Shown here: positions 1 through 64,000 of the stretch, piece by piece | Numbering within the stretch: the stretch's first letter is position 1 | How the letters are laid out: each line of letters begins with the position of its first letter | Source of the DNA: a bacterium | Lineage (GTDB): Bacteria > Krumholzibacteriota > Krumholzibacteriia > LZORAL124-64-63 | Assembly (NCBI GenBank): GCA_003353795.1 | Contig: PIVY01000002.1 | Span: 12,552-76,551, forward strand | DNA length: 64,000 nucleotides | Reading direction: 5' to 3' | Made by a program: the position numbers and the translations under genes | The notes under the pieces: model-generated | The model's input: only the letters and a program-made list of their open reading frames with translations | Told to the model about the DNA's origin: nothing | Databases searched by the model: none

Positions 1-4
1 CAAC

Positions 5-2104
5 GTGGAGATCGATCCGCTGGGCATCCCGGTGGGCGTGACCACGCCGGTCACCATCATCGTGACCGATCCCGACACCGGCGACGGCATGGACGTGATG
101 ATCGACGTCTCCGGTTTCGGCTTCGACGCTACGGCCGTGCAGACCGATGCGTTCGGACGCGTCACCATCGATGTCACTCCCGAGTATGGCGAGACGCTGG
201 TCGTGCGCGGCCAGGAGGTCGGCGCCACCTACTTCATGTTCCACGAGGATCTGGTGGTCACCGGCGCCGGCGTGCTCGGCGATCCCGCCGTGACCGCGGG
301 CGTGCCGGCCATCGGTCTGGACGGAGCGCTGACGCCGCACATCGAGGGCGAGATCACGGCCTCGATCCGCAATCAGGGCTTCACGCTCTTCCTCGCCGGG
401 GGCGGTCGCAACGACGTGTACGAGTCGCCGGGCACCAGCCTCACCGTTCCGTTCACGCCCACCGACCTGAGTGACGTGACGGCCACCATCGCGAGCCCCG
501 GATTCGGCATCTTCCAGCAGCAGATCGCCGTGGTGGAAGCCTTCGGCACGATCAGCGGAACCGTGGTCGACGCGGATGCCGGTCAGGCGCCCGTCGAGGG
601 CGCGCGGGTTTCCGGGTTCGCGCAGGGAGCCGATCCCCAGGGCGTGCCGCTGTTCGATCTGGTGAGCGGCGTCGACGGTTCCTTCGCCTTCGCCGACGAC
701 CTGGCGGTGGGCTACTACGACCTCTACGTGGAAAAATTCGGCTACCTGTCGCACCAGGAGATCTACTTCCAGACCTACGGGGCGGCGACCCACGGCGTGG
801 CCTTGAATCAGGCCCCGTCCGGGACGCTGTCCGGCGTGGTGACCTCGGCCGATCTGGGCACCCCGCTGGCCGGCGAGGTGAGCATCTTCCGGTCGGACAA
901 CGGCGACCTGTATGACTCGGCGACTGCCGATGTCCTCACCGGCGCCTACACCACCGGCCCGTTGCCATTCTTCGATTACGAGGTGCGCGTGACCGCGCCA
1001 GGCCATATGCCGCTCGACGAATCGGTGACCATCGCCGCAGTGAACGTGACTGCCGACTTCGCCCTGGCCGGAACGGTGGCCGACGTGCTCGTGCTGGACG
1101 ACAACAGCGCCGAGCCGCGACAGGTGCCGGCCAAGTTCGCCGCCGACGGAGCCTTCCTCGCGTCCGGCTATCCGGCCGCAGCCGACCGTGCTGCCGGCGA
1201 CCTGGTCGCGGCGCTGGAGTACCAGGGCTACGCGGTGGTGCTCGAAAGCGCCGCGGTCAGCGATCCGGCGACCTGGACCCAATACGGCATGGTGCTCGTG
1301 TCGGCGGGTTCCAATACCGGCGCCCTGGGCAGCGCCACCTTCCGCGCCGACCTGAGGACGTACTCCGAGGCGGGTGGCCGACTCATGGTCGAGGGCGGCG
1401 AGGTGGCCTACAACGTCAACTACAGCGACGTCGATTTCATGAACGAGGTGCTGTACGTGTCTGCCTGGAACGGCGACCAGAGCGGGGCGGTGGCGGTGGA
1501 GGATCCGCTGCATGCGGTGGTCACCGTGCCCAACGCCGTGACCGGTACCATCGCCAACAACTACTCCGGCTACGGCGACGCCGACCGGGCCACCCCCGCC
1601 GATCTCGGCCACATGGTGTGCGACTGGACCACCTATGCCGGCACGGCCAGCGTCATCGTCCACGACGACGACGCCGATCCGGCGTTCGGCCAGTTCGTGT
1701 TCTTCCTGTTCAACTACAGCTCCATGGGCAGCGGAGCCGCCGAGTTGCTGGAGAACGCGGTCCACTACCTCGTCGGCGCGCCGGCGCCCCTCGACACCAC
1801 GCCGGTGGACGACCAGCGCATTCCCACGGCGCTGGCCCTGCACGGCAACCATCCGAACCCGTTCAATCCGAAGACGGTGATCCGGTTCGCCCTGCCGGCC
1901 ACCGCGGACGTGACCCTCGCCGTCTACGACGTGCGCGGTCAGCGGGTGCGCACGCTGCTGCGGGATGCCCTCGAAGCCGGTCAGCACGAGGCGGTGTGGT
2001 TGGGGCGGGACGACACCGGTCGTCAGGTGGCCAGCGGCGCCTACTTCTACCGTCTCACCGCGGGGGGCGAGCAACTGGTGGGCAAGATGCTACTGGTGAA
2101 ATAG
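5..2104 (+). CDS. Secreted repeat protein, 5'-truncated at the window edge. It has CarboxypepD_reg-like/Ig-like segments and a C-terminal Por_Secre_tail/FlgD-Ig-like sorting domain.
   Basis: The ORF runs from the window start without a start codon. The last ~85 aa are 'HPNPFNPKTVIRF...VYDVRGQRV...SGAYFYRL...KMLLVK', which fits the T9SS-type C-terminal sorting domain consensus. An internal segment 'DGSFAF...GYYDLYVEKFGY' looks CarboxypepD_reg-like. Confidence 0.6.
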   Translation: MEIDPLGIPVGVTTPVTIIVTDPDTGDGMDVMIDVSGFGFDATAVQTDAFGRVTIDVTPEYGETLVVRGQEVGATYFMFHEDLVVTGAGVLGDPAVTAGVPAIGLDGALTPHIEGEITASIRNQGFTLFLAGGGRNDVYESPGTSLTVPFTPTDLSDVTATIASPGFGIFQQQIAVVEAFGTISGTVVDADAGQAPVEGARVSGFAQGADPQGVPLFDLVSGVDGSFAFADDLAVGYYDLYVEKFGYLSHQEIYFQTYGAATHGVALNQAPSGTLSGVVTSADLGTPLAGEVSIFRSDNGDLYDSATADVLTGAYTTGPLPFFDYEVRVTAPGHMPLDESVTIAAVNVTADFALAGTVADVLVLDDNSAEPRQVPAKFAADGAFLASGYPAAADRAAGDLVAALEYQGYAVVLESAAVSDPATWTQYGMVLVSAGSNTGALGSATFRADLRTYSEAGGRLMVEGGEVAYNVNYSDVDFMNEVLYVSAWNGDQSGAVAVEDPLHAVVTVPNAVTGTIANNYSGYGDADRATPADLGHMVCDWTTYAGTASVIVHDDDADPAFGQFVFFLFNYSSMGSGAAELLENAVHYLVGAPAPLDTTPVDDQRIPTALALHGNHPNPFNPKTVIRFALPATADVTLAVYDVRGQRVRTLLRDALEAGQHEAVWLGRDDTGRQVASGAYFYRLTAGGEQLVGKMLLVK

Positions 2105-2142
2105 CCGTTCTCGAGAGTCTTTCGCGACAGTTTTGCGAGACG

Positions 2143-2178
2143 GACCCCGGCCGAAATGGTCGGGGTTCGTTTTTTCTT
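2143..2178 (+). terminator. Rho-independent terminator downstream of the first CDS.
   Basis: The sequence is GACCCCGGCCgaaatGGTCGGGGTTCGTTTTTTCTTTC: a GC-rich hairpin followed by a T-run. Confidence 0.6.
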
Positions 2179-2293
2179 TCTCGAATCGTCGCGGGCTATT
2201 GATCTTGTGATGCCGATTAACGAAATTCATCGGCGTACTTCACGCCGCGCGCGATGCGCGGCTCGTCCGACAACATTCCGAGGGGGAGAACCC

Positions 2294-2914
2294 ATGTCTC
2301 GCCATTGCCTCGTCCTGCTCGCCATCATCATCCTCGCCACCGCCGCCCACGCCATCGACGAACCCGAGGATCTGGGTTTCGGCGTCCTCGGCGTCTTCAC
2401 TGCTCCCGAGGTCGGCGACGACGTCTACGACTACCACATCGACGTGTCGGCCGGCCAGCCGGTCGACCTGTACTTCACGCTCTATCACCATCGCCTGGCC
2501 AGCACCCAGATGGGTGGCTTCGAGTTCACCTGGGAAGTGCTGCCGGGCAACCTGGACTACCTGGTCCTCGACGCGGAACTGCTGGTCTGGGACTCCTTCA
2601 ACTTCGGAGACTCGAACAACCTGATCGTGGGCGTGCGCCTGCCGACGACCTACAACTTCAATCCCATTCCGCTGGTCAAGGTCACGATCATGTTCACCGA
2701 GGCTCCCGACGGTGCGTCCATTCGCCTGCAGCCGTCGTGGCTGGAGTCCATCGCCGGCGAGATGGCCTACGCCGGCTACCGCCTGCCCGACGACCTGCTG
2801 ATCATGCGGCCCAACAATGCGAACCAGTCACTGGACGATCCCGTGTTCTGGTTCAACCCCAGCGTTGCCGTTGAGAATCACAGCTTATCAAGCGTGAAGG
2901 CGCTGTTCGACTAG
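2294..2914 (+). CDS. Hypothetical secreted protein of about 206 aa.
   Basis: An ATG at 2294 follows a GGGGGAG ribosome-binding site. The N-terminus 'MSRHCLVLLAIIILATAAHA' is signal-peptide-like. Coding is contiguous, and the upstream part of the table ORF overlaps the terminator. Confidence 0.5.
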   Translation: MSRHCLVLLAIIILATAAHAIDEPEDLGFGVLGVFTAPEVGDDVYDYHIDVSAGQPVDLYFTLYHHRLASTQMGGFEFTWEVLPGNLDYLVLDAELLVWDSFNFGDSNNLIVGVRLPTTYNFNPIPLVKVTIMFTEAPDGASIRLQPSWLESIAGEMAYAGYRLPDDLLIMRPNNANQSLDDPVFWFNPSVAVENHSLSSVKALFD

Positions 2915-2935
2915 CCCGCTCCGGTTCCGACACGA

Positions 2936-2975
2936 AGGGCCCGCTCTCGGCAAGAGCGGGCCCTTTCTCTTTGGC
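2936..2975. terminator. Bidirectional hairpin terminator between convergent genes.
   Basis: The sequence is GGGCCCGCTCTcggcaagAGCGGGCCC followed by TTTCTCTTTGG. It sits between the + gene ending at 2914 and the - gene ending at 2991. Confidence 0.55.
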
Positions 2976-2990
2976 GATTGTCGCCGCGGA

Positions 2991-3605
2991 TCAGGCGAGC
3001 TGGAGGTCGATCTCGCCGCACTCGATGAGCGGGTGCACGTCCAGGCGGTTGCGCAGGTCAAGGACCAGATCGAAGCGTCCGGCCAGGATACCCGAACCGG
3101 TGGATTCGAAATCGTGCACCGCCGTGTACGACTCGATTCCCTTGGCCTCCGGGTCCGTCTCCACCTTGCGTTCGAGATCCGTGAGCTTCACGCCGCGCGG
3201 CAGATCCTTCAGCAGGATCTGGACCTCATCGTCGTAGCGCTTGGCATACGTGTGATACCGCACCTCGGCCCGCGCCTGCTTGATCCGCTTGACGGCGACC
3301 ACCACGCCGATCCCCTCCGCGGCGATGCGGCGTGTGGCGGCGCGCAGCACCTTGGCCAGCGGCGCTTCGACCACCGCCCGCACCTCGGAGACCGGCAGCA
3401 GGTGCAGCTTTTCGGCGGCGCGGCGCATGGAGGCCGACCGGTCGCCGGGAGCGATGTCCTCGTCCTGGTGGTACCAGCAGCAATGCTCCAGGTCGTGCCC
3501 CAGAGACAGGCCGGCGATCAGACCCCGCACGGCCTTGGGCGAACCCTTGATGACCACCTCGTAGTAGGCGGCCGCCGGCGTCCTCGTCTTGATGTTCTTG
3601 GCCAT
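2991..3605 (-). CDS. Hypothetical protein of 204 aa, co-operonic with and downstream of the NhaD-type transporter.
   Basis: The ORF is intact. A 16-nt spacer separates it from the upstream transporter gene on the same strand. I could not recognise a family. Confidence 0.5.
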   Translation of the reverse strand: MAKNIKTRTPAAAYYEVVIKGSPKAVRGLIAGLSLGHDLEHCCWYHQDEDIAPGDRSASMRRAAEKLHLLPVSEVRAVVEAPLAKVLRAATRRIAAEGIGVVVAVKRIKQARAEVRYHTYAKRYDDEVQILLKDLPRGVKLTDLERKVETDPEAKGIESYTAVHDFESTGSGILAGRFDLVLDLRNRLDVHPLIECGEIDLQLA

Positions 3606-3621
3606 GACGTCGCTCCTCGGG

Positions 3622-5169
3622 CTACAGGAAGAAGACGAAGGTCACCAGCACGAAGGTCGGGAGCAGGTAGACCAGCGCGTACTTGAACAGGTAGCCGAAG
3701 AAGCTGGGCATGGGGATGCCCTGTTCCTCGGCGATGGACTTGACCATGAAGTTGGGCGCGTTACCGATGTAGGTGTTGGCGCCCATGAACACCGCGCCGG
3801 CCGAGATGGCGGTCAAAGTCTTGATGAAATCGGGGTTGCGCGCCGCCTCGTCGGCGTAGCCGAGCATGTCGTCGACCATGGACTCGGGCATGCCGAGTTG
3901 GCCGAGGGCCGCGTTGAAGAAGGTCAGGTAGGTGGGGGCGTTGTCCAGGAACGACGAGAGCCCGCCCGTGACCCAGAAGTACTGCCAGGGCTCCTGGACC
4001 GCGGTCACCAGGCCGGCGAGGGCACCGTCGGCGCCCGCCTTCAGGATGGCCAGCGCCGGGATGATCGTCATGAAGATGCCGAAGAAGAGGTAGGCCACTT
4101 CCTGGATCGGGAACCAGTTGAAGCCGTTGGCCTCGCGCAGCATCTTCTTCGTGGTCACCAGGCTCAGCACGCCCATGCCCACGAGGATGAGATCCTTGAT
4201 GATGTTGCCCAGGGGGATCTCCACGTGTCCGTAGACGTGGACGGACGGCAGGCCCTTGGCCATGGCGCTGCCGCTGAAGACCACGCCCGCCATGACACCC
4301 AGCAGGAACAGGAAGTTGTGGGTGCCCTTGAGGGCGATGCCCAGGGTCCCGGAGGGCTTGGGCTTGGTGGTCTCGCGATTGTAGTGGTAGCGGTCCAGGA
4401 AGTAGAACATCACCAGCAGGATGACGACCACGAGGGTCATGTGCTTGAACAGGCCCGTGGTCACCCAGAAGAAGGGCACGCCGTGCAGGAAGCCGAGGAA
4501 CAGCGGCGGGTCGCCCAGGGGCGTGAGGCTGCCGCCGACGTTGGCGACCAGGAAGATGAAGAAGCAGATGATGTGGACCTTGGAGGATCGCCATTCGTTG
4601 GCGCGCAGCAGGGGCCGGATCATCAGCATGGCGGCGCCGGTGGTGCCGATCCACGAGGCCAGGAGCGTGCCCACCAGCAGCACCATCAGGTTGGCCTTGG
4701 GGGTGCCGCGCAGGTCGCCCTCGAGCACGATGCCGCCAGAGATGGTGAACAGCGCCCAGAGCAGGATGATGAACGGCACGTAGTCGGCCAGCATGATGTG
4801 CAGGATCGATTGGGCCGCGTCGCCTCTCATGATGATCAGGAAAGGCACGGCGAAGATCACCGCCCAGGCGAAGCTCACCTTGGGGAAGTGGCGGTGCCAG
4901 AAGTGGGGGGCCACCAGCGGGCCCAGCGCGATGCTCAGGAGCATGCCCACGAACGGCAACACGGTCCACAGGGGGAGCTGGCCCACGGGGTCGACGTGGT
5001 GGTCGCCCACACCGTGGGCGTCCACGCCGTGTCCGTCGTCGACCGCTGCGGCGTGTTCGCCGTGTTGCTGCGCGTGGGCGGGATCCAGAAGGGATCCGGC
5101 CCACAAAATGACGGCGGACAGGGTGACCAGGACGAGGATCCTGATCGTGAAGGAGCGGGGTGATTTCAT
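3622..5169 (-). CDS. nhaD: NhaD/ArsB-superfamily Na+/H+ antiporter-like membrane transporter with a His-rich N-terminal region.
   Basis: The protein is polytopic and carries the motif 'GGSLTPLGDPPLFLGF', which is typical of NhaD. A start at the ATG at 5169 (MKSPRS) with a GGGAGG ribosome-binding site gives a signal/TM segment. After it comes 'AHAQQHGEHAAAVDDGHGVDAHGVGDHHVD'. Confidence 0.7.
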   Translation of the reverse strand: MKSPRSFTIRILVLVTLSAVILWAGSLLDPAHAQQHGEHAAAVDDGHGVDAHGVGDHHVDPVGQLPLWTVLPFVGMLLSIALGPLVAPHFWHRHFPKVSFAWAVIFAVPFLIIMRGDAAQSILHIMLADYVPFIILLWALFTISGGIVLEGDLRGTPKANLMVLLVGTLLASWIGTTGAAMLMIRPLLRANEWRSSKVHIICFFIFLVANVGGSLTPLGDPPLFLGFLHGVPFFWVTTGLFKHMTLVVVILLVMFYFLDRYHYNRETTKPKPSGTLGIALKGTHNFLFLLGVMAGVVFSGSAMAKGLPSVHVYGHVEIPLGNIIKDLILVGMGVLSLVTTKKMLREANGFNWFPIQEVAYLFFGIFMTIIPALAILKAGADGALAGLVTAVQEPWQYFWVTGGLSSFLDNAPTYLTFFNAALGQLGMPESMVDDMLGYADEAARNPDFIKTLTAISAGAVFMGANTYIGNAPNFMVKSIAEEQGIPMPSFFGYLFKYALVYLLPTFVLVTFVFFL

Positions 5170-5337
5170 GGTGCCTCCCGAAGAGGGTGACGAGCAGGCC
5201 GGAATCCCGGGGCCGGCGCGGGCCGGCGGCGGTGTCGGTCGCGTGCTGGTGCCCGGCAGGAACCTAGAATATGATGCAGTGGCTGTCAAACTCAGCCTGA
5301 CGAGGCTGCAAGGTCGTTGCCGGAAGGCCCGGAAGTC

Positions 5338-6483
5338 ATGCGAATCGCCATGTTCAGTTCGCAGATGGCGTACTACGGAGGCGAGGTCCACCTGAGGGAT
5401 CTCGCTCACGGTCTGCGCGAGCGTGGTCACGAGGTCGTCGGATTCGTGAGGCCCGGCAGCGCTCTCGAACGACGTCTGCAGACCGACGGCCATACCGTGC
5501 ACGCGTTGCCCCTGGTGGACTGGTACGAGCCGCTGGGCATGGTCAGGTTGGCGCGCCGCCTACGCCGCCTGCAGCCGGACATCCTCCACACCCACAATCC
5601 TCGCGACTACTACGTGGCGGCTGCTGCCACCCTGGGCACCGGCATCCGCAATGTGGGCACGCGACATCAACTCCGGCCCATCACCTGGCCGGGTCTCAAG
5701 CGACCGTTCCTGGACCGGTTCTCCGCCATGATCGCCGTGAGCGAGGCGGTGCGCGACGGCTTGCTGGCCTCGGGCCTTCCGGCGCGCCGCCTGGTAACCG
5801 TGCCCAACGGCATCGGTACGCCGGGGGCCGGGCCGCCGGTGGCGGAACTGCGTCGGGAACTGGGCCTGCCGACGGCGAGCGGTCCGGTGGTGGGATTCGT
5901 GGGGCGGCTCTGTCCCAGCAAGGGGCCCGACACACTGCTCTGGGCCGCGTCGCTGCTGCGTGGTCGCTGGCCCGGACTCCAGGTCGTGCTCGTGGGGGGC
6001 GACACCGGTGATGGCGCCTACACCCGGCGTCTGAGAGAACTGGCCGCCGATCTGCGCCTGCAGGTGCACTTCTGCGGCTATCGCGACGGGGCGGTGCGGC
6101 TGCTGCGCGCCTTCGATCTGCTGGCGGTGCCGTCGCGGGCCGAGCCCTTCGGGCTGGTCACGGCCGAGGCTCTGGCGCAGGCAGTGCCGGTGGTGGCCAC
6201 GCGGTCGGGCGGCAGCCGCGAGGTGGTGCGCCACGAGGAGGACGGTCTGCTGGTGCCGCCGGGCGATCCGGAGGCGCTGGCCGCAGCCGTTCATCGCCTG
6301 CTGGTCGATTCGGCGTTGCGCGACCGTTGCCGCCACGCCGGGCCGCGCCGGGTGGCGGCGCACTTCACCCTGCAGCGGCAGGTGGCGGCCACCGAGAAGG
6401 TCTACGCTCTGGTGCTGGCCGACGCGCCGTTGCCCGCCGATTTCCCGGTGAACGATGCGCTGACGGCCCGCGGCGAGGGCTAG
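5338..6483 (+). CDS. GT4-family glycosyltransferase (GT-B fold).
   Basis: The N-terminus 'MRIAMFSS..YYGG' and the motif 'EPFGLVTAEALAQAVPVVATRSGGSREVV' are typical of GT4 enzymes. Confidence 0.8.
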   Translation: MRIAMFSSQMAYYGGEVHLRDLAHGLRERGHEVVGFVRPGSALERRLQTDGHTVHALPLVDWYEPLGMVRLARRLRRLQPDILHTHNPRDYYVAAAATLGTGIRNVGTRHQLRPITWPGLKRPFLDRFSAMIAVSEAVRDGLLASGLPARRLVTVPNGIGTPGAGPPVAELRRELGLPTASGPVVGFVGRLCPSKGPDTLLWAASLLRGRWPGLQVVLVGGDTGDGAYTRRLRELAADLRLQVHFCGYRDGAVRLLRAFDLLAVPSRAEPFGLVTAEALAQAVPVVATRSGGSREVVRHEEDGLLVPPGDPEALAAAVHRLLVDSALRDRCRHAGPRRVAAHFTLQRQVAATEKVYALVLADAPLPADFPVNDALTARGEG

Positions 6484-7133
6484 GACGTCAGGCTGCGGAT
6501 CACCGGCCCGATGCCGTCGATCACCAGTTGCACGGCGATCACCGTCAGCAGCAATCCCATGAGCTTCTCGATGATACGCAGGCCGGTGCGGCCGAGGCGC
6601 CCGAGCACGCGATCGGCGCCGGCGAGGATGAGCCCGGTGATGATCAGGATCAGGAGGACCGCCGCGGTCACCAGGAGGGCGCCGGTGGGGCCTTCCACCT
6701 GGGGGCGGAGCACCATGACGGTGGTGATGGAGCCGGGCCCGGCCAGTAACGGGATGGCCAGCGGCGTGATGGACGGATCCTCTTCTTCGTCCTCTTCCTG
6801 GGCCGCCTCCTGATCGCGGGCGAAGGCGCGGTTGATGCCCGTACGCCAGCGCCGCGGCTGGCTCTGCAGCATGTCCAGGCCGATGCCGAAGAAGATCACG
6901 CCGCCGGCGATGCGGAAGGCGTCGATGGTGATGCCGAAGAGGTGCAGCAGTTGCGGCCCGAACCAGACGAAGACCGAGAGCACGCAGAAGGCCACGACCA
7001 GCGCCCGCCAGAGGGTGCGGCGCTTCTGGCCGTTCTTCATGTGCGACGTCAGCCCGCTGAAGAAGGGGATGCACCCCAGCGGGTCGATGACCGCGAAGAG
7101 GGAAGAGACCGAGAGCAGGACGAATGTGATCAT
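6480..7133 (-). CDS. marC: MarC-family (UPF0056) integral membrane protein.
   Basis: The protein begins 'MITFVLLSVSSLFAVIDPLGCIPFF...' and has multiple TM segments with an acidic central loop. The start was chosen at the ATG at 7133. Confidence 0.7.
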   Translation of the reverse strand: MITFVLLSVSSLFAVIDPLGCIPFFSGLTSHMKNGQKRRTLWRALVVAFCVLSVFVWFGPQLLHLFGITIDAFRIAGGVIFFGIGLDMLQSQPRRWRTGINRAFARDQEAAQEEDEEEDPSITPLAIPLLAGPGSITTVMVLRPQVEGPTGALLVTAAVLLILIITGLILAGADRVLGRLGRTGLRIIEKLMGLLLTVIAVQLVIDGIGPVIRSLTS

Positions 7134-7299
7134 TTGCGGACCTCCAGGGCCTGCGTGCCACCATCTGGCGGCGCAAGATAGCCAACGGCCCGCGCCGGGC
7201 AAGGGAAATCAGCTCGGGGCCCTGCGTCGTGGTCGGAACTTGCCGTCGGTGGCGTTCCCGGTTTCAATGGCCGAGTGCCCTCTTGCCCGGAAGGTGACC

Positions 7300-8070
7300 A
7301 TGAATCGCATCGCTCGAGTCCTCGGTTTCTGCTTTCTGACGGTGCCGGCACTGGTGGCCGCGGTGGAGCGGCCGCTGGTCTCCGATCGTCCCACCCAGAC
7401 CTTCAGCGCACTGACCGTGCCCGCGGGGCGGGTCCAGAACGAGTTGGGCTATTCCCACGACCAGACCGGCGACGTCACCCTCGACAAGGTCGGCGAGTGG
7501 TACTTCCGCTGGGGCGTGGTCCGTGACTTTGAGATCTTCGTGGAGATCGGCAGCCTCGCCTGGGAGGAGACGGCAGGCGCCGGAACCGTCCACGGCTGGA
7601 CCGACGGCGGACTCGGTCTGCGCTGGACCAGTCAGCACGGCGAGGGGGCTCGGCCCACCGCGGCGCTTCTAGCCAGTACGACGTTGCCCACCGGAGGCGC
7701 GGACTTCAGCGAGGACACGCTGCAGCCGGAGGTCATCATCGCCATGGAGTGGGGACTGGGAGGCGGCGTGGCGCTGTCGTCGAACGTGGCCTGGGCCTGG
7801 GCCAGCGAGGACCTGGAACGGTTCGATCGCTGGTGGGGCAGCCTGGTGCTCGACGTGAATCTGGGCCGCGGATTCGGGCTGTTCACGGAGGGGTTCGGTT
7901 ACCTGAGCGAGCGGCCGGACGGCCCTTCCACCGGATATCTGAACGCCGGAGTCAGCTATCTCGTCTCGTCGCGGGTCTTGCTGGACGCCAGGGTCGAGCT
8001 GGGGCGCAACGGCCTCGATGACGACTGGCTCGTCGGCGTGGGAGCGTCGTGGCGGTCGGCGGGTCCGTGA
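7300..8070 (+). CDS. Secreted protein that is probably a small outer-membrane beta-barrel.
   Basis: An ATG at 7300 follows GGAAGGTGA. The signal peptide is 'MNRIARVLGFCFLTVPALVAA'. The composition is rich in alternating aromatic/Gly beta-strand residues and the protein ends in an aromatic-rich C-terminus. Confidence 0.5.
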   Translation: MNRIARVLGFCFLTVPALVAAVERPLVSDRPTQTFSALTVPAGRVQNELGYSHDQTGDVTLDKVGEWYFRWGVVRDFEIFVEIGSLAWEETAGAGTVHGWTDGGLGLRWTSQHGEGARPTAALLASTTLPTGGADFSEDTLQPEVIIAMEWGLGGGVALSSNVAWAWASEDLERFDRWWGSLVLDVNLGRGFGLFTEGFGYLSERPDGPSTGYLNAGVSYLVSSRVLLDARVELGRNGLDDDWLVGVGASWRSAGP

Positions 8071-8326
8071 TCGATGGCGATGGTCGTGTCGGCCCATTCC
8101 ATGCGGCCGAGTCCGGCCACGGCGATCACCGCCCGGAATACGGGTGATTCGTCCCAGGACATGAATTCCATCCCCCAAAAAGTCGTCATTCAAAGGTGTC
8201 GTTGTCTGGTTTCCCCCCGACCGCGCGAGTCGGCGCGGATGTCTGAATTTAGAGACCAGCGAGACCGGGTCAAGCGGCGTAACGTATTTTGCGGATAACA
8301 CTTAGTTGATAACGTGGGGATATCGG

Positions 8327-9355
8327 TCAACCGGCTTCGAAGCCCGTGAGATCCCGCACGCCGCCGAAAAGCGCCACGCTCTCAGCCCCTGCCCGCAGCG
8401 CGCCGGCGACGGCTTGGGCGAGGTCCGCGTCGGTGGGCAGGTGGGGCAGGTAGAGGCCCGCGTGGAGCGGTCGCGCGCCCGCCAGGGCGACCACGCCTTC
8501 CCGCACCGCCGATTCGATCCAGGCGACGTCCTGCTCGTAGAACCCGTGGTAGACCATGGGCAGCACGGCGTCCAGATTCCAGCGAGGCCAGTCCTGCCTG
8601 ACGAGGCGTCGGGCCAGGGTCGGGGTGGGGAAGACCGCCGCGGTGATCTGCTTGTCGCCATCGTGGACCGCGGCCGCGAGGCGGTTCACCAGGGTCGTCA
8701 CCCGTTCCCAGCGAAACTGTCGCCAGGCCGCCGATGCGGTGGGGTCGGCCAGCGCCGCAACATCACTGCCGGTCTCGGCTGCGAAGGCGGCGCGACAGGT
8801 ATCGCAGTAGCAGAAGTCGAACTCCGGCAGCTCGCGGTCCTGGACCAGGCCGTACTTGTCCCAGAGGCCGCGGGGGAGGATGACGTCGGGGTAGCGTACG
8901 TAGTCGAGGTGGACACCAGCGAGGTCATCGTTGGCGGCCAGTTCGGTGACCTGCTGCTCGAGGTGCGCCGCCACTTCCGGCCGCGATGGGCAGAGGAATC
9001 GGTAGTAGGGCACGTACGGAGGATGATCGCGGGTGGACTTGCCCTCGCGACTCACGGCGTAGCAATCGGGGAGTACGTCCATGAGATCGCCGCGGCAGAG
9101 GGTCCACATCCAGGCATGGACTTCGAGTCCCGCTTCCCGCGCCAGGGCGTAGGCGGCCGCCGAGCCGCCGCCCACCAGCACGCGCGCGATTCCGGCGGCG
9201 CGCAGCTCGGCGAATCGGCGACGCAGGTCGGCCGGGTCGGCGTCACGGCGAGCATTGATCCAGGCCCAGTGGCGCCGGGCGGCGCCGGCACGGGCCGTGA
9301 CGGCCAGACCCAGGACGCCGCAGCTCACGAGGTACAGGAAGTCGCGTCGATCCAT
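8327..9355 (-). CDS. Glycoside hydrolase-like family 10 (GHL10, PF02638) protein with a Tat signal.
   Basis: The N-terminus 'MDRRDFLYLVSCGVLGLAVTARA' has a twin-arginine motif. 'HLDYVRYPD' matches the GHL10 core. The protein is paralogous to the ORF at 16157..17332. Confidence 0.65.
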   Translation of the reverse strand: MDRRDFLYLVSCGVLGLAVTARAGAARRHWAWINARRDADPADLRRRFAELRAAGIARVLVGGGSAAAYALAREAGLEVHAWMWTLCRGDLMDVLPDCYAVSREGKSTRDHPPYVPYYRFLCPSRPEVAAHLEQQVTELAANDDLAGVHLDYVRYPDVILPRGLWDKYGLVQDRELPEFDFCYCDTCRAAFAAETGSDVAALADPTASAAWRQFRWERVTTLVNRLAAAVHDGDKQITAAVFPTPTLARRLVRQDWPRWNLDAVLPMVYHGFYEQDVAWIESAVREGVVALAGARPLHAGLYLPHLPTDADLAQAVAGALRAGAESVALFGGVRDLTGFEAG

Positions 9356-9450
9356 GATCGGTCGATTCTAAACCTGCGCGGCCGCCGGGTCTATGAAACA
9401 CCGACGCCGCCCCCTGGAGGAGGCGGCGTCGTGACGATCTTCGCGGTGTC

Positions 9451-11598
9451 TCAGAAGTCGGCCAGGTCGTCGTCGTCGAGGCCCAACACGTCGCAATCGA
9501 GATTGCCTGCGGGCACCGGCACCGGAGCCGGAGCCGGGGCAGCCGCCGCCGCCGGGGCCGGTCGTGAGGCCACGGGCGCCGGCCGGGGTGCGACGACCGC
9601 GCGGGCTGCGCCGGTGATCGCGGGGGCCGCTGCCGACGCACCGCCGTCGACCAGGCGTCGCAGGTCGTTCACCGAGTTGTGCACCATGAGGGCCTGGTGT
9701 TCGAGGGTCTTGCTGGCGGCGGCCGATTCCTCGCTGCTGGCAGCATTGCCCTGGGTCACCTGGTCGAGGCGGGAAACGGCGCCGTTGATCTCGCCGATGC
9801 CGTCGGCCTGCTCCTTGCTGGCCGACGCCACGTCGCCCACCAGTTGCTTGGCCCGATCCACACTTCCGGTAATCTCGCCCAGGATCTCGCTCACCTGTTC
9901 GGTGGCCTTGACGCCGCTGTCGGCCGACTGCTGGCTGGCCTCGATGAGCGTGGCCGTGCTGCGCGCCGCCTCGGCCGACCGCTGCGCCAGGTTGCGCACC
10001 TCCTCGGCCACCACGGCGAAACCCTTGCCCGCCTCGCCGGCCCGGGCCGCTTCCACGGCGGCGTTGAGGGCCAGCAAGTTGGTCTGAAAGGCGATCTCGT
10101 CGATGGTCTTGAGGATGCGCGCGGTCTCGTCGCTGCTGGCCTTGATGTCGCCGATCACGGACGACATCTGCTTCATGGCGTCCACGCCCTTGCGCGCTGC
10201 GTCGGCGGCCACGCCGGTTTCGCGGTCGGTTTCCGTGGCGTTGGCGGCGGTCTGCTGAGTGCCTGCGGACATCTCCTGCAACGAGGCGGCGATCTCCTCG
10301 AGGCTGGCGGCCTGTTCCGAGGCTCCGTCGGCCATCAACTGGCTGGTGGAGGCGATCTCGCCGGACGAGTGTCCCAGCTGGTCGGACGCGCTGCCGAGCT
10401 GGTCGGCCATGCCGTTGAGCTGCCGGCTCACGCTGCCGGCCAGGAGGAACCAGAGCACGCCCACCAGCAGCAGGGTGATGCCGCCGGTGATCAGGATGGT
10501 GATCATGTTGGCCCGGCCGAGGTCGGCCACGGCCTGCTCGGCAGCCATGAATTCCGACTCGTAGGATCCGGCGCCGATGACCCAATCCCAGGGTGCGAAG
10601 TAGGTGAGGCGCGCCACCTTCATGCGCGGCTCGGCGTCGCCCTTGTTCTGCCAGGGGTACCACTGCTCATCGATGTCGCCGGCCGGCAGGGCCTTGGCCT
10701 TGGCGATGATCTCCTGGATGAAGAGCACGCCGTTGCTGTCCTTGGCCTGCAGGATATTGTCGCCGTCGCGCTTGCCGCCGGCGGAGATGACGTAGTTGCC
10801 CTTGCTGTCCAGCACGTAGACATAACCGGTCTGGCCCACCTTGGTGTCCATGATCGACTGGCGTAGCGCCGTGGCCGATTCCATGGGTACGCCGAAGTAG
10901 CTGATGCCGACCACGTCGCCGCTCGATCCCTTGATGGGCTCGTAGGCGGTGATGTACCAGCGGTCCACTACGTAGGCCTTGCCGCGGAACGTCTGGCCGG
11001 ACATGACGGTCTGGATCACGGGGTTGGGCTGACCGTCGGGATTGATGGCCGGAATGAAGGTGCCGATGGCGCGATTGCCGTCGGTCTTCATCACGTTGGT
11101 GCACACGCGCAGCATGTCGCCGCGGTCGTTCATGCGCTGGAAGATGGTGGCCGTGCCGCCGACCATGTCGCGGGCCTCGTCCACCACGGGGCTCGCCGAC
11201 GCAGGGCTGCGGTTCTGACCCAGCCACTCGCCGCCCACCAGCATGCGCGGCAGGGCGAGCTCGGTGCTCGCCTTGGTGTACTGATTCACGGCTGTCCACT
11301 TGGCGGTGGCGTCGTCGAAGGTGACCTCGCCGTGATTGTTCATGGTCGCGCGCATGGTCGACAGCCCGTGGTTCACGTGCTCCTGGAGTACGGCCTGTTG
11401 CGCCGCGCACATGTTGTAGATGCCCTCGACGATGTGGTCGAGGTCGGTGAAGGCCAGCACGCGGCACTCTTCGGCCGCGGCAGCCCGCATCTGGTTCTGC
11501 TTGACCATCACCACGCCGGTGATGACGACCAGCGGGACCAGGATGACGACCATGCCGGTGGTCAGCAGGCGTGTGCGGAGAGACATGTTGGCGAACAT
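9451..11598 (-). CDS. Methyl-accepting chemotaxis protein with a double-Cache periplasmic sensor, a HAMP domain and an MCP signalling domain.
   Basis: The N-terminal TM segment is followed by a ~300-aa sensor, then TM2. '[37 protein letters not shown]' is the highly conserved MCP signalling motif. The start was chosen at MFANMSL (11598). Confidence 0.85.
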
Positions 11599-11845
11599 TG
11601 GCGAGCGTCCTTTCACCGAAACGGATCCTGCGGCATGCCCATCCCCCGACATCTCCCGAACGCCGCTGTCTTTCGATTCAGATCGGCGGATTCAATTCGG
11701 GCTTGAGGGCGGTTGCGAGGATTTTTGAACAAACTCCGTCCGCTGTTCACGAAGAGGGTCAAGGTCGATCTTCTTTGGCCGATATACGGAATGACAGATG
11801 CGACGGGAAGGATCCCGTCAGGGTCATCCGGAGAAGGAGCCAGTC

Positions 11846-12352
11846 ATGGATTCCATTCTTTCCACTTCTCGCAACGTGGCCGCGCCGGAGCCAAGGCCGA
11901 TGGTGCCCAGCCCGAGTACGGCGGCGCGGGAGCCCGATCAAGACAAGCCGGCCCGGCGTCTCGATCATTCGCGCAACCACGGCAAGCACCACGAGCGTGG
12001 TCGCTCGCACGTGCAGCAGGGCATGCGCCACATCATTCGCGACATCCGTCACGCCATTCGTGACGAGGTGAAGGCCGGGGTCAAGTCCGGCGAGATCGAC
12101 CTCGAGACCATGGGCTCGATCCGCGACCTCCAGCGCAGTTTCCGTCGCGATCTCCAGGGCATGTTCCTGGATGCCGGCCAGAAGGGCGGCGTCGATCGCA
12201 ATCAGGTGCTCGAGGGCATGATCGAAGCGCTGCAGAGTCTGGCGGCTGGACTGCGGGAGATCACCGGCAACGAGCCGGAGCCGGCCAAGCTGGACCCCGA
12301 GATCCCGGTCGTGAGCAGCGAGCCCGGATCGTTGCTGGACCTCACGGTCTAG
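11846..12352 (+). CDS. Hypothetical small basic protein with a His/Arg-rich, probably disordered N-terminus.
   Basis: An ATG at 11846 follows GGAGAAGGAG. No family was recognised. Confidence 0.45.
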   Translation: MDSILSTSRNVAAPEPRPMVPSPSTAAREPDQDKPARRLDHSRNHGKHHERGRSHVQQGMRHIIRDIRHAIRDEVKAGVKSGEIDLETMGSIRDLQRSFRRDLQGMFLDAGQKGGVDRNQVLEGMIEALQSLAAGLREITGNEPEPAKLDPEIPVVSSEPGSLLDLTV

Positions 12353-13457
12353 GCGCGGTCGGTGCAGCCAGCGCGGCGGCCATCTCGGCCACCAGCGCAT
12401 CCGCGAGATGACGCCCGTTCACGGCGTCGTGATTGAGGATTGCGCCAGACACCGTCACGTCCAGCGACGGGACGTGGAAGGCGAACGTGTTCCAGAACCC
12501 CTGGTGACCCCAGGCCAGGGATCCGCCTAGCTCCATGCACATCAATCCCAGTCGATAGGGCGGCGTGCCCGAACCGGTCATGGCGGCCAGGGTCGCCTCG
12601 TCGTGCAGCACCGTGCCCGCCAGGAGCGCGCGCATGAAGGCGGCCAGGTCGCGCGCGTCGCAGACCAGACCGCCGCCGCCGTAGAGGTCGAACGAGGGAT
12701 GGAAGTCGGTGCAGTCGACCTCGCCATAGTACTGGTGCGCGCGGGGGCCGGCCGTGGTGGGTTGCGGCTCCAGGGTCTCCCACCAGGTGGCGTCGAGGCC
12801 GAGACGCCGGTAGTCGATCAGGTCGCGAGTCGCCTCGCCGAGGTTGCGACCGGTGGTGCGCTCGATGATGGCCCCGAGCAGCACGTAGCCCGTGTCGGAA
12901 TACTTGTAGCGCTCGCCGGGCGCTCCCACCGGATCGAAGAGTTTCACGCACATGGTGAGCACCTCGTGCCGCGTCCAGTGGTGCTGAGGCTCGGCGAAGA
13001 TGCGCTCGCCGTAGGTGTCGCCGTCGCTGTGATCGGCGAGACCGGCGGTGTGGCTGAGTACGTGGCGCAGGGTGATGGCGTCGAGGTCGTAGCCGTCGCC
13101 GGCCAGGAGGGCACGCTCTTCGACCATGAGGTGTCGGCCGAGGGGGTCGTCCAGTCCGAGACGACCCTGCTCCACCAGGCGCAGCATCGCGGCGGCGGTG
13201 TAGGTCTTGGTGTTGCTGGCGATGCGCACGGTGTGGTTGGCCGCCAGGGGCGTCGGATCGTCGTGAGAGACGGTGCCGGCGGTTCCCGTCCAGTCGAGAT
13301 CGAGGCCAGGACAGGTCACGTGGACCACGATCCCGGGGGCGATCGGATTCTCGGCGAGGGTGCGGTCGACGACGGTCTGCAGGTCGCCGACGATACCCGC
13401 AGAGGCGGCCGTGGCGGAGATCAGCAGCAGGAAGAGGCTCGTGGCGCGGAGGTTCAT
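12342..13457 (-). CDS. Serine hydrolase of the beta-lactamase/penicillin-binding-protein-like (class C) family, secreted.
   Basis: The N-terminus 'MNLRATSLFLLLISATAASA' is a signal peptide. An 'ASNTKTYTAAA' segment contains the SxxK motif. The ATG at 13457 overlaps the sfsA stop as ATGA. Confidence 0.7.
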   Translation of the reverse strand: MNLRATSLFLLLISATAASAGIVGDLQTVVDRTLAENPIAPGIVVHVTCPGLDLDWTGTAGTVSHDDPTPLAANHTVRIASNTKTYTAAAMLRLVEQGRLGLDDPLGRHLMVEERALLAGDGYDLDAITLRHVLSHTAGLADHSDGDTYGERIFAEPQHHWTRHEVLTMCVKLFDPVGAPGERYKYSDTGYVLLGAIIERTTGRNLGEATRDLIDYRRLGLDATWWETLEPQPTTAGPRAHQYYGEVDCTDFHPSFDLYGGGGLVCDARDLAAFMRALLAGTVLHDEATLAAMTGSGTPPYRLGLMCMELGGSLAWGHQGFWNTFAFHVPSLDVTVSGAILNHDAVNGRHLADALVAEMAAALAAPTAPRP

Positions 13458-14272
13458 GCTCGAACTCCCGGAAGGTTGGTGGGATCGGTGATCACGGCAA
13501 TGGAGCCGGCAGGTTCGACACCGGCCGGGGAGACGCGGGCCAGCAAGCCGCAGCAGGCCACGCCGGACAGCGCGGCCTGGTGCAGGGCGACGGCGTAGTC
13601 GGGGTCGATGTCGGCGGCGGCCGCCACGCAATGGGCGTCGCCGCGCTGGACGCAGAGCACGAGTGCCGCGCGCTGGCCGCGATCCACGCACCGTGCCAGG
13701 TCGGCCAGATGCTTGCGGCCGCGCTCGGTGGGCGCGTCGGGAAAGCCTGCCACGCCGCCACGGGTCCAGGTCACGTTCTTGATCTCGACCCAGACCGGCG
13801 CACCGGCCGGGTCGCGCAGGAGCAGGTCCGCGCGGCTCCGGGGGGCGATGTCGGCGGGGTAGCGGGCTTCCTGGCGATCCAGGGTACAGTCTGCCAACTC
13901 GGCGATGAGGCCGGCCTCCAGGGCGGCGATCACGATGCCGTGCGGCGCCGCGGTATTCACGCCCACGAGCACCTGATCCGGCGCCGGTGCCGGTGCGTCC
14001 AGGGGAATCGGCGCTTCAGGCGCTGAGGACGAGGCAGCCATGCCGTTGGGCCAGGCGGGAGCTTCCATGACTTCCAGGGTCCAGGGCAGCTTGCGGCGAG
14101 GATTCGACGCCGGGCTCAGCCAGCATCGGGCGCCGGGTTCGCCGCAGCCGGTGAGGCGGCCGGTGTTGTTGGTGTGCACGGTCACCCGCTCGCCGCCGGC
14201 CAGTTCGGCATGCACGGTGAAGCGTTTCTCGCGCCCGAGGTATCGCGCCACGGTCCAGGGTGCGTCGGCCAA
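13454..14272 (-). CDS. sfsA: Sugar fermentation stimulation protein SfsA (DNA-binding protein).
   Basis: 'YLGREKRF...HTNNTGRLTGC...GVNT...FPDAPTERGRKHL' aligns with E. coli SfsA. A likely TTG start at 14272 is preceded by GGGAGG. The longer table ORF has an unsupported N-terminal extension. Confidence 0.7.
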   Translation of the reverse strand: MADAPWTVARYLGREKRFTVHAELAGGERVTVHTNNTGRLTGCGEPGARCWLSPASNPRRKLPWTLEVMEAPAWPNGMAASSSAPEAPIPLDAPAPAPDQVLVGVNTAAPHGIVIAALEAGLIAELADCTLDRQEARYPADIAPRSRADLLLRDPAGAPVWVEIKNVTWTRGGVAGFPDAPTERGRKHLADLARCVDRGQRAALVLCVQRGDAHCVAAAADIDPDYAVALHQAALSGVACCGLLARVSPAGVEPAGSIAVITDPTNLPGVRA

Positions 14273-14419
14273 GCTGGCCTCCCGTTGGCGGCTGTTGTGC
14301 CGCGCCAGATCCTGGGTTAAGTTCCAACGGTGCCGGCCTTGCCGGGCCGGTCCCGCGCGAACCCCACAACCCGCGGGTCGCGACGCTTCGTGCGACGCGA
14401 GTTCCGCTTCCGGGATAGC

Positions 14420-15274
14420 ATGCAACTCGGTAACTGGACCTTCAAGATCTTCAGCGACGGCTTCTTCCGGCTGGACGGCGGCGCATCCTTCGGGATCGTG
14501 CCCAAGCCCATGTGGGAAAAGCAGATACCGGCGGATGGCCGCAATAGAATTCGGGTGGCCCTTCGCTGCCTATTGGCCGAGGGCCACGGCCGCCGCGTCC
14601 TCATCGACACGGGAATCGGCGATCGCTGGGACGCCAAGCAGCGCGAGATCTACGGCATGGACCGCCGCGCCGGTCAGCTCCTCACCGAGTTGGGCGACGC
14701 CGGTATCTCGCGCGAATCCATCACCGACGTGGTCCTCACCCACCTGCACTTCGATCATGCCGGCGGCGCTTGCCTGGATATGGCCAGCGGCATGGCCCCG
14801 GCCTTTCCCCGCGCCCGCTGGTGGTTGCAGCGCGCCCACTGGGAATGGGCCCGCAACCCCAGCGAACGCGACCAGGGCAGCTTCCGTCCCGACGACTTCG
14901 AGGCCCTGGCCGACACCGATCGCCTCGAACTGGTGGAAGGAAACGTGGAGATCCTGCCCGGACTGCGCGTCAGCCCCGTGGGCGGACACACACCGGGCAT
15001 GCAGATCCCCGAGTTTCACACCGAGGACGGCACGCTCGTGTTCCTGGCCGACCTCATCCCTTCGGTGGCGCACATCCACCTGCCGTGGGTGGCGGGATTC
15101 GATCTCAACCCGCTGCTGACCCTCAGCGAGAAACGCCAGCTCCTGAGCCGCGCCGTGGAGGACGACTATCTGCTTGTCTTCCAGCACGATCCCGACCACG
15201 AGGCCTGTCGGGTCACGTTCCAGGACGGCCGTTTCCAGGCCCGCGAGACCCTGACGCTGAATCAGTCGGAATAG
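14420..15274 (+). CDS. MBL-fold metallo-hydrolase.
   Basis: 'VVLTHLHFDHAGGA' contains the HxHxDH motif. The start was chosen at MQLGNW (14420). Confidence 0.75.
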   Translation: MQLGNWTFKIFSDGFFRLDGGASFGIVPKPMWEKQIPADGRNRIRVALRCLLAEGHGRRVLIDTGIGDRWDAKQREIYGMDRRAGQLLTELGDAGISRESITDVVLTHLHFDHAGGACLDMASGMAPAFPRARWWLQRAHWEWARNPSERDQGSFRPDDFEALADTDRLELVEGNVEILPGLRVSPVGGHTPGMQIPEFHTEDGTLVFLADLIPSVAHIHLPWVAGFDLNPLLTLSEKRQLLSRAVEDDYLLVFQHDPDHEACRVTFQDGRFQARETLTLNQSE

Positions 15275-15287
15275 AAAGGAGCGCTCC

Positions 15288-16160
15288 TTGAGCCCACGCA
15301 TCACCGAGCGCAAACCCGATTGGTTGCGCATGCCGCGCCAGGGTGGCGAAGCATACAACCGCATGCAGCGGCTGCTGCGCACGGCGTCCCTGAGCACGGT
15401 GTGCGAGTCGGCCAATTGCCCCAACCGAGGCGAGTGTTTCGCCAGCGGTACGGCCACCTTCCTGCTCATGGGCCACACCTGCACCCGCCACTGCACGTTC
15501 TGCAACATCCCCGGCGGTCGTGTCACCGCGCTCGATCCCGACGAGCCGCGCCGCGTCGCCGACACGGTACAGCACCTGGGCCTGGAGTTCGCCGTGGTGA
15601 CCAGCGTGACCCGGGACGACCTGCCCGACGGTGGCGCCGCCCACATCGCGGCGGTCATCGGTGAGATCCGCCGGCTCAATCCCGGCTGTGGCGTGGAGGT
15701 GCTCATTCCGGATCTGCGCGGAGAGCATCGCAGCCTGGAGACCGTGTTCGAGGCCGCGCCCGACGTGCTCAACCACAACCTCGAGATCGTGCCACGCCTC
15801 TACCCGGCCATGCGGCCCCAGGCCAGCTACGACACCTCGTTGCAGGTGCTGCGCCGGGCGCGCCGGTCGGGGACCATGACGGTGAAGACCGGGATCATGG
15901 TGGGCGTGGGCGAACGCCGCGACGAGGTCACGAGGGTCATGAGCGACGCGGTCGATCACGGTGTGGAGGTGTTCACCATCGGCCAGTACTTGCAGCCGAG
16001 CCGCGCGCACCATCCCGTGGAGCGGTACGTCGAGCCCGCCGAATTCGACGAGCTGGCGGCCCTCGGTCGCGAGCTCGGCCTGATCTGGGTGGAGGCCGGC
16101 CCCATGGTCCGGTCCAGCTACCACGCACGTCAGCAGAGCGAAGCGGTGGGTCGATCGTGA
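15288..16160 (+). CDS. lipA: Lipoyl synthase LipA.
   Basis: It has 'CESANCPNRGEC' and 'CTRHCTFC' radical-SAM/auxiliary-cluster motifs. The protein is full-length at 290 aa. Confidence 0.92.
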   Translation: MSPRITERKPDWLRMPRQGGEAYNRMQRLLRTASLSTVCESANCPNRGECFASGTATFLLMGHTCTRHCTFCNIPGGRVTALDPDEPRRVADTVQHLGLEFAVVTSVTRDDLPDGGAAHIAAVIGEIRRLNPGCGVEVLIPDLRGEHRSLETVFEAAPDVLNHNLEIVPRLYPAMRPQASYDTSLQVLRRARRSGTMTVKTGIMVGVGERRDEVTRVMSDAVDHGVEVFTIGQYLQPSRAHHPVERYVEPAEFDELAALGRELGLIWVEAGPMVRSSYHARQQSEAVGRS

Positions 16161-17332
16161 CGCGTCCGGCCCGGATCGCGGTGCTGATCATGGTGGCGTT
16201 GCTCGCCGGTTGTGCGGGCTCGCCACCGCCGCCCGTCGAACAACCGGGATTCGAACCCGAACCCGAGCCGGAGGTGGCCGCCTTCCGTGGACTCTGGATC
16301 ACCCGCTGGGATTACCGCACCGCCCAGGACGTGGAGCGCGCCATCGACGAGTCCGCGGACCTCGGCGTGACCGACGTTTTCTTCCAGGTGCGCGGACAGG
16401 CCGACGCGTTCTACCGCAGCGATCTCGAGCCCTGGGGCCATCAGCTCGGCGACGACCCCGGCTACGATCCTCTGGCCCTGGCGGTGGTGCGCGCCCATCA
16501 CCGGGGATTGCGGCTGCACGCCTGGGTCAACGTCTATCCGCTCTGGAAGGGCCTCGACGAACCCACCAATCCAGAGCATCCGTATCTGGTCCATCCCGAG
16601 TGGCGTCTCCACGACGAGACCGGCGCCGAGCAGCCCCGGAGCGAGTACTACGTGGTGGCCGATCCCACCAATCCGGAGGCCCAGGAGCACATCGCTGCAG
16701 TGATGCGCGACATCTGCAGCCGCTACGAGATCGACGGCTTGCACCTGGACTACGTGCGCTTCGTGGGCGAGACCCTGGATCAGGGGCATCTCTGGCCCGG
16801 CGACGCCGCCAGCATCGCGCGCTGGCGCGCTGCCGGCGGCACCAGCGACCCGAACACGCCGGACGGACGAATTCTGCATCGGGCGTGGGTTCGCGCCGAG
16901 ATCTCCGCGCTGGTCATGCGTATCGGCCACGAGTGCCGTGCTCTGCGACCCTCGCTCGCCTACACTGCCGCGGTCCTGCGAAATCCCGACATCGCTCGCG
17001 ACACATACTTGCAGGACGCCGCCGCGTGGGTCCGGGACGGTCATCTCGACCAAGTGTTGCCCATGATCTACACCACCGACGAGGCCGCTTTCCGCGTCGA
17101 TCTCGATGCCTGGCGCGCCGCCGCGCCGCCCGATCGCGTCGTGGCCGGCATCGGCGTCTACAAGCACGCGGCCACTGATCTGGGTCCACAGATCGCGGCC
17201 AGCGCCGGGACCGCCGGGTGGTCGTTGTTCGCTTACAGCTCGCTGCTCGAGAGCGCCAATCCCGAGCAGGATCGCAGCGACGAGGCCCGCGAACTGAGGC
17301 GCCAGCTCCGGGCGGTTCTCGGCGCCCCTTGA
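16157..17332 (+). CDS. Glycoside hydrolase-like family 10 (GHL10) lipoprotein.
   Basis: The GTG start overlaps the lipA stop as GTGA. The N-terminus 'MTRPARIAVLIMVALLAGC' has a lipobox. 'WITRWDY...DGLHLDYVRF' matches GHL10. It is paralogous to 8327..9355. Confidence 0.65.
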   Translation: MTRPARIAVLIMVALLAGCAGSPPPPVEQPGFEPEPEPEVAAFRGLWITRWDYRTAQDVERAIDESADLGVTDVFFQVRGQADAFYRSDLEPWGHQLGDDPGYDPLALAVVRAHHRGLRLHAWVNVYPLWKGLDEPTNPEHPYLVHPEWRLHDETGAEQPRSEYYVVADPTNPEAQEHIAAVMRDICSRYEIDGLHLDYVRFVGETLDQGHLWPGDAASIARWRAAGGTSDPNTPDGRILHRAWVRAEISALVMRIGHECRALRPSLAYTAAVLRNPDIARDTYLQDAAAWVRDGHLDQVLPMIYTTDEAAFRVDLDAWRAAAPPDRVVAGIGVYKHAATDLGPQIAASAGTAGWSLFAYSSLLESANPEQDRSDEARELRRQLRAVLGAP

Positions 17333-17359
17333 CGTTGCCTCGCCTCCTGGAGGAATCGA

Positions 17360-18166
17360 TTGTCGGCCTGGTCGTATGCTCGCAAGACCATCTTCAATGG
17401 ACGCTCGCGGGCGTGCTTCTGGAAGCATCCGGTGCGGGCGGCGAGCATGGTCCTGGGCGCCGGGGGGAACCGACTCCTGGATTTCGAGGAGCGATTCCGA
17501 TCGCGACACGACCAGACCTGCCCCGTGTGTCGCTGGGAGGGGCGCCGCTTCCGGACCTTCGTGTCACCTGACGTGGTGATTCCGGCGAGCATCTGTCCGG
17601 TGTGTGGATCATTCGACCGACATCGCCACCTGGTCCTGGGCATGCGCGAGGTGCTGTCGGACCAGGATCGGGTTCCGCGCACCTTACTGGGCCTCTCTTT
17701 GGCACCGGCCATGAGCTATCTGCTGGCCCACGAGGGTCTGGGTCGGTGTTTCAAGAGCGACTACGACGGCCGCGATCCTCGCCACGAGCACGAGGTCATC
17801 GCAGACCTGGCGCGGGCAGGCTTCGGCGATGCGGTATTCGACTGGGTGGTCTGCAGCCATGTCCTGGAGCATGTACCGGATCTCGAGCCGGCGGTGGATG
17901 AACTGGTGCGCGTCCTGCGCCCCGGGGGGCTTGCCTGGATCCAGGTGGCCTACCAGCAGGGCCTGGTGCAGAGCTGCCGCATTCCTCTGGATCCCCACGA
18001 CTTCGACGCACACGTCTGGCGGTTCGGCACCGACTTCACCGCGCGCCTGGCGCGGCCGGGCTGGGAGGTGATCTGCGAACAGGCGGCCTCCCTGACGCCG
18101 ACCGCGCGGCAGCGCCACGGAATCCACCCGGTCGAGCGTTACTGGCTGGCGCGCAAGCTCCCTTGA
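17360..18166 (+). CDS. Class I SAM-dependent methyltransferase with an N-terminal CxxC...CxxC zinc-ribbon-like segment.
   Basis: 'CPVCRWEG...CPVCGSFDRHRH' is followed by the Methyltransf_11-like 'VVCSHVLEHVPDLEPAVDELVRVLRPGGLAWI'. Confidence 0.7.
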   Translation: MSAWSYARKTIFNGRSRACFWKHPVRAASMVLGAGGNRLLDFEERFRSRHDQTCPVCRWEGRRFRTFVSPDVVIPASICPVCGSFDRHRHLVLGMREVLSDQDRVPRTLLGLSLAPAMSYLLAHEGLGRCFKSDYDGRDPRHEHEVIADLARAGFGDAVFDWVVCSHVLEHVPDLEPAVDELVRVLRPGGLAWIQVAYQQGLVQSCRIPLDPHDFDAHVWRFGTDFTARLARPGWEVICEQAASLTPTARQRHGIHPVERYWLARKLP

Positions 18167-18241
18167 CCCGCGGTCCTTGTCCCCATGGCCGAAAAGCGGG
18201 ATAATCATGGGTGCCACCTCCGCTCTGTCCGGGAGAGACCC

Positions 18242-19909
18242 ATGCGTATCGCTCTCATGTTCGCCTGTTGCTGGCTCGCCGGCGCCGCCGCGGCCCAGCA
18301 GGTCCCGCTTCCCACCGCGCCGACCTGGATGTCGGACGAGACCGAATACAATGGGACGGGCCTCGACATCGGCGACGTCGACCTCGACGGCTGGCTCGAC
18401 CTTGCCGTGAGCAACGGCAACGACATCACCCAGTCGCCCAATCTGGTCTACCTCAACGACGGCACCGGCCACCCGCTCACCACGGCCGACTGGGCCAGCA
18501 CCGACGAGCGCTACAGCGGCCACTGCCAGCTCGCCGACGTCGACCAGGACGGCTATCCCGAGCTCATGGTGGCCAACTACATCGGCACCGCCTGGGGTCC
18601 TGCCCAGGTGCAGGTCTACAAGAACAACGGCGGTGTCCTCGAGCTGTGGCCCAGCTGGGAGTCGCCCAACGACATCCACACCTTCCGGGCTTCGTTCGGC
18701 GATCCCGACGGCGACGGTGACCTGGATCTGGCCGTGGCCACCGGCGAGTCGTACAACAGCTACGACGAGCAGAACCTGATCTTCTTCAACACGGGCGGTC
18801 AACTCGAGGCCACCGCGAGCTGGCGCAGCACGATCTACGACGCCTGCTACGACACCAAGTTCGTGGATTACGACGGCGACGGCGACCAGGACGTGGCCTT
18901 CCTCGGCGGCGGCGGCCGCACCACCATCTACGAAAATGTGGGCGGCGTGATCGCCACCTCGCCGGTCTGGATGACCGCCACCAACGACGACGGCAACACC
19001 TTCGACTTCGACGACCTCGACGGCGACGGTCGCATGGACATGCTCGTGGGATTCAACTCCCAACTCGGCGGCAGCGGACGCTTTGCCGTGTTCCTCACGG
19101 GCGGTGGCGACCTGCCCACGTCGCCCACCTGGACCAGCGACTTCATCGGCTACTGCTCGGCCGTGGTCTGCGCCGACATGGACCAGCAGAACGGCCCCGA
19201 CCTGGTGACAGGCGGCTGGTGGGAGCCCATGCGCATCTACCTCAACGACGGCAGCGGCGGCTTCGCCACCACGCCGGAGTGGGAGTCCGACGCAGCCTGG
19301 GAGTCAGTGGTGGAGAATATCGCCCTGGCGGACCTGGACGAGGCCGAGACGCGCCTCGAGGTCGCCAATTTTCCGGCGGGCGCGCAGTTGCTCGAACTGC
19401 CGGATCGGCATCTGCAACGCATCGTGAGGGTGAGCACGACCAGCGGTCCGATCCCGGGCGATCGCTGGTGCTCCAGCCTGCGCGACGGCTGGGTGTCGCT
19501 GGACGCTCCCCTGACCGAAGCGGGCACCGTGGAGTACGCCGTGTCCGACGCTCTCGACCTCGCGATCAGCAACTGGGACGACGCCACCTTCGTGTTCCAC
19601 AGCTTGCTGACCACGGCGGCCGTCGACGAACAGACTCCAGGCGTGGTGCTGACCGACGTGCGGGCCTGGCCGAATCCGTTCAATCCGCGGACCACCATCG
19701 GGCTGCGGCTCACGACGGACGTGGGCACGGCCCGGTTGCGGGTGTTCGATCTGCGGGGCCGACTGGTGGAGGTCTTGCACGACGGGCCGTTGCCGGCGGG
19801 CGATCATCGCGTCGATTGGATGGCGCGGGGTGTGCCGAGTGGAGTGTATCTCTACCGGCTGGAGGCGGGCGGCGAGGTCCAGAGCGGCAAGGTCGTGCTC
19901 GCCAAGTGA
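18242..19909 (+). CDS. Secreted FG-GAP/VCBS repeat protein with a C-terminal Por_Secre_tail/FlgD-Ig-like sorting domain.
   Basis: An ATG at 18242 follows GGGAGAG. The signal peptide is 'MRIALMFACCWLAGAAAAQQ'. It has repeated 'D.D.DG..DL' FG-GAP motifs. The C-terminus is 'WPNPFNPRTTIGL...VFDLRGRLV...SGVYLYRLEAGG...KVVLAK'. Confidence 0.75.
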   Translation: MRIALMFACCWLAGAAAAQQVPLPTAPTWMSDETEYNGTGLDIGDVDLDGWLDLAVSNGNDITQSPNLVYLNDGTGHPLTTADWASTDERYSGHCQLADVDQDGYPELMVANYIGTAWGPAQVQVYKNNGGVLELWPSWESPNDIHTFRASFGDPDGDGDLDLAVATGESYNSYDEQNLIFFNTGGQLEATASWRSTIYDACYDTKFVDYDGDGDQDVAFLGGGGRTTIYENVGGVIATSPVWMTATNDDGNTFDFDDLDGDGRMDMLVGFNSQLGGSGRFAVFLTGGGDLPTSPTWTSDFIGYCSAVVCADMDQQNGPDLVTGGWWEPMRIYLNDGSGGFATTPEWESDAAWESVVENIALADLDEAETRLEVANFPAGAQLLELPDRHLQRIVRVSTTSGPIPGDRWCSSLRDGWVSLDAPLTEAGTVEYAVSDALDLAISNWDDATFVFHSLLTTAAVDEQTPGVVLTDVRAWPNPFNPRTTIGLRLTTDVGTARLRVFDLRGRLVEVLHDGPLPAGDHRVDWMARGVPSGVYLYRLEAGGEVQSGKVVLAK

Positions 19910-19926
19910 CGCTGTGATCGAGCTGA

Positions 19927-19947
19927 CAGGCGCCGGGGCGGCGCCTG
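19927..19947. terminator. Perfect 9-bp GC hairpin between convergent genes; a possible bidirectional terminator without a U-tract.
   Basis: The sequence is CAGGCGCCGgggCGGCGCCTG. It lies between the + gene ending at 19909 and the - gene ending at 19972. Confidence 0.35.
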
Positions 19948-19971
19948 CAGCTCATCACGCGACCGGGTGGG

Positions 19972-20655
19972 CTAGAAATCTTCCCCGATGGCATTGCAGA
20001 GGAACTTGAGCATGGGCTTCATGTCCTTGTAGAGGGCGCCCAGGCGGTCGGGGGCGTCGGCGGCGAGGACGTCCTTCTGGCTCAGGGGCACCCACAATCC
20101 CCAGTCCTTCCACTTCAATTCCTCGGCGGCGGGGTGGTCCTTGGGATACCCGGCGGGGACGCGTTGCAGGCTTTCGCTAAAACGCCTCATGCCGGCCAGG
20201 GCCGGGGCGTCGTTGATCTTGCGCCACTTCGCGTGGTTGCCGGCGACGGCCTCGCGGATGAGCCGGAGTTGCTCGGTGGGCGGTCGCCAGAGGCCGGCGG
20301 CGGCGCCGCAGTTGCCGGGCTCGAGATGCAGGTAGAGACCGGGAGCGTGGGCATCCTTGCCGGCCTCGTGCCGGAACTGCAGGGCGCAGTGGGTCTTGTA
20401 CGGGCTCTTGTCCTTGCTGAAGCGGACGTCGCGATAGATGCGGAAGAGCGCGCCGCCGGTGGGGCGCGGGTCGCAGACGATGTGTGGGCTCACGGCGCGC
20501 ACCTGGGGACCGAAGTCGGCGACGAAGCGCAGGGCGGGCTGTTTGAGCGACTCCTCGTAGCGCTCCTTGTTGGCCTGGAACCAGTCGCGGTTGTTGTTGG
20601 CGGCGAGGTCCTTGAGGAAGTCGAAGAGCGCCTTGGTGAAGTAGGGCTTGGCCAT
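19972..20655 (-). CDS. DUF2461 (TIGR02453) family protein.
   Basis: The start was chosen at MAKPYF (20655). 'FRIYRDVRFSKDKSPYKTH' is typical of TIGR02453. The longer table ORF has an N-terminal extension with no support. Confidence 0.65.
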   Translation of the reverse strand: MAKPYFTKALFDFLKDLAANNNRDWFQANKERYEESLKQPALRFVADFGPQVRAVSPHIVCDPRPTGGALFRIYRDVRFSKDKSPYKTHCALQFRHEAGKDAHAPGLYLHLEPGNCGAAAGLWRPPTEQLRLIREAVAGNHAKWRKINDAPALAGMRRFSESLQRVPAGYPKDHPAAEELKWKDWGLWVPLSQKDVLAADAPDRLGALYKDMKPMLKFLCNAIGEDF

Positions 20656-20687
20656 GGGCGATTCCTTTTCTCGGTCGAAGGCCCGCT

Positions 20688-21446
20688 TCAGGGCAGGGCG
20701 ATGGCTTCGAAGCTGCGGTCGGGATAGGAGACCCACAGCTGATCGTCCACCACGGAGATGCCGCTGGCCTGGACGTCCTGGATGACGATGCTGTAGGTGT
20801 TGCCGCCGCCGTCGTGGCCCAGGATCAGCGTATTCCCATTCTCGTCGAAGCCCAGCTTCCAGAGCCAACCCGGCGACCAGGCCGCGGCGATCACGCCGGG
20901 ATCGGTGGCGAACTGCGGCCAGTAGTGCTGCACGGGTTCGCTCGACTCGCCCTCGAAGCCGGGGCCGTAGTTGAGCGTGGTGTAGCTCGCCGTTCCGGGC
21001 TGCCGGTAAATCACCACGAACGAGTCCACGTCGGCGCTGTAGGCCATGCCACTGGCCCGCTGGTCACTGCCGGCGAAGGGGTCGACGCGGGTCCAGTCCA
21101 TCTCGCCCACGGCGGACACGCGGAAGAGCTGACCGTTGTCGCGGGTCTGCAGGTAGACGAAGTCGCCGTCAGTGGCTGCGGCCAGGTAGCCCACGTGGTT
21201 GATGCCCAGATCGAAGCGATCCACGGCGAACCCGTCGGTGGCGAACTTGAAGAGGTCGACCTGGCTGCCACCGTTGCCGGAGCGGTCGTCGTTGGTGGCG
21301 AAGAGGTGGCCGTCGAGGGCCACGATGTCGCCGAGCGGGTCGCCGAGGGTGTCCTTGGTGAGGTCGACCTCGGGATCCTCGTTGCAGGCGGCCAGGGCCA
21401 GCAACGAGCAGGCGAGGAGCACAAAGAGCAGGGCACGATTCGTCAT
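20688..21446 (-). CDS. Hypothetical lipoprotein.
   Basis: An ATG at 21446 follows GGAGG. 'MTNRALLFVLLACSLLALAAC' is a lipobox. The gene is co-directional with, and upstream of, the DUF2461 gene. Confidence 0.55.
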   Translation of the reverse strand: MTNRALLFVLLACSLLALAACNEDPEVDLTKDTLGDPLGDIVALDGHLFATNDDRSGNGGSQVDLFKFATDGFAVDRFDLGINHVGYLAAATDGDFVYLQTRDNGQLFRVSAVGEMDWTRVDPFAGSDQRASGMAYSADVDSFVVIYRQPGTASYTTLNYGPGFEGESSEPVQHYWPQFATDPGVIAAAWSPGWLWKLGFDENGNTLILGHDGGGNTYSIVIQDVQASGISVVDDQLWVSYPDRSFEAIALP

Positions 21447-21589
21447 GTCGGACCTCCTGGTCGGTATCATTGAACGGCGAATCATCGGGTCCGTCAACCG
21501 GGCCCATCCCGCAGAGTTCCGTTTCGGCGGGAACTTCCGCGCCTTCCGCGCTATTATCCCTGGCGACCCCTGCCCGAAAGGACCCGATC

Positions 21590-22408
21590 ATGCGCCGCCT
21601 TCTCGCCCTCACGGCCGCTTTGCTCGCGGCCGGCCTCGTCATTGCACAGGACGAAACCGACCTGCCGGAAACACCGCCCGACGAGACCACCCCCATCACC
21701 AAGCTCGTCCTCGTGCCTGCCGGCGAGTTTACCATGGGCTGGCCCGGCAGCGACGAGATGCCCGCACATCGGGTCCGCGTGGATGCCTTCATGCTCGACG
21801 AGCACGAGGTCACCAACGAGCAGTACAAGGCCTACTGCGACGCCACCGGCGCCAAGCTGCCCGTCTACTGGGGCATGGAGGAGTTCCGCAGCGGCGACGA
21901 ATGGCTCGACCATCCTGTGGTGGGCGTGAGCCACGGCGCGGCGCGCAAGTACGCCCGCTGGGTGGGCAAGCGGCTGCCCAGCGAGGCGGAGTGGGAGTAC
22001 GCCGCCCGCGCGGGGACCAAGCTCAAGTACGCCGTCACCGACACCATCAATCCCGACCTCGCCAACTACAAGTCGAGCAAGCGCGGCGGCCCCGTGGCGG
22101 TGAAGAGCTACCCGGGCAACCCCTTCGGCCTCTACGACCTGATCGGCAACGTGCGCGAGTGGTCGGCCGACTTCTACGGCATCGTGCTGCCCGAGGGCGC
22201 GCTGATTCCCGACGAGGGCGAGGGCCCGCTGGACGGGGTCGTGCCGATGGAGAACCCGGTGAACATCGAGCGCAACAAGCTGGGCATCGTTCGGGGCGGC
22301 GGCTGGTACTCCGGCGGCGGCTGCAACTCGGCGTACGTGCGCAACGGGTATCCGCGGGGGTGGGGCGACTTCGCGGTGGGATTCCGCTGCGCGCGGAGCG
22401 TGGACTAG
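21590..22408 (+). CDS. Formylglycine-generating-enzyme (FGE-sulfatase/SUMF1) family protein, secreted.
   Basis: An ATG at 21590 follows AAAGGA. It has a signal peptide. 'HRVRVDAFMLDEHEVTNEQY' and 'GNVREWSADFY...GGGWYS...RNGYPRG...GFRCAR' are FGE-family hallmarks. Confidence 0.75.
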   Translation: MRRLLALTAALLAAGLVIAQDETDLPETPPDETTPITKLVLVPAGEFTMGWPGSDEMPAHRVRVDAFMLDEHEVTNEQYKAYCDATGAKLPVYWGMEEFRSGDEWLDHPVVGVSHGAARKYARWVGKRLPSEAEWEYAARAGTKLKYAVTDTINPDLANYKSSKRGGPVAVKSYPGNPFGLYDLIGNVREWSADFYGIVLPEGALIPDEGEGPLDGVVPMENPVNIERNKLGIVRGGGWYSGGGCNSAYVRNGYPRGWGDFAVGFRCARSVD

Positions 22409-22421
22409 CTCGACTAGTCTC

Positions 22422-24290
22422 TCAGCGCGCCAGCAACAGTTTGCCCACAGCTGTCTCGTGGGGCGTGGTGATCCGACAGAAGTACACGCCCGACGCCACG
22501 GCGGAACCCCGCTGGTCAGTGCCGTCCCAGCGCCAGCTGCATCGGCCGGCCGCAATCGGGCCTCGAACCAGTTCACGCACCAGCATGCCTCGGGCGTCAT
22601 GGATTCGTACCTGCACCGTCGCGGCGCGGTAAAGGTCGTATTCGATGACGGTGCTGGGATTGAAGGGATTCGGGTGGACTCTCACGCCAGGCGCCACCAG
22701 CGGTGTCGAACCAACCGCCGTGGCGTATCCCTCATTGACCAGAGAAGTATTCGCGATGCCACGAACTTCAATGTTCACGCTGCCGATCTCCATGGGCGCG
22801 GCGAAGTCCAGGTAGAACAGGGTGCCGGGCTGATCGACCACTGCGTCCTCGCCGATGAGGGCGTAGGTGACGTCGAATGGGAACACGTCATCCAGGCCGT
22901 GGAAACCGACGCCGGCCAGTTGCTGGGCCAGAGGACCTTCGCGGCAATCCACGTCGCCCAGCGGTACGGGTCCCGTGAGGTGAAGGCCGATGAATCCCGG
23001 ACCCGGATCGATGACCTCGCAGAGCACCTCTGTGTCGCTGAACTGGGTGAGACGGACATCGGCGACCAGCGGACCGTCTATCGCCGGCCGCGGTTCGTAG
23101 GCGTAGATAGCGCCGAATCCGGTCGTGGCCAGCATCAGATCCTCGAAGTCGATGCGCCCGTCGGGAATCGGGAAGCCGTCGACGTAGCCGGAGCTGTTCG
23201 GGGCAATGTCGGCGATGGGCTCGAAGAGCGGGTCTCCGTCGCCGGTCGCGAACAGGTTGACGAAACGGCCGAGGTCGAACCAGTCCACGGCGCCGTCCTC
23301 GGCCGCGACGTCTCCGATGAGGTAATTGGTTCCGGCGTTCTCCGCGATCATCGCCGACGTGTACTGCTCGCCTGCCAGTTCGGTGAACAGCACGTAATGG
23401 TACCGACCACGCGTGACCAGGACGTCCTCGTAGTAGACGACGTGCGCCGGCACGGTATTGACCAGTTCCCACAGCGGCGAATCTACGGCGTCCTGGCGCG
23501 AGCTCGGATTGACGGGAACGACGGCATCGGGATGGCGCTCGTAGAGAGGGTACGCCGACGCGCCGTCCGGTGTGGCCACGACGGCGCGGTAGATCTCCGT
23601 GGCCACGATCTCGACCCCGACGGGATTGACCCAGTCGAGCACGATCCGACCGTGACGGGGAGAGACGGCGAGCCGGGGAATGGACGTGTCGGTCACCGCG
23701 ACGAAGTCGTAGGCGACGGATGCCTCAGCCGCCGAGCCGCCCACGAAGCAGGCCATGGCCAGACCGCCGGTCGTGTACGGCGGAGCCCAGGAATCGAACG
23801 TGAGGGCAAGCTCGCCGTCAATGGCCGCGGTGAACGATTGGCCTTGCGCTTGGACCTCGATGTCGAACCATTGCAGGTTGAACGCCGGTGGCACGTCCGC
23901 GTTGGCAAGCAGAGTCGAGTTACCGCCGGCGACCCAGTAGAGCCTGATGTCGTCGAAGGGCGTCGTGCGATAATTGAGGTGGTAGTGGTCGCCCGTCTCC
24001 TGCATCAGGAAATTCATGATATGGTTGGCGCCGACGTCAGACCGCATGCGATAGGAGACGACGAAATCTACGTCGAGGACGTCGAGATCGGTGATCGCCT
24101 GTGACAGGGTTCCGGAGCCTTGAATCGAGCAACGCGCGGCTCCGGCGCTGACCGACCAGCCGGTGTCGCGATAGAAGAACGGACCGAAAGTGCCGTCCTC
24201 GAAATCGACCATGCCGATCCAGCCTGCCGTCGATGGTCCCGCGGCCGCAAAGAGGCTCACCACGAAAAGGGCACCAATAGACATACGCAT
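22422..24290 (-). CDS. Large secreted protein with a C-terminal Por_Secre_tail/FlgD-Ig-like sorting domain.
   Basis: An ATG at 24290 follows GGGAGGAGG. The signal peptide is 'MRMSIGALFVVSLFAAAGPSTA'. The C-terminus is 'HPNPFNPSTVIEY...IHDARGMLV...SGVYFCRI...KLLLAR'. Confidence 0.65.
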   Translation of the reverse strand: MRMSIGALFVVSLFAAAGPSTAGWIGMVDFEDGTFGPFFYRDTGWSVSAGAARCSIQGSGTLSQAITDLDVLDVDFVVSYRMRSDVGANHIMNFLMQETGDHYHLNYRTTPFDDIRLYWVAGGNSTLLANADVPPAFNLQWFDIEVQAQGQSFTAAIDGELALTFDSWAPPYTTGGLAMACFVGGSAAEASVAYDFVAVTDTSIPRLAVSPRHGRIVLDWVNPVGVEIVATEIYRAVVATPDGASAYPLYERHPDAVVPVNPSSRQDAVDSPLWELVNTVPAHVVYYEDVLVTRGRYHYVLFTELAGEQYTSAMIAENAGTNYLIGDVAAEDGAVDWFDLGRFVNLFATGDGDPLFEPIADIAPNSSGYVDGFPIPDGRIDFEDLMLATTGFGAIYAYEPRPAIDGPLVADVRLTQFSDTEVLCEVIDPGPGFIGLHLTGPVPLGDVDCREGPLAQQLAGVGFHGLDDVFPFDVTYALIGEDAVVDQPGTLFYLDFAAPMEIGSVNIEVRGIANTSLVNEGYATAVGSTPLVAPGVRVHPNPFNPSTVIEYDLYRAATVQVRIHDARGMLVRELVRGPIAAGRCSWRWDGTDQRGSAVASGVYFCRITTPHETAVGKLLLAR

Positions 24291-24488
24291 GACGGACCTC
24301 CTCCCAGAGACATTCGGGCAATGAACACAGCATATCATGATTGGCGGCCCGCTTCAACGGTGTCCGTTGGTGGCTCACTTTCGATTCATGGGCGCGCGTG
24401 TTATCTTCCTGCGGCCCGTAGGGCGATTCTGTGGGCCCGAACTCGAACCCAAACTCGTTCGACCAGAACGAAAAAGGACCAATGACCC

Positions 24489-25970
24489 ATGGCCGACATC
24501 ACCAAGCGCTCCGAGGACTACAGCCGCTGGTACCAGGACGTCATCCGCGAGGCCGAACTGGCCGACAACTCGCCGGTACGCGGCTGCATGGTCATCCGCC
24601 CCAACGGCTACGCCATCTGGGAGAACATCCAGGCCACCCTGGACAAGCGCTTCAAGGAGCTCGGCCACGTCAACGCCTACTTCCCGCTCCTGATCCCCAA
24701 GAGCTTCCTGGCCAAGGAAGCCGAGCACGTGGATGGGTTCGCCAAGGAGTGCGCCATCGTCACGCACCACCGGCTCAAGCAGGTCACGCGCGACGGCAAG
24801 GTCGACCTCATCCCCGATCCCGATTCGAAGCTGGAGGAGGAGTACATCATCCGCCCCACCAGCGAGACGGTGATCTGGGACATGTACCGCAAGTGGATCC
24901 AGAGCTACCGCGACCTGCCCATCCTGATCAACCAGTGGGCCAACGTCATGCGCTGGGAAATGCGTACGCGCATGTTCCTGCGCACCACCGAGTTCCTCTG
25001 GCAGGAGGGCCACACCGCCCACGCCACCGAGAAGGAAGGTCGCGACGAGACCCTGCAGATGCTCGAGACTTATCGCTGGTTCGCGGAGGACATCCTGGCC
25101 ATGCCCGTGATCACCGGCACCAAGACCGCCAACGAGCGGTTCGCCGGGGCGGTGGAGACGTTCTCCATCGAGGCCATGATGCAGGACAACAAGGCGCTGC
25201 AGGCGGCCACCAGTCACGACCTCGGTCAGAATTTCGCCAAGGCCTTCGACGTGAAGTACCAGCCCGCCGAGGGCAAGGTCGACTACGTGTGGGCCACGAG
25301 CTGGGGCATGTCCACGCGTATCGTGGGCTCCTTGATCATGGTCCACAGCGACGACGACGGCCTCGTGCTGCCCCCGAAGATCGCCGGCACCAAGGCCGTG
25401 ATCGTGCCCATCTGGAAGAGCGACGAGGAGAAGGCCGCGGTGTGCGAGGCGGCGCAGAAGCTGGCGGCCGAACTGCGCCCCGTGATCGGCCCTGTGCACA
25501 TCGACGACCGCGACAACCTGCGCCCCGGCTGGAAATACAGTGAGTGGGAGCGCAAGGGCGTGCCGCTGCGCCTGGAGCTGGGTCCTCGCGACCTGGCCGG
25601 CGAGTCGGTCATGCTCAAGGCGCGGCACGACCGGGCCAAGAACATCGTGCCCTTCGCCGATGTCGTTGCGGGCGTGCAGGCCGAACTGGACCGCATCCAG
25701 CAGGACCTCTACGACCGCGCCAAGCAGCGCATGGTCGAGAACACGCACGTGATCGACAGCTGGGACCAGTTCACCGACCTGTTCGAGAACAAGGACGGCG
25801 GCTTCGCCATGGCTCACTGGTGCGGCGACGGCACTTGCGAACAGACCGTGCAGGACAAGACCAAGGCCACCATTCGCAACATCCCCTTCGAGCGGGACGA
25901 GACCAAGGGCGAGTGCGTGCACTGCGGCAACGAGTCCATCGGGCGGGTGGTGTTCGCGCAGGGGTACTAG
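24489..25970 (+). CDS. proS: Proline--tRNA ligase (class II, archaeal/eukaryote-like short form).
   Basis: The N-terminus 'MADITKRSEDYSRWYQDVIREAEL...GCMVIRPNGYAIWE' is typical of ProRS. The length of 493 aa fits the form that lacks the editing insertion. Confidence 0.9.
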   Translation: MADITKRSEDYSRWYQDVIREAELADNSPVRGCMVIRPNGYAIWENIQATLDKRFKELGHVNAYFPLLIPKSFLAKEAEHVDGFAKECAIVTHHRLKQVTRDGKVDLIPDPDSKLEEEYIIRPTSETVIWDMYRKWIQSYRDLPILINQWANVMRWEMRTRMFLRTTEFLWQEGHTAHATEKEGRDETLQMLETYRWFAEDILAMPVITGTKTANERFAGAVETFSIEAMMQDNKALQAATSHDLGQNFAKAFDVKYQPAEGKVDYVWATSWGMSTRIVGSLIMVHSDDDGLVLPPKIAGTKAVIVPIWKSDEEKAAVCEAAQKLAAELRPVIGPVHIDDRDNLRPGWKYSEWERKGVPLRLELGPRDLAGESVMLKARHDRAKNIVPFADVVAGVQAELDRIQQDLYDRAKQRMVENTHVIDSWDQFTDLFENKDGGFAMAHWCGDGTCEQTVQDKTKATIRNIPFERDETKGECVHCGNESIGRVVFAQGY

Positions 25971-25994
25971 GCGCGCTGATCGACGAATGAATCA

Positions 25995-26031
25995 GGGCCC
26001 CGGCCATCGCGGCTGGGGCCCTTCGTTCTTG
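25995..26031. terminator. Hairpin terminator after proS, between convergent genes.
   Basis: The sequence is GGGCCCCGGCCatcgcGGCTGGGGCCC followed by TTCGTTCTTG. Confidence 0.55.
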
Positions 26032-26042
26032 TCGGTGCGGTG

Positions 26043-27302
26043 TCAGGCCAGCGTTTCCCGCCCGACCGGCAACGTCATGCACCGGCACCCGCCCCCGCCG
26101 CGCGCCAGCTCCGACCCGTCGATGGTGATCACGCAACGCTCGTGCGCCTCGATGTCGGCCTTGCCGGCGATCACGTCGGGCGCTGCGAGGACGGTGAAGC
26201 CCCGGCGGTCGAGCTCCTCGATGGTGTGCACGTTGCGCGCGTAGCCGATGACCTTGCCGGGAGCCAGGGCGAAGAAGTTGGTGCCCGAGTGCCACTGCTC
26301 GCGCTCCATGAGCCAGCGGTCGTCGCCACCGCCGCAGGGAATCGCCTCGAGGTCGAAGTCCAGGTCGCGCAGGCCGTCCATGAGGCAGTCGATCTCGCGG
26401 ATGCGCTTGACCTCGCCGCCTTCCACGTGGATGTGCACGGTGGGGAAATGGTTGTGCTCGGTCACCAGCGGCGCGTAGACCACGCAGGCGTTGCGGTCGA
26501 CGAAGGTGAAGACCATGTCGAGGTGGATGAACGACTCCGGTTTCTCGGGCATGACCTGCACCAGGAGGTGCCGCGCCACACCGTGGGCCTTGAGCCGCTC
26601 GATGAGGAAATCGACGCCCTCGGTGGACGTGCGCTGGCCCACGCCGACCATGAGCACGTCCTCGCGGGCCACCAGCACGTCGCCGCCCTCGATGGTCACG
26701 CCGGGCCCGGGGGCGCCCAGGCGCACGGGGTTGACGGTCTCGGTCTCGAAGCCCGGATGGTGATCGAAGATGGCCTCCATGATGAGCGCCTCGCGCTCGC
26801 GGACGGCGCTGGCCATGCGGCCTACCAGGATGCGATTGCCCACCGCGGCGGCGGCGTCGCGCATGAAGAAGAAGTTGTGCAAGGGCGGCAGGGAGAAGCG
26901 GTCCTCGCTGAGGAAGCGCGTGAGATTGTCGCGTACGATGGGCACGCCTTCGATGAGGGCGCGGGTCAGGTCGACCGGCTCGAGTTCGCGCAGGGCGTCA
27001 CGGATCAGGCCGGCCTTTTCCTGGACGCAGATCCGGCTCACGACCGACTCGCGGACCCGGTCGTTGGCCAGGATGTCGGTGAGCAGGTCGCGCACCTGGA
27101 ACGTCGTGGTCCAGCGCTCGAGCACGCCATGGAGCTGGTCGTACTGGGTCTCGGCCACATCCAGATTGAGGATGTCGCTGTAGAGGGCGCGTTCGGCCGT
27201 GGCCGGGGTCATGGCGGCCACTTCGGGGCCGGGGCGGTGCAGGATCACGCCGGTGAGGCGTCCTACCTCGCTCTGGACGTCGACGGTGAACTTCTGGGTC
27301 AT
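26043..27302 (-). CDS. arcA: Arginine deiminase.
   Basis: An ATG at 27302 gives MTQKFTV. It has 'FFMRD', 'HLDMVFTFVD' and a C-terminal 'GGGGCRCMT' with the catalytic Cys. The upstream part of the table ORF is an unsupported extension. Confidence 0.85.
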   Translation of the reverse strand: MTQKFTVDVQSEVGRLTGVILHRPGPEVAAMTPATAERALYSDILNLDVAETQYDQLHGVLERWTTTFQVRDLLTDILANDRVRESVVSRICVQEKAGLIRDALRELEPVDLTRALIEGVPIVRDNLTRFLSEDRFSLPPLHNFFFMRDAAAAVGNRILVGRMASAVREREALIMEAIFDHHPGFETETVNPVRLGAPGPGVTIEGGDVLVAREDVLMVGVGQRTSTEGVDFLIERLKAHGVARHLLVQVMPEKPESFIHLDMVFTFVDRNACVVYAPLVTEHNHFPTVHIHVEGGEVKRIREIDCLMDGLRDLDFDLEAIPCGGGDDRWLMEREQWHSGTNFFALAPGKVIGYARNVHTIEELDRRGFTVLAAPDVIAGKADIEAHERCVITIDGSELARGGGGCRCMTLPVGRETLA

Positions 27303-27580
27303 GGTCGGCTCGATCTCCGTTGAAGGTGTCGAATGATGCCCCGGGCGCCGGCGCCGATCCTGACGAACACGCCCTGGCAGGGAATCGCGCGCCACGCTAC
27401 CACAAGACTGCCGTTCTCGGCGAGTATCGTCGGCGCCGACGGCTGCGGCCGTACTTCCAAGATAAAGCTTGCGTACCGGTATTCGAGGAGATAATCGTGC
27501 GGACAAATAGATGGTGGTCGGTCCGTTCGGACCACGATCGGCCGCGCTTCCGGAACGGGCCACGACGAAAGGATCATAGC

Positions 27581-28426
27581 GTGCGTATCAAGCACCTCGC
27601 CCGCCTAGTCGCTCTCTGTTTCTGTTTCCCCCTTCTGGCGTCAGTCGCAACGGGCCAATCGGTCACCGCTTCCGATTTCCGCAGCGCCGGTCGCTTCCTC
27701 GAGTTCAGCTACGGCACGGCTACGCCGAAGTTCAAGGGCATGGATGGTTCGTTCGCCAGCCTGGGTATCCTGGAATTCAAATCGGGCTACAGTCTCCGCG
27801 ACAGCGTCACCGCGAACGTGATCGGCATGGACGACTTCTATTCCTTCGGCAGCTACATGGACGAAGACCTCCGGGCCTTCGGTACGACCGGGGCCGACGA
27901 GGACGTGGCTCGGCTCGGTCGGTTCGGAATCGGCAACCGGATGGGCTACGGCTACGACTGGCAAGGCACCGCTCTCGAGCTGTACAACCAGAACTCCATC
28001 AACTGGACCACCCTGCACGCGGACCACTATCCGGACGCCTCGGACGACGCCCAGGCCATCTTCGACCGCTACGGTACCCAGCTCCGGTTCGGACAGCTCA
28101 TGGAAGCCGGCGCGAAGTTCCACGTGTCGCAGACTGTCGCATTCACCGGTGGTATGGAGGGTGCGGTGATCTTCCCGCGGTACGTGTTCTGGCCCTGGCT
28201 GGGAAGCGTGGCGATCTACTCGATCGCCGAAGGTGCTGTCGAGCTGATCGCCGATCAGATCATGGAGTCCAACCCGACCATTGGTCCCGTCGCCTACTTC
28301 TTGCTCAAGAACGGACTGTCGCTCGCCTACTACTCGCTCCTGCGCGGCGACATGGCCTGGCCCTTCAACTACGAGCAGCCGCTCACCGTGGAGTCATTCA
28401 AGCTGGGGTTGAACCTCACGTTCTAG
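27581..28426 (+). CDS. Hypothetical secreted, aromatic/Gly-rich protein, probably in the outer membrane.
   Basis: A GTG at 27581 follows AAAGGA. The signal peptide is 'RIKHLARLVALCFCFPLLASVATGQ'. The protein ends in ...LNLTF. Confidence 0.5.
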   Translation: MRIKHLARLVALCFCFPLLASVATGQSVTASDFRSAGRFLEFSYGTATPKFKGMDGSFASLGILEFKSGYSLRDSVTANVIGMDDFYSFGSYMDEDLRAFGTTGADEDVARLGRFGIGNRMGYGYDWQGTALELYNQNSINWTTLHADHYPDASDDAQAIFDRYGTQLRFGQLMEAGAKFHVSQTVAFTGGMEGAVIFPRYVFWPWLGSVAIYSIAEGAVELIADQIMESNPTIGPVAYFLLKNGLSLAYYSLLRGDMAWPFNYEQPLTVESFKLGLNLTF

Positions 28427-28478
28427 CGGGATCGTCGACGATCGTTCGGGCCCGGCGCCATGCCGGGCCCGAGCAGAG

Positions 28479-29330
28479 TCACGGTGCGGGGACCGCCAGT
28501 TCGTGGAGGCGCCGCTGCGCCGATTCCAGGTCCGGACATCCCGCGACTCCCAGTGCCCCACTGTCGGTTTTCCGCATGACCACCACTCCCTGATAAGGGA
28601 TCTCGCGCCACGCGACCACGTGGCCGCCGTCTTCCTGCACGTGCCACTGGCGGGAGATGGTGGCGAAGGGGTCGCCGCCGGCCCGCATGGCGAACACCTG
28701 GTACGCCTGTCCCGAGTCCGGATCCTCGTAGTCGGCGTGGAGGCAGTTGCGCAGGTCGGCCAGGCCGAGGTAGTCGCGACCGGTGTAGGCGACCGAGCCC
28801 GGAACACGATCGGCGTTGGGAATCAGGGCGAGTTCGGCGGGCGGGGAGTCCGCTCCTTCCAGGCCCGCGGCCGCGGCGGCGAGGATCTCGCGCAGCAGCG
28901 TTTCGTCGACATCGCCGCCGCCGGCCTCGACCTTCACGTAGAAGCGGTCCTTGTACATGAGGCCCTGGTAAGGCGGCTGCAGGATCGCACCGGCGCCGGG
29001 TTCGTCGAGGATCTCCCGATCGGCGGGACTCTCGCGCTCGAAGATGCCGAAGGCGCTCATGGGGTGGCCCATGTCGTAAACGCTGAGGGTGGCGTACTGG
29101 TCGCCGCGTTCGAGGTCGCGCACCGCCAGTTCCCGGAAGTTGTAGGTGAGATAAAGCTCGGCCGCGCCGTTGATGTACTCCCAGAGGTTGTCGGGACCGT
29201 AGCGATATTCCTGGTCGGGGGCGTCCCAGCCCTCGGGGATGGGCACGATGTTCTCCTCGCCGGTCGTCTGGGCGACGACCGACGAGACGGTGCAGGCGGC
29301 GATCAGGATGGCCGCGAAGATGGCGCGCAT
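28479..29330 (-). CDS. Hypothetical secreted protein; last gene of the Tat/Fe-S redox operon.
   Basis: The signal peptide is 'MRAIFAAILIAACTVSSVVAQ'. A 12-nt spacer separates it from the upstream aldo-keto reductase gene. Confidence 0.5.
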   Translation of the reverse strand: MRAIFAAILIAACTVSSVVAQTTGEENIVPIPEGWDAPDQEYRYGPDNLWEYINGAAELYLTYNFRELAVRDLERGDQYATLSVYDMGHPMSAFGIFERESPADREILDEPGAGAILQPPYQGLMYKDRFYVKVEAGGGDVDETLLREILAAAAAGLEGADSPPAELALIPNADRVPGSVAYTGRDYLGLADLRNCLHADYEDPDSGQAYQVFAMRAGGDPFATISRQWHVQEDGGHVVAWREIPYQGVVVMRKTDSGALGVAGCPDLESAQRRLHELAVPAP

Positions 29331-29342
29331 GTCGATTCCTTC

Positions 29343-30726
29343 CTAGGCCATGGTGAGCAGGCCGTGAGCCTCGAACAGACGGGCGGGCACCGCCACGCCG
29401 CGGGAGCAGGCTCCCACGCAGGGGGCGTCGCAGTCGAGGCAGACACCGGCGTTGCGAGCGCCGAGCTTGGCGTACTTCTGCATGGCGTGCTTCTGCCGCC
29501 CCTGCTTCTGGTAGTAGTAGGCGTAGCGCATGATGGTGCTCACGGGCAACTGCTCCGGGCAGGCGCCGAAACACTCGGTGCAACCGAAGCGGCAGTCGCG
29601 TGCAGCGTAGGCCGCGGCGTACTCCTCGAGCAGGCGGGCGCCGCTGTCGGAGATCTCGGTGCCGGACAGTGGCAGGAACTTGTCGAGCATGTCGAAGTTG
29701 GGCATGGACGGCACGATGGTGTGAGCGTCGGGATTGCGCAGCACCCACTGGAGGCTGGCGTAGTCCAGCTCGTCCTGGGTCTTGATGCCGTGCTTCTCCA
29801 TGAACGGCTTGGCCGCCGCCACGCCCTTCTCGAATTCCGGCTTCTGCCGCTCCATGTAGGTGCGGATCCGCTCGATGGCCTCCTCGCGGGTGGCGCCGGT
29901 GCCCATGACGTAGTCGATCCAGCCCTGGACCTGCTCGCTGGGGTTGTCGGGATCGAGGACCGGCATCTCAAGCAGCCCCGTCACCGACTTCATGATGGTG
30001 GTGCCGATGTCCTTGTCCTTGCAGACCTTCAGGATGTTCTCGCCCTCTTCCTGGTTCGTGAAGCCGTAGCTCAGCAGCATGACGTCGAAGCGACCGTCCT
30101 CGGCGGCCAGGCCGAGCACCTTCTCCATGCTGTCGGGCTCGTCGCCGCGGGGGCCGTGGCTGGAGATGCCGGCGTGCTTGAGCCTGCCGTCGGCCTTGAG
30201 CTTGGCCACCGCGATATGGAAGGGCTCGTGGGTGATCAGCTTCACGTCGGCGATACCGTGCATGTAGAGCGCGTCGGCGTAGGGGGTCTGCAGGCGCTCG
30301 AGGCTCTTCATGTAGCGGTCGATGATCTCCTGCTCGTCGGGGTACTCGTCGATGCCCATCTTGGTGACGATGAAGATCTTCTCGCGGTCCATGTACTGCA
30401 TGGCCTGGCCGATCTTGGTCTCGGAATCGCCATTTCCGTAGCTCTCGGCGGTGTCGAAGCAGTTGATGCCGTGGTCGTAGGCGTAGCGGATCACGTTGGG
30501 GTCGGCGATGGAACCGCAGCCCATACCCAGGTCGGAAACCTGGAACTCGGTGCGACCGAGGCGGCGGTGGCGTGTGACCTTGGCGACGGCGGGCTCCGCG
30601 GCGGCGACGGGGTCGGACTGCGCTTCGGGCTTGCTGCCGCAGCCCGCGGCGGCCAGGCCGAGAGCGGCGGTGCCTCCCAGCTTGAAGAACGCGCGGCGGT
30701 CGAGCTTGCTCTGTTCGGTCTTCATG
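29343..30726 (-). CDS. Tat-exported aldo/keto reductase fused to a C-terminal Cys-rich Fe-S (ferredoxin-like) domain.
   Basis: An ATG at 30726 follows GAGG. 'MKTEQSKLDRRAFFKLGGTAALGLAAAGC' is a Tat signal. 'YDHGINCFDTAESYGNGDSE' is an aldo-keto-reductase motif. The C-terminus is 'CRFGCTECFGACP...CLDCDAPCVGACSRG'. Confidence 0.75.
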
Positions 30727-30742
30727 ATCTCGCCCTCTCTTT

Positions 30743-32389
30743 TCAATAACCTAGATCTTGGCCATAGGGATCGTTGCCGCCCGGCAGGACGGGCTGGTTG
30801 TCGGGATGCCGATCCTCGCCGGCACTGGTGACGCGGATCGCGGCCAGGTCCTGGAACGGACACTTGGTCTCGCAGATGCCGCAGCCGGTGCACAGGTCGG
30901 GATCGACCACGGGAAATTTCAGGGTGCGCGAGGAACCGTCACGCAGTTCGACGTCGCGCAGTTCGAAGGTGATGGCCTTGGTGGGGATGGGACAGTGCTC
31001 CTCGCAGACGATGCACTCGCGGTCGTAGGCGAAGGGCAGGCAGCGGGTGGTGTCGATCACCGCCAGGCCGATGTTGGCCTTCTTCTTCACGTCCAGAGTC
31101 AGCGGCTCGATGGCCTGCGTGGGGCAGACCTGTCCGCAGGCGTGACACTCGAACTCGCAATAGCCGATGGCCGGCACCAGCACCGGCGACCAGAGGCCCT
31201 CGAGGCCCGCCTGCTCCCAGGCCGGTTGCAGCGCCGCCGTGGGGCAGACCTGCATGCAGAGGCCGCACTGCACGCAGCGTTGCAGGAATTCGCGCTCGGC
31301 ACGCGAGCCGGGCGGGCGGATGAGCGCCGGATTGAAGGTCTTGCCGTGGGCCTGCGGCGTCATGCGCATGAGCGCGAGGCCGCCGGCGCCGGCGACCAGC
31401 GAGGTGATCAGGCGGCGTTTGCCCACATCGAGCGTGCCGCTGGAGGTCTTCGCCGTGGGCAGATGCCAGGTGAAGTCGAGGCTGCCGTTCTTGCACGCGT
31501 CCACGCAGTTCCAGCAGCCGAAGCACTCGGTGCCGAGCCACTGGTCGGGCTTCTCGGGCTGGGCAGCCGCGGGGCAGCTGAGGGTGCACTTGCCACAGCT
31601 GTTGCAGCTCTCGCTGTCGCTGGTCAGGCGCAGGAGTGGTCGGATGGAGAAGGCGCCAAGCAGACCGCCCAACGGGCAGAGATAGCGGCACCAGAAACGG
31701 TTGCGCACCAGGTTCAGGGCCAGCGCGGTCATGAAGATCAGGAAGATGAAGCCGGCGCCGGAGAAGACGCGCAGTTCGGTGGCCGTGACCTGGTTGCGCC
31801 ACCAGGTGTAGACCGGTTCGGTGAGGTCGCGCAGGTGCAGCGCGCCCAGGTGCGGATCGCCCATGTAGATCGCGTTGGCGACGGCGCCCACGGCCACGTC
31901 CAGGGCGGGGACCACGGTGAGGGAGAGGCTGCGGTAGAGGAGGGAGAAGGGGTCGAGGACCCCGATCCAGTTGGCGCCGCAGACCGCGAGCAGGAGAAGC
32001 GCGGCGAGGATGTAGTACTTGCCGCGTTGCCAGCGGCTGTAGCCCTCGACGCGCGGCGTGATGCGGCGGAACTGGTCGCGAAGGGAACCCACCATGTTGT
32101 GGAGCGTGCCGAGGGGGCAGAACCAGCCGCAGAAGACCCGGCCGAACACGAGGGTGACGGCGATAGTCGCCAGGCCCAGCAGCGACGCGCCGGCCAGGGT
32201 GTGGGTCGACAGCCAGGTGGCAATCATCACCAGCGGGTCGAGATCGAAGAACACGCCGACCGGTGCGTCCGGCGCCAGGCCGGTGGTGGGGCGGTTGGCG
32301 GCGAGCAGCACGACGAACAGCAGAAGCGCGAGGCCTTGGACCGTGCGGCGCGTCCAGATGAGGCGGCGGGCTCGCGCGTGGGCGCTCAC
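30743..32389 (-). CDS. Membrane-bound NapH/MauN/RdxA-like polyferredoxin with an integral membrane domain and four 4Fe-4S motifs.
   Basis: A GTG start at 32389 overlaps the upstream DUF362 stop as GTGA. The N-terminus has 'RRLIWTRRTVQ'. Membrane CX3CP motifs are 'FCGWFCPLG' and 'FWCRYLCPLG'. The C-terminus has 'CVQCGLCMQVCP', 'CHACGQVCP', 'CIVCEEHCP' and 'CTGCGICETKCP'. The Arg-rich N-terminus in the table ORF overlaps DUF362 and is rejected. Confidence 0.75.
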   Translation of the reverse strand: MSAHARARRLIWTRRTVQGLALLLFVVLLAANRPTTGLAPDAPVGVFFDLDPLVMIATWLSTHTLAGASLLGLATIAVTLVFGRVFCGWFCPLGTLHNMVGSLRDQFRRITPRVEGYSRWQRGKYYILAALLLLAVCGANWIGVLDPFSLLYRSLSLTVVPALDVAVGAVANAIYMGDPHLGALHLRDLTEPVYTWWRNQVTATELRVFSGAGFIFLIFMTALALNLVRNRFWCRYLCPLGGLLGAFSIRPLLRLTSDSESCNSCGKCTLSCPAAAQPEKPDQWLGTECFGCWNCVDACKNGSLDFTWHLPTAKTSSGTLDVGKRRLITSLVAGAGGLALMRMTPQAHGKTFNPALIRPPGSRAEREFLQRCVQCGLCMQVCPTAALQPAWEQAGLEGLWSPVLVPAIGYCEFECHACGQVCPTQAIEPLTLDVKKKANIGLAVIDTTRCLPFAYDRECIVCEEHCPIPTKAITFELRDVELRDGSSRTLKFPVVDPDLCTGCGICETKCPFQDLAAIRVTSAGEDRHPDNQPVLPGGNDPYGQDLGY

Positions 32390-33327
32390 GAGAGGACGCG
32401 ATCCACGGGTGCCAGCGAGGCGTAGTCGATGGTGCCCAGGCCGGCGGCGACCGCGGCGTTCAGGGTGCTGATCGCCGTGGGGTCGTGCCCGAGGAGCGTG
32501 GACCCGAAGGCGTCGAGGGCCACGATGTCGGTGCCGGCGGCCACGATGCCGTGCACGGTGACGTCGCCCGGGTCGCCGCCCTGGGGACCGTGGGCGTCGA
32601 GTACGCGCACCGCGTCGATCACCGTGAGGCGGGGACGCATGAAGCGGGTGATGTCCACCAGACAAGGATCCATGTGCTGGTGCCAAGCGGTGCGCTGGCC
32701 GCCGATGGTGCCCATGTAGTTCTTCATGGCCAGCGACGCGTTAGTCAGGCCGTGGTGCTTGACCACCGGCACGTTGATCACCAGGTCGGCCTCTGCGATC
32801 TCGGTGTAGACGGGCCACGTCTCGAGCCGGTCGCCGCCCAGCTCCATGTCGCGGAAGCGGCGCTCGTCGAGGTAGACCACCTGGCCTCCGCCCGCCTTGG
32901 TGGCTGCCGCGATGCCGCTGGTGCGGTAGGCCTGCTTGGCGGGATGGCAGGGGTGATCGCCCACCTTGACGGTCTTGGCGCCGGCCTCGACACAGAGGCG
33001 TACCAGGGTGCCGACCACGTCCGGGTTGGTGTTGGCGGCCAGCTCGGGGCGGCGATTCCAGCCGATGTTGGGCTTGATCCAGACCACGTCGCCCTTGCTG
33101 ACGAATCGGGTCATGCCGCCGATGGACGACATGGCGGCCTCGGTGAGGCGAGTGGCGGCCGCGGTGAGATCGGCGTCGGCGAGGGCGGCCTGGTCCCAGC
33201 GGGCGATGGCCATCTGGGCGGGGTCGTCGGCGGCTCGAGCGAGACGGATCAGCGGATCGGAAAGGGCGATGGCGCCGGTGGCCAGGGCCGCGTTCCGCAG
33301 GAACTCGCGACGGTCGCAGCGGGGCAT
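32386..33327 (-). CDS. DUF362 domain protein with a Tat signal (ferredoxin-associated family).
   Basis: The N-terminus 'MPRCDRREFLRNAALATGAIALS' has a twin-arginine motif. The DUF362 core 'DVVWIKPNIGWN...VINVPVVKHHGLT' follows. It is the first gene of the operon. Confidence 0.7.
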   Translation of the reverse strand: MPRCDRREFLRNAALATGAIALSDPLIRLARAADDPAQMAIARWDQAALADADLTAAATRLTEAAMSSIGGMTRFVSKGDVVWIKPNIGWNRRPELAANTNPDVVGTLVRLCVEAGAKTVKVGDHPCHPAKQAYRTSGIAAATKAGGGQVVYLDERRFRDMELGGDRLETWPVYTEIAEADLVINVPVVKHHGLTNASLAMKNYMGTIGGQRTAWHQHMDPCLVDITRFMRPRLTVIDAVRVLDAHGPQGGDPGDVTVHGIVAAGTDIVALDAFGSTLLGHDPTAISTLNAAVAAGLGTIDYASLAPVDRVLS

Positions 33328-33723
33328 GATGCCTCCTCACAGGTGGTCGGGCGAGCCGGGCAGCTCGCCGACAGGTGCTGGCGAGCATACGGCGTTGATT
33401 CTAGCGCGGTTGCAGGGGATGTGTCCAGGGGGCGACAGGATCGGTCGTCGATCTACGAGGAATCCGCCAAGAATCCTAAACCTTGAACTCACGCTTGGTG
33501 AAGTTCTCGCTAATTGACCGATGATTATCGGCGTTCTATTGTGCCCTGGCTGGCGAATCTCCCGAGTATCGCAACGTGGGTCGGCAACGGCGAGATCTTA
33601 TTCAAGTTGTTTATTTGATACCAGTTATCGTTTCAGTGTCTCGACAAAGGAGGCCTCTCTGTCGCCTCTTCGATCAACTCGCCCGTTCCATTTTCCGGAT
33701 CGATCAATGAGGAGGATTCCGAC

Positions 33724-36700
33724 ATGAATCATCGCCCAACCCGACTGATCATCGTGCTGCTCACCTTGTTTGCCATCGTCCTCTCCGCGTCGTCGGCGCT
33801 GGCGGCGCTGGAGTGGGAGAAACGGGCCGCCATCGATCACGGCCTCGTGTGGCTGGCAACCAACCAGTCCATCAACGGCGACCTGGGATACTGGAGCTAC
33901 TCCAACGACGGCACCCTCGCCTGCACCGCCGCTGCGGCGCTGGCATTCATCGAGGAGGACTTTCTGCCCGGCGAGGACGTTGTCATCGACGACATCAACT
34001 ACGGCGACGTGGTGGGCTTCGCGCTCAACTACGTCTTCAATCACGCCGTCGCGGACTCGCGATTCGGCGTGGAGTACGCGGTCTACGAGCGATATGCCGA
34101 GGACTACGACAACGACGGCATCTACGACGACGGTAACGACCAGGCCATCTACTTCGATCCGGGGAATCCCAACCGGCGGGTCTACACCACCGGCATCTGC
34201 GTGCCCATGGTCTTCGCTCTGGGCGAACGTCTGGGAATCAATACCGTCATCGGTCGCGGCTCGGCGGTCGTCAGCGGCATGACCTACGCCGAGGCCATGC
34301 AGGATCTCATCGACTGGTTCTGCTTCGCCCAGGTCGAGCCGAATCGCGGCAACTACCGCGGAGGCTGGCGCTACGATGCGAACTACCCCGACTCGGACAA
34401 TTCCACCGCGCAGTGGGGATCCCTTCCGTTGCTCTACGGCGATTCGTGGGGGCTGGGAGCGCCCGACTACGTGTTCGCCGAACTGGAACTCTGGGTGAAC
34501 TACATCCAGAACGCCAACGGCGGCTCCGGGTATTCCAATCCCGGTAACTACGTCAACGTGGCCAAGACGGGCGGACTCCTGCTCGAGTTGGCGGCCATCG
34601 GCGCACCGGTGAGCGACGCACGGGTGCAGGCGGCGATCGGCTTCATCAACGGCCGCTGGAACACCGGGCCGTCTGGCACCTGGTACGGCAACCTGAATCA
34701 TCCCTATGCCATGTGGGCGGTCTTCAAGGGGCTCGAGGTCTATGACCTCATGGATACCATCACTCTGGATGATCTCGAGATCCTCTTCGGTTTCGGAATG
34801 TCCGCTGCACCTGGCGGCTTCCCCATCGGCACCGTCGACGACTTCGTCATATCCGAGAGTGGCGATTGGTACTCGCACTACTGCGACTACCTCGTGGGGA
34901 TCCAGAACGGAGATGGGGGCTGGAACGGCTATCTGCACTGGGTCGGCGCCATGGCGACCGGCTGGTACATCAACATCCTCGATGGCATCCGCGTGCCGGG
35001 AATCGGCAATCCGGCCATCAGGCTGGTCTCCGAGATTCCCGATGCTTGCGCCAATCCTGGCGACCCGGTGCTCCACACCGCCGCATTCTGGTACGGCACG
35101 CCGGGCTTCCCCGATCCCGACACGCTGCCGGCCGAGAACGTCGAGGTGCTGCTCACCCTCAATCAGCACATGACGTTCGTCGCAGCCAGCGATGGCGGCA
35201 CCTACGACGTGGGCGCCCATACGGTCACCTGGTCCATCGGTGAACTGGCCGACGGAGAGGTGGATACGGTCACCGTGGACGCGGTCGTCGCCGGCACGGC
35301 GCCTGCCGACGCCGAGCTGATCACCGAAGTCGACGTGAGTGCGACCAACGTACAGGAGGAGGACTGGGGCCACGACGAGACGGAGGTTCTCACCTGCGTG
35401 TCCACCTGCGTCTGGAACGTCGCTACCGACGTGGTCGAGCGCGGCGCCACCCACGGCGTGGCCTGGGGCGATTACGACAATGATCAGGACCCCGATCTCC
35501 TGGTCACCGGCAGCGGCTTGAACCACCTGTACGAGAACGTGGACGGCGTGCTCGTGATGGTCGAGGGCTGGTGCGAAGACGAGGAGCCGTCCTACGGAGC
35601 CGCCTGGGCCGACTACGACAACGACGGCGATCTCGATGTCTACGTCGTGAACTCCCTGGTGGCCAACGCGCTCTACAACAACGACGCCGGCGTGTTCACC
35701 CGGGTCGCCGCCGGCGATGCCGAGGACGCCGGAGACGGCTACAATGCCGCCTGGGCGGACTTCGACGGCGACGGCGATCTCGATCTCTACATCTGCAACC
35801 GAGACGGCACCAACCGGTTGCTCGAGAACGACGGCGGCATGTTCACCTCGGTGGGCGGCGTGACCGAGTACACGGGCATCACCCGCGGCTGTGCATTCGC
35901 CGACTACGACAACGACGACGATCCGGACCTCTACATCAGCGTCTACGGCGACAACATGCTCTTTCGCAACGACGGCGGCGTGTTCGTCGACGTCTCGGCC
36001 CCGCCGATGAACGACGGCGGCGAGGGCAAGGGCGTGGCCTGGGCCGACTACGACAACGACGGCGATCTGGATCTCTACCTGGTCAACACCCACGGCGCCA
36101 ACAAGCTGTTCCGGAACGACCTCGATGCCGGCTTCGTCGACGTGACCGACGCACTTCTCGGCGACGAGAACAACGGTCGCACGTGCGCCTGGGCCGACTA
36201 CGACAACGACGGCTGGATGGACCTCTTCTTCACCAACATCACCAGCGGTCGGAACATCCTCATCGAGAACGACGAGGGTGTGTTCACGGATGCCAATTGC
36301 GGTGTGCTCGAGGACACGGCGACGCTGGAATCGTGGGGCTGCGCCTTCGCCGACTACGACGGTGACGGCGACCAGGATCTGGCCATGGCGGTGCGCACGC
36401 TCAACGGTCCGAGCAAGGTGTTCCGCAACGATCTGACGTTCGGCGAGCCGGCGAACTGGCTGCAGATCGACCTGCGCGGCGTGGCCAACAATCGCTTCGG
36501 TGTGGGCGCCCGCATCGTGGTCGATACCGGCGAGCAGACCCTGATGCGCGCCGTGAATGCCAACGGCGCCTACCTGGGGCAGCAGCCGCTCACCGCCAGC
36601 TTCGGGCTGGGCGCGGCCACGCACGTGGATCTGACCGTGCACTGGCCCAACGGCGAGGTCCAGACCCTGGCGAATCTGCCGGTGAACCGCCGGCTGGAGA

Positions 36701-37026
36701 TCGTGGAAGCCGCCGGCGCGGTGGGCGTGGACGAGTTGCCGACGTCGCCGCTCCTGACGGTGACCAACTATCCGAATCCGTTCAACCCCAGCACGACCCT
36801 GGAGTTCTCGCTGCCGCGCAGCGCCGAGGTCGAGTTGAAGGTGCTGGATGCGCGCGGTCGGCTGGTCAGGACGTTGCTGGCCGGCGAGACCATGGTTGCC
36901 GGCGTGCATCGCGTGCGGTGGCAGGGCGGCAGCGACTCCGGTCGGGATGTGCCGTCGGGCGTGTACTTCTATCGGTGCGGTGCGGGCGGTGAGGTCGTGA
37001 CCGGAAGGATGGTGCTCTTGAAGTAG
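33724..37026 (+). CDS. Giant secreted CRTAC1-like protein. It has an N-terminal prenyltransferase/terpene-cyclase-like alpha-toroid region, about 10 FG-GAP/VCBS repeats, ASPIC/UnbV domains and a C-terminal Por_Secre_tail/FlgD-Ig-like sorting domain.
   Basis: The signal peptide is 'MNHRPTRLIIVLLTLFAIVLSASSALA'. 'WADYDNDGDLDLY' type repeats occur about 10 times. 'RFGVGARIVVDTGEQTLMRAVNANGAYLGQQ' is an ASPIC/UnbV motif. The C-terminus is 'YPNPFNPSTTLEF...VLDARGRLV...SGVYFYRC...RMVLLK'. Confidence 0.75.
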   Translation: MNHRPTRLIIVLLTLFAIVLSASSALAALEWEKRAAIDHGLVWLATNQSINGDLGYWSYSNDGTLACTAAAALAFIEEDFLPGEDVVIDDINYGDVVGFALNYVFNHAVADSRFGVEYAVYERYAEDYDNDGIYDDGNDQAIYFDPGNPNRRVYTTGICVPMVFALGERLGINTVIGRGSAVVSGMTYAEAMQDLIDWFCFAQVEPNRGNYRGGWRYDANYPDSDNSTAQWGSLPLLYGDSWGLGAPDYVFAELELWVNYIQNANGGSGYSNPGNYVNVAKTGGLLLELAAIGAPVSDARVQAAIGFINGRWNTGPSGTWYGNLNHPYAMWAVFKGLEVYDLMDTITLDDLEILFGFGMSAAPGGFPIGTVDDFVISESGDWYSHYCDYLVGIQNGDGGWNGYLHWVGAMATGWYINILDGIRVPGIGNPAIRLVSEIPDACANPGDPVLHTAAFWYGTPGFPDPDTLPAENVEVLLTLNQHMTFVAASDGGTYDVGAHTVTWSIGELADGEVDTVTVDAVVAGTAPADAELITEVDVSATNVQEEDWGHDETEVLTCVSTCVWNVATDVVERGATHGVAWGDYDNDQDPDLLVTGSGLNHLYENVDGVLVMVEGWCEDEEPSYGAAWADYDNDGDLDVYVVNSLVANALYNNDAGVFTRVAAGDAEDAGDGYNAAWADFDGDGDLDLYICNRDGTNRLLENDGGMFTSVGGVTEYTGITRGCAFADYDNDDDPDLYISVYGDNMLFRNDGGVFVDVSAPPMNDGGEGKGVAWADYDNDGDLDLYLVNTHGANKLFRNDLDAGFVDVTDALLGDENNGRTCAWADYDNDGWMDLFFTNITSGRNILIENDEGVFTDANCGVLEDTATLESWGCAFADYDGDGDQDLAMAVRTLNGPSKVFRNDLTFGEPANWLQIDLRGVANNRFGVGARIVVDTGEQTLMRAVNANGAYLGQQPLTASFGLGAATHVDLTVHWPNGEVQTLANLPVNRRLEIVEAAGAVGVDELPTSPLLTVTNYPNPFNPSTTLEFSLPRSAEVELKVLDARGRLVRTLLAGETMVAGVHRVRWQGGSDSGRDVPSGVYFYRCGAGGEVVTGRMVLLK
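35590..36430 (+). repeat. Intragenic near-identical DNA repeats encoding FG-GAP units, of the form gcctgggccgactacgacaacgacggcgatctcgat.
   Basis: About 27-40-nt near-identical units are visible at 35596, 35744, 36031, 36187 and 36340. Confidence 0.6.
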
Positions 37027-37094
37027 GCGGCATCTCCAGCAGGAGAATCGATCCGCAATCGTAATGGGCCCGGGGCGTCAGCGCTCCGGGCTCG

Positions 37095-39887
37095 TCATCG
37101 GGGGAGATGTCCGACCTCCAGTTCGTAGGTCAACCAGGTGAGGTTCGCCCCGGAATCTGCTGCGATGTGGCGGCGGCGGACCTCGCTGAGCGCGTCCCAC
37201 GCGCCGGTCAGCCCCGCGCCGCGGGTGCGTGCGAGGAACTCGCTCATGAACGCCGCCGCGGCGGCGTCCTCGATGGTCCAGCGGGCGGCGATCACGCCCG
37301 CAGCGCCGGCGTCCGTGAAGGCATCGGCGAGGGACGGTCCGGTCACGGTTCCGATCGCGTGGCCCGAGGCGCTCCGGCAACTGGAGAGCACCACCAGCTC
37401 GCAGCCGGAGAGGTCCCGGCCCAGGATGTCGGCAAAGGTGAGCCGGTCACCGACGGGATCGTGATCGGCCGGGTCGGCGGCGCAGGGCAGGTAGCTGCGG
37501 TAGGGCATCTCCGGGTCATGGGTGGCGTGGCCCGCGAGGTAGATCATGCGGGCCCGGGGCAGGTGCTCGAGGATGGCCTGCTTGCGGGCGGCGGCGTCCA
37601 TCAGCAGCACGGGGTCGGGCAATCGCGCGGCGGCCAGCTCGGCCTCGACCCGGACGTACGGCAGGGAGCGGAGCGATGGGCGCTCGCGCTTCAGGGACGA
37701 CGAAAGCTCCGGCACGCCGACCACGCAGCTCAGGCGGTTGTCGCTTGCCGCGGTGGGCCCGTCGTCCACGAGCCGCAGGTAGGCCGTCTGCCAGCGCGCC
37801 GCGAGGGGCTGATAGTCCGCCGGATCGCCGAGATTGCAGGCCTCGAGCGCCAGCGGATCCACTGCTGCGGTGGTGGCGATGAGCAGGCGGCCGCCCGTGT
37901 CGGCCCGCACCCAGTCCGGCATGAGAACCTCGGTGACCTCGGCGAGCTCTCGCGCCAGCTCGCGGGATACGGGCGCGTGCGGCGTGGCTACCCCCTCGGC
38001 GAGGCGTAGAGGTACCACTGCCAGCAGGGGCGCCACGGCGTTCGCCGGGATCGAGTCGCAGGCGACGCTGCCGTCGATGATCTGCCAGCGGAGCACCTGG
38101 TCGCCGAGCCGGGCATACACCAGCGCCCGGTCGTCGCCGGTTCGCGTCCAGTCGGCGAGCTCGTCGGCCTCGCTGCGGCCAAAGGCCAGCAGGCGCTCCA
38201 CCGTGCCGCCTGCGCCGGTGACGTGGTGGGTGGTCGCGTATCGTCGGAGTTGTCGCCACGCCAGTTCGACGGCGAGGCCGCCGCGCGGATCGTCGGCGAA
38301 GTGGCGGTGGAGCTGCTCACGGAATCCGTCGAGGCGGCTCAGCATGAGGTACACCTCGACCCGCTCGCCCCAGGCCGAGAGCCTGGTCAACAGGTCGGCG
38401 AGAGCCGCGTCCGCGTGCACTGCAGCGAGGCTGGCGTCGCCCTGCAGCTCGGCGATCTGCAGCGCGAGGCGGCTAGTCTCGAAGCTCGGCGGCCCCGCGT
38501 CGACGGACCTGGCCAGGTGAATCGCGGCGCTGTCCGCCCGTCCCGCCGCCACGTGGCCCGACGCGATGATGGTGTGGAGGCGGCGGCCGTGGTCGCCGAG
38601 GCCTTCCCGCCGGACGTAGGCGAGGCCCTCGTAGGCAAGGGCGATGGCGCGGCGGTGCTCCCCCCGCTCGACGAGCCAGGATGACCAGTCGGCCAGGACG
38701 GTGGCGTAGTCGTAGTTCCGCGGCAATGAGGTCGTCAACTCGGCGAGGCACGCGTAGACCGAGTCCGCCGCGGCATGCCGACCCACGTGTGTCAGGTAGC
38801 CAGCCTGGGTGCGGAGGGTGACCGCCAGGTAGCTGGCCTGCCGCGGTTCGGCATTCAGGAGCGTGACCTGCCCGAGCAGCAGTTCGGCCCGCGGCAGTCT
38901 GCGGCCGACCAGGTCCCAGCAGCCGAGGTCAGCGTGGAAGGCGAGCCTGGCCGCCAGGAAGCGGACCTCGATGTATCCGGCGTCGAGCCGGCGCGCCACG
39001 GCCACGGCCTCGTCGTAGTGCTCGGCCGCCAGGCTGAGCTCGCCGCGACCGCGATGGTAGGCGGCCAGGATGGTGTGGATCCGGCCGGCCTGGGCGGGGA
39101 GTCGGGCTGCGAGGGCTAGTTCGAGGGCCTCGTCGGCCAGCAGCATGGCGGTGTCCCGGCGGCCGGCAGCGAGACGGTCGTCGCAGAGCGTTCCGAGCAT
39201 ATGGCTGAGCTGGGGCGTGAGTCCCGCCTCGCGAGCGAGGCGGATTCCGCGGTAGAGGTGCGCCCGCTTGCGGTGGTCCTGGCCGGCGTCGGCGGACAGT
39301 TCGACCATCCGGCTCTCGATATAGGTCTCGGACCAGGGGCAGCCGGCGAGGGAATCGGATAGGGCCTGCATGGCTCGGTACTTCTCGTCGACCGGGGCGT
39401 CGGTGGTCCGGTGGACGCGCATCACCTCATTCTTGAGGCGGGTCACGCGCAGGCCTTCGCTCGTCGGGTGCTCGCGCAGGTAGCGGACCAATGTCTGTGG
39501 ACCCTGCGAGTGACCGCGGTCGGCGACGATGGCGGCCAGGCGTTCGATGGCCGGCATCGTCTGCGCCAGTGACGATTCGTAGGCTGCGAGAGAGGTGTCG
39601 TCGATCGAGTCGATGATCAGGCCGACGTGGTCGATGAGCTGATGCGCATCGAGCGCGTCGCAGACCGCGGCGAGCTCGTCGTCGGTGCCGGAGACCAGGG
39701 CGTCGGCGAGGCGGGGGTCGAGGTTGGGCGCATGGCGGATCAGGATCGCGCCGGGAGCTTCGGCACCGGTGAGGCGCATGAGGACGATCACGGCCACGAC
39801 GACCACGATCGACGCGGCGGCGATCGACCATTTCGAAAGGGAACCGTGCCGGTGGGTGAAGGCCATCATCACGGGGTCACGGTTCAC
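37095..39887 (-). CDS. Membrane-anchored TPR-repeat protein with a C-terminal CHAT (caspase-like) peptidase domain.
   Basis: A GTG start at 39887 overlaps the anti-sigma stop as GTGA. The N-terminal TM segment is 'WSIAAASIVVVVAVIVLMRL'. A long TPR-like helical region follows. The C-terminus has 'YLAGHATHD' and 'VVLSSCRSASG', the CHAT His/Cys dyad. Confidence 0.75.
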   Translation of the reverse strand: MNRDPVMMAFTHRHGSLSKWSIAAASIVVVVAVIVLMRLTGAEAPGAILIRHAPNLDPRLADALVSGTDDELAAVCDALDAHQLIDHVGLIIDSIDDTSLAAYESSLAQTMPAIERLAAIVADRGHSQGPQTLVRYLREHPTSEGLRVTRLKNEVMRVHRTTDAPVDEKYRAMQALSDSLAGCPWSETYIESRMVELSADAGQDHRKRAHLYRGIRLAREAGLTPQLSHMLGTLCDDRLAAGRRDTAMLLADEALELALAARLPAQAGRIHTILAAYHRGRGELSLAAEHYDEAVAVARRLDAGYIEVRFLAARLAFHADLGCWDLVGRRLPRAELLLGQVTLLNAEPRQASYLAVTLRTQAGYLTHVGRHAAADSVYACLAELTTSLPRNYDYATVLADWSSWLVERGEHRRAIALAYEGLAYVRREGLGDHGRRLHTIIASGHVAAGRADSAAIHLARSVDAGPPSFETSRLALQIAELQGDASLAAVHADAALADLLTRLSAWGERVEVYLMLSRLDGFREQLHRHFADDPRGGLAVELAWRQLRRYATTHHVTGAGGTVERLLAFGRSEADELADWTRTGDDRALVYARLGDQVLRWQIIDGSVACDSIPANAVAPLLAVVPLRLAEGVATPHAPVSRELARELAEVTEVLMPDWVRADTGGRLLIATTAAVDPLALEACNLGDPADYQPLAARWQTAYLRLVDDGPTAASDNRLSCVVGVPELSSSLKRERPSLRSLPYVRVEAELAAARLPDPVLLMDAAARKQAILEHLPRARMIYLAGHATHDPEMPYRSYLPCAADPADHDPVGDRLTFADILGRDLSGCELVVLSSCRSASGHAIGTVTGPSLADAFTDAGAAGVIAARWTIEDAAAAAFMSEFLARTRGAGLTGAWDALSEVRRRHIAADSGANLTWLTYELEVGHLPR

Positions 39888-40744
39888 TCATCACCGTGAC
39901 GCGCGAGGATGGCCGCCGCGCGCGCGGCAACGGCCGATGGCGCGTGTCCGGCAAGCTGCTGGAGTGTCGGCAGGGCGTCGTCGGCATGGCCCAGGTCCAG
40001 CTGCACGATGGCCAGGTTCAGCAGCGTGGCTGGCTCCGTGTCGCCCGCCGCGATGGCGTCCTGTAGGAGAGCCTGCGCCCGTTCGAACTCTCCGCCGCGG
40101 TAGGCGACCACGGCGGCTGCCACAAGGACGGTCTCCGCGTCGGGGTAGCGCCGCAGGGCGTCCGTGGCAAAGGTGCGGGCGGTGGAGACCTCGTCCAGGG
40201 CGAGGTAGCCGCCGATCAGCCACATCGCGGCCGAGGGGTCGTTTGCCGAGTCGTGGTAGCGGTCGGCCAGGGCCTGCACGGAGGCCACGAGCGCCGAGTC
40301 TTCGGCGATGCCGCGCAGCGCCGGGCCGGCCTCGGGTTCGCCGACGGCGCCGGGGAAGACCATGGCGCCACCGTGCCGATCGGCCAGGACCCCGGCGATG
40401 GGGCCGACCAGTTCCGGCGCCAGCGGCGGCGGGTCGACGACGGGCGATACGATCAGGAACACCAGCACTGCGGCCATTGGCAGTCCCACGATCGCCGCCC
40501 AGCGCCGACGGGCCACGCGGGGTCTGACGCTGCCGCTCGTGCTGGCCAGAATGGTCGCCACCATCGAGGCCGGCGCGGCGAGCCCCTTCCGGGCGCGGAA
40601 TTCACGGCTCGTCGCCTCCGCCTCGAATACCGCATCCCGGCAATGCCGGCAGGACGCGAGGTGATCGCGTTGCCCTCGGCTCAGGCCGGACTCGCCGTGA
40701 TCGGCCAGCCGCGCCAGGAGTGCCGGGGACAGGTGCACGTTCAC
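39884..40744 (-). CDS. Anti-sigma factor with an N-terminal zinc-finger anti-sigma domain, one TM segment and a C-terminal TPR-like domain.
   Basis: A GTG start at 40744 overlaps the sigma-factor stop as GTGA. 'HLASCRHCRD' is the zinc-finger motif. The TM segment is 'WAAIVGLPMAAVLVFLIVSPVV'. The C-terminus is TPR-like. The Arg/Pro-rich N-terminus in the table ORF is a shadow of the sigma-factor gene. Confidence 0.7.
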   Translation of the reverse strand: MNVHLSPALLARLADHGESGLSRGQRDHLASCRHCRDAVFEAEATSREFRARKGLAAPASMVATILASTSGSVRPRVARRRWAAIVGLPMAAVLVFLIVSPVVDPPPLAPELVGPIAGVLADRHGGAMVFPGAVGEPEAGPALRGIAEDSALVASVQALADRYHDSANDPSAAMWLIGGYLALDEVSTARTFATDALRRYPDAETVLVAAAVVAYRGGEFERAQALLQDAIAAGDTEPATLLNLAIVQLDLGHADDALPTLQQLAGHAPSAVAARAAAILARHGDE

Positions 40745-41640
40745 GACTTTGCCTCCAGCCCGAGGACGAGACGGCCGGCGCTGACGCCGTCGGCGACGCC
40801 GAAGGCCTTGCGGAGCTTCCGCAGGGCCCGTTCGACCACGGTGTAGGCCTGCCGCTGGTTCTTCAGCTTCATTTCCGACGCGATCTGGCGGGCCGACAGG
40901 TTGCGGCCGAAGCGCATGGCCAACGCCTGGCGCTCCTGCTCGTCGAGGCGGGCGAGTTCCGCGCGCATCCTGCTGAGCAAGTGGTCCCGCTCGTCGGTGT
41001 GCGACTCCGCCTCCGGCTCGATCTCGACGGTTCGGGACGAGGCCTCGTAGCGCACATGGTCCACGTACTCGAGCCAGCGACCCGAGGGCACGCCGAGGCG
41101 GTGGGCCTGGCGGTCGAAGCGCAGTCGACGGCGCGCACGGTGGTCCAGCTGTCCGTCCATGTCCGAGAGCAACGACAGGAAGTCTTCGTAGTCGAGCCGT
41201 GCGCCTTCCGATTGCATCCGGCCGTAGACCGCTTTCGACGGCCAGCCCTGGACGAAGAACAGCTCGAAGACCCGCTGGTCCGTGGCCGGACGGCGCAGGA
41301 TCGGTGCGGGCAGGCGCACACGGCCGCGTTCGCGGCGGAGGCGGTCGACGGCCGCGTTGCGGACGATGAGTACCAGCCAGGTCCCGAAGGACGAGCGGCC
41401 GTCGAACTGCTCGAGCTTGCCGCGGAAGAGGCACTCGAATACGTCGGCCACGACGTCGCGGGCGAGGTCGTGATCATGGAGATGTCTATGGGCGACGGAT
41501 AGGGCGAGGCCCGTATAGTCCGTCACGAGGTCGCGCCAGGCCTCCGTGGAGCCAGAGACGGCAGACTGGACCTGGGCGAGATCCTGGTGTCCTTGCAAGA
41601 GTGGTATCGCTCCGGTAGCTGCGGGGTTCGGCGCCGGCAA
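40741..41640 (-). CDS. Sigma-70-family (ECF-like) RNA polymerase sigma factor with a long insertion between regions 2 and 4.
   Basis: Region 2 is 'DVFECLFRGKLEQFDGRSSFGTWLVLIVRNAAVDRLRRER'. Region 4 is 'LDEQERQALAMRFGRNLSARQIASEMKLKNQRQAYTVVERALRKLRK'. At 299 aa it is longer than typical ECF factors. Confidence 0.7.
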   Translation of the reverse strand: MPAPNPAATGAIPLLQGHQDLAQVQSAVSGSTEAWRDLVTDYTGLALSVAHRHLHDHDLARDVVADVFECLFRGKLEQFDGRSSFGTWLVLIVRNAAVDRLRRERGRVRLPAPILRRPATDQRVFELFFVQGWPSKAVYGRMQSEGARLDYEDFLSLLSDMDGQLDHRARRRLRFDRQAHRLGVPSGRWLEYVDHVRYEASSRTVEIEPEAESHTDERDHLLSRMRAELARLDEQERQALAMRFGRNLSARQIASEMKLKNQRQAYTVVERALRKLRKAFGVADGVSAGRLVLGLEAKS

Positions 41641-41816
41641 ACGCCGTGGTTCCGCGACGATTGTAACACATACTCGCCGTGCGTGTAATCCTCGGGACTC
41701 GTCCGTCTATAGCTACCATAGTTGGGGGATGAGGGAGAGACGCCGTCGGGACCGTCCAGCCATCGGGGCTGGGCGGTCCTTTTTGGTATCGGCACGGGAA
41801 TCGATCCTGATTGGTC

Positions 41817-41845
41817 TTGACGGATCGCGCTCGTTGTCGTAATAT
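41817..41845 (+). promoter_or_regulatory. Sigma70-like promoter of the trp-aro supraoperon: TTGACG-N17-TAATAT.
   Basis: TTGACG is at 41817-41822, then a 17-nt spacer, then TAATAT at 41840-41845. This is about 55 nt upstream of the leader peptide start. Confidence 0.6.
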
Positions 41846-41896
41846 TAAACATCAAATTCAAGCGCGCCGAGGTGCGCGCCCCGTCCGGAACCCGGA

Positions 41897-41986
41897 ATGG
41901 ACCCGATGACCCGCATCCGCAGCATCCTGATCGCGACCGACAGCCACCGTTATTGGTGGTCCTGGCGCGATCTGCCTTGCGGATAG
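41897..41986 (+). CDS. trpL: trp leader peptide MDPMTRIRSILIATDSHRYWWSWRDLPCG, with three Trp codons within four codons.
   Basis: In-frame ATGs occur at 41897 and 41906. TGG TGG TCC TGG lies at 41954-41965 and the TAG stop at 41984. The peptide sits between the promoter and trpE, immediately upstream of the terminator hairpin. It is too short to appear in the ORF table. Confidence 0.7.
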   Translation: MDPMTRIRSILIATDSHRYWWSWRDLPCG

Positions 41987-42041
41987 GGGTCGTTCCGGAC
42001 ATCGAGACCAGCTGACAGACAGCCACCGGAACCGAAGCAGA

Positions 42042-42072
42042 CCCGCTATCCGCAAGGAGCGCGGGTTTTTTT
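42042..42072 (+). terminator. Intrinsic terminator (attenuator) in the trp leader, 40 nt upstream of trpE.
   Basis: CCCGCtatCCGCaaggagcGCGGG is followed by TTTTTTT. The segment 42046-42057 (CTATCCGCAAGG) is perfectly complementary to 41975-41986 (CCTTGCGGATAG) at the 3' end of the leader ORF, which is an alternative anti-terminator pairing. Confidence 0.7.
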
Positions 42073-42111
42073 GTGCCCGGCAATGGCGCCGGGCGAACAA
42101 GGAGCGACCCC

Positions 42112-43590
42112 ATGGTCACGCCCGGCCTCTCGGACTTCCTCGATCTCGCACGCGACGGACGCACGGCGCCCCTGCGCCGCCGCATCCCCGCCGACCTGGA
42201 GACGCCGGTCTCTGCGTATCTCAAGCTGGCGCCCCTCGGTGCGGTCTGTCTGCTGGAGAGCGTGGAGCAGGGGATCCAGGTGGGGCGCTACTCGTTCATC
42301 GGCCTGGCGCCGCGATGCGCGGTCACCATCGAGGGCGACGCGGTCACCGTTGAGCGGGGCGGCGTCACCGAAACCAGCGACCTCGATCCCGCCGCGCCCT
42401 TCGCCGCCATCCAGGCCGAGCTCGAGCGGGCGCTGGACCTGGCCACCGGTGATCTGCCCGGCCCTCTCGGCGCGGCCGTGGGCTACCTCGGCTGGGAAAC
42501 CGTCCGCTACTTCGAGCGTGTGCCGCTGCCCACCGAAGGCCACGACGGTCTGCCCGATGCGCGCTTCGTGTTCCCGTCGCAGCTGGTGGTGTTCGACCAC
42601 GTGAAGAGCGAGATCGAGGTGGCGGTGCTGCCGCCGACCGAGCTTGCCGCGGAACCGGGATACGCGGCGGCGCAAGAGCACCTCGACCGTCTGCTCGCCG
42701 CCCTGCGCAGCCCGCTGCCGGCCGGCGCCATGCCCGAGCCGTGCGACCCGCTGGAGCCGGCGTCGCCCGAGATCCCGCGCGAACGTTTCGAGGCCTCCGT
42801 CGAGACCGCTCGCGAGCACATCCTGGCCGGCGACGCCTTCCAGATCGTGCTCTCGCAGCGTCTGCGTGGCCGCACGGCGGCGCATCCGTTCACGGTCTAC
42901 CGCGCGCTGCGCATCCTGAATCCTTCGCCCTACCTCTTCTACCTCGACTTCGGCGACTCCCAGCTCATCGGTTCGTCGCCCGAATCGCTGGTGGCCCTGG
43001 AGGGCGACCGCGCCCAGGTCTGCCCCATCGCCGGCACGCGGCCTCGTGGCGCCACGCCGGCCGAGGACAGCGAACTGGAAGCCGAGCTGCTGGCCAGCGA
43101 GAAGGAGAGGGCCGAACACCTGATGCTGGTGGACCTCGGCCGCAACGACCTCGGTCGCGTCTGTCGGCCGGGGACGGTCCGTCCGTCGAGCTTCCAGCAG
43201 GTGGAGCGCTACAGCCACGTCATGCACCTGGTCTCGCGGGTGGACGGTCGATTGCGGGAAGGTCTGGACGGCTGGGACCTGCTGCGCGCCACCTTCCCCG
43301 CGGGCACTCTCAGCGGCGCGCCGAAGATTCGCGCCATGGAGATCATCGGGGAGCTGGAGGACCGTCGGCGCGGTCCCTACGGCGGCGCGGTGGGCTACTT
43401 CGCGCCCGGCGGCGACCTCGACCTGTGTATCGCCATCCGCACCCTCGTGATGCAGGGCGACCGCTGGTGGGCCCAGGCCGGCGCCGGCATCGTGGCCGAC
43501 AGCGATCCCGCCTTCGAGTACGAGGAGACCCTGCACAAGCTGCAGGCCGTGACCCGCGCGGTGACCCGCGCCGAAGGAGGTCTGGAGTGA
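42112..43590 (+). CDS. trpE: Anthranilate synthase component I.
   Basis: An ATG at 42112 follows GGAG. 'LLESVEQG..GRYSFIG' and the C-terminal chorismate-binding region are typical of TrpE. Confidence 0.9.
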   Translation: MVTPGLSDFLDLARDGRTAPLRRRIPADLETPVSAYLKLAPLGAVCLLESVEQGIQVGRYSFIGLAPRCAVTIEGDAVTVERGGVTETSDLDPAAPFAAIQAELERALDLATGDLPGPLGAAVGYLGWETVRYFERVPLPTEGHDGLPDARFVFPSQLVVFDHVKSEIEVAVLPPTELAAEPGYAAAQEHLDRLLAALRSPLPAGAMPEPCDPLEPASPEIPRERFEASVETAREHILAGDAFQIVLSQRLRGRTAAHPFTVYRALRILNPSPYLFYLDFGDSQLIGSSPESLVALEGDRAQVCPIAGTRPRGATPAEDSELEAELLASEKERAEHLMLVDLGRNDLGRVCRPGTVRPSSFQQVERYSHVMHLVSRVDGRLREGLDGWDLLRATFPAGTLSGAPKIRAMEIIGELEDRRRGPYGGAVGYFAPGGDLDLCIAIRTLVMQGDRWWAQAGAGIVADSDPAFEYEETLHKLQAVTRAVTRAEGGLE

Positions 43591-44180
43591 TGTTGCTCAT
43601 GATCGACAACTACGACAGCTTCACCTACAACGTGGTGCAGGCGCTCGGCGAACTGGGCGCCGAGGTGACCGTGCGGCGCAACGACGCCGTCTCGCCGGAC
43701 GAGGCGGCGGCCCTGGCGCCGGCGGGCCTCATCATCTCGCCGGGCCCCGGCACGCCCGCCGACGCCGGCGTCTCCGCCGCGCTCATCGAGCAGTTTGCCG
43801 GACGCGTTCCGGTGCTCGGCATCTGTCTCGGCCACCAGACCATCGTCGAGGTCTTCGGCGGACGGATCCAGCGGGCCGAGCGGGTGATGCACGGCAAGAC
43901 CAGCCCGGTCTACAACGACGGCCGCACCATCTACTCCGGTCTGGGCAATCCGTTCACGGCCACCCGGTACCACTCGCTCATCGCCGTGGAGGGCGACCTG
44001 CCCGAAGCGCTCGAGATCAGCGCCTACACCGCCGAGGGCGAGATCATGGGCGTGCGCCATCGCCAGCTCGCCATCGAGGGCGTGCAGTTCCACCCCGAAT
44101 CGGTGATGACGCCCGAGGGCGCCCAGCTCCTTGGCAACTGGCTGCAGATCTGCACCGCGACGGGAGCGGTGGCGACATGA
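43590..44180 (+). CDS. trpG: Anthranilate synthase component II (glutamine amidotransferase).
   Basis: An ATGA overlap joins it to the trpE stop, and GGAGG lies upstream. 'MLLMIDNYDSFTYN...GICLGHQ...HPES' are the class-I amidotransferase motifs. The long table ORF is an alternate-frame extension. Confidence 0.9.
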   Translation: MLLMIDNYDSFTYNVVQALGELGAEVTVRRNDAVSPDEAAALAPAGLIISPGPGTPADAGVSAALIEQFAGRVPVLGICLGHQTIVEVFGGRIQRAERVMHGKTSPVYNDGRTIYSGLGNPFTATRYHSLIAVEGDLPEALEISAYTAEGEIMGVRHRQLAIEGVQFHPESVMTPEGAQLLGNWLQICTATGAVAT

Positions 44181-45223
44181 ACGAGAATGTGATGAACGAC
44201 CTCCTCGCCGGACGTAGCCTCGATGCCACCGGCGCCGAGGCCCTCATGGGCGACATCATGACCGGCGCTCTGGACGCGGCTCGTCTCGGCGCCGTGCTGG
44301 CGGCGCTCCAGGTTCGGGGCGTCACGGCCGTCGAGCTCGGCGGCTTCGCCCGGGGCATGCGGGCCCGCGCTGTACCGGTCACCGCCGACTGCATCGACCG
44401 CGCCATCGACACCTGCGGCACCGGCGGCGACGGTCAGGGCACCTTCAACATCTCCACGGCCGCGGCGCTGGTGGCCGCCGCTGCGGGTGCGCCGGTGGCC
44501 AAGCACGGCAATCGCGCGGCCAGTTCCCTGTGCGGATCGGCCGATGTGCTCCAGGCCCTGGGCGTGAATCTGGACCTGGAGCCGGCCGCTCTGGGCCGCC
44601 TGCTCGACGAGGTCGGCATCGCCTTCCTGTTCGCACCGAATCACCACCCGGCCATGCGCCATGCCGTGCCGGTGCGGCGGTCGCTGGGCGTGCGCACGGT
44701 GTTCAACCTGCTGGGGCCGCTGACCAATCCAGCCGGCGTCCGTCGACAACTCCTCGGGGTGTACGCGCCCGAACTGGTGGACCTCATGGCCGGCGCCCTG
44801 CTCGAACTGGGCGCGGTGCGGGCGCTGGTGGTTCACGGCCACGACGGTCAGGACGAACTGGCGCTCACCGGCGAGACGCTGGTGGCCGAGATCGCGGACG
44901 GCAGCGTGACGCGACACACGGTGACGCCCGAGGATGCGGGACTGCAGCGGTGCGCCGCGGCCGACCTGGCCGGCGGTGACGCCGCGGCCAATGCCGACCT
45001 GATGCGCGGCGTGCTGACCGGCGAACCCGGACCGCGTACCGACGCCGTCCTTTTCAACGCGGGAGGCGCGCTCATGGCCGCCGATCTCGCCATCGATTTG
45101 CGCGAGGGCGTGGGTCTCGCGCGCGCGGCCGTGGGCGACGGCCGCGCCGCGACGCTGCTGGCCGATCTGGCCGCGGCTACCCACGACCTCGCGCGTGAAT
45201 CCAACGTGGGAGGCGAATCGTGA
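44177..45223 (+). CDS. trpD: Anthranilate phosphoribosyltransferase.
   Basis: An ATGA overlap joins it to trpG. 'CGTGGDGQGTFNISTAAA...KHGNRA' is the TrpD signature. Confidence 0.9.
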   Translation: MNENVMNDLLAGRSLDATGAEALMGDIMTGALDAARLGAVLAALQVRGVTAVELGGFARGMRARAVPVTADCIDRAIDTCGTGGDGQGTFNISTAAALVAAAAGAPVAKHGNRAASSLCGSADVLQALGVNLDLEPAALGRLLDEVGIAFLFAPNHHPAMRHAVPVRRSLGVRTVFNLLGPLTNPAGVRRQLLGVYAPELVDLMAGALLELGAVRALVVHGHDGQDELALTGETLVAEIADGSVTRHTVTPEDAGLQRCAAADLAGGDAAANADLMRGVLTGEPGPRTDAVLFNAGGALMAADLAIDLREGVGLARAAVGDGRAATLLADLAAATHDLARESNVGGES

Positions 45224-46026
45224 ACGGATTCCTGGAACGCGTCCGGGCCCAGAAGGAGGCCGAGGTCACCGTCGGTCAAGCCGGCCGCAGCCTGGCCGAT
45301 CTGCGCGCGGGGGTCGCCGACATGGCGCCGTGCCGCGATTTCCGCGGGGCGCTCACCGCGGGCAGCGACCGCATCATCGCCGAGGTGAAGCGCCGGTCGC
45401 CCAGCGTGCCGCAGTTCCTGCGACGGGAGCCGCCCGCCGAACTGGCCGCTCTTTACCACGAGGCCGGCGCCGCCGCGCTGTCGCTGGTGACCGACCGGGC
45501 CAATTTCGGCACGGGTCCGGCCGACATCGCACCCATGCGAGCGGCGGCGCCCCTGCCGCTCATCGCCAAGGACTTCATCATCGACCCCTGGCAGGTCCTG
45601 GCCTTGCGCGCCGCGGGCGCCGACGCCGTGCTACTCATCGCTCGATTGCTGGAGCCGAACCAGCTGGCCGACCTCCACGGACTCGCGCACGAGCTGGGTC
45701 TCGCCGCACTGGTGGAATGCCACACGGCGGGCGACCTGCGCGCCGCCCTCGCCGGCGGCGCCGACCTGGTGGGATTCAACAATCGAAACCTCGATACCTT
45801 CGAGGTCTCCCTGGACGTGAGCCGAGCCCTCCTGCCACAGGTGCCCGTGGGTTGCGCAGCCGTGGTGGAAAGCGGGCTGGCCGGACGGGCCGAGGTGGCG
45901 GCGCTGCAGGGCCTGGGCGCCACGGCGTTCCTGGTCGGCGGGTCGCTGCTCCAGTCGGATGATCCGGCCGCGATGCTGCGGGCCCTGCGAGGCGCCGACG
46001 ATTCGCGCCGCGAGGAGGTGTCGTGA
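45220..46026 (+). CDS. trpC: Indole-3-glycerol phosphate synthase.
   Basis: A GTG start gives a GTGA overlap with trpD. 'IIAEVKRRSPS' is the IGPS motif. Confidence 0.88.
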   Translation: MNGFLERVRAQKEAEVTVGQAGRSLADLRAGVADMAPCRDFRGALTAGSDRIIAEVKRRSPSVPQFLRREPPAELAALYHEAGAAALSLVTDRANFGTGPADIAPMRAAAPLPLIAKDFIIDPWQVLALRAAGADAVLLIARLLEPNQLADLHGLAHELGLAALVECHTAGDLRAALAGGADLVGFNNRNLDTFEVSLDVSRALLPQVPVGCAAVVESGLAGRAEVAALQGLGATAFLVGGSLLQSDDPAAMLRALRGADDSRREEVS

Positions 46027-46682
46027 TGCGACCGCTCGTGAAGATCTGCGGCCTGACCCGGCCCGAGGACGCGCGCCTCTGCCGCGACGCCGGCGCCGAT
46101 CTGCTCGGCGTCATCTTCGCCGATAGTCCGCGCCAGGTAACCGTTGGACAGGCCGCCGACATCCGCGCCGCCTGTAGCCACGCGCCCCTGGTCGGCGTGT
46201 TCACCGACGGAACGCCCACGGCCATCGCCGAGGTGGTGGCCGCCGTGGGGCTCGACCTGGTGCAGTTGCACGCCTGCGACGACCCTGCTCGCTGGGAGGC
46301 GGTGGGCCGGGCGTCCGGAGTGTCGGTGCTGCCGGCGGTCACGGCCGACCGTGCCGACGACGCGGTCTCCGCCATGCTCGCGCGGCCCGACCTCTTGCTG
46401 GCGGGCCTGCTCCTCGACCTCCCCAAGCGTACCCGCGACGCCGGATCCGACGGCCGGGTCACATTGATCGAGACGGCGCGGCGTTGCCGCGATCGCGGTA
46501 TCCGCGTCATGCTTGCCGGCGCGCTCGATGCTGCTACCGTGCCGCTCGCCATGCGCGAGGTGAAACCGTTTGGGTTGGACGTTTGCCGCGGCGTGGAATC
46601 GGCGCCCGGTGTGAAGGATCCCGAACTGGTCGCACGATTCCTCGCCGCCGTCGATCATCCGGAGGTGGATCATGTCCACTGA
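46026..46682 (+). CDS. trpF: Phosphoribosylanthranilate isomerase.
   Basis: An ATGA overlap joins it to trpC. '[12 protein letters not shown]' is the PRAI motif. Confidence 0.88.
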
Positions 46683-47850
46683 GATTACTCGCGCCGGCCG
46701 CTTCGGCCCTTTCGGCGGACAGTACGTGCCGGAGACCCTCATGCCGGCGATCACCGAACTGGCCGCCGCTCACATCGAGGCGCTCGCCGACCCGGCGTTC
46801 GCCGCGGAACTCGATGCTCTGCTGGCCGACTTCGCCGGCCGGCCCACCCCGCTGTATCGCGCGCGCCGACTCGAGTCGGTGTTGCCCGGGGAAGCGCAGG
46901 TGTGGCTCAAGCGGGAAGACCTGGTCCACACCGGCGCCCACAAGCTCAACAACTGCCTCGGTCAGGTGCTGCTGGCGCGGCGCATGGGCAAGCGGCGCAT
47001 CATTGCCGAGACCGGCGCCGGCCAGCATGGCGTTGCCACCGCCGCGGTATGCGCCCACTTCGGCCTGGAGTGCACCGTCTACATGGGCGAGACCGACATG
47101 CAGCGGCAGCGTCCCAACGTGCAGCGCATGCGGCTGTTCGGCGCCGAGGTCCGGCCCGCGCTCACCGGCAGCCGCACCCTCAAGGACGCCACCAGCGAGG
47201 CCATCCGCGACTGGGTGGCCTCGGTGGCGACGACCCACTACATCATCGGATCGGTGGTCGGTCCGCATCCGTATCCGTCGCTGGTGGCCGACTTCCAGGC
47301 GGTGATCGGTCGCGAGGCGCGCGAGCAGATCTTCGCCGCCGCCGGCCGCCTTCCCAGCCACGCCCTGGCCTGCATCGGCGGCGGCAGCAATGCCATGGGA
47401 TTGTTCCGCGGCTTCCTCGATGACGGCGACGTCCGGCTGGTCGGCGTGGAGGCCGGCGGCGGTCCCGAGGGGCATGCTGCGACTCTCGGAAAGGGCGATC
47501 CCGGGGTGCTGCACGGCACGCTCTCGCTCCTGCTACAGGATCAGGACGGCCAGGTCGCGCCGGTGCACTCCATTTCCGCCGGCCTCGACTACCCGGGGGT
47601 CGGCCCCCAGCTGGCGCACCTCAAGGACAGCGGCCGGCTCGCCGTGGCCAGCGCCACCGATGCCGAGGCGCTGGACGCGCTGCGGTCGCTCTGCCGGCTC
47701 GAAGGCATCTTGCCGGCCCTGGAAACGGCCCACGCTCTGGCGCACCTGCAGACGCTCGCTGCCGATCCCGATGCCGATCTCATCGTGGTGAACCTTTCCG
47801 GGCGCGGCGACAAGGACCTCGACCACTTGCCCCCGGAGGTGTCGGCATGA
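46672..47850 (+). CDS. trpB: Tryptophan synthase beta chain.
   Basis: An ATG at 46672 follows GGAGG. '[13 protein letters not shown]...HTGAHKLNN' contains the PLP lysine motif. Confidence 0.92.
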
Positions 47851-48650
47851 CCGCTCTCGAACGCGCGTGCCGCGACCGCCGCCAGCGAGGCGAGAAGGCG
47901 CTGGTGCCGTTCCTCACCGCGGGCTTCCCGGACGAGCGCACGTCGCTGGAACTGCTGGCCGCCTGCGCGCGGCGCGGCTGCGAGGTGGTGGAGATCGGCG
48001 TGCCGTTCTCCGACCCCGTGGCCGACGGCCCCGTGATCCAGCAGGCCAGCCAGGCCGCCCTGGCCGGCGGCATGACCCTGCGCCGAGCCCTCGACCTGGT
48101 GACCGAACTGAAGGACGAGGCGGTGCAGCCGGTGATGATGACCTACCTAAATCCGGTGCTGCGCCTGGGTCTGGACGAGTTCGCACGGCGGTCTGCGCGC
48201 GCCGGTTGCGCCGGCGTGATCGTGCCCGACCTGAGCAGCGAGGAAACGGCGCCGCTGCGCGACGCCCTCTCCGGCGAAGGCGTGGCCCTCGTCGACCTGG
48301 TGGCACCGACCACCACCGAGGATCGCATGGCCGCGATCACCGCCACCGCCGGCGGCTTCCTCTACCTGGTGGCGGTGGCTGGCGTGACCGGCACGACCAG
48401 CGCGAATGCTGCCGACCTGCAGTCCTTCACCGACCGCGTCCGCCGGCACACCGACCTGCCGCTCTACGTCGGCTTCGGCATCGACGGCGCCGTGAAGGCC
48501 CGCGAGGCCGTCCAGGCCGCCGACGGCGCCATCGTGGGCAGTGCGCTCATCCGGCGCCTGCTCGACAACCCGGATTCCGGCGGCGTGACAGCCGTCCTCG
48601 ACCTGGTCGACGAAATGCTCGCCGCCCTTTCCCGGAGGACCACCTCATGA
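47847..48650 (+). CDS. trpA: Tryptophan synthase alpha chain.
   Basis: An ATGA overlap joins it to trpB. '[11 protein letters not shown]...[17 protein letters not shown]' is the TrpA signature. Confidence 0.9.
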
Positions 48651-49699
48651 TGATCGTGACCATGCAGCCCGGCGCCTCGGTGGCCCAGATCGGCGCCGTG
48701 TTGCGGCACTGTCAGGAGCGCGACCTGCGACCGGTACCCAGCCACGGAACCGAGCGCACGGTGATCGGCGTCATCCATGCCGATCAACGCACCGACCTGT
48801 CCGCCGTGGCGTCCCTGCCGGGCGTGGACCAGGTCACGCCCGTGTCGGCCGCGCTCCAGCTGGTGAGCCGCGAGTTCCGCGACGAACCCACCGTGGTGCA
48901 CGTCGGCGGCGTGGCCATCGGCGGCCCCGAGTTCGTGGTCATGGCGGGCCCGTGTTCGGTGGAGACCGAGGCGCAAATCAATGCCTGTGCCCGTCAGGTG
49001 GGCGCCTGCGGCGGTCGCATCCTGCGAGGTGGCGCCTACAAGCCGCGCACGTCGCCGTACAGCTTTCAGGGACTGGGCGAGGAGGGGCTGCAACTCTTGA
49101 CCGCGGCCGGCCGCGCGGTGGGATTGCCCACGGTCACCGAGGTCATGCACCCCGATCTGGTGGAGACAGTGGCGAGGTATGCGGATATCCTGCAGATTGG
49201 CGCCCGCAACGTGCAAAACTACGCGTTGTTGTCGGCAGTGGGCAGGGTGCGCAAGCCCGTCCTTCTCAAGCGTGGGCTCATGACCACCATCGAGGAACTG
49301 CTCATGGCGGCCGAGTACATCCTGGCCGGAGGCAATGGACAGGTGATCCTCTGTGAACGCGGCATCCGCACCTTCGAGACGTCCGTGCGCAACACGCTGG
49401 ACGTGTCGGCCGTGCCGGTGATCAAGAGCCAGAGTCACCTGCCGGTGATCCTCGACCCGAGCCACGCTGCCGGCAAGCGCGAGTTCGTGCCGGCGCTGGC
49501 GCTGGCGTCGCTCGCCGCCGGCGCCGACGGCATCATGGTGGAGATGCATCCGGTGCCCGAGGAGGCGTACAGCGACGGTCGGCAGAGTCTCGACTTTCCC
49601 GGCTTCGCGGCGCTCATGGATTCGTTGCGGCCCGTGGGCGCGGCCCTGGGCCGACACGTGGCCGCGGTCCGGCCCGATCTGACGGAGGCGTCTGCATGA
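48647..49699 (+). CDS. aroG: 3-deoxy-7-phosphoheptulonate (DAHP) synthase, type I-beta, with an N-terminal regulatory (ferredoxin/ACT-like) extension.
   Basis: An ATGA overlap joins it to trpA, and GGAGG lies upstream. '[11 protein letters not shown]...[18 protein letters not shown]' is typical of DAHPS I-beta/KDO8PS-like enzymes. An N-terminal domain of about 80 aa precedes the catalytic barrel. The long table ORF is an alternate-frame extension. Confidence 0.85.
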
Positions 49700-51024
49700 G
49701 AGCGGTGGTGCGCGGCGCCCGAGGCGTGAACGGCGAGTTGAGTCTGCCGGGCGACAAGTCCCTGGCTCACCGCGCCCTCCTCTTCGGCGCGCTGGCCGAC
49801 GGCGAGATGCGCGTACGCGGACTGCCACCCGGCGGCGACGTTGCGAGCACGCGGAGCTGTCTCGAAACTCTCGGCGCACGTTTCGAGGACATCCCCGGCG
49901 GCGTGCGCGTGCTGCCGCCCGAGTCATGGCGTACCGGCGAGACGCTCGATTGCGGCAACTCCGGCACCACGACTCGCCTGCTCGCCGGCGTGCTCGCGGG
50001 CCTCGGCCTGGCGACCACCCTTGACGGCGACGCCTCGCTTCGCCGTCGTCCCATGCGCCGCGTGGCCGATCCGTTGCGCCTGCTTGGCGCGTCGGTGACG
50101 ACCCGCGAGGACGGCTGCCTGCCCCTGATAATCGCACCGCCGCGCGACCGGCTCGACGGCATCCGCGTGGAACTGGCCGTGGCCAGCGCACAGGTCAAGA
50201 GCGCGATCCTGCTGGCGGGATTGTTCGCCACCGGTCCGACCACCGTGGTCGAGCCGGCCCTGAGCCGCGACCACACCGAGCGCATGCTCGCGGCCATGGG
50301 TGTCGACGTGCAGCGCGACGGCCTGGCGGTGACCGTTCCCGGGCGACGCGACGACGGTGCCGCTCCCCGCCTTCACGGCCTGACGCTGGACCTGCCGGGC
50401 GACATCTCCACGGCGGCATTCTACCTCGCTGCCGGCGCCATGCGGCCGGGGTCGTCGGTGATTCTCCGGGGTGTGGGGATCAACCCGTCGCGCACCGGAA
50501 TCCTGGATGCCCTTCACGGCATGGGGGCGGCCGTGAAGCTGGCCAACGAACGCACGGCCGCCGGCGAGCCCGTGGCCGATCTGGCCACCGAGAGCTCGCC
50601 CATGCGGGGCATCTCGATCGGCGGCGACCTGGTGCCGCGCCTCATCGACGAGCTTCCCATTCTCGCAGTGGCGGCCACGGCGGCCGATGGCGCCACCGAG
50701 GTACGCGACGCCGCCGAGTTGCGGCACAAGGAATCCGACCGCATCGCGACCACGGTGACCCAGCTCGCACGCCTGGGCGCCGACATCCACGAACGGCCGG
50801 ACGGTTTCACCATTCACGGTCCTTGCCGCTTGCGCGGCGCCGAGGTGGATGCCGGCGGCGATCATCGTCTGGCCATGGCATTGGCCGTGGCGGCGCTGTC
50901 GGCCGAGGGCGAAACGGTGATCTCCGGCGCGGAGGCGGCCTCGGTCTCGCATCCCGACTTCTGGTCGGACGTGGCGCGCCTCGCCGGTCCCGATGCCGTG
51001 CGCCTCGAGGAGGAGAACGCGTGA
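49696..51024 (+). CDS. aroA: 3-phosphoshikimate 1-carboxyvinyltransferase (EPSP synthase).
   Basis: An ATGA overlap joins it to the upstream gene. '[20 protein letters not shown]' is the canonical N-terminus. Confidence 0.9.
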
Positions 51025-51875
51025 CCGTTGGCGGCGCTTCCCGCGTATACGGCCTCATCGGCGACCCCGTGGCGCACAGCCTGTCCCCGCGCCTGATGAA
51101 CGACGCCTTCGCGCGGCTGGGCATCGACGCGGTGTACGTGGCCTGGCGCCTGGCGTCCGACTACGTGGGCTCGGCCGTGGCCGGCCTCGTGACCCTGGGC
51201 GTGGCCGGCGTCAACGTGACCTACCCGCACAAGGCCGCGGTGCTGCCTCACGTGGCGTCCCGCTCCAACGCGGTCGCAACGCTGGGCGCGGCCAATGTAC
51301 TGGCCCTCGACGCCGACGGTTTCCGGGCCGAGAACACCGACGCCGGGGGGACCGCACTGGCCTTGACCGAGTTGCTCGACTGGCCGGTGACCCACCGTCG
51401 CGTGGTGATCCTCGGCGCCGGCGGCGCGGGCCGGGCGGCGGCGCTGGGCCTGCTGGTCGCGGGAGCCGAGCGCGTCGACTTCCTGGTGCGCGACCGTTCG
51501 CGTGCCGAAGCCGGACTTGTCGGCTTGCGCGCGGCTCATGAAGCGGTCGCCGTCCACGTTCTCGACAGCCGCGACGCAGCCGGGTGCCTGGACGCTGCCC
51601 ACCTCGTGGTGCAGGCCACCCCGGTGGGTCTCGACGATCCCGGCGCTGCTTCCCTAATCGACCCGGCACAGGCGCCGAACGCCGCGGGATTCGAACTGGT
51701 CTACGGCGAACGCCCCACCGCGTTCGCCGCCGCCTGGCGCGGCGCCGGTCGACCGTGTCTCGACGGACGCGATCTGCTGGCGGCCCAGGCCCACCTGGCT
51801 CTTCATGTCTGGCTGAACGACGCGCCCGACCTGGCCGACATGCGCCGGGTCATTGCGCCCGAGGAGGTCGCGTGA
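51021..51875 (+). CDS. aroE: Shikimate dehydrogenase.
   Basis: A GTG start gives a GTGA overlap. 'VYGLIGDPVAHSLSP' and 'ILGAGGAGRA' are the SDH motifs. Confidence 0.85.
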   Translation: MTVGGASRVYGLIGDPVAHSLSPRLMNDAFARLGIDAVYVAWRLASDYVGSAVAGLVTLGVAGVNVTYPHKAAVLPHVASRSNAVATLGAANVLALDADGFRAENTDAGGTALALTELLDWPVTHRRVVILGAGGAGRAAALGLLVAGAERVDFLVRDRSRAEAGLVGLRAAHEAVAVHVLDSRDAAGCLDAAHLVVQATPVGLDDPGAASLIDPAQAPNAAGFELVYGERPTAFAAAWRGAGRPCLDGRDLLAAQAHLALHVWLNDAPDLADMRRVIAPEEVA

Positions 51876-53545
51876 CCACGACGAAACGCAACGTGGTGCT
51901 CACCGGATTCATGGGCACCGGCAAGACCGCCGTCGGCCGCGTTCTGGCCGACCTGCTCGGCCGCCCCTTCTGCGATCTGGATGCGGTGATCGAGGAGGCG
52001 GCCGGCTGTCCGGTGGCCGAGATCTTCGCGGCCGAAGGCGAGGACGGTTTCCGACGCCGCGAGCGGGAGGCCGCCGCCGCGGTTGGTGCCCGGCGCGGCC
52101 TGGTGGTCGCCACTGGCGGCGGCACCCTCATCGACCCGGCCAATCGCGAGGCACTCTCCGCCGGCGGCGACCTGGTCCTCCTGACCACTGCGGCGCCCGA
52201 ACTGGCCGACCGCCTCGGCGACGGCGCCGGGCAACGCCCGCTGCTGGCTGGCCACGATGACCTGCGCGCCCGCATCGCTGAACTCCTCGCCGAGCGCGCG
52301 TCCGTCTATGCCGGCTGCGACCACGAATTCGACACGACAGCGCTCGATGCCGACGAGGCCGCCGCCCTGCTGGCTGCGCGCCTGGCCACGCCGTTGACGG
52401 AGATCGACATCCCCGTTCCCGGCGCCGCCGGTCTGCCCGTGCTCGCTGCCCGCGAGCTCACCGGATCGCGCGTGGTCACCGGCCGCGGCACGGTCTGTCG
52501 GCTCGGCGCCGAACTGCGCGACCGCGGTGTCACCGGCCGCGTGGTGCTGGTCATGCCCGAGGTGGTGCGCGATCACTACCTTCCGCGCCTGGTCGCCTCT
52601 CTCGACGCCGCCGAACTGTCGTGGGGCCTGCTGGGAATTCGCGACGGCGACCAGGAGAAGACCTTCGCCCAGGTGGAGGATCTGGTGGACGCCCTGGCCG
52701 GCCTCAGCGCCGATCGTGGCACCTGCGTGGTGGCCGTGGGCGGCGGCGTGACCGGCGACCTGGTGGGCTTCAGCGCCGCGGTCTACATGCGCGGCGCGGC
52801 CCTGGCCATGGTGCCGACCACCCTGCTGGCCCAGGTCGACGCCCACATCGGCGGCAAGACCGGCGTCAACGGTCGCCGCGTCAAGAACCTGGCCGGCTGT
52901 TTCCATCCGCCCATTCTGGTGGTGGCCGACCCCTGCATGCTGGCCACCCTGCCGGACCGTGAGCTGGCCGGCGGCATGGCCGAGGTGGTCAAGTCGGCGC
53001 TCATCGGCGACCCCGCGCTCTTCGACCAGCTCGAGGCGGCGCTTGTCGATCCGGCCGAGAATCGCGACGGCGATCCGCGCCGCGACCCAGAACTGCTCGA
53101 GACCTGTGTGGCGGCTTGCGCCGCCGTGAAGGGCGGCGTGGTCAGTCGCGATCCCTGGGAACTGGGGGAGCGGCGCTTGTTGAACCTGGGCCACACTCTC
53201 GGCCATGCCCTCGAAGCCCAGAGCGCCTACGGTCTGAGCCATGGCGAGGCCGTGTCCATCGGCACCGTGGCGGCCCTGCAAGTGGCCGTGGCGCGCGGCG
53301 CCGCCGAGGCCGATCTCCTCGACCGTACCCGCCGCCTGCTGCAGGCCTGCGGGCTGCCCACCACACCGCCCGAATACGATGCCGCCGACCTCCTCTCGCG
53401 ATTGCATCTGGACAAGAAGCGGCGTGACGGTCGACAGTTCTTCGTGCTGCCACTCGCCGCGGGCGACGTGGTGGTCGTGGACGACGTCGACGATGACGAG
53501 GCCCTCGCGGCCCTGGCCAGGGAGCAAGCGTGCGCATCCTCGTGA
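51872..53545 (+). CDS. aroKB: Bifunctional shikimate kinase / 3-dehydroquinate synthase (AroK-AroB fusion).
   Basis: A GTG start gives a GTGA overlap, and GAGGAGG lies upstream. The N-terminal ~175 aa '[15 protein letters not shown]' is the shikimate-kinase P-loop. The C-terminal ~380 aa '[14 protein letters not shown]...HIGGKTGVN' is DHQ synthase. One uninterrupted 557-codon frame spans both. Confidence 0.85.
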
Positions 53546-53991
53546 TTCACGGACCGAACCTGAACCTCTTGGGCATCCGCGAGCCGGAAGTCTACGGCAA
53601 GACGACCCTGCAGGAGATCAACCGGAGCCTGCGGGCGCGCGGCGAGGAGATCGGCGCGGCCATCTCCGATTTCCAGAGCAACCACGAGGGCGACATCGTC
53701 GACCGCATCCAGGCGGCGGCCCTCGATATTCCTCGGGCCGACGGCATCATCCTCAACCCGGCGGGCTACACCCACACCAGCGTGGCCATCCGCGATGCGC
53801 TCACGGCGGTGAGCCTGCCCACCTGGGAGATCCACATCTCCGATCCGTCGAAACGCGAGAAGTTCCGCCACGTGTCGCTGGTGCGCGACATCTGCGTGGG
53901 CTGCACCGCCGGCCGCGGCTCGGGCGGCTACATCGAGGCACTGGACGGGCTCGTGGCACACTTGAATTCCGGCGGGGAGGCGTCGTCATGA
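53530..53991 (+). CDS. aroQ: Type II 3-dehydroquinate dehydratase.
   Basis: A GTG at 53530 gives '[14 protein letters not shown]...HISD', the type II DHQase signature. It overlaps the 3' end of aroKB by 16 nt. Confidence 0.88.
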
Positions 53992-55073
53992 GTAGCGTCT
54001 TCGGCCGCCTGTTTCGCGTGAGCACTTTCGGCGAGAGCCATGGCGCCGGCCTCGGAGCGGTGGTGGACGGCTGCCCGCCCCGGCTGCCCCTCTCGGTGAC
54101 CGACATCCAGGCCGCTCTCGATCGTCGGCGTCCCGGCCAGAGCGCGCTGACCACGCCGCGCCAGGAGCCTGATCAGGTGGAGATCCTCTCCGGCGTTCAG
54201 GATGGCGCCACCCTGGGAACGCCCATCGGCCTCCTGATCCGCAACACCGACCAGAAGCCGGCCGACTACAAGGACACCGACGAGGTCCCGCGGCCGAGTC
54301 ACGCCGACTACACCTACCAGATGAAGTATGGTATGCGCGCCCGCAGCGGCGGCGGTCGGGCCAGCGCTCGCGAGACGGCAGCCCGGGTCGCAGCCGGCGC
54401 CGTGGCCTCGCAGCTCCTGCGCTTGCGCTGGGGCGTGGAGGTGGTGGCCTGGGTGGACGCGGTGGGCGACGAGGATCCCGCCCTCGTGGATCCCGCGACC
54501 GTCACCCAGGATGCCGTCGATACCAATGCCGTGCGTTGCCCCGACATCGACGCGGCCGATCGCTTCACCGATCTGATCACCAGCGCCCGCGACGCCGGCG
54601 ATTCGGTGGGCGGCGTGGTGGCCTGCGTGGTGCGCGGCTGTCCTGCCGGCTGGGGCGAGCCGGTGTTCGAGAAGGCCGAGGCACGCCTGGCCGGCGCCAT
54701 GCTGTCGCTGCCGGCGAGCAAGGGATTCGAGATCGGCAGCGGATTCGCCGGCACGCGGTTGCGCGGCAGTCAGCACAACGATGCGTTCGTGGCGCGGGCC
54801 GATGGTTCTCTCGGCACGGCTACCAATCGCAGCGGCGGTGTGCAGGGCGGCATCACCAACGGGGAGCCGGTGGTCATCCGGGTGGCGTTCAAGCCGACGT
54901 CGACCATCGCCATGCCGCAGCCGACGGTGGACTACGAGGGCAAGGCGACGGTGCTGGAGGCGAAAGGGCGCCATGATCCCTGCGTGTTGCCGCGGGCGGT
55001 GCCCATCGTGGAGGCGATGGCGGCGCTGGTGATGGCGGATCTGGGGATGTTGCAGGCGGGGCGGGACGACTAG
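53988..55073 (+). CDS. aroC: Chorismate synthase.
   Basis: An ATGA overlap joins it to aroQ, and GGGGAGG lies upstream. 'FGESHG..LG.VVDGCP' and 'GRSSARETA' are chorismate-synthase motifs. The long table ORF is an alternate-frame extension. Confidence 0.9.
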
Positions 55074-55476
55074 GGCCAGCCAGTGGGAAGCCGGGCGGCG
55101 GTCATCCGACCTGCCCCGCGATCTTGTAGAGTACAAAGGTCGAGCACCCCGTCCTGCCGCGCAGTGCCTCGAGCCGCACCTCATCGAGCTGAATCCGGCA
55201 CCGGCGCACGGACTGCAGTTTCCGCCAATTGGGGGCGTCATTGTTGCGGAGCCAGGCCGTTCGGGCTCCGATTCCAGCCTGTGAATCGAAGGCACACTGG
55301 GCAGGGCGCGCACTCGTCGGCAAGCCTGGTCGGCGTCATCCGGTTCATTATGTAACTCATATAACAACAAAGTTTTGCGGTTGCCGTGGGACGTGTCGTT
55401 CACGATGGCACGACCGCTGCTTTGCCGGCTGGTGAAGCAACGGTTCCTCAACCATCGACTCTGTGGAGGCAACACC

Positions 55477-56160
55477 ATGCAATCCTTCGTCGCAGAATTC
55501 TTCCGCTCCGGCGGCCCCCTCATGTGGGTCATCCTGGCGGTCCTCGCGGCGGCCGCCGCAGTCATCGTCGAGCGACTGCACTTCTACCTGGTGGTCTGCC
55601 GCGACGACGCCGACCACCTCGCTACCGGCGCCATCCGCCGGCTCAACGGCGGCGACTTCAAGGGTGCTCTCGCCCAGGTCAGCGGCCGCCGCAGCCCGGC
55701 GGCCGCGATCCTCGGCCAGGCCGTCTCGCGCTTCAATGCCGGCCACTCGCTCACCGAGGTCCGCCACGGTGTCGAGGAAGTGGCCATCCGCGCGGTGCCG
55801 CTCTACGGACGGCGCGTGGGCTACCTTGCCATGCTCGCCAACATCGCCACGTTGACCGGTCTGCTGGGCACCATCTTCGGGTTGCAGAAGAGCTTCAGTT
55901 CGCTGGCCATGGTGGAGGCGGCGGAGAAGGCGTCGGTGCTGGCCGGCGGCATCAGTCAGGCCATGAACACCACCGCCTTCGGCCTCATCGTGGCCATCCC
56001 CTGCCTGGTGGCCTACACCCGGCTGTCCAGCCTGCAGTCGCGCAAGACCGAGGAGTGCGACGCCGCGGCCGTGAAGCTGCTCAACTACCTGGAGGCCCGT
56101 CAGGACGCCGACGATGTCGAGACCGAGACCGTGCGCTCCCTGCAGCGCGCGGCGGTGTGA
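55477..56160 (+). CDS. exbB: MotA/TolQ/ExbB-family proton channel.
   Basis: An ATG at 55477 follows GGAGG. There are three TM segments, and 'LGTIFGL...AMNTTAFGLIVAIP' is typical of the family. Confidence 0.85.
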   Translation: MQSFVAEFFRSGGPLMWVILAVLAAAAAVIVERLHFYLVVCRDDADHLATGAIRRLNGGDFKGALAQVSGRRSPAAAILGQAVSRFNAGHSLTEVRHGVEEVAIRAVPLYGRRVGYLAMLANIATLTGLLGTIFGLQKSFSSLAMVEAAEKASVLAGGISQAMNTTAFGLIVAIPCLVAYTRLSSLQSRKTEECDAAAVKLLNYLEARQDADDVETETVRSLQRAAV

Positions 56161-56165
56161 TCACC

Positions 56166-56672
56166 ATGAGCGCGCGCCAGGCATCGATCCTCTCGCGGCG
56201 GCCGACCGCACTCGGTGATTCCGTCGAGATCGACGTGACCCCCATCATGAACATGTTCATCATCCTGATCCCCTTCCTGGTGAGCATGGCGGTGTTCACC
56301 CACCTCGCGACGCACACGTTCAGCCTGCCCGCCGAGGATGGTCCGAGCCAGGCCCGCACCGCCGACGAGGTGCCGCTGACGGTGGCCGTCACTTCCAGTG
56401 CCGTGGCCGTGGTCTGGGGTGACGTGGAGGTGGCGCGCTTCGTCGTGGCCGCCGACGGCTCTTTCGACACGGTCGCCCTCGAGACCGTGCTGGCTGCCGA
56501 GCGCACGCGCCGCCCCGAAGTGGACCAGGTGGTGGTCGCCGTGGACGACGGCGTGATCTGCGCCGATGTGGTGCGCTGCCTTGATCATTGCAAGGCCGCC
56601 GGATACCGGGACGTGGGGCTGGCTGCCGGCGCCAATCTCGGCTCTTCGCAGGACCCGGAGGTGACGCCGTGA
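56166..56672 (+). CDS. exbD: ExbD/TolR-family biopolymer transport protein (paralogue 1).
   Basis: It has 'IDVTPIMNMFIILIPFLV', a single TM segment and a periplasmic domain. Confidence 0.8.
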   Translation: MSARQASILSRRPTALGDSVEIDVTPIMNMFIILIPFLVSMAVFTHLATHTFSLPAEDGPSQARTADEVPLTVAVTSSAVAVVWGDVEVARFVVAADGSFDTVALETVLAAERTRRPEVDQVVVAVDDGVICADVVRCLDHCKAAGYRDVGLAAGANLGSSQDPEVTP

Positions 56673-57133
56673 TCGCCGCCCGCAACGCCCTGCCGCGTTC
56701 CCGGCCGAAGACCAACGGTATTGCGCGGCCTCAGCTCACCTCGCTGGTCGACATGATGGTCATCCTGCTGGTGTTCCTGCTGAAGAGCTTCTCGGTGGAG
56801 GGCCAGCTCGTCACGCCGTCGCCCGATCTGCACCTGCCCGAGTCCGCCGCCACGACGCCGGTGGAGTCGGCGTTGAGCCTGGAAGTGACCACCGGCGGCA
56901 TCGTGCTCGACGGTCGCCACGTGGCCGACCTGCCCACGGCGAGCACCGACAGCCTGCTCATCGCGCCGCTCGCCAGCGCGCTGCGCGACCTCGGGCCCGG
57001 TGGCGAAGGCCAGGCGCTCTCCATCCAGTGCGACCGTCGCGTGGACTTCGCCGTGCTCAAGCGGGTGCTCTTCACCTGCGACCGCACCGGACACGACGAC
57101 CTGTCGCTGCTGGTGATCCGGGAGGATGCGTGA
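56669..57133 (+). CDS. exbD: ExbD/TolR-family biopolymer transport protein (paralogue 2).
   Basis: A GTG start gives a GTGA overlap, and GGAGG lies upstream. It has 'QLTSLVDMMVILLVFLL'. Confidence 0.8.
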   Translation: MIAARNALPRSRPKTNGIARPQLTSLVDMMVILLVFLLKSFSVEGQLVTPSPDLHLPESAATTPVESALSLEVTTGGIVLDGRHVADLPTASTDSLLIAPLASALRDLGPGGEGQALSIQCDRRVDFAVLKRVLFTCDRTGHDDLSLLVIREDA

Positions 57134-57936
57134 TGTCGGCCCATGCGAGCAAGCTCGCCGTCTACGCCCAGCCGGCCGCCCGCCACGGCCGCGGCGGATT
57201 CCTCTCCGGCAGCCTCGGCACGAGCCTGCTGATCTTCGGGGGTCTCGGTCTGTTGCTACTGGCCGTGGACCTGCCCGAGGTGGTCCGCAGTCCCCAGCGG
57301 GTCGCCCATCGCATCGCTTTCCACGCGCCGACGCCGGCACCGGCGCCGGTTCCCGACATCAAGCCGGTAGTGGCCGAGATCGTTCCGGATACCCGGCTCG
57401 CGCAACCCATCGACCGACCGGCAACCGTGCCGGTGATCGAAACGCCCGTGGTGGCTGCACCGGATCCCGAGCCGGTGCCCACCGCGCCGGCGCCTCGTCG
57501 CGTCTATGGCGTGCGCAAGGTCATGGCCCGCGGCCTCGGCAGCGGCAGCGGCGCCGGGTCGGTGGGCCTGGTGACCAGGCGCGGCAACGTGCTCGACGGC
57601 GTGGCCGACACTCTCACCGCCACCGCCGGCGACCTGCGCGGCGATCTGGCCGCCCTCAGCACCGTGGAGCGCGCGCCCGAGCCCGTGCACCAGGTGAAGC
57701 CGCGCTACAGCGAGGCGCTCATCGCCGCCCGCGCCGGCGGCGTGGTCACCGCCAAGCTACTCGTCGACGCCGAAGGATCGGTGGCCGACGTCGTGGTGCT
57801 CGAGCACATCGGCCACGATTCGGCCCAGCTCGCCGCCGACGCCTTCCGGCAATTCCGCTTTCACCCCGCACTGCGTCACGGTGAGGCCGTGGCGGTGTGG
57901 ATCGTCTATCGCATGCGTTTCGAGTTCCAGAAGTGA
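57133..57936 (+). CDS. tonB: TonB-family energy transducer.
   Basis: An ATGA overlap joins it to the upstream exbD. It has an N-terminal TM segment, a Pro/Ala-rich linker 'PTPAPAPVPDIKP' and a C-terminal TonB_C domain 'VKPRYSEALIAARAGGVVTAKLLVDAEGSV'. Confidence 0.8.
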   Translation: MSAHASKLAVYAQPAARHGRGGFLSGSLGTSLLIFGGLGLLLLAVDLPEVVRSPQRVAHRIAFHAPTPAPAPVPDIKPVVAEIVPDTRLAQPIDRPATVPVIETPVVAAPDPEPVPTAPAPRRVYGVRKVMARGLGSGSGAGSVGLVTRRGNVLDGVADTLTATAGDLRGDLAALSTVERAPEPVHQVKPRYSEALIAARAGGVVTAKLLVDAEGSVADVVVLEHIGHDSAQLAADAFRQFRFHPALRHGEAVAVWIVYRMRFEFQK

Positions 57937-57944
57937 GCCAGAAC

Positions 57945-60599
57945 ATGATGCTTCGCACCCTGATCCCCGTCGTGCTCCTGCTGGCCCTGCCTGCCATGGC
58001 GACCGCGCAGGACGATGCTCCCGAGATCCTCGAACCCGACGTGGCTCCCACGCTGAGCCACTTCGCCGAGGCCGTCTATCCACCGGTCGCCCTGCGCGAG
58101 GGACGCGAAGGCGCCGTGTTGCTGGAGATGCTGGTCCTGGAGACCGGCCGGGTCGACTCGGTGATCGTGGTCGACGGCCTCGCGCCTGACCTCGACGCCG
58201 CCGCCGCGGCCGCCGTCGCAGAGTTCGTCTTCACGCCGGCCGAGGCCGGCGGCGAGCCCGTACCCGTCTGGGTGCAGTTCGAGTACGTCTTCTCCATCAG
58301 CGAGCAGACCCGATTCATCGCCGAGTACGTCAACGTCCGTGGCCGGCTGCGCGAGATGGGCACTCGGGTGCCGCTGGCAGGCGCCATGGTGGTTGCCGCG
58401 TTTCCGGATTCGTTGGCGCGCCCGGCGCTGGACGTTCCCTGGGACGCGTACCTCGACCGCATCGGACACTTCGCCGGCCAGTACCTGGAGGAGGGCCGGC
58501 TCGTCGCCTTCACTGACGATGACGGGCGCTTCTCGTTCAAATCGCTGCCGCCCGGCGAGGTCGTGTTCTCCTTTCCCAACGCCGGCTACGAGGCTTTCCA
58601 GGAGACCGTCCTGATCGCGGCGGAAGAACTCGTGGAGGTGGATTCCTGGGCCCGCCGCAGCGCCTACAACGAGTACGAGGTCGTGGTCTACGGCCGCGGC
58701 GAGGAAACCGAAGTCTCGCGGCAGACCCTGTCGGTGACCGAGGTCGAGCGCATCGCCGGCTTCGGCGGTGACGTCATCAAGAGCATCCAGGCCCTGCCCG
58801 GCGTGGCTCGGCCCACCATGGAAAATCCCGCGGCCATCGTGATCCGCGGCAGCGGCAACTACGACACCCGCTTCTTCCTGGACGGCATCGACATCCCGTT
58901 GCTCTTCCACTACGGCGGCCTCAAGTCCACCTACAACTCGCTGTCACTGGGTAGCGTCGACATGTATCCCGGCGGCTTCGGCACCTCGTTCGGCAACGCC
59001 ATCGGCGGTGTGGTGGAGCTCAAGGGTCGGCCCGGTCGCAAGGATCGCTGGCGCACCGTGCTCGACGCCAGCATGCTCGACGCCAGCTTCCATACCGAGG
59101 GGCCCCTGGGCGACAAATTCTCCCTCACCCTCAGCGCCCGCCGCAGCTTCATCGGCGAAGTCATGGACGCCGCACTCTCGGGCAACGACGATTTCAACAT
59201 GGCCATGGCGCCCTACTACTGGGACGCGATCGGCCGGCTCGACTACGACCCGGCACCGGGCCACCACCTCTTCGCCACGGCCTTCGCGGTGAAGGACAAG
59301 ATGTCCATGGTGGTGGCCGACGCGCAGGAGGGCAGCGCCTCGGTCAACGCGGCCACCGACGAGGTCGCCATGGACATTCGCTTCAGCCGCTACATCCTCG
59401 GCTACGACGCGCGGCTGGGCGAGCGTGTCCAGAATACATTCCGCGCCGCCTACGGCCGTCAAAGCGAATCCGGCCACGTGTTCGGCCACTTCGACTGGGA
59501 GGGCGGGGGACCCTTGTGGCAGCTGCGCGACGAGCTGTCGGTGTCGTGGAATCCCTGGCTGGCCACCGTGGTGGGCGGCGAGTGGATCCGCACGCCGTAC
59601 ACCTATTCGGTGGCCGCCGAGGGCTGGCGTCGCAGCACCGTGGAGCAGACGTTCGGGCTGCAGGGCGTCTGGGCCAATCTCGAGCTGCGCCCCACCAAGA
59701 ATCTTCTGCTCATCCCGGGCGTCCGCTACGACTACTACGACCACCTCGACAAGGACGAGGTGTCCTACCGGTCGAGCGCCCGCTGGCGCTATCATCCCGA
59801 CCGCTCCTTCACCGCGTCCTACGGAACCTACAACCAGATGCCCGCTCCCTCCGGCCAGTCCACCGATCCGGTCTTCGGCAATCCCGACCTGCCGCCCACG
59901 CTGGCCCGCCACGCGACCCTGGGCCACGAGTGGCGCATCAACGACCGCCTCTCGCTCAAGGTGGAGGGCTACCACAACACCCAGGAACTGATCCCGTCGG
60001 AGACCGACAGCCTTGGCCTGAACTTCGCGCCCGACACCGACGCCCGCATGTACGGCTTCGAGTTCATGCTCCGCCACGAACCCAGCGAGCGTTTCTTCGG
60101 CTGGATCAGCTACAGCCTCGGTCGTAGCGAGCGCCAGTACTCGCGCCGACCCAGCACCTCGGTGACCGAGTGGGATCCGGCGGACTGGATCCTCTTCGAG
60201 ATGGACCAGACTCACCACGTCGAGGCCGTGGGCTCGTGGAACCTGGGACGGAACTGGAGCTTCGGCACCCGCATCCAGTACGTCAGCGGCGTGCCCGTGA
60301 CCCCGCTGCTCAGCTATTCCTCGGGTCTCTTCGAGTTCGACGCCGACTCCGGCGAGTACATCGAGGTGGGCGGCGAGTACCTGTCCGACCGTATGGAGCC
60401 GTACTTCCGCACCGACCTGCGTCTCGACAAGAAGTGGATCAACAAGCGCACCATCTGGACGGCGTATCTCGATCTGCAGAACGCGAACTACTTCGTCCAC
60501 AACAGCCCCGAGGGCTTCACCTACAACTACGATTACTCGGAGCGCGAGGAGTACGGCTGGATCTTCATGCCGTCTCTCGGGCTGCGCGTGGAATTCTAG
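57945..60599 (+). CDS. TonB-dependent receptor-like outer-membrane protein (Oar-like) with N-terminal TonB_C-like and CarboxypepD_reg-like domains.
   Basis: It has a signal peptide. 'AVYPPVALREGREGAVLLEMLVLETGRVDSVIVV' is a TonB_C-like motif. 'DDDGRFSFKSLPPGEVVF' is CarboxypepD_reg-like. The plug region is 'IQALPGVA...IVIRGSG...FLDGIDI'. The C-terminal beta-barrel ends in an aromatic residue (…RVEF). Confidence 0.75.
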   Translation: MMLRTLIPVVLLLALPAMATAQDDAPEILEPDVAPTLSHFAEAVYPPVALREGREGAVLLEMLVLETGRVDSVIVVDGLAPDLDAAAAAAVAEFVFTPAEAGGEPVPVWVQFEYVFSISEQTRFIAEYVNVRGRLREMGTRVPLAGAMVVAAFPDSLARPALDVPWDAYLDRIGHFAGQYLEEGRLVAFTDDDGRFSFKSLPPGEVVFSFPNAGYEAFQETVLIAAEELVEVDSWARRSAYNEYEVVVYGRGEETEVSRQTLSVTEVERIAGFGGDVIKSIQALPGVARPTMENPAAIVIRGSGNYDTRFFLDGIDIPLLFHYGGLKSTYNSLSLGSVDMYPGGFGTSFGNAIGGVVELKGRPGRKDRWRTVLDASMLDASFHTEGPLGDKFSLTLSARRSFIGEVMDAALSGNDDFNMAMAPYYWDAIGRLDYDPAPGHHLFATAFAVKDKMSMVVADAQEGSASVNAATDEVAMDIRFSRYILGYDARLGERVQNTFRAAYGRQSESGHVFGHFDWEGGGPLWQLRDELSVSWNPWLATVVGGEWIRTPYTYSVAAEGWRRSTVEQTFGLQGVWANLELRPTKNLLLIPGVRYDYYDHLDKDEVSYRSSARWRYHPDRSFTASYGTYNQMPAPSGQSTDPVFGNPDLPPTLARHATLGHEWRINDRLSLKVEGYHNTQELIPSETDSLGLNFAPDTDARMYGFEFMLRHEPSERFFGWISYSLGRSERQYSRRPSTSVTEWDPADWILFEMDQTHHVEAVGSWNLGRNWSFGTRIQYVSGVPVTPLLSYSSGLFEFDADSGEYIEVGGEYLSDRMEPYFRTDLRLDKKWINKRTIWTAYLDLQNANYFVHNSPEGFTYNYDYSEREEYGWIFMPSLGLRVEF

Positions 60600-60611
60600 G
60601 AGGCGCGAGCC

Positions 60612-61769
60612 ATGAAGACCCTGCTGACCGCGATCCTGCTCGTGTCCGCATTGCTGACCGGCTGCGGCGACGGCTTCCCCGGCCAGGAGATGAGCCTGGG
60701 CACCGAGGACAAGACCCGGCCCTACGCCGTCACCGTCGAGCCGCCCGAGGTGGCGCCCGGCGACACCGTGACCGTGCGCCTGCGGTACCAGGCGGCGCGA
60801 CCCAGCGACGTCGTGTCCACGTGGCGCGTGGCCCTCGACTACGCCACCGGTCCCTACGAGGCCGACGAGATCGAGCGTAGGCTGGTGCCGCTGCCCGACG
60901 TGGCGCCGCCGGTGGTCGACCAGTTCGGATTCATGACCCAGGTCTTCCAGTACGCGGTGCCCGATTCGGTGCCGCTGTGGTCGACCGCCATTGCCGACGT
61001 GATCACGGACCCGTCCATGCTCTACATCCTCGACCTCCTGGAGCCCGACGGCGTCGGCGAGCCGCCGCACAAGACCGAGGTGGACGCCTGGTTGCGCGGC
61101 CTCACTCCCGACGACCTCGCCGCCATGAACCCGCTCGAACGCACGGCCACCCAGCGCCTGGCCGACCTCTTCAGCTGCTCCATCCGGTTCCGCGTCACCC
61201 TTGACGCCAACACGTCGGTGGACGTGACCCGCAACCTCACCGTGCGGTACAGCAGTCGGCTGGGCAGCGACAACGTCAACGTCAACGCCGAGATTACGCG
61301 GTTCGAGATCGGCGTGATCCCGGCGCCCGACGTGGACATCTCCGATCTCGAGGAGTGGGAGGACCGGATCGTGTGGTACGCCTTTGATGGTACGTCGGAG
61401 AACGGCCTGCCCGAGGCGCGGGTGCCCAACGAGCCGGGTAATACCTACCTCGTAAGCGTGCGACAGGATCCGCAGCTATACACGTCGCCGTTCGAACTGG
61501 ACCAGACGCTCGAGGAGCAAGGTGACTACCGCTGGTACTTCCTGCGCCTCGACGCGCCCGAATCCGGCCACGATCTCTACGTGGACGAGGAGGGTGAGCC
61601 CACCGAGATGTTCATGCTGGACGAGGATGTCCGGATGCTGCTGCCGGGAGGCGACTCGAACTTCCGGCTGCTGTCGGTGGTGTACGACAAGCGGCCCGAG
61701 TGGATCCAGTACGCGGCCGTGCCCGGGGCTACCGTGACGGTGGGGGAGGTGGTGTTCGAGGCGCCCTGA
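60612..61769 (+). CDS. Hypothetical lipoprotein downstream of the receptor.
   Basis: An ATG at 60612 follows GGAGG. 'MKTLLTAILLVSALLTGC' is a lipobox. Confidence 0.55.
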   Translation: MKTLLTAILLVSALLTGCGDGFPGQEMSLGTEDKTRPYAVTVEPPEVAPGDTVTVRLRYQAARPSDVVSTWRVALDYATGPYEADEIERRLVPLPDVAPPVVDQFGFMTQVFQYAVPDSVPLWSTAIADVITDPSMLYILDLLEPDGVGEPPHKTEVDAWLRGLTPDDLAAMNPLERTATQRLADLFSCSIRFRVTLDANTSVDVTRNLTVRYSSRLGSDNVNVNAEITRFEIGVIPAPDVDISDLEEWEDRIVWYAFDGTSENGLPEARVPNEPGNTYLVSVRQDPQLYTSPFELDQTLEEQGDYRWYFLRLDAPESGHDLYVDEEGEPTEMFMLDEDVRMLLPGGDSNFRLLSVVYDKRPEWIQYAAVPGATVTVGEVVFEAP

Positions 61770-61796
61770 TTCCGGACGCCCCGATGATGTTCGGAA

Positions 61797-61830
61797 AGAG
61801 CCCCCGCCGGTCGGCGGGGGCTCTTCGTGC
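61797..61830. terminator. Strong GC hairpin acting as a bidirectional terminator between convergent genes.
   Basis: The sequence is AGAGCCCCCGCCGgtCGGCGGGGGCTCT, flanked by T-rich runs on both strands. Confidence 0.55.
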
Positions 61831-61846
61831 AATCGTCGGTCGCGGA

Positions 61847-63118
61847 TCAGTGGGCGATCTCGTAGCAGACGACCGCTGGCAACGCGGGCTCGCCGTCCTC
61901 GCCGCCGTAGGTGCTGCCGTCGCCGAACTGGGCGGCCAGGGATTCGAAGTAGCTCTCGATCACCAGGATGCGATCCGGTCCGGCCAGGACGATGCCCACC
62001 TCGCTGGCCCGGTGCGGCGCCTTCAGCGCCACCTGCTCGGCAAACTCGCCGCTCGGCTCGAACACGTCGTACACGGCCATCACGCCGGGCGCGTCGGGTC
62101 GCGCGCCACGGCCGCTGAGGACCCAGAGGCGTCCGTCGACAGCCACCTGGATGCCGCGGGCCAGGCTCATGACGGCGGCCTCCTGACGCTCCACCTCGAT
62201 GCGGACCTCCATGGGCATCCCGGTCATCGCCGTCTCGATCATGCCGTAGAGCGCCCGATACTCGCGATCGGTCCGTTGCAGCGGCTCGTAGTCCCGTTCG
62301 ATGACCCGGCTCACCGAGCCGTCCGGCGCGTGGACCGTGATTGCGTAGCGGTCGCGGTCGTGGACCGTGTAGACCGAGCCGTCGGCGCCGGCGGCGAAGC
62401 AGAACCAGAACGGGGGCAGGTGCTCGCGCTCATCGAAGACGAAGTCGTTGAAATCGTACTGGGAAAGGGCGCTCACGAAATGGGCCTTCAGCGTGCTGTC
62501 GGAGTCGTAGCTCTCGAGAAAGTTGTCGCGAAGACTGATACCCGGGCCGCCGTCGCTCTGGTGGGTTCCCGAGAGCACGACCCGATCGCCGGCGCCCTGG
62601 CAGGCGGTGAGACTGTGGGCGCCGCCGTCGGTGCCGCCGACCCTCAGACGCCCGGCCGGCAAGCCCTCGCCGTCGACCATCACCACCATGCCGGGAAACT
62701 CCTGGATCAGCCCCACGCGACCGTCGTCGAGCAACAGCATGTCGCGCGGCCGCCGTACCTCGCCCGGTCCCTCGCCCTCGCGGAACAGGGTGCGCACCAG
62801 CTCGCCGTCGGTGTCGTAGACGGAGACCTGGCAGAGCTGAGAGTCGAGGACGTAGGCATGGCCGCTAGCGTCGGCGGCGACGCGGGGGATGAGCCCGAAG
62901 AAAGCATCGTCGTCCTCGCCGCCCACGCGCCAGACTTCACGCAACTCCACGGTGCGCAGGCCGTCGCGGGATTCGGCGCCGTTGCGGACGTGGGGGACGC
63001 CGTCGATGATCGTCGTCTCGGCGGCCCTGGTAGGCTCGACGAGGCCGATGATTACGAGGTGGATGAGCAGCAGTCCGGCGAGCCATGCCGTCAACTGGGC
63101 GGAGACGCGGGGATTCAT
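61847..63118 (-). CDS. Secreted beta-propeller-like hypothetical protein.
   Basis: It has an N-terminal signal/TM segment 'LTAWLAGLLLIHLVII'. Repeated 'DG..Y' strand motifs suggest a 6-bladed beta-propeller (TolB/NHL-like). Confidence 0.5.
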   Translation of the reverse strand: MNPRVSAQLTAWLAGLLLIHLVIIGLVEPTRAAETTIIDGVPHVRNGAESRDGLRTVELREVWRVGGEDDDAFFGLIPRVAADASGHAYVLDSQLCQVSVYDTDGELVRTLFREGEGPGEVRRPRDMLLLDDGRVGLIQEFPGMVVMVDGEGLPAGRLRVGGTDGGAHSLTACQGAGDRVVLSGTHQSDGGPGISLRDNFLESYDSDSTLKAHFVSALSQYDFNDFVFDEREHLPPFWFCFAAGADGSVYTVHDRDRYAITVHAPDGSVSRVIERDYEPLQRTDREYRALYGMIETAMTGMPMEVRIEVERQEAAVMSLARGIQVAVDGRLWVLSGRGARPDAPGVMAVYDVFEPSGEFAEQVALKAPHRASEVGIVLAGPDRILVIESYFESLAAQFGDGSTYGGEDGEPALPAVVCYEIAH

Positions 63119-63188
63119 GGTGGGTCCTCTCTGCGGTCGGTCGGTGATGGAACATCACCGAGACGCACCGCCGCCATACCGGGTTGCA

Positions 63189-63503
63189 TCAGGTGAGGAG
63201 ACTGAGCAGCCAGAGCGCCGCCATCCCCGCCGCGAGCGTGGCGAAGATGCTCCGAGTGCGTACGGCGGTCACCGTCGCCAGCACTGCGGCCACGGGCCGA
63301 ATCCAGCTTGCCCAGTCCGCGGCTCCCGCGCCGGTGTCCGGCACCACCGCCGGCACGACCAGCGCCGCCAGCACCGCCGCCGGCACGAGCCGGAGGATCC
63401 GTTGCACGAGCAGCGGTACGTCTCCACGCACCAGGGCCAGGAACGAGAGCCGCAGCAAGAAGGTGCCGGCGCCGGCGACCAGCATGAGAGACCAGGGGGT
63501 CAT
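63189..63503 (-). CDS. azlD: AzlD-family branched-chain amino acid transport accessory protein.
   Basis: An ATG at 63503 overlaps the azlC stop as ATGA. It is a small hydrophobic protein of about 105 aa. Confidence 0.6.
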   Translation of the reverse strand: MTPWSLMLVAGAGTFLLRLSFLALVRGDVPLLVQRILRLVPAAVLAALVVPAVVPDTGAGAADWASWIRPVAAVLATVTAVRTRSIFATLAAGMAALWLLSLLT

Positions 63504-64000
63504 GCCGCCGACCTCCGGGATTCGGTCGCCTCGACCGCCCGGGTGCGGTTCTCGACCAGCAGCCCGACCGCAATGCCCACCACGGCCGCCACGATCAACC
63601 CGAGGTTCCAGGGCAGTCCGCGCCCCACGAGCGCCACGGCGCCTGCGACACCGGCGGTCACCAGGCTGGCGCGGTCGCTGACCAGCGGCACCAGCAACGC
63701 CAGGAACGCCAGCGGCACCGAGAAATCCAGATGCCACGACGCCGGCACCAGCGAGCCCACCAGCACGCCGACCACGGTGCCGGTCTGCCAGGTCAGCCAC
63801 AGCGAGATCGCGGCGCCGAAGTAGTACCACGGCAATCCGGCCGCGTCGGGGCGGCGCCGTTGCCGGGCCACGGTGACGGCGAAGGCCTGGTCGGTGATCA
63901 GGTAGGCAAGCACCGCCTTGATGCGAAGGGGCAGGTGCGACAGCCAGGGCGCCAGCACGGCGCTGTACATGACGAAGCGCAGGTTGATCACCAGGATGGT
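63500..64000 (-). CDS. azlC: AzlC-family membrane protein, 5'-truncated at the window end.
   Basis: It is hydrophobic and matches AzlC-family architecture, positioned upstream of azlD. The N-terminus lies beyond the window edge. Confidence 0.5.
   Translation of the reverse strand, partial: TILVINLRFVMYSAVLAPWLSHLPLRIKAVLAYLITDQAFAVTVARQRRRPDAAGLPWYYFGAAISLWLTWQTGTVVGVLVGSLVPASWHLDFSVPLAFLALLVPLVSDRASLVTAGVAGAVALVGRGLPWNLGLIVAAVVGIAVGLLVENRTRAVEATESRRSAA

Follow-up and report, generated by a model that had tools for sequence, protein, structure and literature searches.

Probable type-A-class T9SS sorting tails on four otherwise unlike proteins of a Krumholzibacteriota genome

Four otherwise unlike proteins encoded in the window (the whole 64-kb stretch of DNA analysed here) end in one common tail of about 85 residues. 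These tails are, in our judgement, most probably type-A-class T9SS sorting domains carried on unrelated cargo by a Krumholzibacteriota host, with the secretion machinery encoded elsewhere in the genome; at the level of sequence, this assignment is supported by the tail being single and strictly C-terminal in all four proteins.

Lineage of the host

The ProRS gene of the window shares 80-88% identity with its counterparts in four MAGs of Candidatus Krumholzibacteriota, and 60% at most with all else; one of these MAGs, L002, is listed as GTDB p__Krumholzibacteriota in the supplement of a secretome paper. The first-pass annotation had placed the organism in the FCB group, Gemmatimonadota or a candidate phylum rather than in Proteobacteria, a placement that held, ProRS pointing to Candidatus Krumholzibacteriota of the FCB group, and it had also described a high-GC genome, in agreement with the 65-72% GC that we measured. 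To our knowledge, Krumholzibacteriota is a phylum without cultured members.

A shared C-terminal tail

A six-frame scan for P[NS]PF[NSRT] found exactly four sites in the window, each of them in frame in a gene supported by codon usage and 79-84 codons upstream of its stop (4/4). In all four genes (g01, g17, g21 and g29) the tail is present in single copy and ends at the stop codon, the consensus over ~85 aa being PNPFNP…D.RG..V…W.G.D…SGVY.YR…GK..L.K-stop. Aligned, the tails occupy 94 columns with 24 invariant positions and a mean column identity of 64%; PNPFNP, T, L, D.RG..V, L, AG, W, V.SG.Y..R, E, G and L are invariant, including D37, R39, G40 and V43, and the final residue is K or R in every tail. 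Pairwise BLASTP of the full proteins gave 35-48% identity (E = 7e-12 to 3e-26) restricted to the last ~85-140 residues, and beyond the tails the sole other likeness among the four proteins is that of g17 and g29 in their FG-GAP repeats. Judged by these comparisons, the similarity of the shared tail is far above chance. Scan, BLASTP and alignment thus agree on the common ~85-aa C-terminal pattern that had been claimed for four ORFs; the ORF coordinates given with that claim were also correct, 1840..2104 being the tail of g01.

The same proteins had been called secreted, and typical Sec signal peptides, read from the sequence by eye, do stand at the N-terminus of the three complete ones (g17, MRIALMFACCWLAGAAAAQQ; g21, MRMSIGALFVVSLFAAAGPSTAG; g29, MNHRPTRLIIVLLTLFAIVLSASSALAA). 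About one gene in 14 within the window carries the tag, therefore such cargo may form a sizeable share of the surface or extracellular proteome.

The four tailed proteins

The first putative cargo protein, g01 (2..2104, plus strand), is visible over 700 aa of its translation, its N-terminus missing because the left edge of the window cuts the gene and leaves the 5' end open. It consists of CarboxypepD_reg-like beta-sandwich repeats (Pfam CarboxypepD_reg, E = 1.4e-12), a middle region of ~270 aa assigned to no family and with no relative found among solved structures, and the candidate sorting tail, or CTD (1820..2101, plus strand; PNPFNP from 1853, stop codon 2102..2104).

The second, g17 (18242..19909, plus strand; 555 aa), has a Sec signal peptide predicted by inspection (18242..18301, plus strand, end approximate; MRIALMFACCWLAGAAAA before QQ), about five FG-GAP/VCBS repeats (Pfam FG-GAP_3, E = 2.2e-27) and the tail (19640..19906, plus strand; PNPFNP from 19670), which in the tail alignment shows a 5-residue deletion in the W.G.D loop. 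An orthologue with 52% identity, scoring 38.1 bits with TIGR04183, lies at the same place in the relative L003.

The third, g21 (22422..24290, minus strand; 622 aa), begins with a signal peptide likewise predicted by inspection (24222..24290, minus strand, end approximate; MRMSIGALFVVSLFAAAGPSTAG), followed by a passenger that was assigned to no family, gives weak LamG/3-keto-disaccharide-hydrolase-like and dockerin-like hints and has no relative among solved structures, and by the tail (22425..22706, minus strand; PNPFNP from 22673, reading downwards), whose last residue is R, not K. Together with its neighbour g20, g21 is missing at the syntenic site of L003. By synteny with L003, the tailed cargo differs between close relatives, as accessory secreted proteins would.

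The fourth and longest, g29 (33724..37026, plus strand; 1100 aa), comprises a predicted Sec signal peptide (33724..33804, plus strand, end approximate; MNHRPTRLIIVLLTLFAIVLSASSALA before A, by inspection), an N-terminal region of ~430 aa assigned to no family and with no relative found among solved structures, a DUF11 domain, seven FG-GAP repeats, UnbV_ASPIC and the tail (36742..37023, plus strand; PNPFNP from 36772); the Pfam E-values are 1e-44 for FG-GAP_3, 7.6e-16 for UnbV_ASPIC and 2.9e-6 for DUF11. The passengers, built of beta-sandwich, FG-GAP/VCBS and ASPIC-type modules, are mutually unrelated and likely serve as binding proteins or enzymes at the cell surface or outside the cell.

Profile comparisons of the tail

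The HMMER comparison that the first-pass annotation had proposed came out positive for two of its three models and negative for the third. With NCBIfam TIGR04183 (cut-off 23 bits) the tails scored 25.4 (g01), 28.1 (g17), 20.3 (g21) and 24.7 (g29), so that three of the four pass, and g21 falls narrowly below the cut-off, yet by BLASTP and alignment it is clearly homologous to the other three. Pfam PF13860 FlgD_ig (cut-off 27) was also passed by three tails, at 42.6 (g01), 43.2 (g21) and 40.1 bits (g29), with g17 at 19.4; each of the four clears one or both of these models. With Pfam PF18962 Por_Secre_tail, none reached the gathering threshold of 27 (g01 18.0, g17 21.8, g21 16.7 and g29 18.3 bits), although the alignments run end to end, from model positions 1-3 to 67-74 of 75.

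Moreover, the tails matched the CTD segments of the NCBIfam models for PorU, PorZ and T9SS-dependent proteases, with 29.5 bits for g01 and 32.3 bits for g29 in the CTD region of the PorU model and 27.3 bits for g21 in that of PorZ. Identity of the window proteins with PorU or PorZ themselves was rejected, these models being matched solely over the CTD (~990-1078 of 1095 and 672-743 of 757 positions, respectively). A T9SS type B CTD (CHU_C / TIGR04131) was likewise rejected for the tails: the one CHU_C match, to g01, was weak and below threshold (14.8 bits vs a cut-off of 27, E = 0.033).

Fold and solved structures

The AlphaFold model of the g01 tail (pLDDT 93.3) is a seven-strand Ig-like beta-sandwich with strands at 6-10, 19-25, 29-36, 42-51, 54-60, 73-81 and 84-92. 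Its best query-normalised TM-score, 0.71, was obtained with the PorU CTD, and PorZ gave 0.59; Foldseek E-values were similar for FlgD, C5a peptidase and PorU, and as modelled the sandwich is a generic Ig/FnIII fold, not specific to T9SS.

By sequence, the solved structures closest to the four-tail profile were flagellar FlgD Ig-like domains (E = 3e-9), ahead of the T9SS CTDs of PorU (6ZA2 residues 1055-1137, E = 3e-4) and PorZ (5M11 671-740, E = 7e-3), with the cleaved CTD of RgpB barely detected (E ~0.9). The FlgD alignments span profile positions 19-83 of 94 only, with both end strands outside, whereas those with PorU and PorZ take in the N-terminal PNP strand. In a pairwise comparison the g01 tail matched the CTD of a Bacteroidota protein named PorU by NCBI with E = 2e-10. 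The loop motif of PorU and RgpB, functionally essential and reading IYDFTGRLV in PorU (PMC11285876), aligns column for column with VYDVRGQRV, VFDLRGRLV, IHDARGMLV and VLDARGRLV of the tails; in type A CTDs the beta3-beta4 loop is conserved and contains a Gly that is essential, and the last strand has a basic residue that is conserved as well (PMC11285876), and both the loop Gly and the last-strand basic residue are found in the tails.

The tail could also be an Ig-like domain (FlgD_ig/FnIII-type) of general use in structure or adhesion that holds no secretion signal, the proteins being exported by another route. FlgD_ig is indeed the top-scoring Pfam family, and the fold search gives many unrelated Ig/FnIII domains with similar E-values; in a library of 1.84 billion proteins the tail-domain family amounts to 476,341 representative clusters, and its core occurs in many proteins as 5-22 internal tandem repeats, therefore the core is not exclusively a signal. 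That neither the window nor 75 kb of DNA from four relatives showed any machinery points the same way. However, in the window proteins the domain is single and placed exactly at the stop codon, the library matches extending to the final profile position lie at the very C-terminus of their proteins, and the end strands PNPFNP and GK..L.K are lacking in FlgD and in most internal-repeat matches among the top hits; the passing of TIGR04183 by three tails, and the presence of the same end-to-end domain on the T9SS components PorU and PorZ, also argue for a sorting function, and we consider a purely structural domain unlikely.

Secretion machinery in the window, in relatives and in other FCB phyla

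The window had been described as free of secretion-machinery genes, and profile searches found none in its 64 kb, nor was any T9SS component detected in the 75 kb from the four Krumholzibacteriota relatives; local PorU and PorV HMMs run against the window and 80 named loci gave no match in Krumholzibacteriota DNA. The neighbour g20 (21590..22408) was rejected as GldK/PorK, scoring 87.4 bits with TIGR03525 vs a cut-off of 350 and belonging to the generic FGE-sulfatase family. An 846-aa protein of L003 with a PorZ-type tail cannot be called PorZ because it lacks a full-length PorZ match, and it gave no full-length match to the third gene of the PorU-PorV cluster described below.

One profile used for searching further afield joined PorU cores to the window tails, a chimera serving as a search device only, and its matches were validated independently by NCBIfam and Pfam. 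In three Cloacimonadota genomes a PorU-like sortase terminates in a tail of this class (E = 1e-10 to 1e-12 with the window-tail HMM) and is followed by a PorV-family gene; the PorU-like proteins score 259-287 bits vs the PorU equivalog cut-off of 420 and are 400-500 aa longer than PorU. Latescibacterota-type genomes have a conserved cluster of rpmB beside PorU, PorV and an M6-like tailed protein, in which PorU scores 591-617 bits vs 420, end to end, and PorV/PorQ 226 vs 90; conserved M6-like and Tricorn/PD40-barrel proteins are encoded downstream of PorV. No PorU-bearing contig was assigned to Krumholzibacteriota itself, and GC and amino-acid composition do not discriminate this phylum because its named loci span 55-71.5% GC. 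That the present genome has T9SS machinery is thus something we infer from the PorU-PorV pairs of neighbouring FCB phyla. We found no published report of a T9SS in Krumholzibacteriota and nothing published on the secretion biology of the phylum; the data of a PeerJ paper on T9SS phylogeny are confined to Bacteroidota, and a review considers it possible that several FCB phyla other than Bacteroidota have a T9SS (PMC11285876).

These loci bear on another explanation, namely that the tails do serve sorting, but by a T9SS-like system that is reduced or divergent, with a sortase and shuttle of the PorU/PorV type and devoid of the canonical SprA translocon and GldKLMN motor of Bacteroidota; the pathway would then be related to T9SS but work by a different mechanism. 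The Cloacimonadota proteins match not only the PorU/PorV models but also those that NCBIfam keeps separately for a 'putative type IX secretion system sortase PorU2' and a 'putative type IX sorting system protein PorV2'; together with the greater length and lower scores of the Cloacimonadota sortases, and with readable non-Bacteroidota loci that show PorU, PorV and tailed proteins only and no SprA/Gld genes, this would favour such a system. Against it, the absence of SprA/GldKLMN near PorU is uninformative because just ~20 kb around each PorU is visible, the Latescibacterota-type PorU clears the canonical equivalog cut-off end to end, and the review cited above allows for T9SS in several of these phyla; we consider a reduced system very unlikely as the explanation of the tails. 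[quoted passage not shown]

There is next to no chance that the window proteins belong to the flagellum, either as its hook-cap protein FlgD or as accessories: many tail-only fragments are named 'flagellar hook assembly protein FlgD' automatically by JGI, and there are matches to FlgD equivalog models as well as to crystal structures of FlgD, but the models give 14-34 bits vs cut-offs of 230-383 and cover the Ig-like core only, the N-terminal FlgD domain is absent, and FlgD identity is refuted by an architecture of 555-1100 aa (vs ~140-290) with Sec signal peptides, which flagellar export substrates do not have, with unrelated passenger domains and with non-flagellar neighbours in place of a flagellar operon.

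Proposed route and significance

Under the favoured assignment to T9SS, the signal peptide seen in the sequence would take each protein via Sec into the periplasm. There the folded seven-strand Ig-like tail would be recognised by the outer-membrane T9SS translocon and the PorV shuttle, presumably through the beta3-beta4 loop (D.RG..V) and the last strand (GK..L.K), motifs that the tails do display; this recognition is proposed by homology with RgpB, PorU and PorZ of Porphyromonas gingivalis. PorU, a C25-family sortase, would then remove the tail, and the passenger would be released or linked to the cell surface, all of this machinery being presumably encoded elsewhere in the genome. The assignment is weakened by the PF18962 scores, by the first rank of FlgD in sequence, by the generic fold and the internally repeated core; the lack of any component in the window or in the relatives' 75 kb, of a PorU contig assigned to the phylum and of a published T9SS report for Krumholzibacteriota also tells against it.

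The tails are probably ordinary T9SS-type cargo tags in a phylum that has been little studied, and current understanding of type IX secretion is unchanged by them; they add genomic evidence that T9SS-style C-terminal sorting reaches Krumholzibacteriota. The PNPFNP/FlgD-Ig-like sequence flavour is common in FCB phyla outside Bacteroidota. There is also an annotation problem, since one tail goes by three names: 'FlgD immunoglobulin-like domain containing protein', 'flagellar hook assembly protein FlgD' and 'T9SS type A sorting domain'. At least one paper on enzymology has taken the tail for a flagellar hook-assembly domain.

Comparison with known systems

The closest parallel is the T9SS type A CTD (TIGR04183 / PF18962), whose structure has been characterised in RgpB, HBP35, PorU and PorZ of P. 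gingivalis; it too is a domain of ~80-90 aa that closes multidomain proteins exported by Sec (export being predicted in our case), with a seven-strand Ig-like sandwich and many unrelated cargos per genome. The PNP first strand, the loop D..G(R)..V that joins strand 3 to strand 4 and contains the essential Gly, the G.Y.Y strand and the basic residue of the last strand are all shared. Unlike typical type A CTDs, the window tails are sub-threshold for PF18962 and have their own PNPFNP start and W.G.D..G loop; in sequence they resemble the CTDs that PorU and PorZ retain more closely than the one that is cleaved from RgpB, and, unlike described type A systems, they come from a phylum with no described T9SS.

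The type B CTD (TIGR04131 / PF13585 CHU_C) is a C-terminal T9SS signal too, but CHU_C gave a single weak match (g01) and no PorP/SprF-type partner gene was found near the tailed genes; type B CTDs of Cytophaga are sometimes labelled as FlgD_ig superfamily (PMC11611037). With the FlgD Ig-like domain (PF13860) the tails share core strands 2 to 6, including the D..G..V loop and the W.G.D..G motif, whereas in FlgD the first strand (PNPFNP) and the last (GK..L.K) are both missing; FlgD is moreover small, leaves the cytoplasm as a substrate of flagellar export, has an N-terminal FlgD domain and lacks a Sec signal, features of which the window proteins share none. In the PorU-PorV clusters of Cloacimonadota and Latescibacterota type, finally, the sortase carries the same tail class and neighbouring genes bear Por_Secre_tail/FlgD_ig tails, one of them 44% identical to that of g01; unlike the window, these are machinery loci of other genomes, and their PorU tail starts with FYPNPM, not PNPFNP.

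A common C-terminal tail in four genes

A six-frame scan of the 64-kb window for P[NS]PF[NSRT] returned exactly four sites, all four in frame with a gene backed by codon usage: g01 (2..2104, + strand, truncated at the window edge), g17 (18242..19909, + strand), g21 (22422..24290, - strand) and g29 (33724..37026, + strand), with a motif-to-stop distance of 79-84 codons in each. These are the same genes to which the first-pass annotation had assigned a common C-terminal pattern, and the likeness is borne out by the alignment of the tails, which has 94 columns, 24 invariant positions and a mean column identity of 64%. Full-length BLASTP gave pairwise identities of 35-48% (E values 7e-12 to 3e-26), the similarity being limited to the final ~85-140 residues; beyond the tail, the sole common feature was the presence of FG-GAP repeats in g17 and g29. 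Classical N-terminal Sec signal peptides were predicted by eye in the three complete proteins (g17, g21 and g29), and the GC content of the window (65-72%) agrees with the high-GC genome proposed earlier.

Profile and structural comparisons

Pfam FlgD_ig (PF13860, cutoff 27 bits) scored 42.6, 19.4, 43.2 and 40.1 bits in g01, g17, g21 and g29, respectively, and NCBIfam TIGR04183 (cutoff 23 bits), NCBI's naming model for 'T9SS type A sorting domain-containing protein', scored 25.4, 28.1, 20.3 and 24.7; each threshold was passed by three of the four tails, and every tail clears at least one of the two. Pfam Por_Secre_tail (PF18962) aligned end to end yet stayed below its cutoff of 27 bits in all four (18.0, 21.8, 16.7 and 18.3). 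The tails also match the C-terminal domain (CTD) segments of the NCBIfam models for sortase PorU, PorZ and T9SS-dependent proteases; the type B signal model (CHU_C, Pfam) found essentially no match in the four tails. With the true FlgD equivalog models they score 14-34 bits, against cutoffs of 230-383.

When a profile of the four tails was compared with solved structures, the top scores went to the Ig-like domains of FlgD (E between 3e-9 and 2e-5), followed by the retained CTDs of PorU (6ZA2 1055-1137, E = 3e-4) and PorZ (5M11 671-740, E = 7e-3), and the cleaved CTD of RgpB was barely detected. The FlgD alignments span profile positions 19-83 only, whereas those of PorU and PorZ take in the PNP strand as well, starting from position 5; at residue level the alignments thus tell the FlgD reading apart from the T9SS-CTD one. 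The beta3-beta4 loop of PorU, IYDFTGRLV, and its RgpB counterpart are essential for secretion by experiment (PMC11285876). The PorU loop aligns to VYDVRGQRV, VFDLRGRLV, IHDARGMLV and VLDARGRLV in the four tails, invariant Gly included; since FlgD has this loop too, it cannot discriminate between the readings alone. The tail of g01 is 29% identical over 75 aa to that of an NCBI-named PorU from a Bacteroidota MAG (pairwise E = 2e-10), the alignment starting NHPNPFNP / NYPNPFTT.

An AlphaFold2 model of the tail built with 58 homologues was confident (pLDDT 93.3) and comprised seven beta-strands. Foldseek against the PDB identified it as a generic Ig/FnIII sandwich, with the highest query-normalised TM-score for PorU (0.71), then FlgD (0.63), a C5a-peptidase Fn domain (0.62) and PorZ (0.59), followed by 0.53 for the CTD of a substrate trapped in the Flavobacterium translocon; the predicted fold is compatible with a T9SS CTD, being no proof by itself.

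It is likely, in our judgement, that g01, g17, g21 and g29 encode cargo that a type IX-type pathway secretes and sorts. Their products would be exported through Sec, and the tail would act as the outer-membrane export signal, with the beta3-beta4 loop and the last strand as recognition elements; a PorU-type sortase would then remove it.

Distribution and naming of the domain

A word-indexed search of 5.8 billion proteins gave more than 5,385 matches, the best among those listed being tail-only fragments. Among the best matches listed, the NCBI name is 'FlgD immunoglobulin-like domain containing protein' (Zixibacteria, Krumholzibacteriota), and many tail-only fragments (P0010, P0012, P0013 and others) are called 'flagellar hook assembly protein FlgD' by JGI's automatic annotation, which thereby systematically misnames sorting tails of T9SS type. 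A review on Cytophaga mentions that T9SS CTDs may be labelled as FlgD_ig superfamily (PMC11611037).

Exhaustive HMMER over 1.84 billion cluster representatives matched 476,341 clusters at E <= 1e-3, of which 325,024 also satisfied the stricter E <= 1e-10. Among the top matches, the domain core (~20-102 of 112 positions) is found as 5-22 internal tandem repeats; the fold is therefore also a general building block. The tail might then be nothing more than an Ig-like module at the terminus, without any part in signalling. We regard this main rival as unlikely, since the tail is single-copy and strictly terminal in the four proteins, and has two end strands that FlgD and most of the top matches with internal repeats lack. 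HMMER matches extending to the final profile position end exactly at the protein C-terminus, the same arrangement as in the window.

Source organism and gene order

The gene adjoining g21, g22, encodes a prolyl-tRNA synthetase (proS) which, among 185,579 species representatives, is 80-88% identical to those of four MAGs and at most 60% identical to all others. Two of these MAGs are labelled Candidatus Krumholzibacteriota / Krumholzibacteriia and two have no label; one of the latter, Fred_18-Q3-R57-64_MAXAC.288, is assigned to GTDB p__Krumholzibacteriota; c__Krumholzibacteria; o__LZORAL124-64-63; g__CAINDZ01 and, by 16S, falls within SILVA's Latescibacterota (PMC11495043 supplement). The earlier placement in the FCB group or a candidate phylum, and not in Proteobacteria, is thus upheld.

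Gene order around proS is partly kept in the relatives. A tailed orthologue of g17 (52% identity) occurs in L003, a locus of a Krumholzibacteriota relative. The block formed by g20, which encodes a 272-aa member of the FGE-sulfatase family, and tailed g21 (21590..24290), between g19 and proS, is missing at the same L003 site; it is therefore a variable insertion, and the tailed cargo are variable accessory genes. L003 also encodes an 846-aa protein with a signal peptide (15968..18505) whose tail matches best the CTD of the PorZ model (40 bits) and, at 30.5 bits, also clears the TIGR04183 cutoff; a single weak match to a propeller repeat was seen in this protein, and no full-length similarity to PorZ was found.

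Search for T9SS components, and other genes of the window

All 54 genes of the window were annotated by Pfam, and the NCBIfam models of T9SS components were run on the seven without a Pfam family and on three ambiguous ones; no component was found, as the first-pass annotation had anticipated. The best NCBIfam match of g20 was GldK, a generic match (87 bits vs a cutoff of 350) that we rejected. We infer that the T9SS machinery is encoded in the source genome and that export, cleavage and attachment really take place.

The window content is housekeeping, including proS, arginine deiminase, a trp/shikimate operon, exbB-exbD-exbD-tonB, a chemoreceptor and sigma-TPR-CHAT genes; neither tRNA genes nor Rfam families at gathering threshold were detected in the 64 kb (1..64000). 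An aromatic amino-acid super-operon (42112..55073, + strand) comprises 13 contiguous genes, most with 4-bp overlaps: trpE-trpG-trpD-trpC-trpF-trpB-trpA, DAHP synthase (with an FXD domain), aroA, aroE, an aroK-aroB fusion (557 aa), aroQ and aroC; its 513-bp leader (41599..42111) had no Rfam match. In the stretch 55381..61769 (+ strand), the exbB-exbD-exbD-tonB genes are followed by an 888-aa TonB-dependent receptor with a signal peptide, TonB_C (aa 47-121, 54.6 bits) and then CarboxypepD_reg, plug and barrel, and by a 385-aa lipoprotein-like gene without family. One operon with 4-bp overlaps (37095..41598, - strand) encodes a 285-aa sigma-70 factor, a 286-aa TPR protein and a CHAT-domain protein of 930 aa; it may act in caspase-like signalling or conflict, as a module under its own sigma factor. 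A possible, uncharacterised redox module is made up of four genes on one strand (28479..33327, - strand), with 4-bp overlaps among the first three; they encode DUF362, a protein of 548 aa rich in 4Fe-4S clusters, an aldo/keto reductase of 467 aa and DUF6599.

PorU-PorV loci in other phyla

The window-tail HMM picked out large genes in three Cloacimonadota genomes, each located downstream of proS by one or two genes, in loci with PorU-like and PorV-family genes (L010 12364..18393; L040 13970..20034; L028 6412..12582). The large genes encode PorU-like C25 sortases (NF033707, E = 1e-77 to 1e-85, model positions ~8-750; Pfam Peptidase_C25, 4e-73, and Propeptide_C25), ending in an above-threshold FlgD_ig domain and unusually long (1669-1716 aa, with an extra region of ~600 aa). 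A PorV/PorQ-family barrel directly follows each sortase (91, 88 and 76 bits vs a cutoff of 90). Neither the PorU nor the PorV equivalog cutoff is reached by these proteins, which match NCBI 'PorU2/PorV2' models too. That a reduced system of PorU and PorV only handles the window tails seems to us quite improbable.

A profile search seeded by these sortases recovered 111 proteins, among them an NCBI-named 'type IX secretion system sortase PorU [Candidatus Latescibacterota bacterium]'. The PorU contigs, from Latescibacterota-type genomes, carry a conserved cluster in which rpmB / PorU is followed by PorV (PF19572), a tailed M6-like gene, a Tricorn/PD40 gene and more FlgD_ig/Por_Secre_tail proteins, found at eight places (L081-L083, L086-L088, L090 and L092). 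The third gene (900-1030 aa, tailed) matches the 'T9SS-dependent M6-like inactivated metalloprotease' model, and the fourth (~1030 aa) has Tricorn/PD40/TolB-propeller matches, with a weak Omp85 match in L083; in L082 (10001..23657), and likewise in L083, L087, L088 and L090-L092, two small unknown genes and a FlgD_ig-tailed protein come next. Two cluster PorU members clear NCBI's curated cutoff of 420 bits over nearly the whole model, with scores of 617 and 591, the PorV/PorQ-family protein beside an above-cutoff PorU scores 226 vs 90, and a protein adjoining one cluster PorU gene has a tail 44% identical to that of g01. Genuine PorU-PorV and tailed cargo of the same flavour therefore coexist in the phyla nearest Krumholzibacteriota, which lends indirect support to the machinery predicted for the source genome. 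GC content was useless for assigning the PorU contigs, since it varies between 55 and 71.5% among named Krumholzibacteriota loci.

Comparison with known systems

The FlgD reading offered by some automatic annotation is ruled out by protein architecture. The T9SS is usually described as a system of Bacteroidota, and according to a review it may also occur in several other FCB phyla (PMC11285876). Krumholzibacteriota are not on the cited list of phyla, and no link between them and the T9SS was found in the literature. The four tailed proteins point towards what an uncultured phylum may secrete, and their tail exemplifies inconsistent naming across annotation; at least one enzymology paper took such a tail for a flagellar hook-assembly domain. 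Tails of this kind and the Latescibacterota PorU are already labelled by the NCBI annotation pipeline, and are thus not a new kind.

Follow-up and report, generated by a model that had tools for sequence, protein, structure and literature searches.

The nickel-pincer nucleotide is made by LarB, LarE, and LarC, and NapH-type proteins are quinol dehydrogenases that feed periplasmic partners. The periplasmic glucose-fructose oxidoreductase of Zymomonas mobilis is a Tat-exported sugar oxidoreductase with tightly bound NADP, and it is exported with its cofactor bound since the periplasm holds no free cofactor. Among the closest described systems is NphT, a nickel-pincer mononucleotide-dependent aldo-keto reductase (AKR; PDB 9YEB) that is soluble, 291 residues long, and a redox-neutral disproportionating enzyme (Semersky et al., Nat Chem 2026, PMC13524815). 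His144 of NphT is a nickel ligand and Lys200 is the covalent tether, and this His/Lys pair sets nickel-pincer AKRs apart from canonical ones, which lack it (PMC13524815); that paper makes no mention of Tat, Fe-S, or DUF362. DUF362 and LarA_N share one Pfam clan (PMC11770544), and LarA lactate racemase, with the LarA-family racemases and epimerases (PDB 5HUQ, 7S91, 9EIA, and 9Q3J), is also among the closest systems. The MLMS-1 'PFD' is a NapH-NapG fusion, and the function of its class was left open by Tooke et al. (eLife 2017, PMC5449189).

Gene content and conserved gene pairs

The locus consists of four minus-strand ORFs at positions 28479 to 33327 of the 64-kb stretch of DNA analyzed here (the window), and the initial annotation correctly took them to be real genes. 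The GTG start of the second gene overlaps the stop of the first as GTGA, an overlap that had been described before and is borne out. The 12-nt spacer reported between the third and fourth genes is likewise present, while the one between the second and third is 17 nt rather than the claimed 16 nt. All four genes are translationally tight in the window. They are bordered on the 3' side by a convergent gene (27320 to 28426, plus strand) and on the 5' side by a divergent gene (33724 to 37026, plus strand). A candidate sigma-70-like promoter, TGGACA-18-TAGAAT (33398 to 33427, minus strand), lies about 70 nt 5' of the first gene; it is a consensus match only, with 10 of 12 positions matching, and two such sites were found where 0.3 were expected. 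Seven nt past the stop of the last gene is a GC-rich hairpin (28446 to 28472, minus strand; dG -32 kcal/mol, z -3.1) that may mark the end of the operon, but it stays only a candidate terminator because it lacks a T tract.

Co-occurrence of the four families elsewhere is supported: many unrelated contigs repeat this order of genes, which puts the arrangement far beyond chance. The module is made up of two separable conserved gene pairs, a feature that the initial annotation missed. In the first pair, a polyferredoxin gene directly follows the DUF362 gene in 72 of 74 species-level loci from several phyla. In the second, DUF6599 directly follows an AKR gene in 45 of 52 loci, and the AKR has a Tat signal and, in most members, an 8-Cys tail. 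The pairs are joined either colinearly or divergently, varying by lineage, and the occurrence of two joining arrangements in different lineages argues for selection on the linkage. The AKR is present in only 9 of 80 DUF362-seeded loci. Of the AKR-seeded loci, 29 extend 3 kb or more upstream, and only 8 of these contain DUF362 or the polyferredoxin. Each pair also occurs alone, and 19 of 120 AKR homologues are short forms that lack the Cys domain, so the AKR need not exchange electrons with the polyferredoxin.

The exported proteins and the polyferredoxin

The first gene (32386 to 33327, minus strand, as are all features below) encodes a 313-aa DUF362 protein (PF04015, E 1e-50) with a LarA-like fold and, as proposed earlier, a twin-arginine signal. 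The protein begins MPRCDRREFLRNAALATGAIAL, and its signal region spans residues 1-33 (CDRREFLRNAALATGAIAL; 33229 to 33327) and carries a conserved RR motif in which R6 and R7, together with F9, are invariant among 31 homologues. An RRxFL-type motif was found in 116 of 133 diverse DUF362 representatives, and the protein scores 16.4 bits against the curated Tat model TIGR01409, just under the 16.7 cutoff. In a Foldseek structure search, all 17 matches at E<=1e-3 were LarA-family structures. A candidate cofactor-binding segment, KHH...K202...H216 (residues 190-216; 32680 to 32760), appears equivalent to His174/Lys184/His200 of LarA. Across the 133 representatives, which share less than 50% pairwise identity, conservation is 100% for K190, H192, and K202 and 98% for H216. 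The best local hhalign match, which is weak (E 0.15-0.19), places H192 on LarA His174 and K202 on Lys184; spacing and a shared AWH motif suggest that H216 corresponds to His200. Neither a Cys cluster motif nor a conserved counterpart of LarA His108 was found in DUF362. The earlier idea that DUF362 has a role in Fe-S maturation thus sits poorly with a protein that has no such Cys motif, has a LarA fold, and is encoded almost obligatorily next to the polyferredoxin. In that adjacency, DUF362 acts like a catalytic partner to the polyferredoxin, and we propose that it is a catalytic, nickel-pincer-binding subunit.

The third gene (29343 to 30725) encodes a 460-aa NphT-type AKR (PF00248, E 1e-27) with a Tat signal and a C-terminal 8-Cys domain, and the combination of AKR, Tat signal, and ferredoxin-like tail that had been described holds up. 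Its best PDB match is NphT (9yeb_A; E 3e-12 with the single sequence and 6e-21 with a profile), and its AF2 model (pLDDT 84.9) finds the TIM-barrel AKR fold with Foldseek. The twin-arginine signal, DRRAFFKLG, ends in a lipobox-like AAAGC (30639 to 30725); of 120 homologues, 112 carry the RR motif and 38 a lipobox-like one. NCBI annotates one homologue as a Tat-signal protein, and PF10518 matches another. When the AKR is aligned to NphT (numbering of PMC13524815), the tetrad D91/Y96/K122/H156 falls on D47/Y52/K75/H106, and H190 (ISSHGP) and K246 (GTTIMK), which delimit 29988 to 30158, fall on His144 and Lys200. Neither H190 nor K246 varies among 33 homologues, and the motif pair is found in 118 of 120. 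The NADPH site first assumed for this AKR is not supported, given its NphT-like His/Lys signature and the relatives that encode LarE, LarB, and LarC in the same operon. The tail (C378, C382, C385, C389 ... C429, C432, C436, C440; 29406 to 29594) probably binds two [4Fe-4S] clusters. Each of the eight Cys reaches 90% conservation or more, sub-threshold matches to Fer4_9 (E 1e-3), Fer4_10, and Fer4_7 extend across both Cys motifs, and precomputed Pfam matches to Fer4 families, faint where a strength is given, are found on several homologues. The fourth gene (28479 to 29330) encodes a 283-aa protein with a Sec-type signal, so that its description as secreted stands, but it is not of an unknown family, as it matches DUF6599 (PF20244, E 1e-25). 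No similarity was found between this protein and the PDB or other Pfam families.

The second gene (30743 to 32389; 548 aa, GTG start) encodes a NapH-NapG fusion polyferredoxin that matches the NCBIfam models for NapG (E 2e-32) and NapH (E 1e-25), both far below the equivalog cutoffs. The NapH-like part (residues 1-310; 31460 to 32389), identified from hydropathy, motifs, and two Fer4_5 matches, has four TMDs and predicted cytoplasmic clusters. The two CX3CP motifs on which the NapH-like assignment was originally based are both present (FCGWFCPLG, C87/C91, and FWCRYLCPLG, C234/C238). The protein has six CxxCxxCxxxC-type [4Fe-4S] motifs, not four as claimed: two after TMD4 (residues 262-272 and 289-299) and four in the C-terminal, NapG-like part (residues 372-382, 411-422, 450-466, and 500-510). 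This part (residues 346-548; 30746 to 31354) is predicted to be periplasmic, and the NapG-type match covers residues 321-521. Between the two parts is an internal twin-arginine motif (GKRRLITSLVAGAGGLAL, residues 323-340), whose R325 and R326 directly precede LITSLVAGAGGLALM, a weakly hydrophobic TMD5 below the TM threshold that is followed by R and K (31355 to 31423). The same pattern of an RR and weak hydrophobicity has been reported for a Tat-dependent TMD5 (PMC5449189). Judged by architecture, the protein is a member of the Sec/Tat dual-targeted PFD class, and its putative topology is modeled on NapH as described in PMC5449189. The initial annotation overlooked that it is a NapH and NapG fusion of this known class.

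Genes for cofactor synthesis provide a further link. An operon with larE-larB-larC 3' of DUF6599 is found at L001/L013, L004, L010, L011, L021, and L091-L093, and these larE, larB, and larC genes all score over the NCBIfam equivalog cutoffs. At L012 and L014, larE-larB-larC point away from DUF362 across a gap of about 85 nt, and neither an AKR nor LarA was found within 8 kb; three Hydrogenedentota loci have larC-larB 1-3 kb past the polyferredoxin. Lar genes lie within 10 kb in 9 of 80 species-level loci, against an expectation for a random gene of no more than about 0.5%. None were found near DUF362-polyferredoxin in the other 71 of 80 loci, near AKR-DUF6599 in any of 24 distant loci that extend 3.5 kb or more downstream, or directly after DUF6599 in the closest relatives (L088, L090), and larA, larB, larC, and larE were not found in the window.

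A proposed redox assembly and its alternatives

Both exported enzymes look like nickel-pincer users and not NADPH users, since both have the Lys/His signature for tethering and ligation of the nickel-pincer nucleotide. From gene content, motifs, folds, conserved pairings, and links to lar genes, all directly observed, we lean somewhat toward the view that the operon encodes nickel-pincer enzymes of hydride transfer that are exported by Tat and connected to the membrane via Fe-S clusters. We infer the identity of the cofactor, topology, complex formation, electron transfer, substrate, and direction as follows. The two gene pairs would build a membrane-anchored redox assembly that faces the periplasm. 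The polyferredoxin of the first pair would be inserted by Sec (TMD1-4) and Tat (TMD5 and the four-cluster periplasmic domain) and would provide a chain of Fe-S clusters leading from the membrane/quinone side into the periplasm, while the second pair would contribute the NphT-type AKR, mostly with its own two-cluster ferredoxin-like tail, and secreted DUF6599. The cofactor and Fe-S clusters would be inserted in the cytoplasm and the folded holo-proteins then exported by Tat, and the conserved Tat motifs in both enzymes fit export with cofactors bound. In the periplasm, the nickel-pincer cofactor may take hydride from or give it to a small carbonyl/alcohol substrate, with a sugar, polyol, or hydroxy-acid as the likeliest candidates, and the Fe-S tail and polyferredoxin would link this chemistry to the quinone pool. 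Electron flow from quinol to the periplasm is possible, and the earlier reading of the NapH-like polyferredoxin as the electron wire of an exported Fe-S redox module is supported. We know of no nickel-pincer enzyme that exchanges single electrons with Fe-S clusters.

One alternative is that the pairs are chance neighbors, with a DUF362-polyferredoxin membrane oxidoreductase and a periplasmic AKR-DUF6599 enzyme that pass no electrons to each other and are co-regulated as users of the same cofactor. Each pair does stand alone in many loci and some AKRs lack the Fe-S tail, but we consider independence unlikely given the tight coupling of the four genes in the window, the colinear and divergent linkage across lineages, and the need of an exported 8-Cys-tail AKR for a redox partner when no other is encoded nearby. 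A different possibility is that the polyferredoxin, like NosGH/NosR or CcoG, draws electrons from quinol or the cytoplasm so that an O2-sensitive periplasmic cofactor or metal centre stays reduced and active, and does not itself carry the flux of catalysis, with the enzymes being redox-neutral hydride shuttlers like NphT and LarA. NapH-type quinol dehydrogenases feed periplasmic partners, and routine conversion of hydride to single electrons would be unneeded. The NapGH role is cited in PMC5449189, and all characterized nickel-pincer enzymes are redox-neutral (PMC13524815). The near-obligate 1:1 coupling of DUF362 with a six-cluster protein nevertheless resembles a pair of catalytic and electron-transfer subunits more than a repair factor, which makes such a maintenance role quite improbable.

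It is also conceivable that the AKR is of the ordinary NAD(P)H type: a nicotinamide cofactor, tightly bound, would travel out with the enzyme and be re-reduced by quinol-derived electrons via the polyferredoxin and Fe-S tail, and DUF362 would be accessory or Fe-S-related. PF00248 membership, the intact catalytic tetrad, the precedent of the Zymomonas enzyme, and a window free of lar genes all accord with this idea. We find it very doubtful, however, as the nickel-pincer His/Lys pair, which canonical AKRs lack, is invariant here, NphT is the best PDB match, relatives have larEBC within the same operon, and DUF362 has a LarA fold and no Fe-S motif.

Comparison with known systems

A nickel-pincer assembly of the kind that we favor would be the first nickel-pincer system with an extracytoplasmic location and a link to electron transport. 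The AKR has NphT as its closest PDB sequence match, shares with it the TIM-barrel fold and the aligned catalytic tetrad, Ni-ligand His, and covalent-tether Lys, and has relatives with adjacent lar biosynthesis genes. Unlike NphT, it has a twin-arginine signal that may be of the lipoprotein type, some 80 extra residues inserted past the tether Lys, and the C-terminal 8-Cys ferredoxin-like domain, and its gene sits in an operon with those for DUF362, DUF6599, and a membrane polyferredoxin. DUF362 is about 12% identical to LarA and more than 100 residues shorter, has no Pfam DUF2088/LarA_C match, and, unlike LarA, is Tat-exported and always paired with an Fe-S membrane protein; it is a candidate cofactor binder only. 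The Zymomonas oxidoreductase has a Gfo/Idh/MocA fold and NADP, and lacks Fe-S clusters and a membrane partner. The polyferredoxin resembles NapGH/PFD in its four NapH-like TMDs, two CX3CP motifs, cytoplasmic [4Fe-4S] motifs, RR right before a weakly hydrophobic TMD5 and positive charges, and four NapG-like periplasmic [4Fe-4S] motifs, but it has no nap genes nearby, and its conserved partner is DUF362, which has not been described for the PFD class.

Operon organization and surroundings

The four genes of the module are tightly packed on the minus strand at 28479..33327 and form the operon that the initial annotation had described. The first gene (32386..33327) encodes a DUF362 protein (PF04015, E 1e-50) with the N-terminus MPRCDRREFLRNAALATGAIAL, and the second, which begins with a GTG at 32389 that overlaps the stop codon of the first gene as GTGA and ends at 30743, encodes a polyferredoxin. 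The third gene (29343..30725) encodes an aldo/keto reductase (AKR) with DRRAFFKLG close to its N-terminus, and the fourth (28479..29330) encodes a protein with a Sec-type signal. The GTGA overlap and the 12-nt spacer between the third and fourth genes are as first reported, and the spacer between the second and third genes is 17 nt rather than 16. The fourth product had been described as a member of an unknown family; it belongs to PF20244 (DUF6599; E 1e-25), with a score of 90.7 bits versus a gathering cutoff of 27 bits. Searches for a PDB match, a second Pfam family or a paper for DUF6599 found none.

A sigma-70-like site lies ~70 nt upstream of the DUF362 gene. A hairpin on the minus strand (28446..28472), 7 nt past the stop codon of the DUF6599 gene, has 11 GC-only base pairs (dG -32 kcal/mol, z -3.1) and lacks a T tract; in this high-GC organism, it may be a terminator or an RNA-stabilizing element. 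Long ORFs of 500-750 aa that run antisense to the polyferredoxin, AKR and DUF6599 genes (e.g., 28503..30749, plus strand) are high-GC artifacts, since they fail the codon-position GC criterion used for calling genes (high GC3 with low GC2) and have zero family matches.

Genes flanking the operon are convergent or divergent and have unrelated functions: one side has an unknown gene followed by arginine deiminase, and the other has an FG-GAP/ASPIC protein. The latter (33724..37023, plus strand) is a large secreted protein with six FG-GAP repeats, an ASPIC/UnbV domain and a C-terminal FlgD Ig-like domain. A second large secreted protein (22425..24338, minus strand) also ends in a FlgD Ig-like domain, and such C-terminal tags, which recur in related loci of Krumholzibacteriota, Eisenbacteria and Gemmatimonadota, are a hint of the lineage to which the window belongs. 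Further along, a 930-aa CHAT-domain protein (37098..39887, minus strand) adjoins a sigma-70 family factor (40744..41640, minus strand); the two resemble a protease/anti-sigma-type regulatory pair and are unrelated to the operon. Judged by sequence alone, a co-directional run at 44177..48647 (plus strand) resembles a tryptophan-biosynthesis operon and includes a TrpB-like FGGQYVPE motif, and an apparent AroA-like gene is found at 49696..51021. A further protein whose N-terminus is of the twin-arginine type (MDRRDFLYLVSCGVLGLAV) is encoded at 8330..9355 (minus strand); its sole match, a weak one, is to GHL10-like glycosyl hydrolases.

Two predicted Tat substrates that resemble nickel-pincer enzymes

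In some AKRs the nickel-pincer mononucleotide takes the place of NAD(P)H, and these are marked by a Ni-ligand histidine (H144) and a covalent-tether lysine (K200), both of which canonical AKRs lack (Semersky et al., Nat Chem, June 2026; PMC13524815). The AKR of the operon, which had been taken for an NADPH-type enzyme, carries the signature of this nickel-pincer group. Its (alpha/beta)8 fold is evident from the match to PF00248 (E 1e-27) and from an AF2 model that matches AKR structures at E 1e-15, and its best PDB match is 9YEB, the characterized nickel-pincer AKR NphT (E 3e-12 for the single sequence and E 6e-21 for a 33-sequence family profile). Residues D91, Y96, K122 and H156 align with the NphT tetrad D47, Y52, K75 and H106 and are invariant or nearly so. 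The invariant H190 (ISSHGP) aligns with NphT H144 (ITGHG), where canonical AKRs have Asn or Ser, and the likewise invariant K246 (GTTIMK) aligns with NphT K200 (GLMTIK) in the profile alignment. The His and Lys motifs occur together in 118 of 120 AKR homologues. The NphT-type class is further distinguished by a cofactor cavity too short to admit the AMP moiety and by a covalent +450 Da adduct.

What sets the AKR of the operon apart is its putative export signal and its C-terminal tail. The tail has eight cysteines in the last 85 residues, each at least 90% conserved, with sub-threshold matches to Fer4_9, Fer4_10 and Fer4_7 across both Cys motifs; several homologues have recorded Fer4-family matches, which are faint where a strength is given. 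Tail-less forms of roughly 355-375 aa account for 19 of the 120 homologues. Such short AKRs (P0100 and the products of ~1.1-kb genes at loci L016-L018, L099-L101, L107 and L115) retain the Tat signal and the His/Lys motif, and their genes are still placed between those for the polyferredoxin and DUF6599. At three other loci (L140:6967-11371, L150 and L154), two or three tandem AKR paralogues lie between a divergent DUF362-polyferredoxin pair and DUF6599, which suggests diversified substrate specificity. Among NphT-type nickel-pincer AKRs, the protein is best regarded as a variant with a new architecture.

Tat substrates typically have an S/T-R-R-x-F-L-K motif with a moderately hydrophobic h-region, and conserved twin-arginine motifs are present in the AKR and the DUF362 protein. 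The DUF362 protein scores 16.4 with TIGR01409 versus a cutoff of 16.7, and neither protein matches Pfam TAT_signal, which is matched in paralogues and homologues. Among the 120 AKR homologues, 112 have a conserved RR motif, and in 38 of the 120 this is followed by a lipobox-like sequence (e.g., LAGC or LSGC); the signal of the AKR itself (30639..30725, minus strand) ends in AAAGC. Many of these AKRs may be Tat-exported lipoproteins. Placing an AKR in a compartment free of NADPH would cease to be a puzzle with a nickel-pincer cofactor, which would be attached covalently and leave the cytoplasm together with the folded protein, and export in the folded state fits the conserved twin-arginine motif. 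The report on NphT makes no mention of Tat signals, Fe-S domains, the periplasm or DUF362 (PMC13524815), and a literature search for nickel-pincer together with Tat or the periplasm gave no paper.

LarE, LarB and LarC make the nickel-pincer nucleotide, and their genes accompany the operon in some relatives. Two related contigs, one from Gemmatimonadales and the other 1.8 Mb long, have the four genes in the same order, followed within 27 nt by three more, whose products match Pfam NAD_synthase, AIRC and Ni_insertion and correspond to NCBIfam LarE, LarB and LarC, all above the equivalog cutoffs. The seven-gene layout recurs in loci L010, L011, L021 and L091-L093, and the relatives with larB, larC and larE in the same operon show 66-71% identity. 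Elsewhere, larC-larB-larE is divergent from DUF362 across a gap of ~85 nt, with the AKR and LarA absent within ~8 kb (L012 and L014), or larC-larB lies 1-3 kb past the polyferredoxin gene with the AKR absent (three Hydrogenedentota loci). Thus, lar genes occur within 10 kb in 9 of 80 species-level loci and in three independent arrangements, where for a random gene we would expect roughly 0.5% or fewer, a background that is our own estimate assuming one lar locus per few-megabase genome. Most loci have no lar genes nearby. NphT-type AKRs have larB, larC and larE in the genome, typically adjacent. In the 64-kb window, tblastn and HMM searches found neither lar genes nor LarA. The nearest relatives (L088, with 87% identity, and L090) have no lar genes directly after DUF6599.

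The DUF362 protein is related to LarA by its fold and is likewise a candidate for a nickel-pincer enzyme. All 17 of its Foldseek matches at E<=1e-3 are LarA-family structures, and DUF362 and LarA_N belong to one Pfam clan (PMC11770544). PF04015 is its only Pfam match; true LarAs have both LarA_N (PF09861) and LarA_C (PF21113), whereas this protein has neither. DUF362 searched against the PDB by sequence and by profile gave no match, LarA included, and a short-segment search returned nothing beyond chance Myb matches. An exhaustive DUF362 profile search collected ~8,900 cluster representatives at E<1e-3, with 797 at E<1e-30; the longer representatives, checked for domain fusions, had none. Across 133 representatives with <50% pairwise identity, K190, H192, K202, G206 and P248 are conserved in 100% and H216 in 98%, and 116 of the 133 have an RRxFL-type N-terminus.

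The best local profile-profile match places DUF362 residues 173-205 on LarA residues 155-187, with H192 on the catalytic His174 and K202 on the tether Lys184 (the LarA reference sequence was checked against 5HUQ). It is driven mainly by the pattern ...EADL(V/L)I...H-x9-K and is weak (E 0.15-0.19); hhalign against one, four or 64 LarAs gave the same 31-33-residue local match each time, never at significance, and its global and extended modes were unreliable and in disagreement around H216. We infer from spacing and motif that H216 may be the counterpart of the Ni-ligand His200 of LarA, as H216 is 14 residues past K202, versus 16 for His200 past Lys184, and lies within an AWH motif that is also found at His200 of planctomycete LarAs. 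LarA His108, the second catalytic histidine, is required for racemization. The diverse DUF362 set has no conserved counterpart of it, the tentatively aligned position 128 being mostly Asn, so the name racemase is not warranted for DUF362. In this respect, DUF362 is like the LarA homologues termed 'single-histidine', which have been proposed to carry out other hydride chemistry (PMC12611868). An earlier proposal, that DUF362 is an Fe-S maturation factor, was rejected in view of the missing Cys motif and the LarA fold.

The polyferredoxin and the pairing of the genes

The second gene product had been likened to NapH on the basis of its two CX3CP motifs, which holds, with four C-terminal [4Fe-4S] motifs, which is an undercount: the protein is a fusion of NapH and NapG with two CxxCxxCxxxC motifs at residues 262-299 and four at 372-510 (starting at 372, 411, 450 and 500). 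Hydropathy analysis indicates four clear transmembrane domains (TMDs), and Fer4_5 is matched twice. NCBIfam NapG covers residues 321-521 (E 2e-32) and NapH the N-terminal part, with scores far under the equivalog cutoffs (112 versus 269 and 90 versus 234, respectively). Between the N-terminal cluster motifs and the last four, the protein carries GKRRLITSLVAGAGGLALMRMTPQAHGK, in which R325-R326 is followed by LITSLVAGAGGLALM, a segment under the TM threshold, and then by R and K. In the Sec/Tat dual-targeted polyferredoxins, Sec inserts TMD1-4, and TMD5, which is weakly hydrophobic and comes after a twin-arginine motif, hands the four-cluster domain to Tat; experiments on the MLMS-1 protein demonstrated this Tat dependence (Tooke et al., eLife 2017; PMC5449189). 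TMD5 of the MLMS-1 protein is at residues 338-359, and its counterpart here follows R325-R326. All features of the class are present (the NapH-like TMDs, the CX3CP pair, the predicted cytoplasmic cluster motifs, the RR with a weak TMD and the four NapG-like motifs), and the protein is a member of this known class of NapH-NapG polyferredoxins. Neither the window nor any of 80 related loci has nap genes, and DUF362 is the sole conserved neighbor. Identity as a true NapGH, MauMN or nitrate-reductase component was rejected because nap and mau genes are absent and the scores are below the cutoffs.

The four-gene module is made up of two conserved gene pairs. A DUF362-seeded scan limited to one genome per species gave 80 loci from Krumholzibacteriota, Eisenbacteria, Gemmatimonadota, Hydrogenedentota, Planctomycetota and others, and in 72 of the 74 with enough downstream sequence the gene immediately after DUF362 encodes the polyferredoxin. 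The AKR is found in only 9 of these 80 loci and DUF6599 in 17. Clustering of all ORFs flanking DUF362-polyferredoxin revealed no other conserved family, only generic ones (histidine kinases, Gfo/Idh/MocA, sulfatases and ABC ATPases). In an AKR-seeded scan of metagenomes, which gave another 80 loci, the gene immediately after the AKR is DUF6599 in 45 of 52. DUF362 and the polyferredoxin are upstream and colinear in close AKR relatives, divergent in more distant ones (L120, L139, L140, L150, L154 and L161), and missing from many AKR-seeded loci. At five loci (L022, L024, L029, L036 and L060), DUF6599 adjoins a second, longer Tat-DUF362 paralogue of ~400-418 aa (e.g., L036:13457-14710, minus strand), with the AKR absent; by eye, this paralogue keeps the equivalents of K202 and H216, and H192 is replaced. 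DUF6599 may thus be a general partner of such exported enzymes.

A possible respiratory role for nickel-pincer enzymes

How might the four proteins work together? We infer that the nickel-pincer cofactor and the Fe-S clusters would be inserted in the cytoplasm and the holo-proteins exported by Tat. DUF362 and the polyferredoxin would make up a membrane-bound oxidoreductase, with DUF362 as its catalytic subunit docked on the NapG-like domain, and the AKR, aided or anchored by DUF6599, would reach the polyferredoxin wire through its own two-cluster tail. The quinone pool would thereby be linked to hydride exchange, in either direction, with a sugar, polyol or hydroxy-acid in the periplasm. NapGH-type proteins are quinol dehydrogenases, which favors the reductive direction, from quinol to substrate, that the initial annotation had proposed, and the thermodynamics of aldose and alcohol oxidation favor flow from substrate to quinone. 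Three hints, none of them strong, point to carbohydrates as substrates: NphT acts on sugars, extracellular DUF362-CBM9-dockerin fusions exist (PMC5742341), and some relatives have glycosidase or sulfatase neighbors.

Other explanations have to be weighed against this scheme. The AKR might be a canonical exported enzyme with bound NADP, a reading that sits with a window free of lar genes and is opposed by the His/Lys signature. Alternatively, the DUF362 protein and the AKR might be two independent enzymes that share merely cofactor supply and regulation. The pairs do occur separately, but their linkage in two different arrangements argues that they work together, though not obligatorily. The polyferredoxin, whose class has been assigned neither a partner nor a function (PMC5449189), could have a maintenance role like that of NosGH/NosR; its position directly after DUF362 in nearly every locus makes DUF362 its candidate partner. 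We favor cooperation of two exported nickel-pincer enzymes through the polyferredoxin, and the original interpretation is partly supported: an exported module for Fe-S redox chemistry and a polyferredoxin as electron wire stand, and the NADPH-type AKR and the maturation role of DUF362 do not. It is possible, although we think it somewhat unlikely, that DUF362-polyferredoxin with a docked Fe-S-tailed AKR represents a new class of respiratory enzyme, in which the hydride of the nickel-pincer cofactor is split into single electrons, possibly via nickel, that travel between the cofactor and the quinone pool, in one direction or the other, along the [4Fe-4S] clusters. We know of no precedent for a nickel-pincer cofactor that exchanges single electrons with Fe-S clusters.

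The literature searched does not describe the four-part combination. If the locus has been read correctly, it would account for an AKR that functions without NAD(P)H, offer a first candidate function and cofactor for DUF362, a family of thousands of proteins, and provide a first partner for the Sec/Tat dual-targeted NapH-NapG polyferredoxins; how a hydride cofactor talks to one-electron Fe-S carriers would then become a question. Most of the lineages concerned (Krumholzibacteriota, Eisenbacteria, Gemmatimonadota, Hydrogenedentota and Planctomycetota) lack cultured members and are widespread in soils and sediments, and a respiration-linked periplasmic oxidoreductase for sugars or hydroxy-acids would bear on the carbon metabolism and nickel demand of these lineages. 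Known nickel-pincer enzymes comprise the LarA racemases, the AKR-fold NphT (since June 2026) and one cyclodeaminase, and to our knowledge such enzymes are known only as soluble, cytoplasmic and redox-neutral. A correct reading would place nickel-pincer enzymes outside the cytoplasm. Were the respiratory scheme also true, the assembly would count as a nickel-pincer dehydrogenase or reductase of the periplasm, the large Tat-DUF362 family would form a third, previously unrecognized nickel-pincer group, and the nickel-pincer nucleotide would be a true redox cofactor rather than a hidden, redox-neutral hydride shuttle.

Follow-up and report, generated by a model that had tools for sequence, protein, structure and literature searches.

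A conserved trio of sigma factor, transmembrane anti-sigma factor and TPR-CHAT protein that resembles the DdvS-DdvA module with the protease encoded separately

Three adjacent minus-strand genes in the analyzed stretch of 64,000 nucleotides (the window) encode a sigma-70-family (ECF-like) factor, a transmembrane anti-sigma factor and a membrane-anchored TPR-CHAT protein, whose closest structural matches are to DdvA. We propose, at a probability of roughly 0.45, that the trio is a DdvS-DdvA-type system for signalling across the membrane in which the protease is separately encoded, the CHAT protein serving in trans as sensor and as site-1 protease on the anti-sigma ectodomain. The preliminary description of this DNA knew of no described sigma/anti-sigma/CHAT module, and here it was wrong. 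DdvS-DdvA of Myxococcus xanthus pairs an ECF sigma with a transmembrane zinc anti-sigma factor fused to a periplasmic TPR-CHAT region (PMC6061681; PMC11506125), and a second case is Csx29/Csx30/CASP-sigma of the type III-E CRISPR craspase (PMC10028731). A module of this type is not unprecedented, and the separation of protease and anti-sigma factor is one of the features that set the trio apart from DdvS-DdvA.

All three open reading frames were recovered where they had been described: the sigma gene at 40741-41640 (299 aa), the anti-sigma gene at 39884-40744 (286 aa, as in the deposited protein P0010) and the CHAT gene at 37095-39887 (930 aa). At the sigma/anti-sigma junction, the GTGA at 40741-40744 was confirmed, with the anti-sigma GTG start overlapping the sigma stop and preceded by GGAGG 7 nt upstream. 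The same 4-nt overlap occurs in seven other loci (L001, L003, L018, L019, L020, L025 and L027), and predicted translational coupling is well supported at this junction. A second GTGA lies at 39884-39887, yet where the CHAT gene starts is ambiguous, with 930 aa counted from GTG 39887 and 924 aa from ATG 39869. The deposited protein P0001 has 924 aa, therefore its start is ATG 39869, 14 nt past the anti-sigma stop. Because of this ambiguity and of the 12-45 nt gaps between the two genes in other colinear loci, coupling is only possible at the second junction, so the earlier statement that the genes are almost certainly co-translated was too strong for anti-sigma/CHAT. The deposited sigma protein P0011 has 285 aa, and TTG 41598 (285 aa) is more likely to be the true sigma start than TTG 41640. 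Upstream of the sigma gene, a consensus match at 41660-41689 (minus strand) predicts a promoter-like site of the housekeeping type that includes an extended -10 element (ATTACA-18-TACAAT, TG upstream). The consensus scan gave three sites versus 0.3 expected, and elements of the TGnTAnnnT type were found at the same relative position in L001 and L018.

The whole sigma protein matches TIGR02937 (sigma70-ECF) at 83 bits, in agreement with its first assignment as a sigma-70/ECF-like factor. Region 2 covers residues 38-105 (41326-41529; Pfam Sigma70_r2, E 2e-13), and its best PDB sequence matches are the ECF sigmas AlgU, SigW and SigE. The canonical C-terminal region 4 covers residues 215-280 (40801-40998) in the AF2 model, with a Pfam Sigma70_r4 match at residues 229-278 (E 3e-5), and is preceded by a low-confidence linker (203-212). 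Between the two regions lies a helical middle domain (residues 107-202; 41035-41322). The insertion of ~100 aa noticed earlier at this place is thus real and conserved; it is, however, not a loose insertion but a well-folded domain, modelled by AF2 as six helices with pLDDT about 90. Pfam matches to this domain were weak or absent, while the family profile matches sigma region 4 of FliA (6.9e-4), WhiG (2.8e-3) and SigK (4e-3), and its N-terminal half resembles a second sigma-4 helix-turn-helix. The sigma family comprises ~255 clusters at 50% identity, the 255 representatives being counted at E<=1e-30. In contrast to ECF sigma factors with regulatory extensions such as ECF41, ECF42 and ECF238 (PMC7826278), the extra sigma-4-like domain is placed between sigma-2 and the canonical sigma-4 instead of at the C-terminus, and the trio sigma keeps a cognate anti-sigma factor, which extension-bearing groups typically lack according to the main text of that classification. 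In that main text we found no ECF group that matches the trio sigma.

The anti-sigma factor begins with a predicted cytoplasmic zinc-binding domain (40595-40744), in which the putative ligands His4, His28, Cys32 and Cys35 are invariant across nine homologues; the last three lie in the sequence HLASCRHC (residues 28-35; 40640-40663). The family profile matches RsiW (7e-5), DdvA-Nt (8rlz; 2e-3) and RslA (5e-3). Pfam zf-HC2 was below detection for the window protein searched alone, although it matches six of the nine family members. A single transmembrane helix (residues 85-103; 40436-40492; Kyte-Doolittle mean 2.6) is found in all homologues, and its hydropathy and flanking charges (N-terminal +5/0, C-terminal +1/-3) suggest an N-in/C-out orientation. 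Further downstream, a presumably extracytoplasmic TPR domain occupies residues ~150-286 (39887-40297), with Pfam matches to ANAPC3, TPR_19, TPR_14 and TPR_6 at 1e-6 to 8e-6 over residues ~180-280, and also with matches to NCBIfam TPR families and PDB TPR structures. The zinc-finger, one-helix and TPR organization first read from the window is therefore retained. Close to the membrane, the motif MVFPG-x9-ALRG (residues 128-145; 40310-40363) follows a family pattern, [LVF][LV][LF]PG ... R[GS], within an otherwise variable linker, and may be a docking or cleavage site. An anti-sigma homologue adjoins the sigma gene in every locus.

The CHAT protein carries an N-terminal transmembrane anchor (residues 22-40; 39768-39824; Kyte-Doolittle mean 2.6), an alpha-solenoid/TPR scaffold (residues ~45-582; 38142-39755) and a caspase-like CHAT domain (residues ~585-925; 37113-38135; PF12770 at 651-911, E 3e-31). 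The predicted catalytic dyad is intact, with His787 (37527-37529) in AGHATHD and Cys837 (37377-37379) in LSSCRSASG. All of 11 divergent relatives keep both residues unchanged, and this speaks for an active protease. The anchor is followed by a conserved motif, (V/A)PNLDPxLA (39702-39734), and relatives carry the same motif after either a transmembrane anchor or, at the anchor position, a lipoprotein-like signal followed by Cys. This replacement of the anchor in some relatives, ahead of a conserved motif, argues for an exported, membrane-tethered CHAT protein. The AF2 model (pLDDT 79, pTM 0.72) has as its top Foldseek matches DdvA structures 8rot_A and 8rw5 (E about 4e-14), over ~1000 alignment columns that represent essentially the entire DdvA periplasmic region. 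The top PDB match of the CHAT family profile is likewise DdvA (8rot_B, E 1.8e-17), with both motifs aligned to DdvA H862/C907. The described domain order and dyad of this protein were confirmed, and the positive-inside rule, applied to the N-terminal anchors, puts the TPR-CHAT body and the anti-sigma TPR tail in one compartment, probably outside the cytoplasm, as had been proposed.

Of the known systems, DdvS-DdvA (PDB 8ROT, 8RW5, 8RLZ) is similar to the trio in gene order, with sigma ahead of anti-sigma, and in having a zinc anti-sigma domain of CHCC/HHCC type at the N-terminus, a single transmembrane helix and an extracytoplasmic TPR-CHAT region with a conserved His-Cys dyad. The proposed logic is the same, with cleavage by CHAT as the site-1 event before RseP: the TPR-CHAT region of DdvA blocks RseP, and its self-cleavage has been proposed as the site-1 step (PMC11506125). 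In contrast to DdvA, anti-sigma factor and TPR-CHAT are here two genes and two membrane-anchored polypeptides, so that a cut in the anti-sigma factor, if made, would be truly in trans. A TPR ectodomain of ~135 aa belongs to the anti-sigma factor itself and has no separate counterpart in DdvA, and the sigma factor is not a minimal ECF, as it measures about 290 aa and includes a further folded domain. The trio occurs in uncultured lineages, one of them labelled Candidatus Eisenbacteria, instead of Myxococcota, and no defence genes, whether CBASS, CRISPR or of another kind, were found near it. Sequence identity between the CHAT protein and DdvA is only about 16-18%, and DdvA lacks a three-helix active-site motif.

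The craspase (Cas7-11, Csx29, Csx30, CASP-sigma) likewise has a separate TPR-CHAT protease and a separate inhibitor of an ECF-like sigma: Csx30, an inhibitor of CASP-sigma, is cut in trans by Csx29, and in the authors' model this cut relieves the inhibition (PMC10028731). It is, however, cytoplasmic, RNA-guided and encoded in a CRISPR locus, while no cas genes were found at the trio; Csx30 is not a ZAS/transmembrane anti-sigma factor, whereas the trio anti-sigma is a single-pass membrane protein and the trio protease carries at its N-terminus a membrane anchor or a signal for export. With RseA/DegS/RseP and RsiW/PrsW/RasP, the trio shares co-transcription of the sigma with a single-pass anti-sigma factor, an RsiW-like zinc domain of class I, and an extracytoplasmic domain that presumably needs removal first. 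Canonical site-1 proteases are of the DegS serine or PrsW metalloprotease type and are encoded elsewhere. The candidate of the trio is instead a clan-CD caspase-like CHAT protein encoded within the module, and the window genes that were scanned included no site-2 protease gene.

Conservation was assessed from both ends of the trio. A CHAT gene adjoins the sigma gene in all five sigma-anchored loci with enough flank (L018, L019, L020, L026 and L027), and long sigma plus anti-sigma adjoin CHAT in four of six CHAT-anchored loci (L001, L003/L004, L005 and L007). Altogether the trio is present in 10 loci, window included, in two arrangements: colinear in the window, L001, L005, L018 and L026, and with CHAT divergent in L003, L007, L019, L020 and L027. 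The link persists down to about 25-30% identity, and flanking genes differ in every locus. Recurrence in independent loci places the arrangement far beyond chance. Adjacency through chance or operon hitch-hiking would agree with the window, which by itself shows adjacency only, and with two CHAT relatives that have no long sigma next to them (L002, with an anti-sigma paralogue and no sigma, and L006, with just a canonical ECF sigma at a distance of about 3 kb); against the 10 loci and the five of five sigma-anchored cases it is a most improbable reading, effectively refuted by the conservation data. CHAT-domain-only matches in Planctomycetota had no sigma or anti-sigma. The domain support, shared compartment and conserved neighborhood on which the initial proposal was made to depend were therefore all found, the compartment by prediction.

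Co-conservation fits equally well if the CHAT protein serves as an output of sigma activity, or as a co-sensor that does not act by proteolysis. As a co-sensor or scaffold, the TPR-CHAT protein would gate a conventional site-1 protease or RseP by binding a ligand or the TPR ectodomain of the anti-sigma factor, and its own activity, if any, would be aimed at itself or another envelope protein. This agrees with conservation of the trio, with TPR modules in both partners (TPRs typically mediate protein-protein contacts) and with DdvA itself, whose bulky TPR-CHAT region is demonstrably a steric block to RseP and in which mutation of the catalytic dyad gave no detectable effect (PMC11506125). We nevertheless consider it unlikely, as the invariant dyad is unexpected for a purely structural role, and a steric block by a separate polypeptide would need a stable complex. 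Rather improbable, too, is that CHAT is the output of the system, co-expressed with or controlled by the sigma factor and acting on envelope or secreted proteins, with the anti-sigma TPR domain as sensor. The anti-sigma ectodomain, for which DdvA has no such separate unit, would suit this role, and CHAT is divergent from the sigma operon in half of the loci, a layout common for ECF targets. Possible substrates are large secreted proteins that end in FlgD_ig or Por_Secre_tail sorting domains and are encoded beside the module in the window, L003/L020, L019, L027 and L005. However, these have no mutual homology beyond the sorting domain and are abundant in these genomes, with three in the window alone, and no shared sigma-dependent promoter motif was identified. 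Moreover, the solved structure nearest in sequence is the sensory and regulatory TPR-CHAT of an anti-sigma factor (DdvA), and in colinear loci CHAT lies in the sigma operon behind an apparent housekeeping-type promoter, and would therefore be constitutive, not induced.

Under the site-1 protease reading, the zinc-binding domain of the anti-sigma factor would lie in the cytoplasm and keep the sigma factor at the inner membrane, and the sensory part would comprise the short anti-sigma TPR ectodomain and the large tethered TPR-CHAT protein, both outside the cytoplasmic membrane. A signal, probably a protein, would activate the caspase-like protease, which would cut the anti-sigma ectodomain in trans, plausibly at the juxtamembrane [LV][LF]PG...R[GS] motif. 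An RseP-type site-2 protease and cytoplasmic proteases would then clear the remainder, with release of the sigma factor to a putative regulon. CHAT proteolysis releasing sigma, as first suggested for this locus, is thus a reasonable expectation, and the split-gene trio offers a cleaner way to test the release of a sigma factor by a caspase-like protease.

Three consecutive open reading frames on the minus strand of the window, at 40741-41640, 39884-40744 and 37095-39887, encode a sigma-70/ECF-like sigma factor, an anti-sigma factor of 286 aa and a TPR-CHAT caspase-like protein of 930 aa, respectively, within high-GC chromosomal DNA (64-72% GC). The reading frames, their domains, the catalytic dyad of the third protein and the recurrence of the trio in other loci confirm that the module proposed in the preliminary description exists. 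The same description took all three genes to be almost certainly co-translated, a view that is well supported for the first junction. The sigma and anti-sigma genes overlap by GTGA, a GGAGG lies 7 nt 5' of the anti-sigma GTG, and a 4-nt overlap between the sigma gene and the gene for the membrane-spanning zinc anti-sigma (ZAS) protein is kept in 8 of 11 loci, seven of these besides the window. A GTGA overlap could also join the anti-sigma and CHAT genes, but coupling at this second junction can only be called possible, because the deposited CHAT protein (924 aa) starts at ATG 39869, six codons downstream of the GTG, and because the homologous colinear loci have short gaps here. The true start of the sigma gene is probably TTG 41598, as in the deposited protein of 285 aa. 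A promoter scan gave a site at 41689-41660 (minus strand) that resembles a housekeeping-type promoter and has an extended -10 element. In the closest relatives, promoter inspection revealed nothing but extended -10 elements of a housekeeping-like kind, and neither an ECF-type autoregulated promoter nor any joint motif was found among the loci compared.

The third protein matches the CHAT family model (PF12770) at residues 651-911 with an E-value of 3e-31, and its AlphaFold2 model (pLDDT 79, pTM 0.72) has the corresponding fold, with an N-terminal transmembrane (TM) helix and an alpha-solenoid of ~540 residues preceding the CHAT alpha/beta domain. The catalytic dyad His787/Cys837 is invariant in 11/11 relatives. 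Some relatives have a TM helix as their N-terminal anchor, others a lipoprotein-like signal with a Cys behind it, and a conserved VP[NSQ]LD motif follows the anchor in every relative compared. Such interchangeable anchors argue that the CHAT body is exported and tethered to the membrane, and a TonB-dependent receptor gene in the window points to a diderm host and thus to the existence of a periplasm. In two distant loci the automated gene calls clip the CHAT N-terminus (L026, ~9875-10097; L027, 7619-~8040); the in-frame upstream sequence encodes a hydrophobic anchor or lipobox together with the conserved VPNLD, so the annotated starts are probably wrong.

Searches of PDB sequences with the single CHAT or anti-sigma sequence returned nothing useful, and family profiles were needed. 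The best PDB match of the CHAT family profile is DdvA of Myxococcus xanthus (E 1.8e-17), with both catalytic motifs aligned and His787/Cys837 placed on DdvA H862/C907. Foldseek likewise ranked DdvA best for the CHAT model over about 1000 aligned columns (8rot_A, 3.8e-14; 8rw5, 4.7e-14). We assign the protein to the TPR-CHAT class, with DdvA as its closest match in sequence; the ranking by structure depends on the method. DdvA, the partner of the ECF sigma factor DdvS, combines a zinc anti-sigma domain and one TM helix with a periplasmic TPR-CHAT region of the separase/craspase type (PMC6061681; PMC11506125). Without this region it becomes a substrate of the site-2 protease RseP, and its authors proposed, but did not demonstrate, that signal-induced CHAT self-cleavage in trans within the DdvA dimer is the site-1 step (PMC11506125). 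In the type III-E CRISPR craspase, the TPR-CHAT protein Csx29 cleaves Csx30, an inhibitor of the ECF-like CASP-sigma (PMC10028731). The CRISPR and DdvA papers were the only ones among the literature matches that link TPR-CHAT proteins with sigma factors. These two precedents overturn the earlier statement that no sigma/anti-sigma/CHAT module had been described.

The module is of the DdvA type in that its predicted extracytoplasmic TPR-CHAT region is specifically related to that of DdvA. Other defining traits of DdvA-type anti-sigma factors are a dimeric ectodomain with the active site towards the partner's linker, and degradation by RseP after ectodomain loss. Whereas DdvA carries the ZAS domain, the TM helix and TPR-CHAT on one polypeptide, the window and all 10 loci distribute them over two genes, each product having its own membrane anchor. 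Moreover, the sigma factor here is more than the minimal ECF of DdvS-DdvA, and the control of an adjoining anti-phage defence island, which characterizes a subset of DdvA-type systems even in Myxococcota, has no counterpart here. Craspase is a cytoplasmic protease associated, genetically and physically, with Cas7-11 or a CRISPR locus; here the CHAT protein bears a TM or lipoprotein signal, and neither the scanned window genes nor the homologous loci include any cas or defence genes.

Residues 28-35 of the anti-sigma factor read HLASCRHC, and a further conserved His stands at position 4, corresponding to the class I ZAS motif of H-x3-C-x2-C with a His/Cys ligand about 24 residues upstream. Nine homologues share H4, H28, C32 and C35 without exception; in L026, Cys takes the place of the first His. 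Pfam zf-HC2 does not match the window protein at E<=10 and matches 6/9 of its homologues (best E 6.7e-5), while the family profile matches RsiW (7e-5), the N-terminal domain of DdvA as solved by NMR (8RLZ, 2e-3) and RslA (5e-3). This predicted zinc-binding domain would sequester the sigma factor. A single hydrophobic helix at residues 85-103 has five Arg/Lys just N-terminal to it and a net negative charge on its C-terminal side, which by the positive-inside rule suggests an N-in/C-out orientation. Between this helix and the C-terminal ~135 residues, which form TPRs, the linker carries a family motif, [LVF][LV][LF]PG ... R[GS], that reads MVFPG-x9-ALRG in the window protein (residues 128-145). 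Since the CHAT protein covers nearly the whole DdvA periplasmic region, the TPR ectodomain of the anti-sigma factor is an element additional to DdvA, and it is plausible as a docking partner.

The sigma factor contains Sigma70_r2 at residues 38-105 (E 2e-13) and Sigma70_r4 at residues 229-278 (E 3e-5) by Pfam. NCBIfam matched it by the superfamily model TIGR02937 (sigma70-ECF) only, with a score of 83 bits where the cutoff is 43, and ECF sigmas are its best PDB sequence matches. ECF-type sigma-2 and sigma-4 sequences and a cognate co-transcribed anti-sigma gene agree with an ECF assignment; the ECF layout of just two globular domains, with a short unstructured linker between them and no sigma-3 or other domain, does not apply. 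Instead, the segment between regions 2 and 4, conserved throughout the sigma family, forms a six-helix domain (pLDDT about 90) in the AlphaFold2 model (mean pLDDT 80.5), followed by a disordered linker and a canonical sigma-4. Foldseek placed the three-domain sigmas SigB and RpoS at the top for this model, and the middle domain was considered as an equivalent of sigma-3. This assignment was dropped because a profile of 28 middle-domain sequences matches sigma region 4 instead (FliA 6.9e-4, WhiG 2.8e-3, SigK 4e-3 and a second FliA 0.015); Pfam reported no Sigma70_r3 in the middle domain and weak r4 matches there. Given these marginal E-values, we assign with moderate confidence an architecture of sigma-2, a sigma-4-like helix-turn-helix (HTH) with a helical extension, a linker and sigma-4. 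The second sigma-4-like HTH domain spans residues 107-202 (41035-41322, minus strand) and is kept across about 255 sequence clusters. With a sigma-4-like domain between sigma-2 and its canonical sigma-4, the factor falls outside the two-domain ECF definition and is atypical. No description of such a domain was found, and the ECF re-classification paper refers in its main text neither to CHAT nor to any similar sigma architecture. Promoter recognition, auto-inhibition and anti-sigma binding are candidate roles of the extra HTH.

The trio recurs whether homologous loci are approached from the CHAT or from the sigma side. From the CHAT side, a long sigma gene and a ZAS/TM/TPR gene adjoin full-length relatives in L001, L003/L004, L005 and L007, the last being a metagenome-assembled genome labelled Candidatus Eisenbacteria. 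An anti-sigma paralogue is present and the sigma gene absent in L002, in L006 the only sigma gene nearby, about 3 kb from the CHAT gene, encodes a canonical ECF sigma of 202 aa, and Planctomycetota matches to the CHAT domain alone have neither sigma nor anti-sigma genes. From the sigma side, an anti-sigma gene and a TPR-CHAT gene were present in every locus with enough flank (L018, L019, L020, L026 and L027), including L026 and L027, which were picked on purpose from the distant end of the sigma family; the contigs of L021, L024 and L025 are too short to show context. Five loci have the genes colinear and five have a divergent CHAT gene; the genes on either side are different everywhere, and pairwise identities fall to about 25-30%. 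This recurrence in two gene orders, with differing flanks and low identities, excludes a chance adjacency. An exhaustive profile search of 50%-identity clusters returned 255 sigma-family representatives at E<=1e-30, nearly all full length. A word-indexed search found three full-length CHAT relatives and no anti-sigma relative except the query itself, and it undercounts the family, as the exhaustive profile search made clear. A metagenome scan with a 3-sequence sigma alignment gave only L022 and L023, both matching sigma-2 alone. One lineage (L003 7204-8972; L004 3489-5257) carries a tandem pair of paralogous anti-sigma genes, 65% identical to each other, behind its one sigma gene. A close relative, L002 (3071-3946), keeps only the second paralogue, the CHAT gene and the gene for a 987-aa protein, and has lost both the sigma gene and the other anti-sigma gene.

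The module is surrounded by trpEGDC and by genes for ProRS, arginine deiminase, Fe-S and AKR proteins, an MCP and secreted FG-GAP proteins. Given these housekeeping neighbours and nothing relevant from PADLOC, a defence-system context was rejected. The intergenic region next to the sigma gene contains what looks like a trp attenuator upstream of trpE (GTG 42073), at 41817-42072 on the plus strand. It comprises a sigma-70-like promoter (TTGACG-17-TAATAT, 41817-41845), a leader ORF of 29 codons (MDPMTRIRSILIATDSHRYWWSWRDLPCG, 41897-41986) with three Trp codons within five, and a terminator-like hairpin with a T7 run (42048-42072) directly 5' of trpE; an Rfam search of the sigma/trpE intergenic region gave no match. 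Between the sigma gene and the trp leader lies another, strong terminator-like hairpin (41748-41790, plus strand), with a 14-bp stem containing 10 GC pairs and a following T-run. No plus-strand gene lies upstream of it to be terminated, and its role may be to terminate a small or antisense transcript.

Large secreted proteins with a C-terminal FlgD_ig or Por_Secre_tail sorting domain adjoin the module in about 6/10 loci. They are encoded at 33724-37026 (plus strand) in the window, at 4161-7124 in L003, 1569-4778 in L019, 3655-3984 in L005, and 2474-4879 and 9872-13066 in L027; in the L003/L020 lineage such a gene lies inside the operon. Their remaining domains vary, including FG-GAP/ASPIC, CarboxypepD_reg/TIG and beta-propeller, and the 987-aa protein has no assignment. 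These proteins are candidates for regulon members or protease substrates; alternatively, their proximity may reflect the sheer abundance of such genes in these genomes. Elsewhere the window (5-2104, 18185-19909 and 57897-60599, plus strand) encodes more secreted proteins of the FlgD_ig-tailed or FG-GAP kind, as well as an unusual 900-aa fusion of TonB_C with a TonB-dependent-receptor beta-barrel, a gene content that fits a diderm of the FCB/Eisenbacteria type.

The best-supported model, to which we give a probability of about 45%, is a split DdvA-type switch. The CHAT protein would cut the anti-sigma factor in trans as the site-1 step, a site-2 step would presumably follow, and the sigma factor would then act on its regulon. 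The preliminary interpretation is partly supported: the gene content, domains and dyad that it described are shown here, as are the conservation of the trio and the relation to DdvA; its novelty does not stand, and proteolytic release of the sigma factor would be the consequence of the proposed cleavage. The same genes can be read in two other ways, both of which we regard as unlikely. The CHAT protein might act as a non-proteolytic gate or co-sensor. Slightly less probable still is its use as an output protease on envelope or secreted proteins, a role for which the flanking sorting-domain proteins would be candidate substrates if their proximity reflects more than abundance.

A broader and more tentative reading, which we hold to be somewhat doubtful, goes beyond the split DdvA-type switch. 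The trio would represent a sizeable unrecognised family of envelope-signalling systems in uncultured FCB-type or Eisenbacteria-like bacteria, in which a tethered extracytoplasmic CHAT protein serves as the dedicated trans site-1 protease for a ZAS and frees a sigma factor with a duplicated sigma-4-like domain. Such systems would have no tie to phage defence, and cell-surface and secreted proteins with C-terminal sorting domains may be under their surveillance or control.

DdvA unites enzyme and substrate in a single chain, and the role of its periplasmic CHAT domain as the site-1 protease that starts intramembrane proteolysis of the anti-sigma factor was left unproven (PMC11506125). Here the enzyme and its putative substrate are separate, so that binding and cleavage become directly testable with purified ectodomains and point mutants. 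The DdvA study, which searched for fused proteins only, found them in Myxococcota and one Comamonas species and reported the fused type as essentially confined to Myxococcota (PMC11506125). The ~255 clusters, with a CHAT link in every flanked sigma locus, indicate that the coupling of TPR-CHAT proteins to sigma factors is wider than reported and not bound to defence. The module takes this coupling past Myxococcota and past defence islands and, if the broader reading is true, would offer the first natural setting for reconstituting the cleavage hypothesized for DdvA-type CHAT proteins from an enzyme and a substrate on separate chains.
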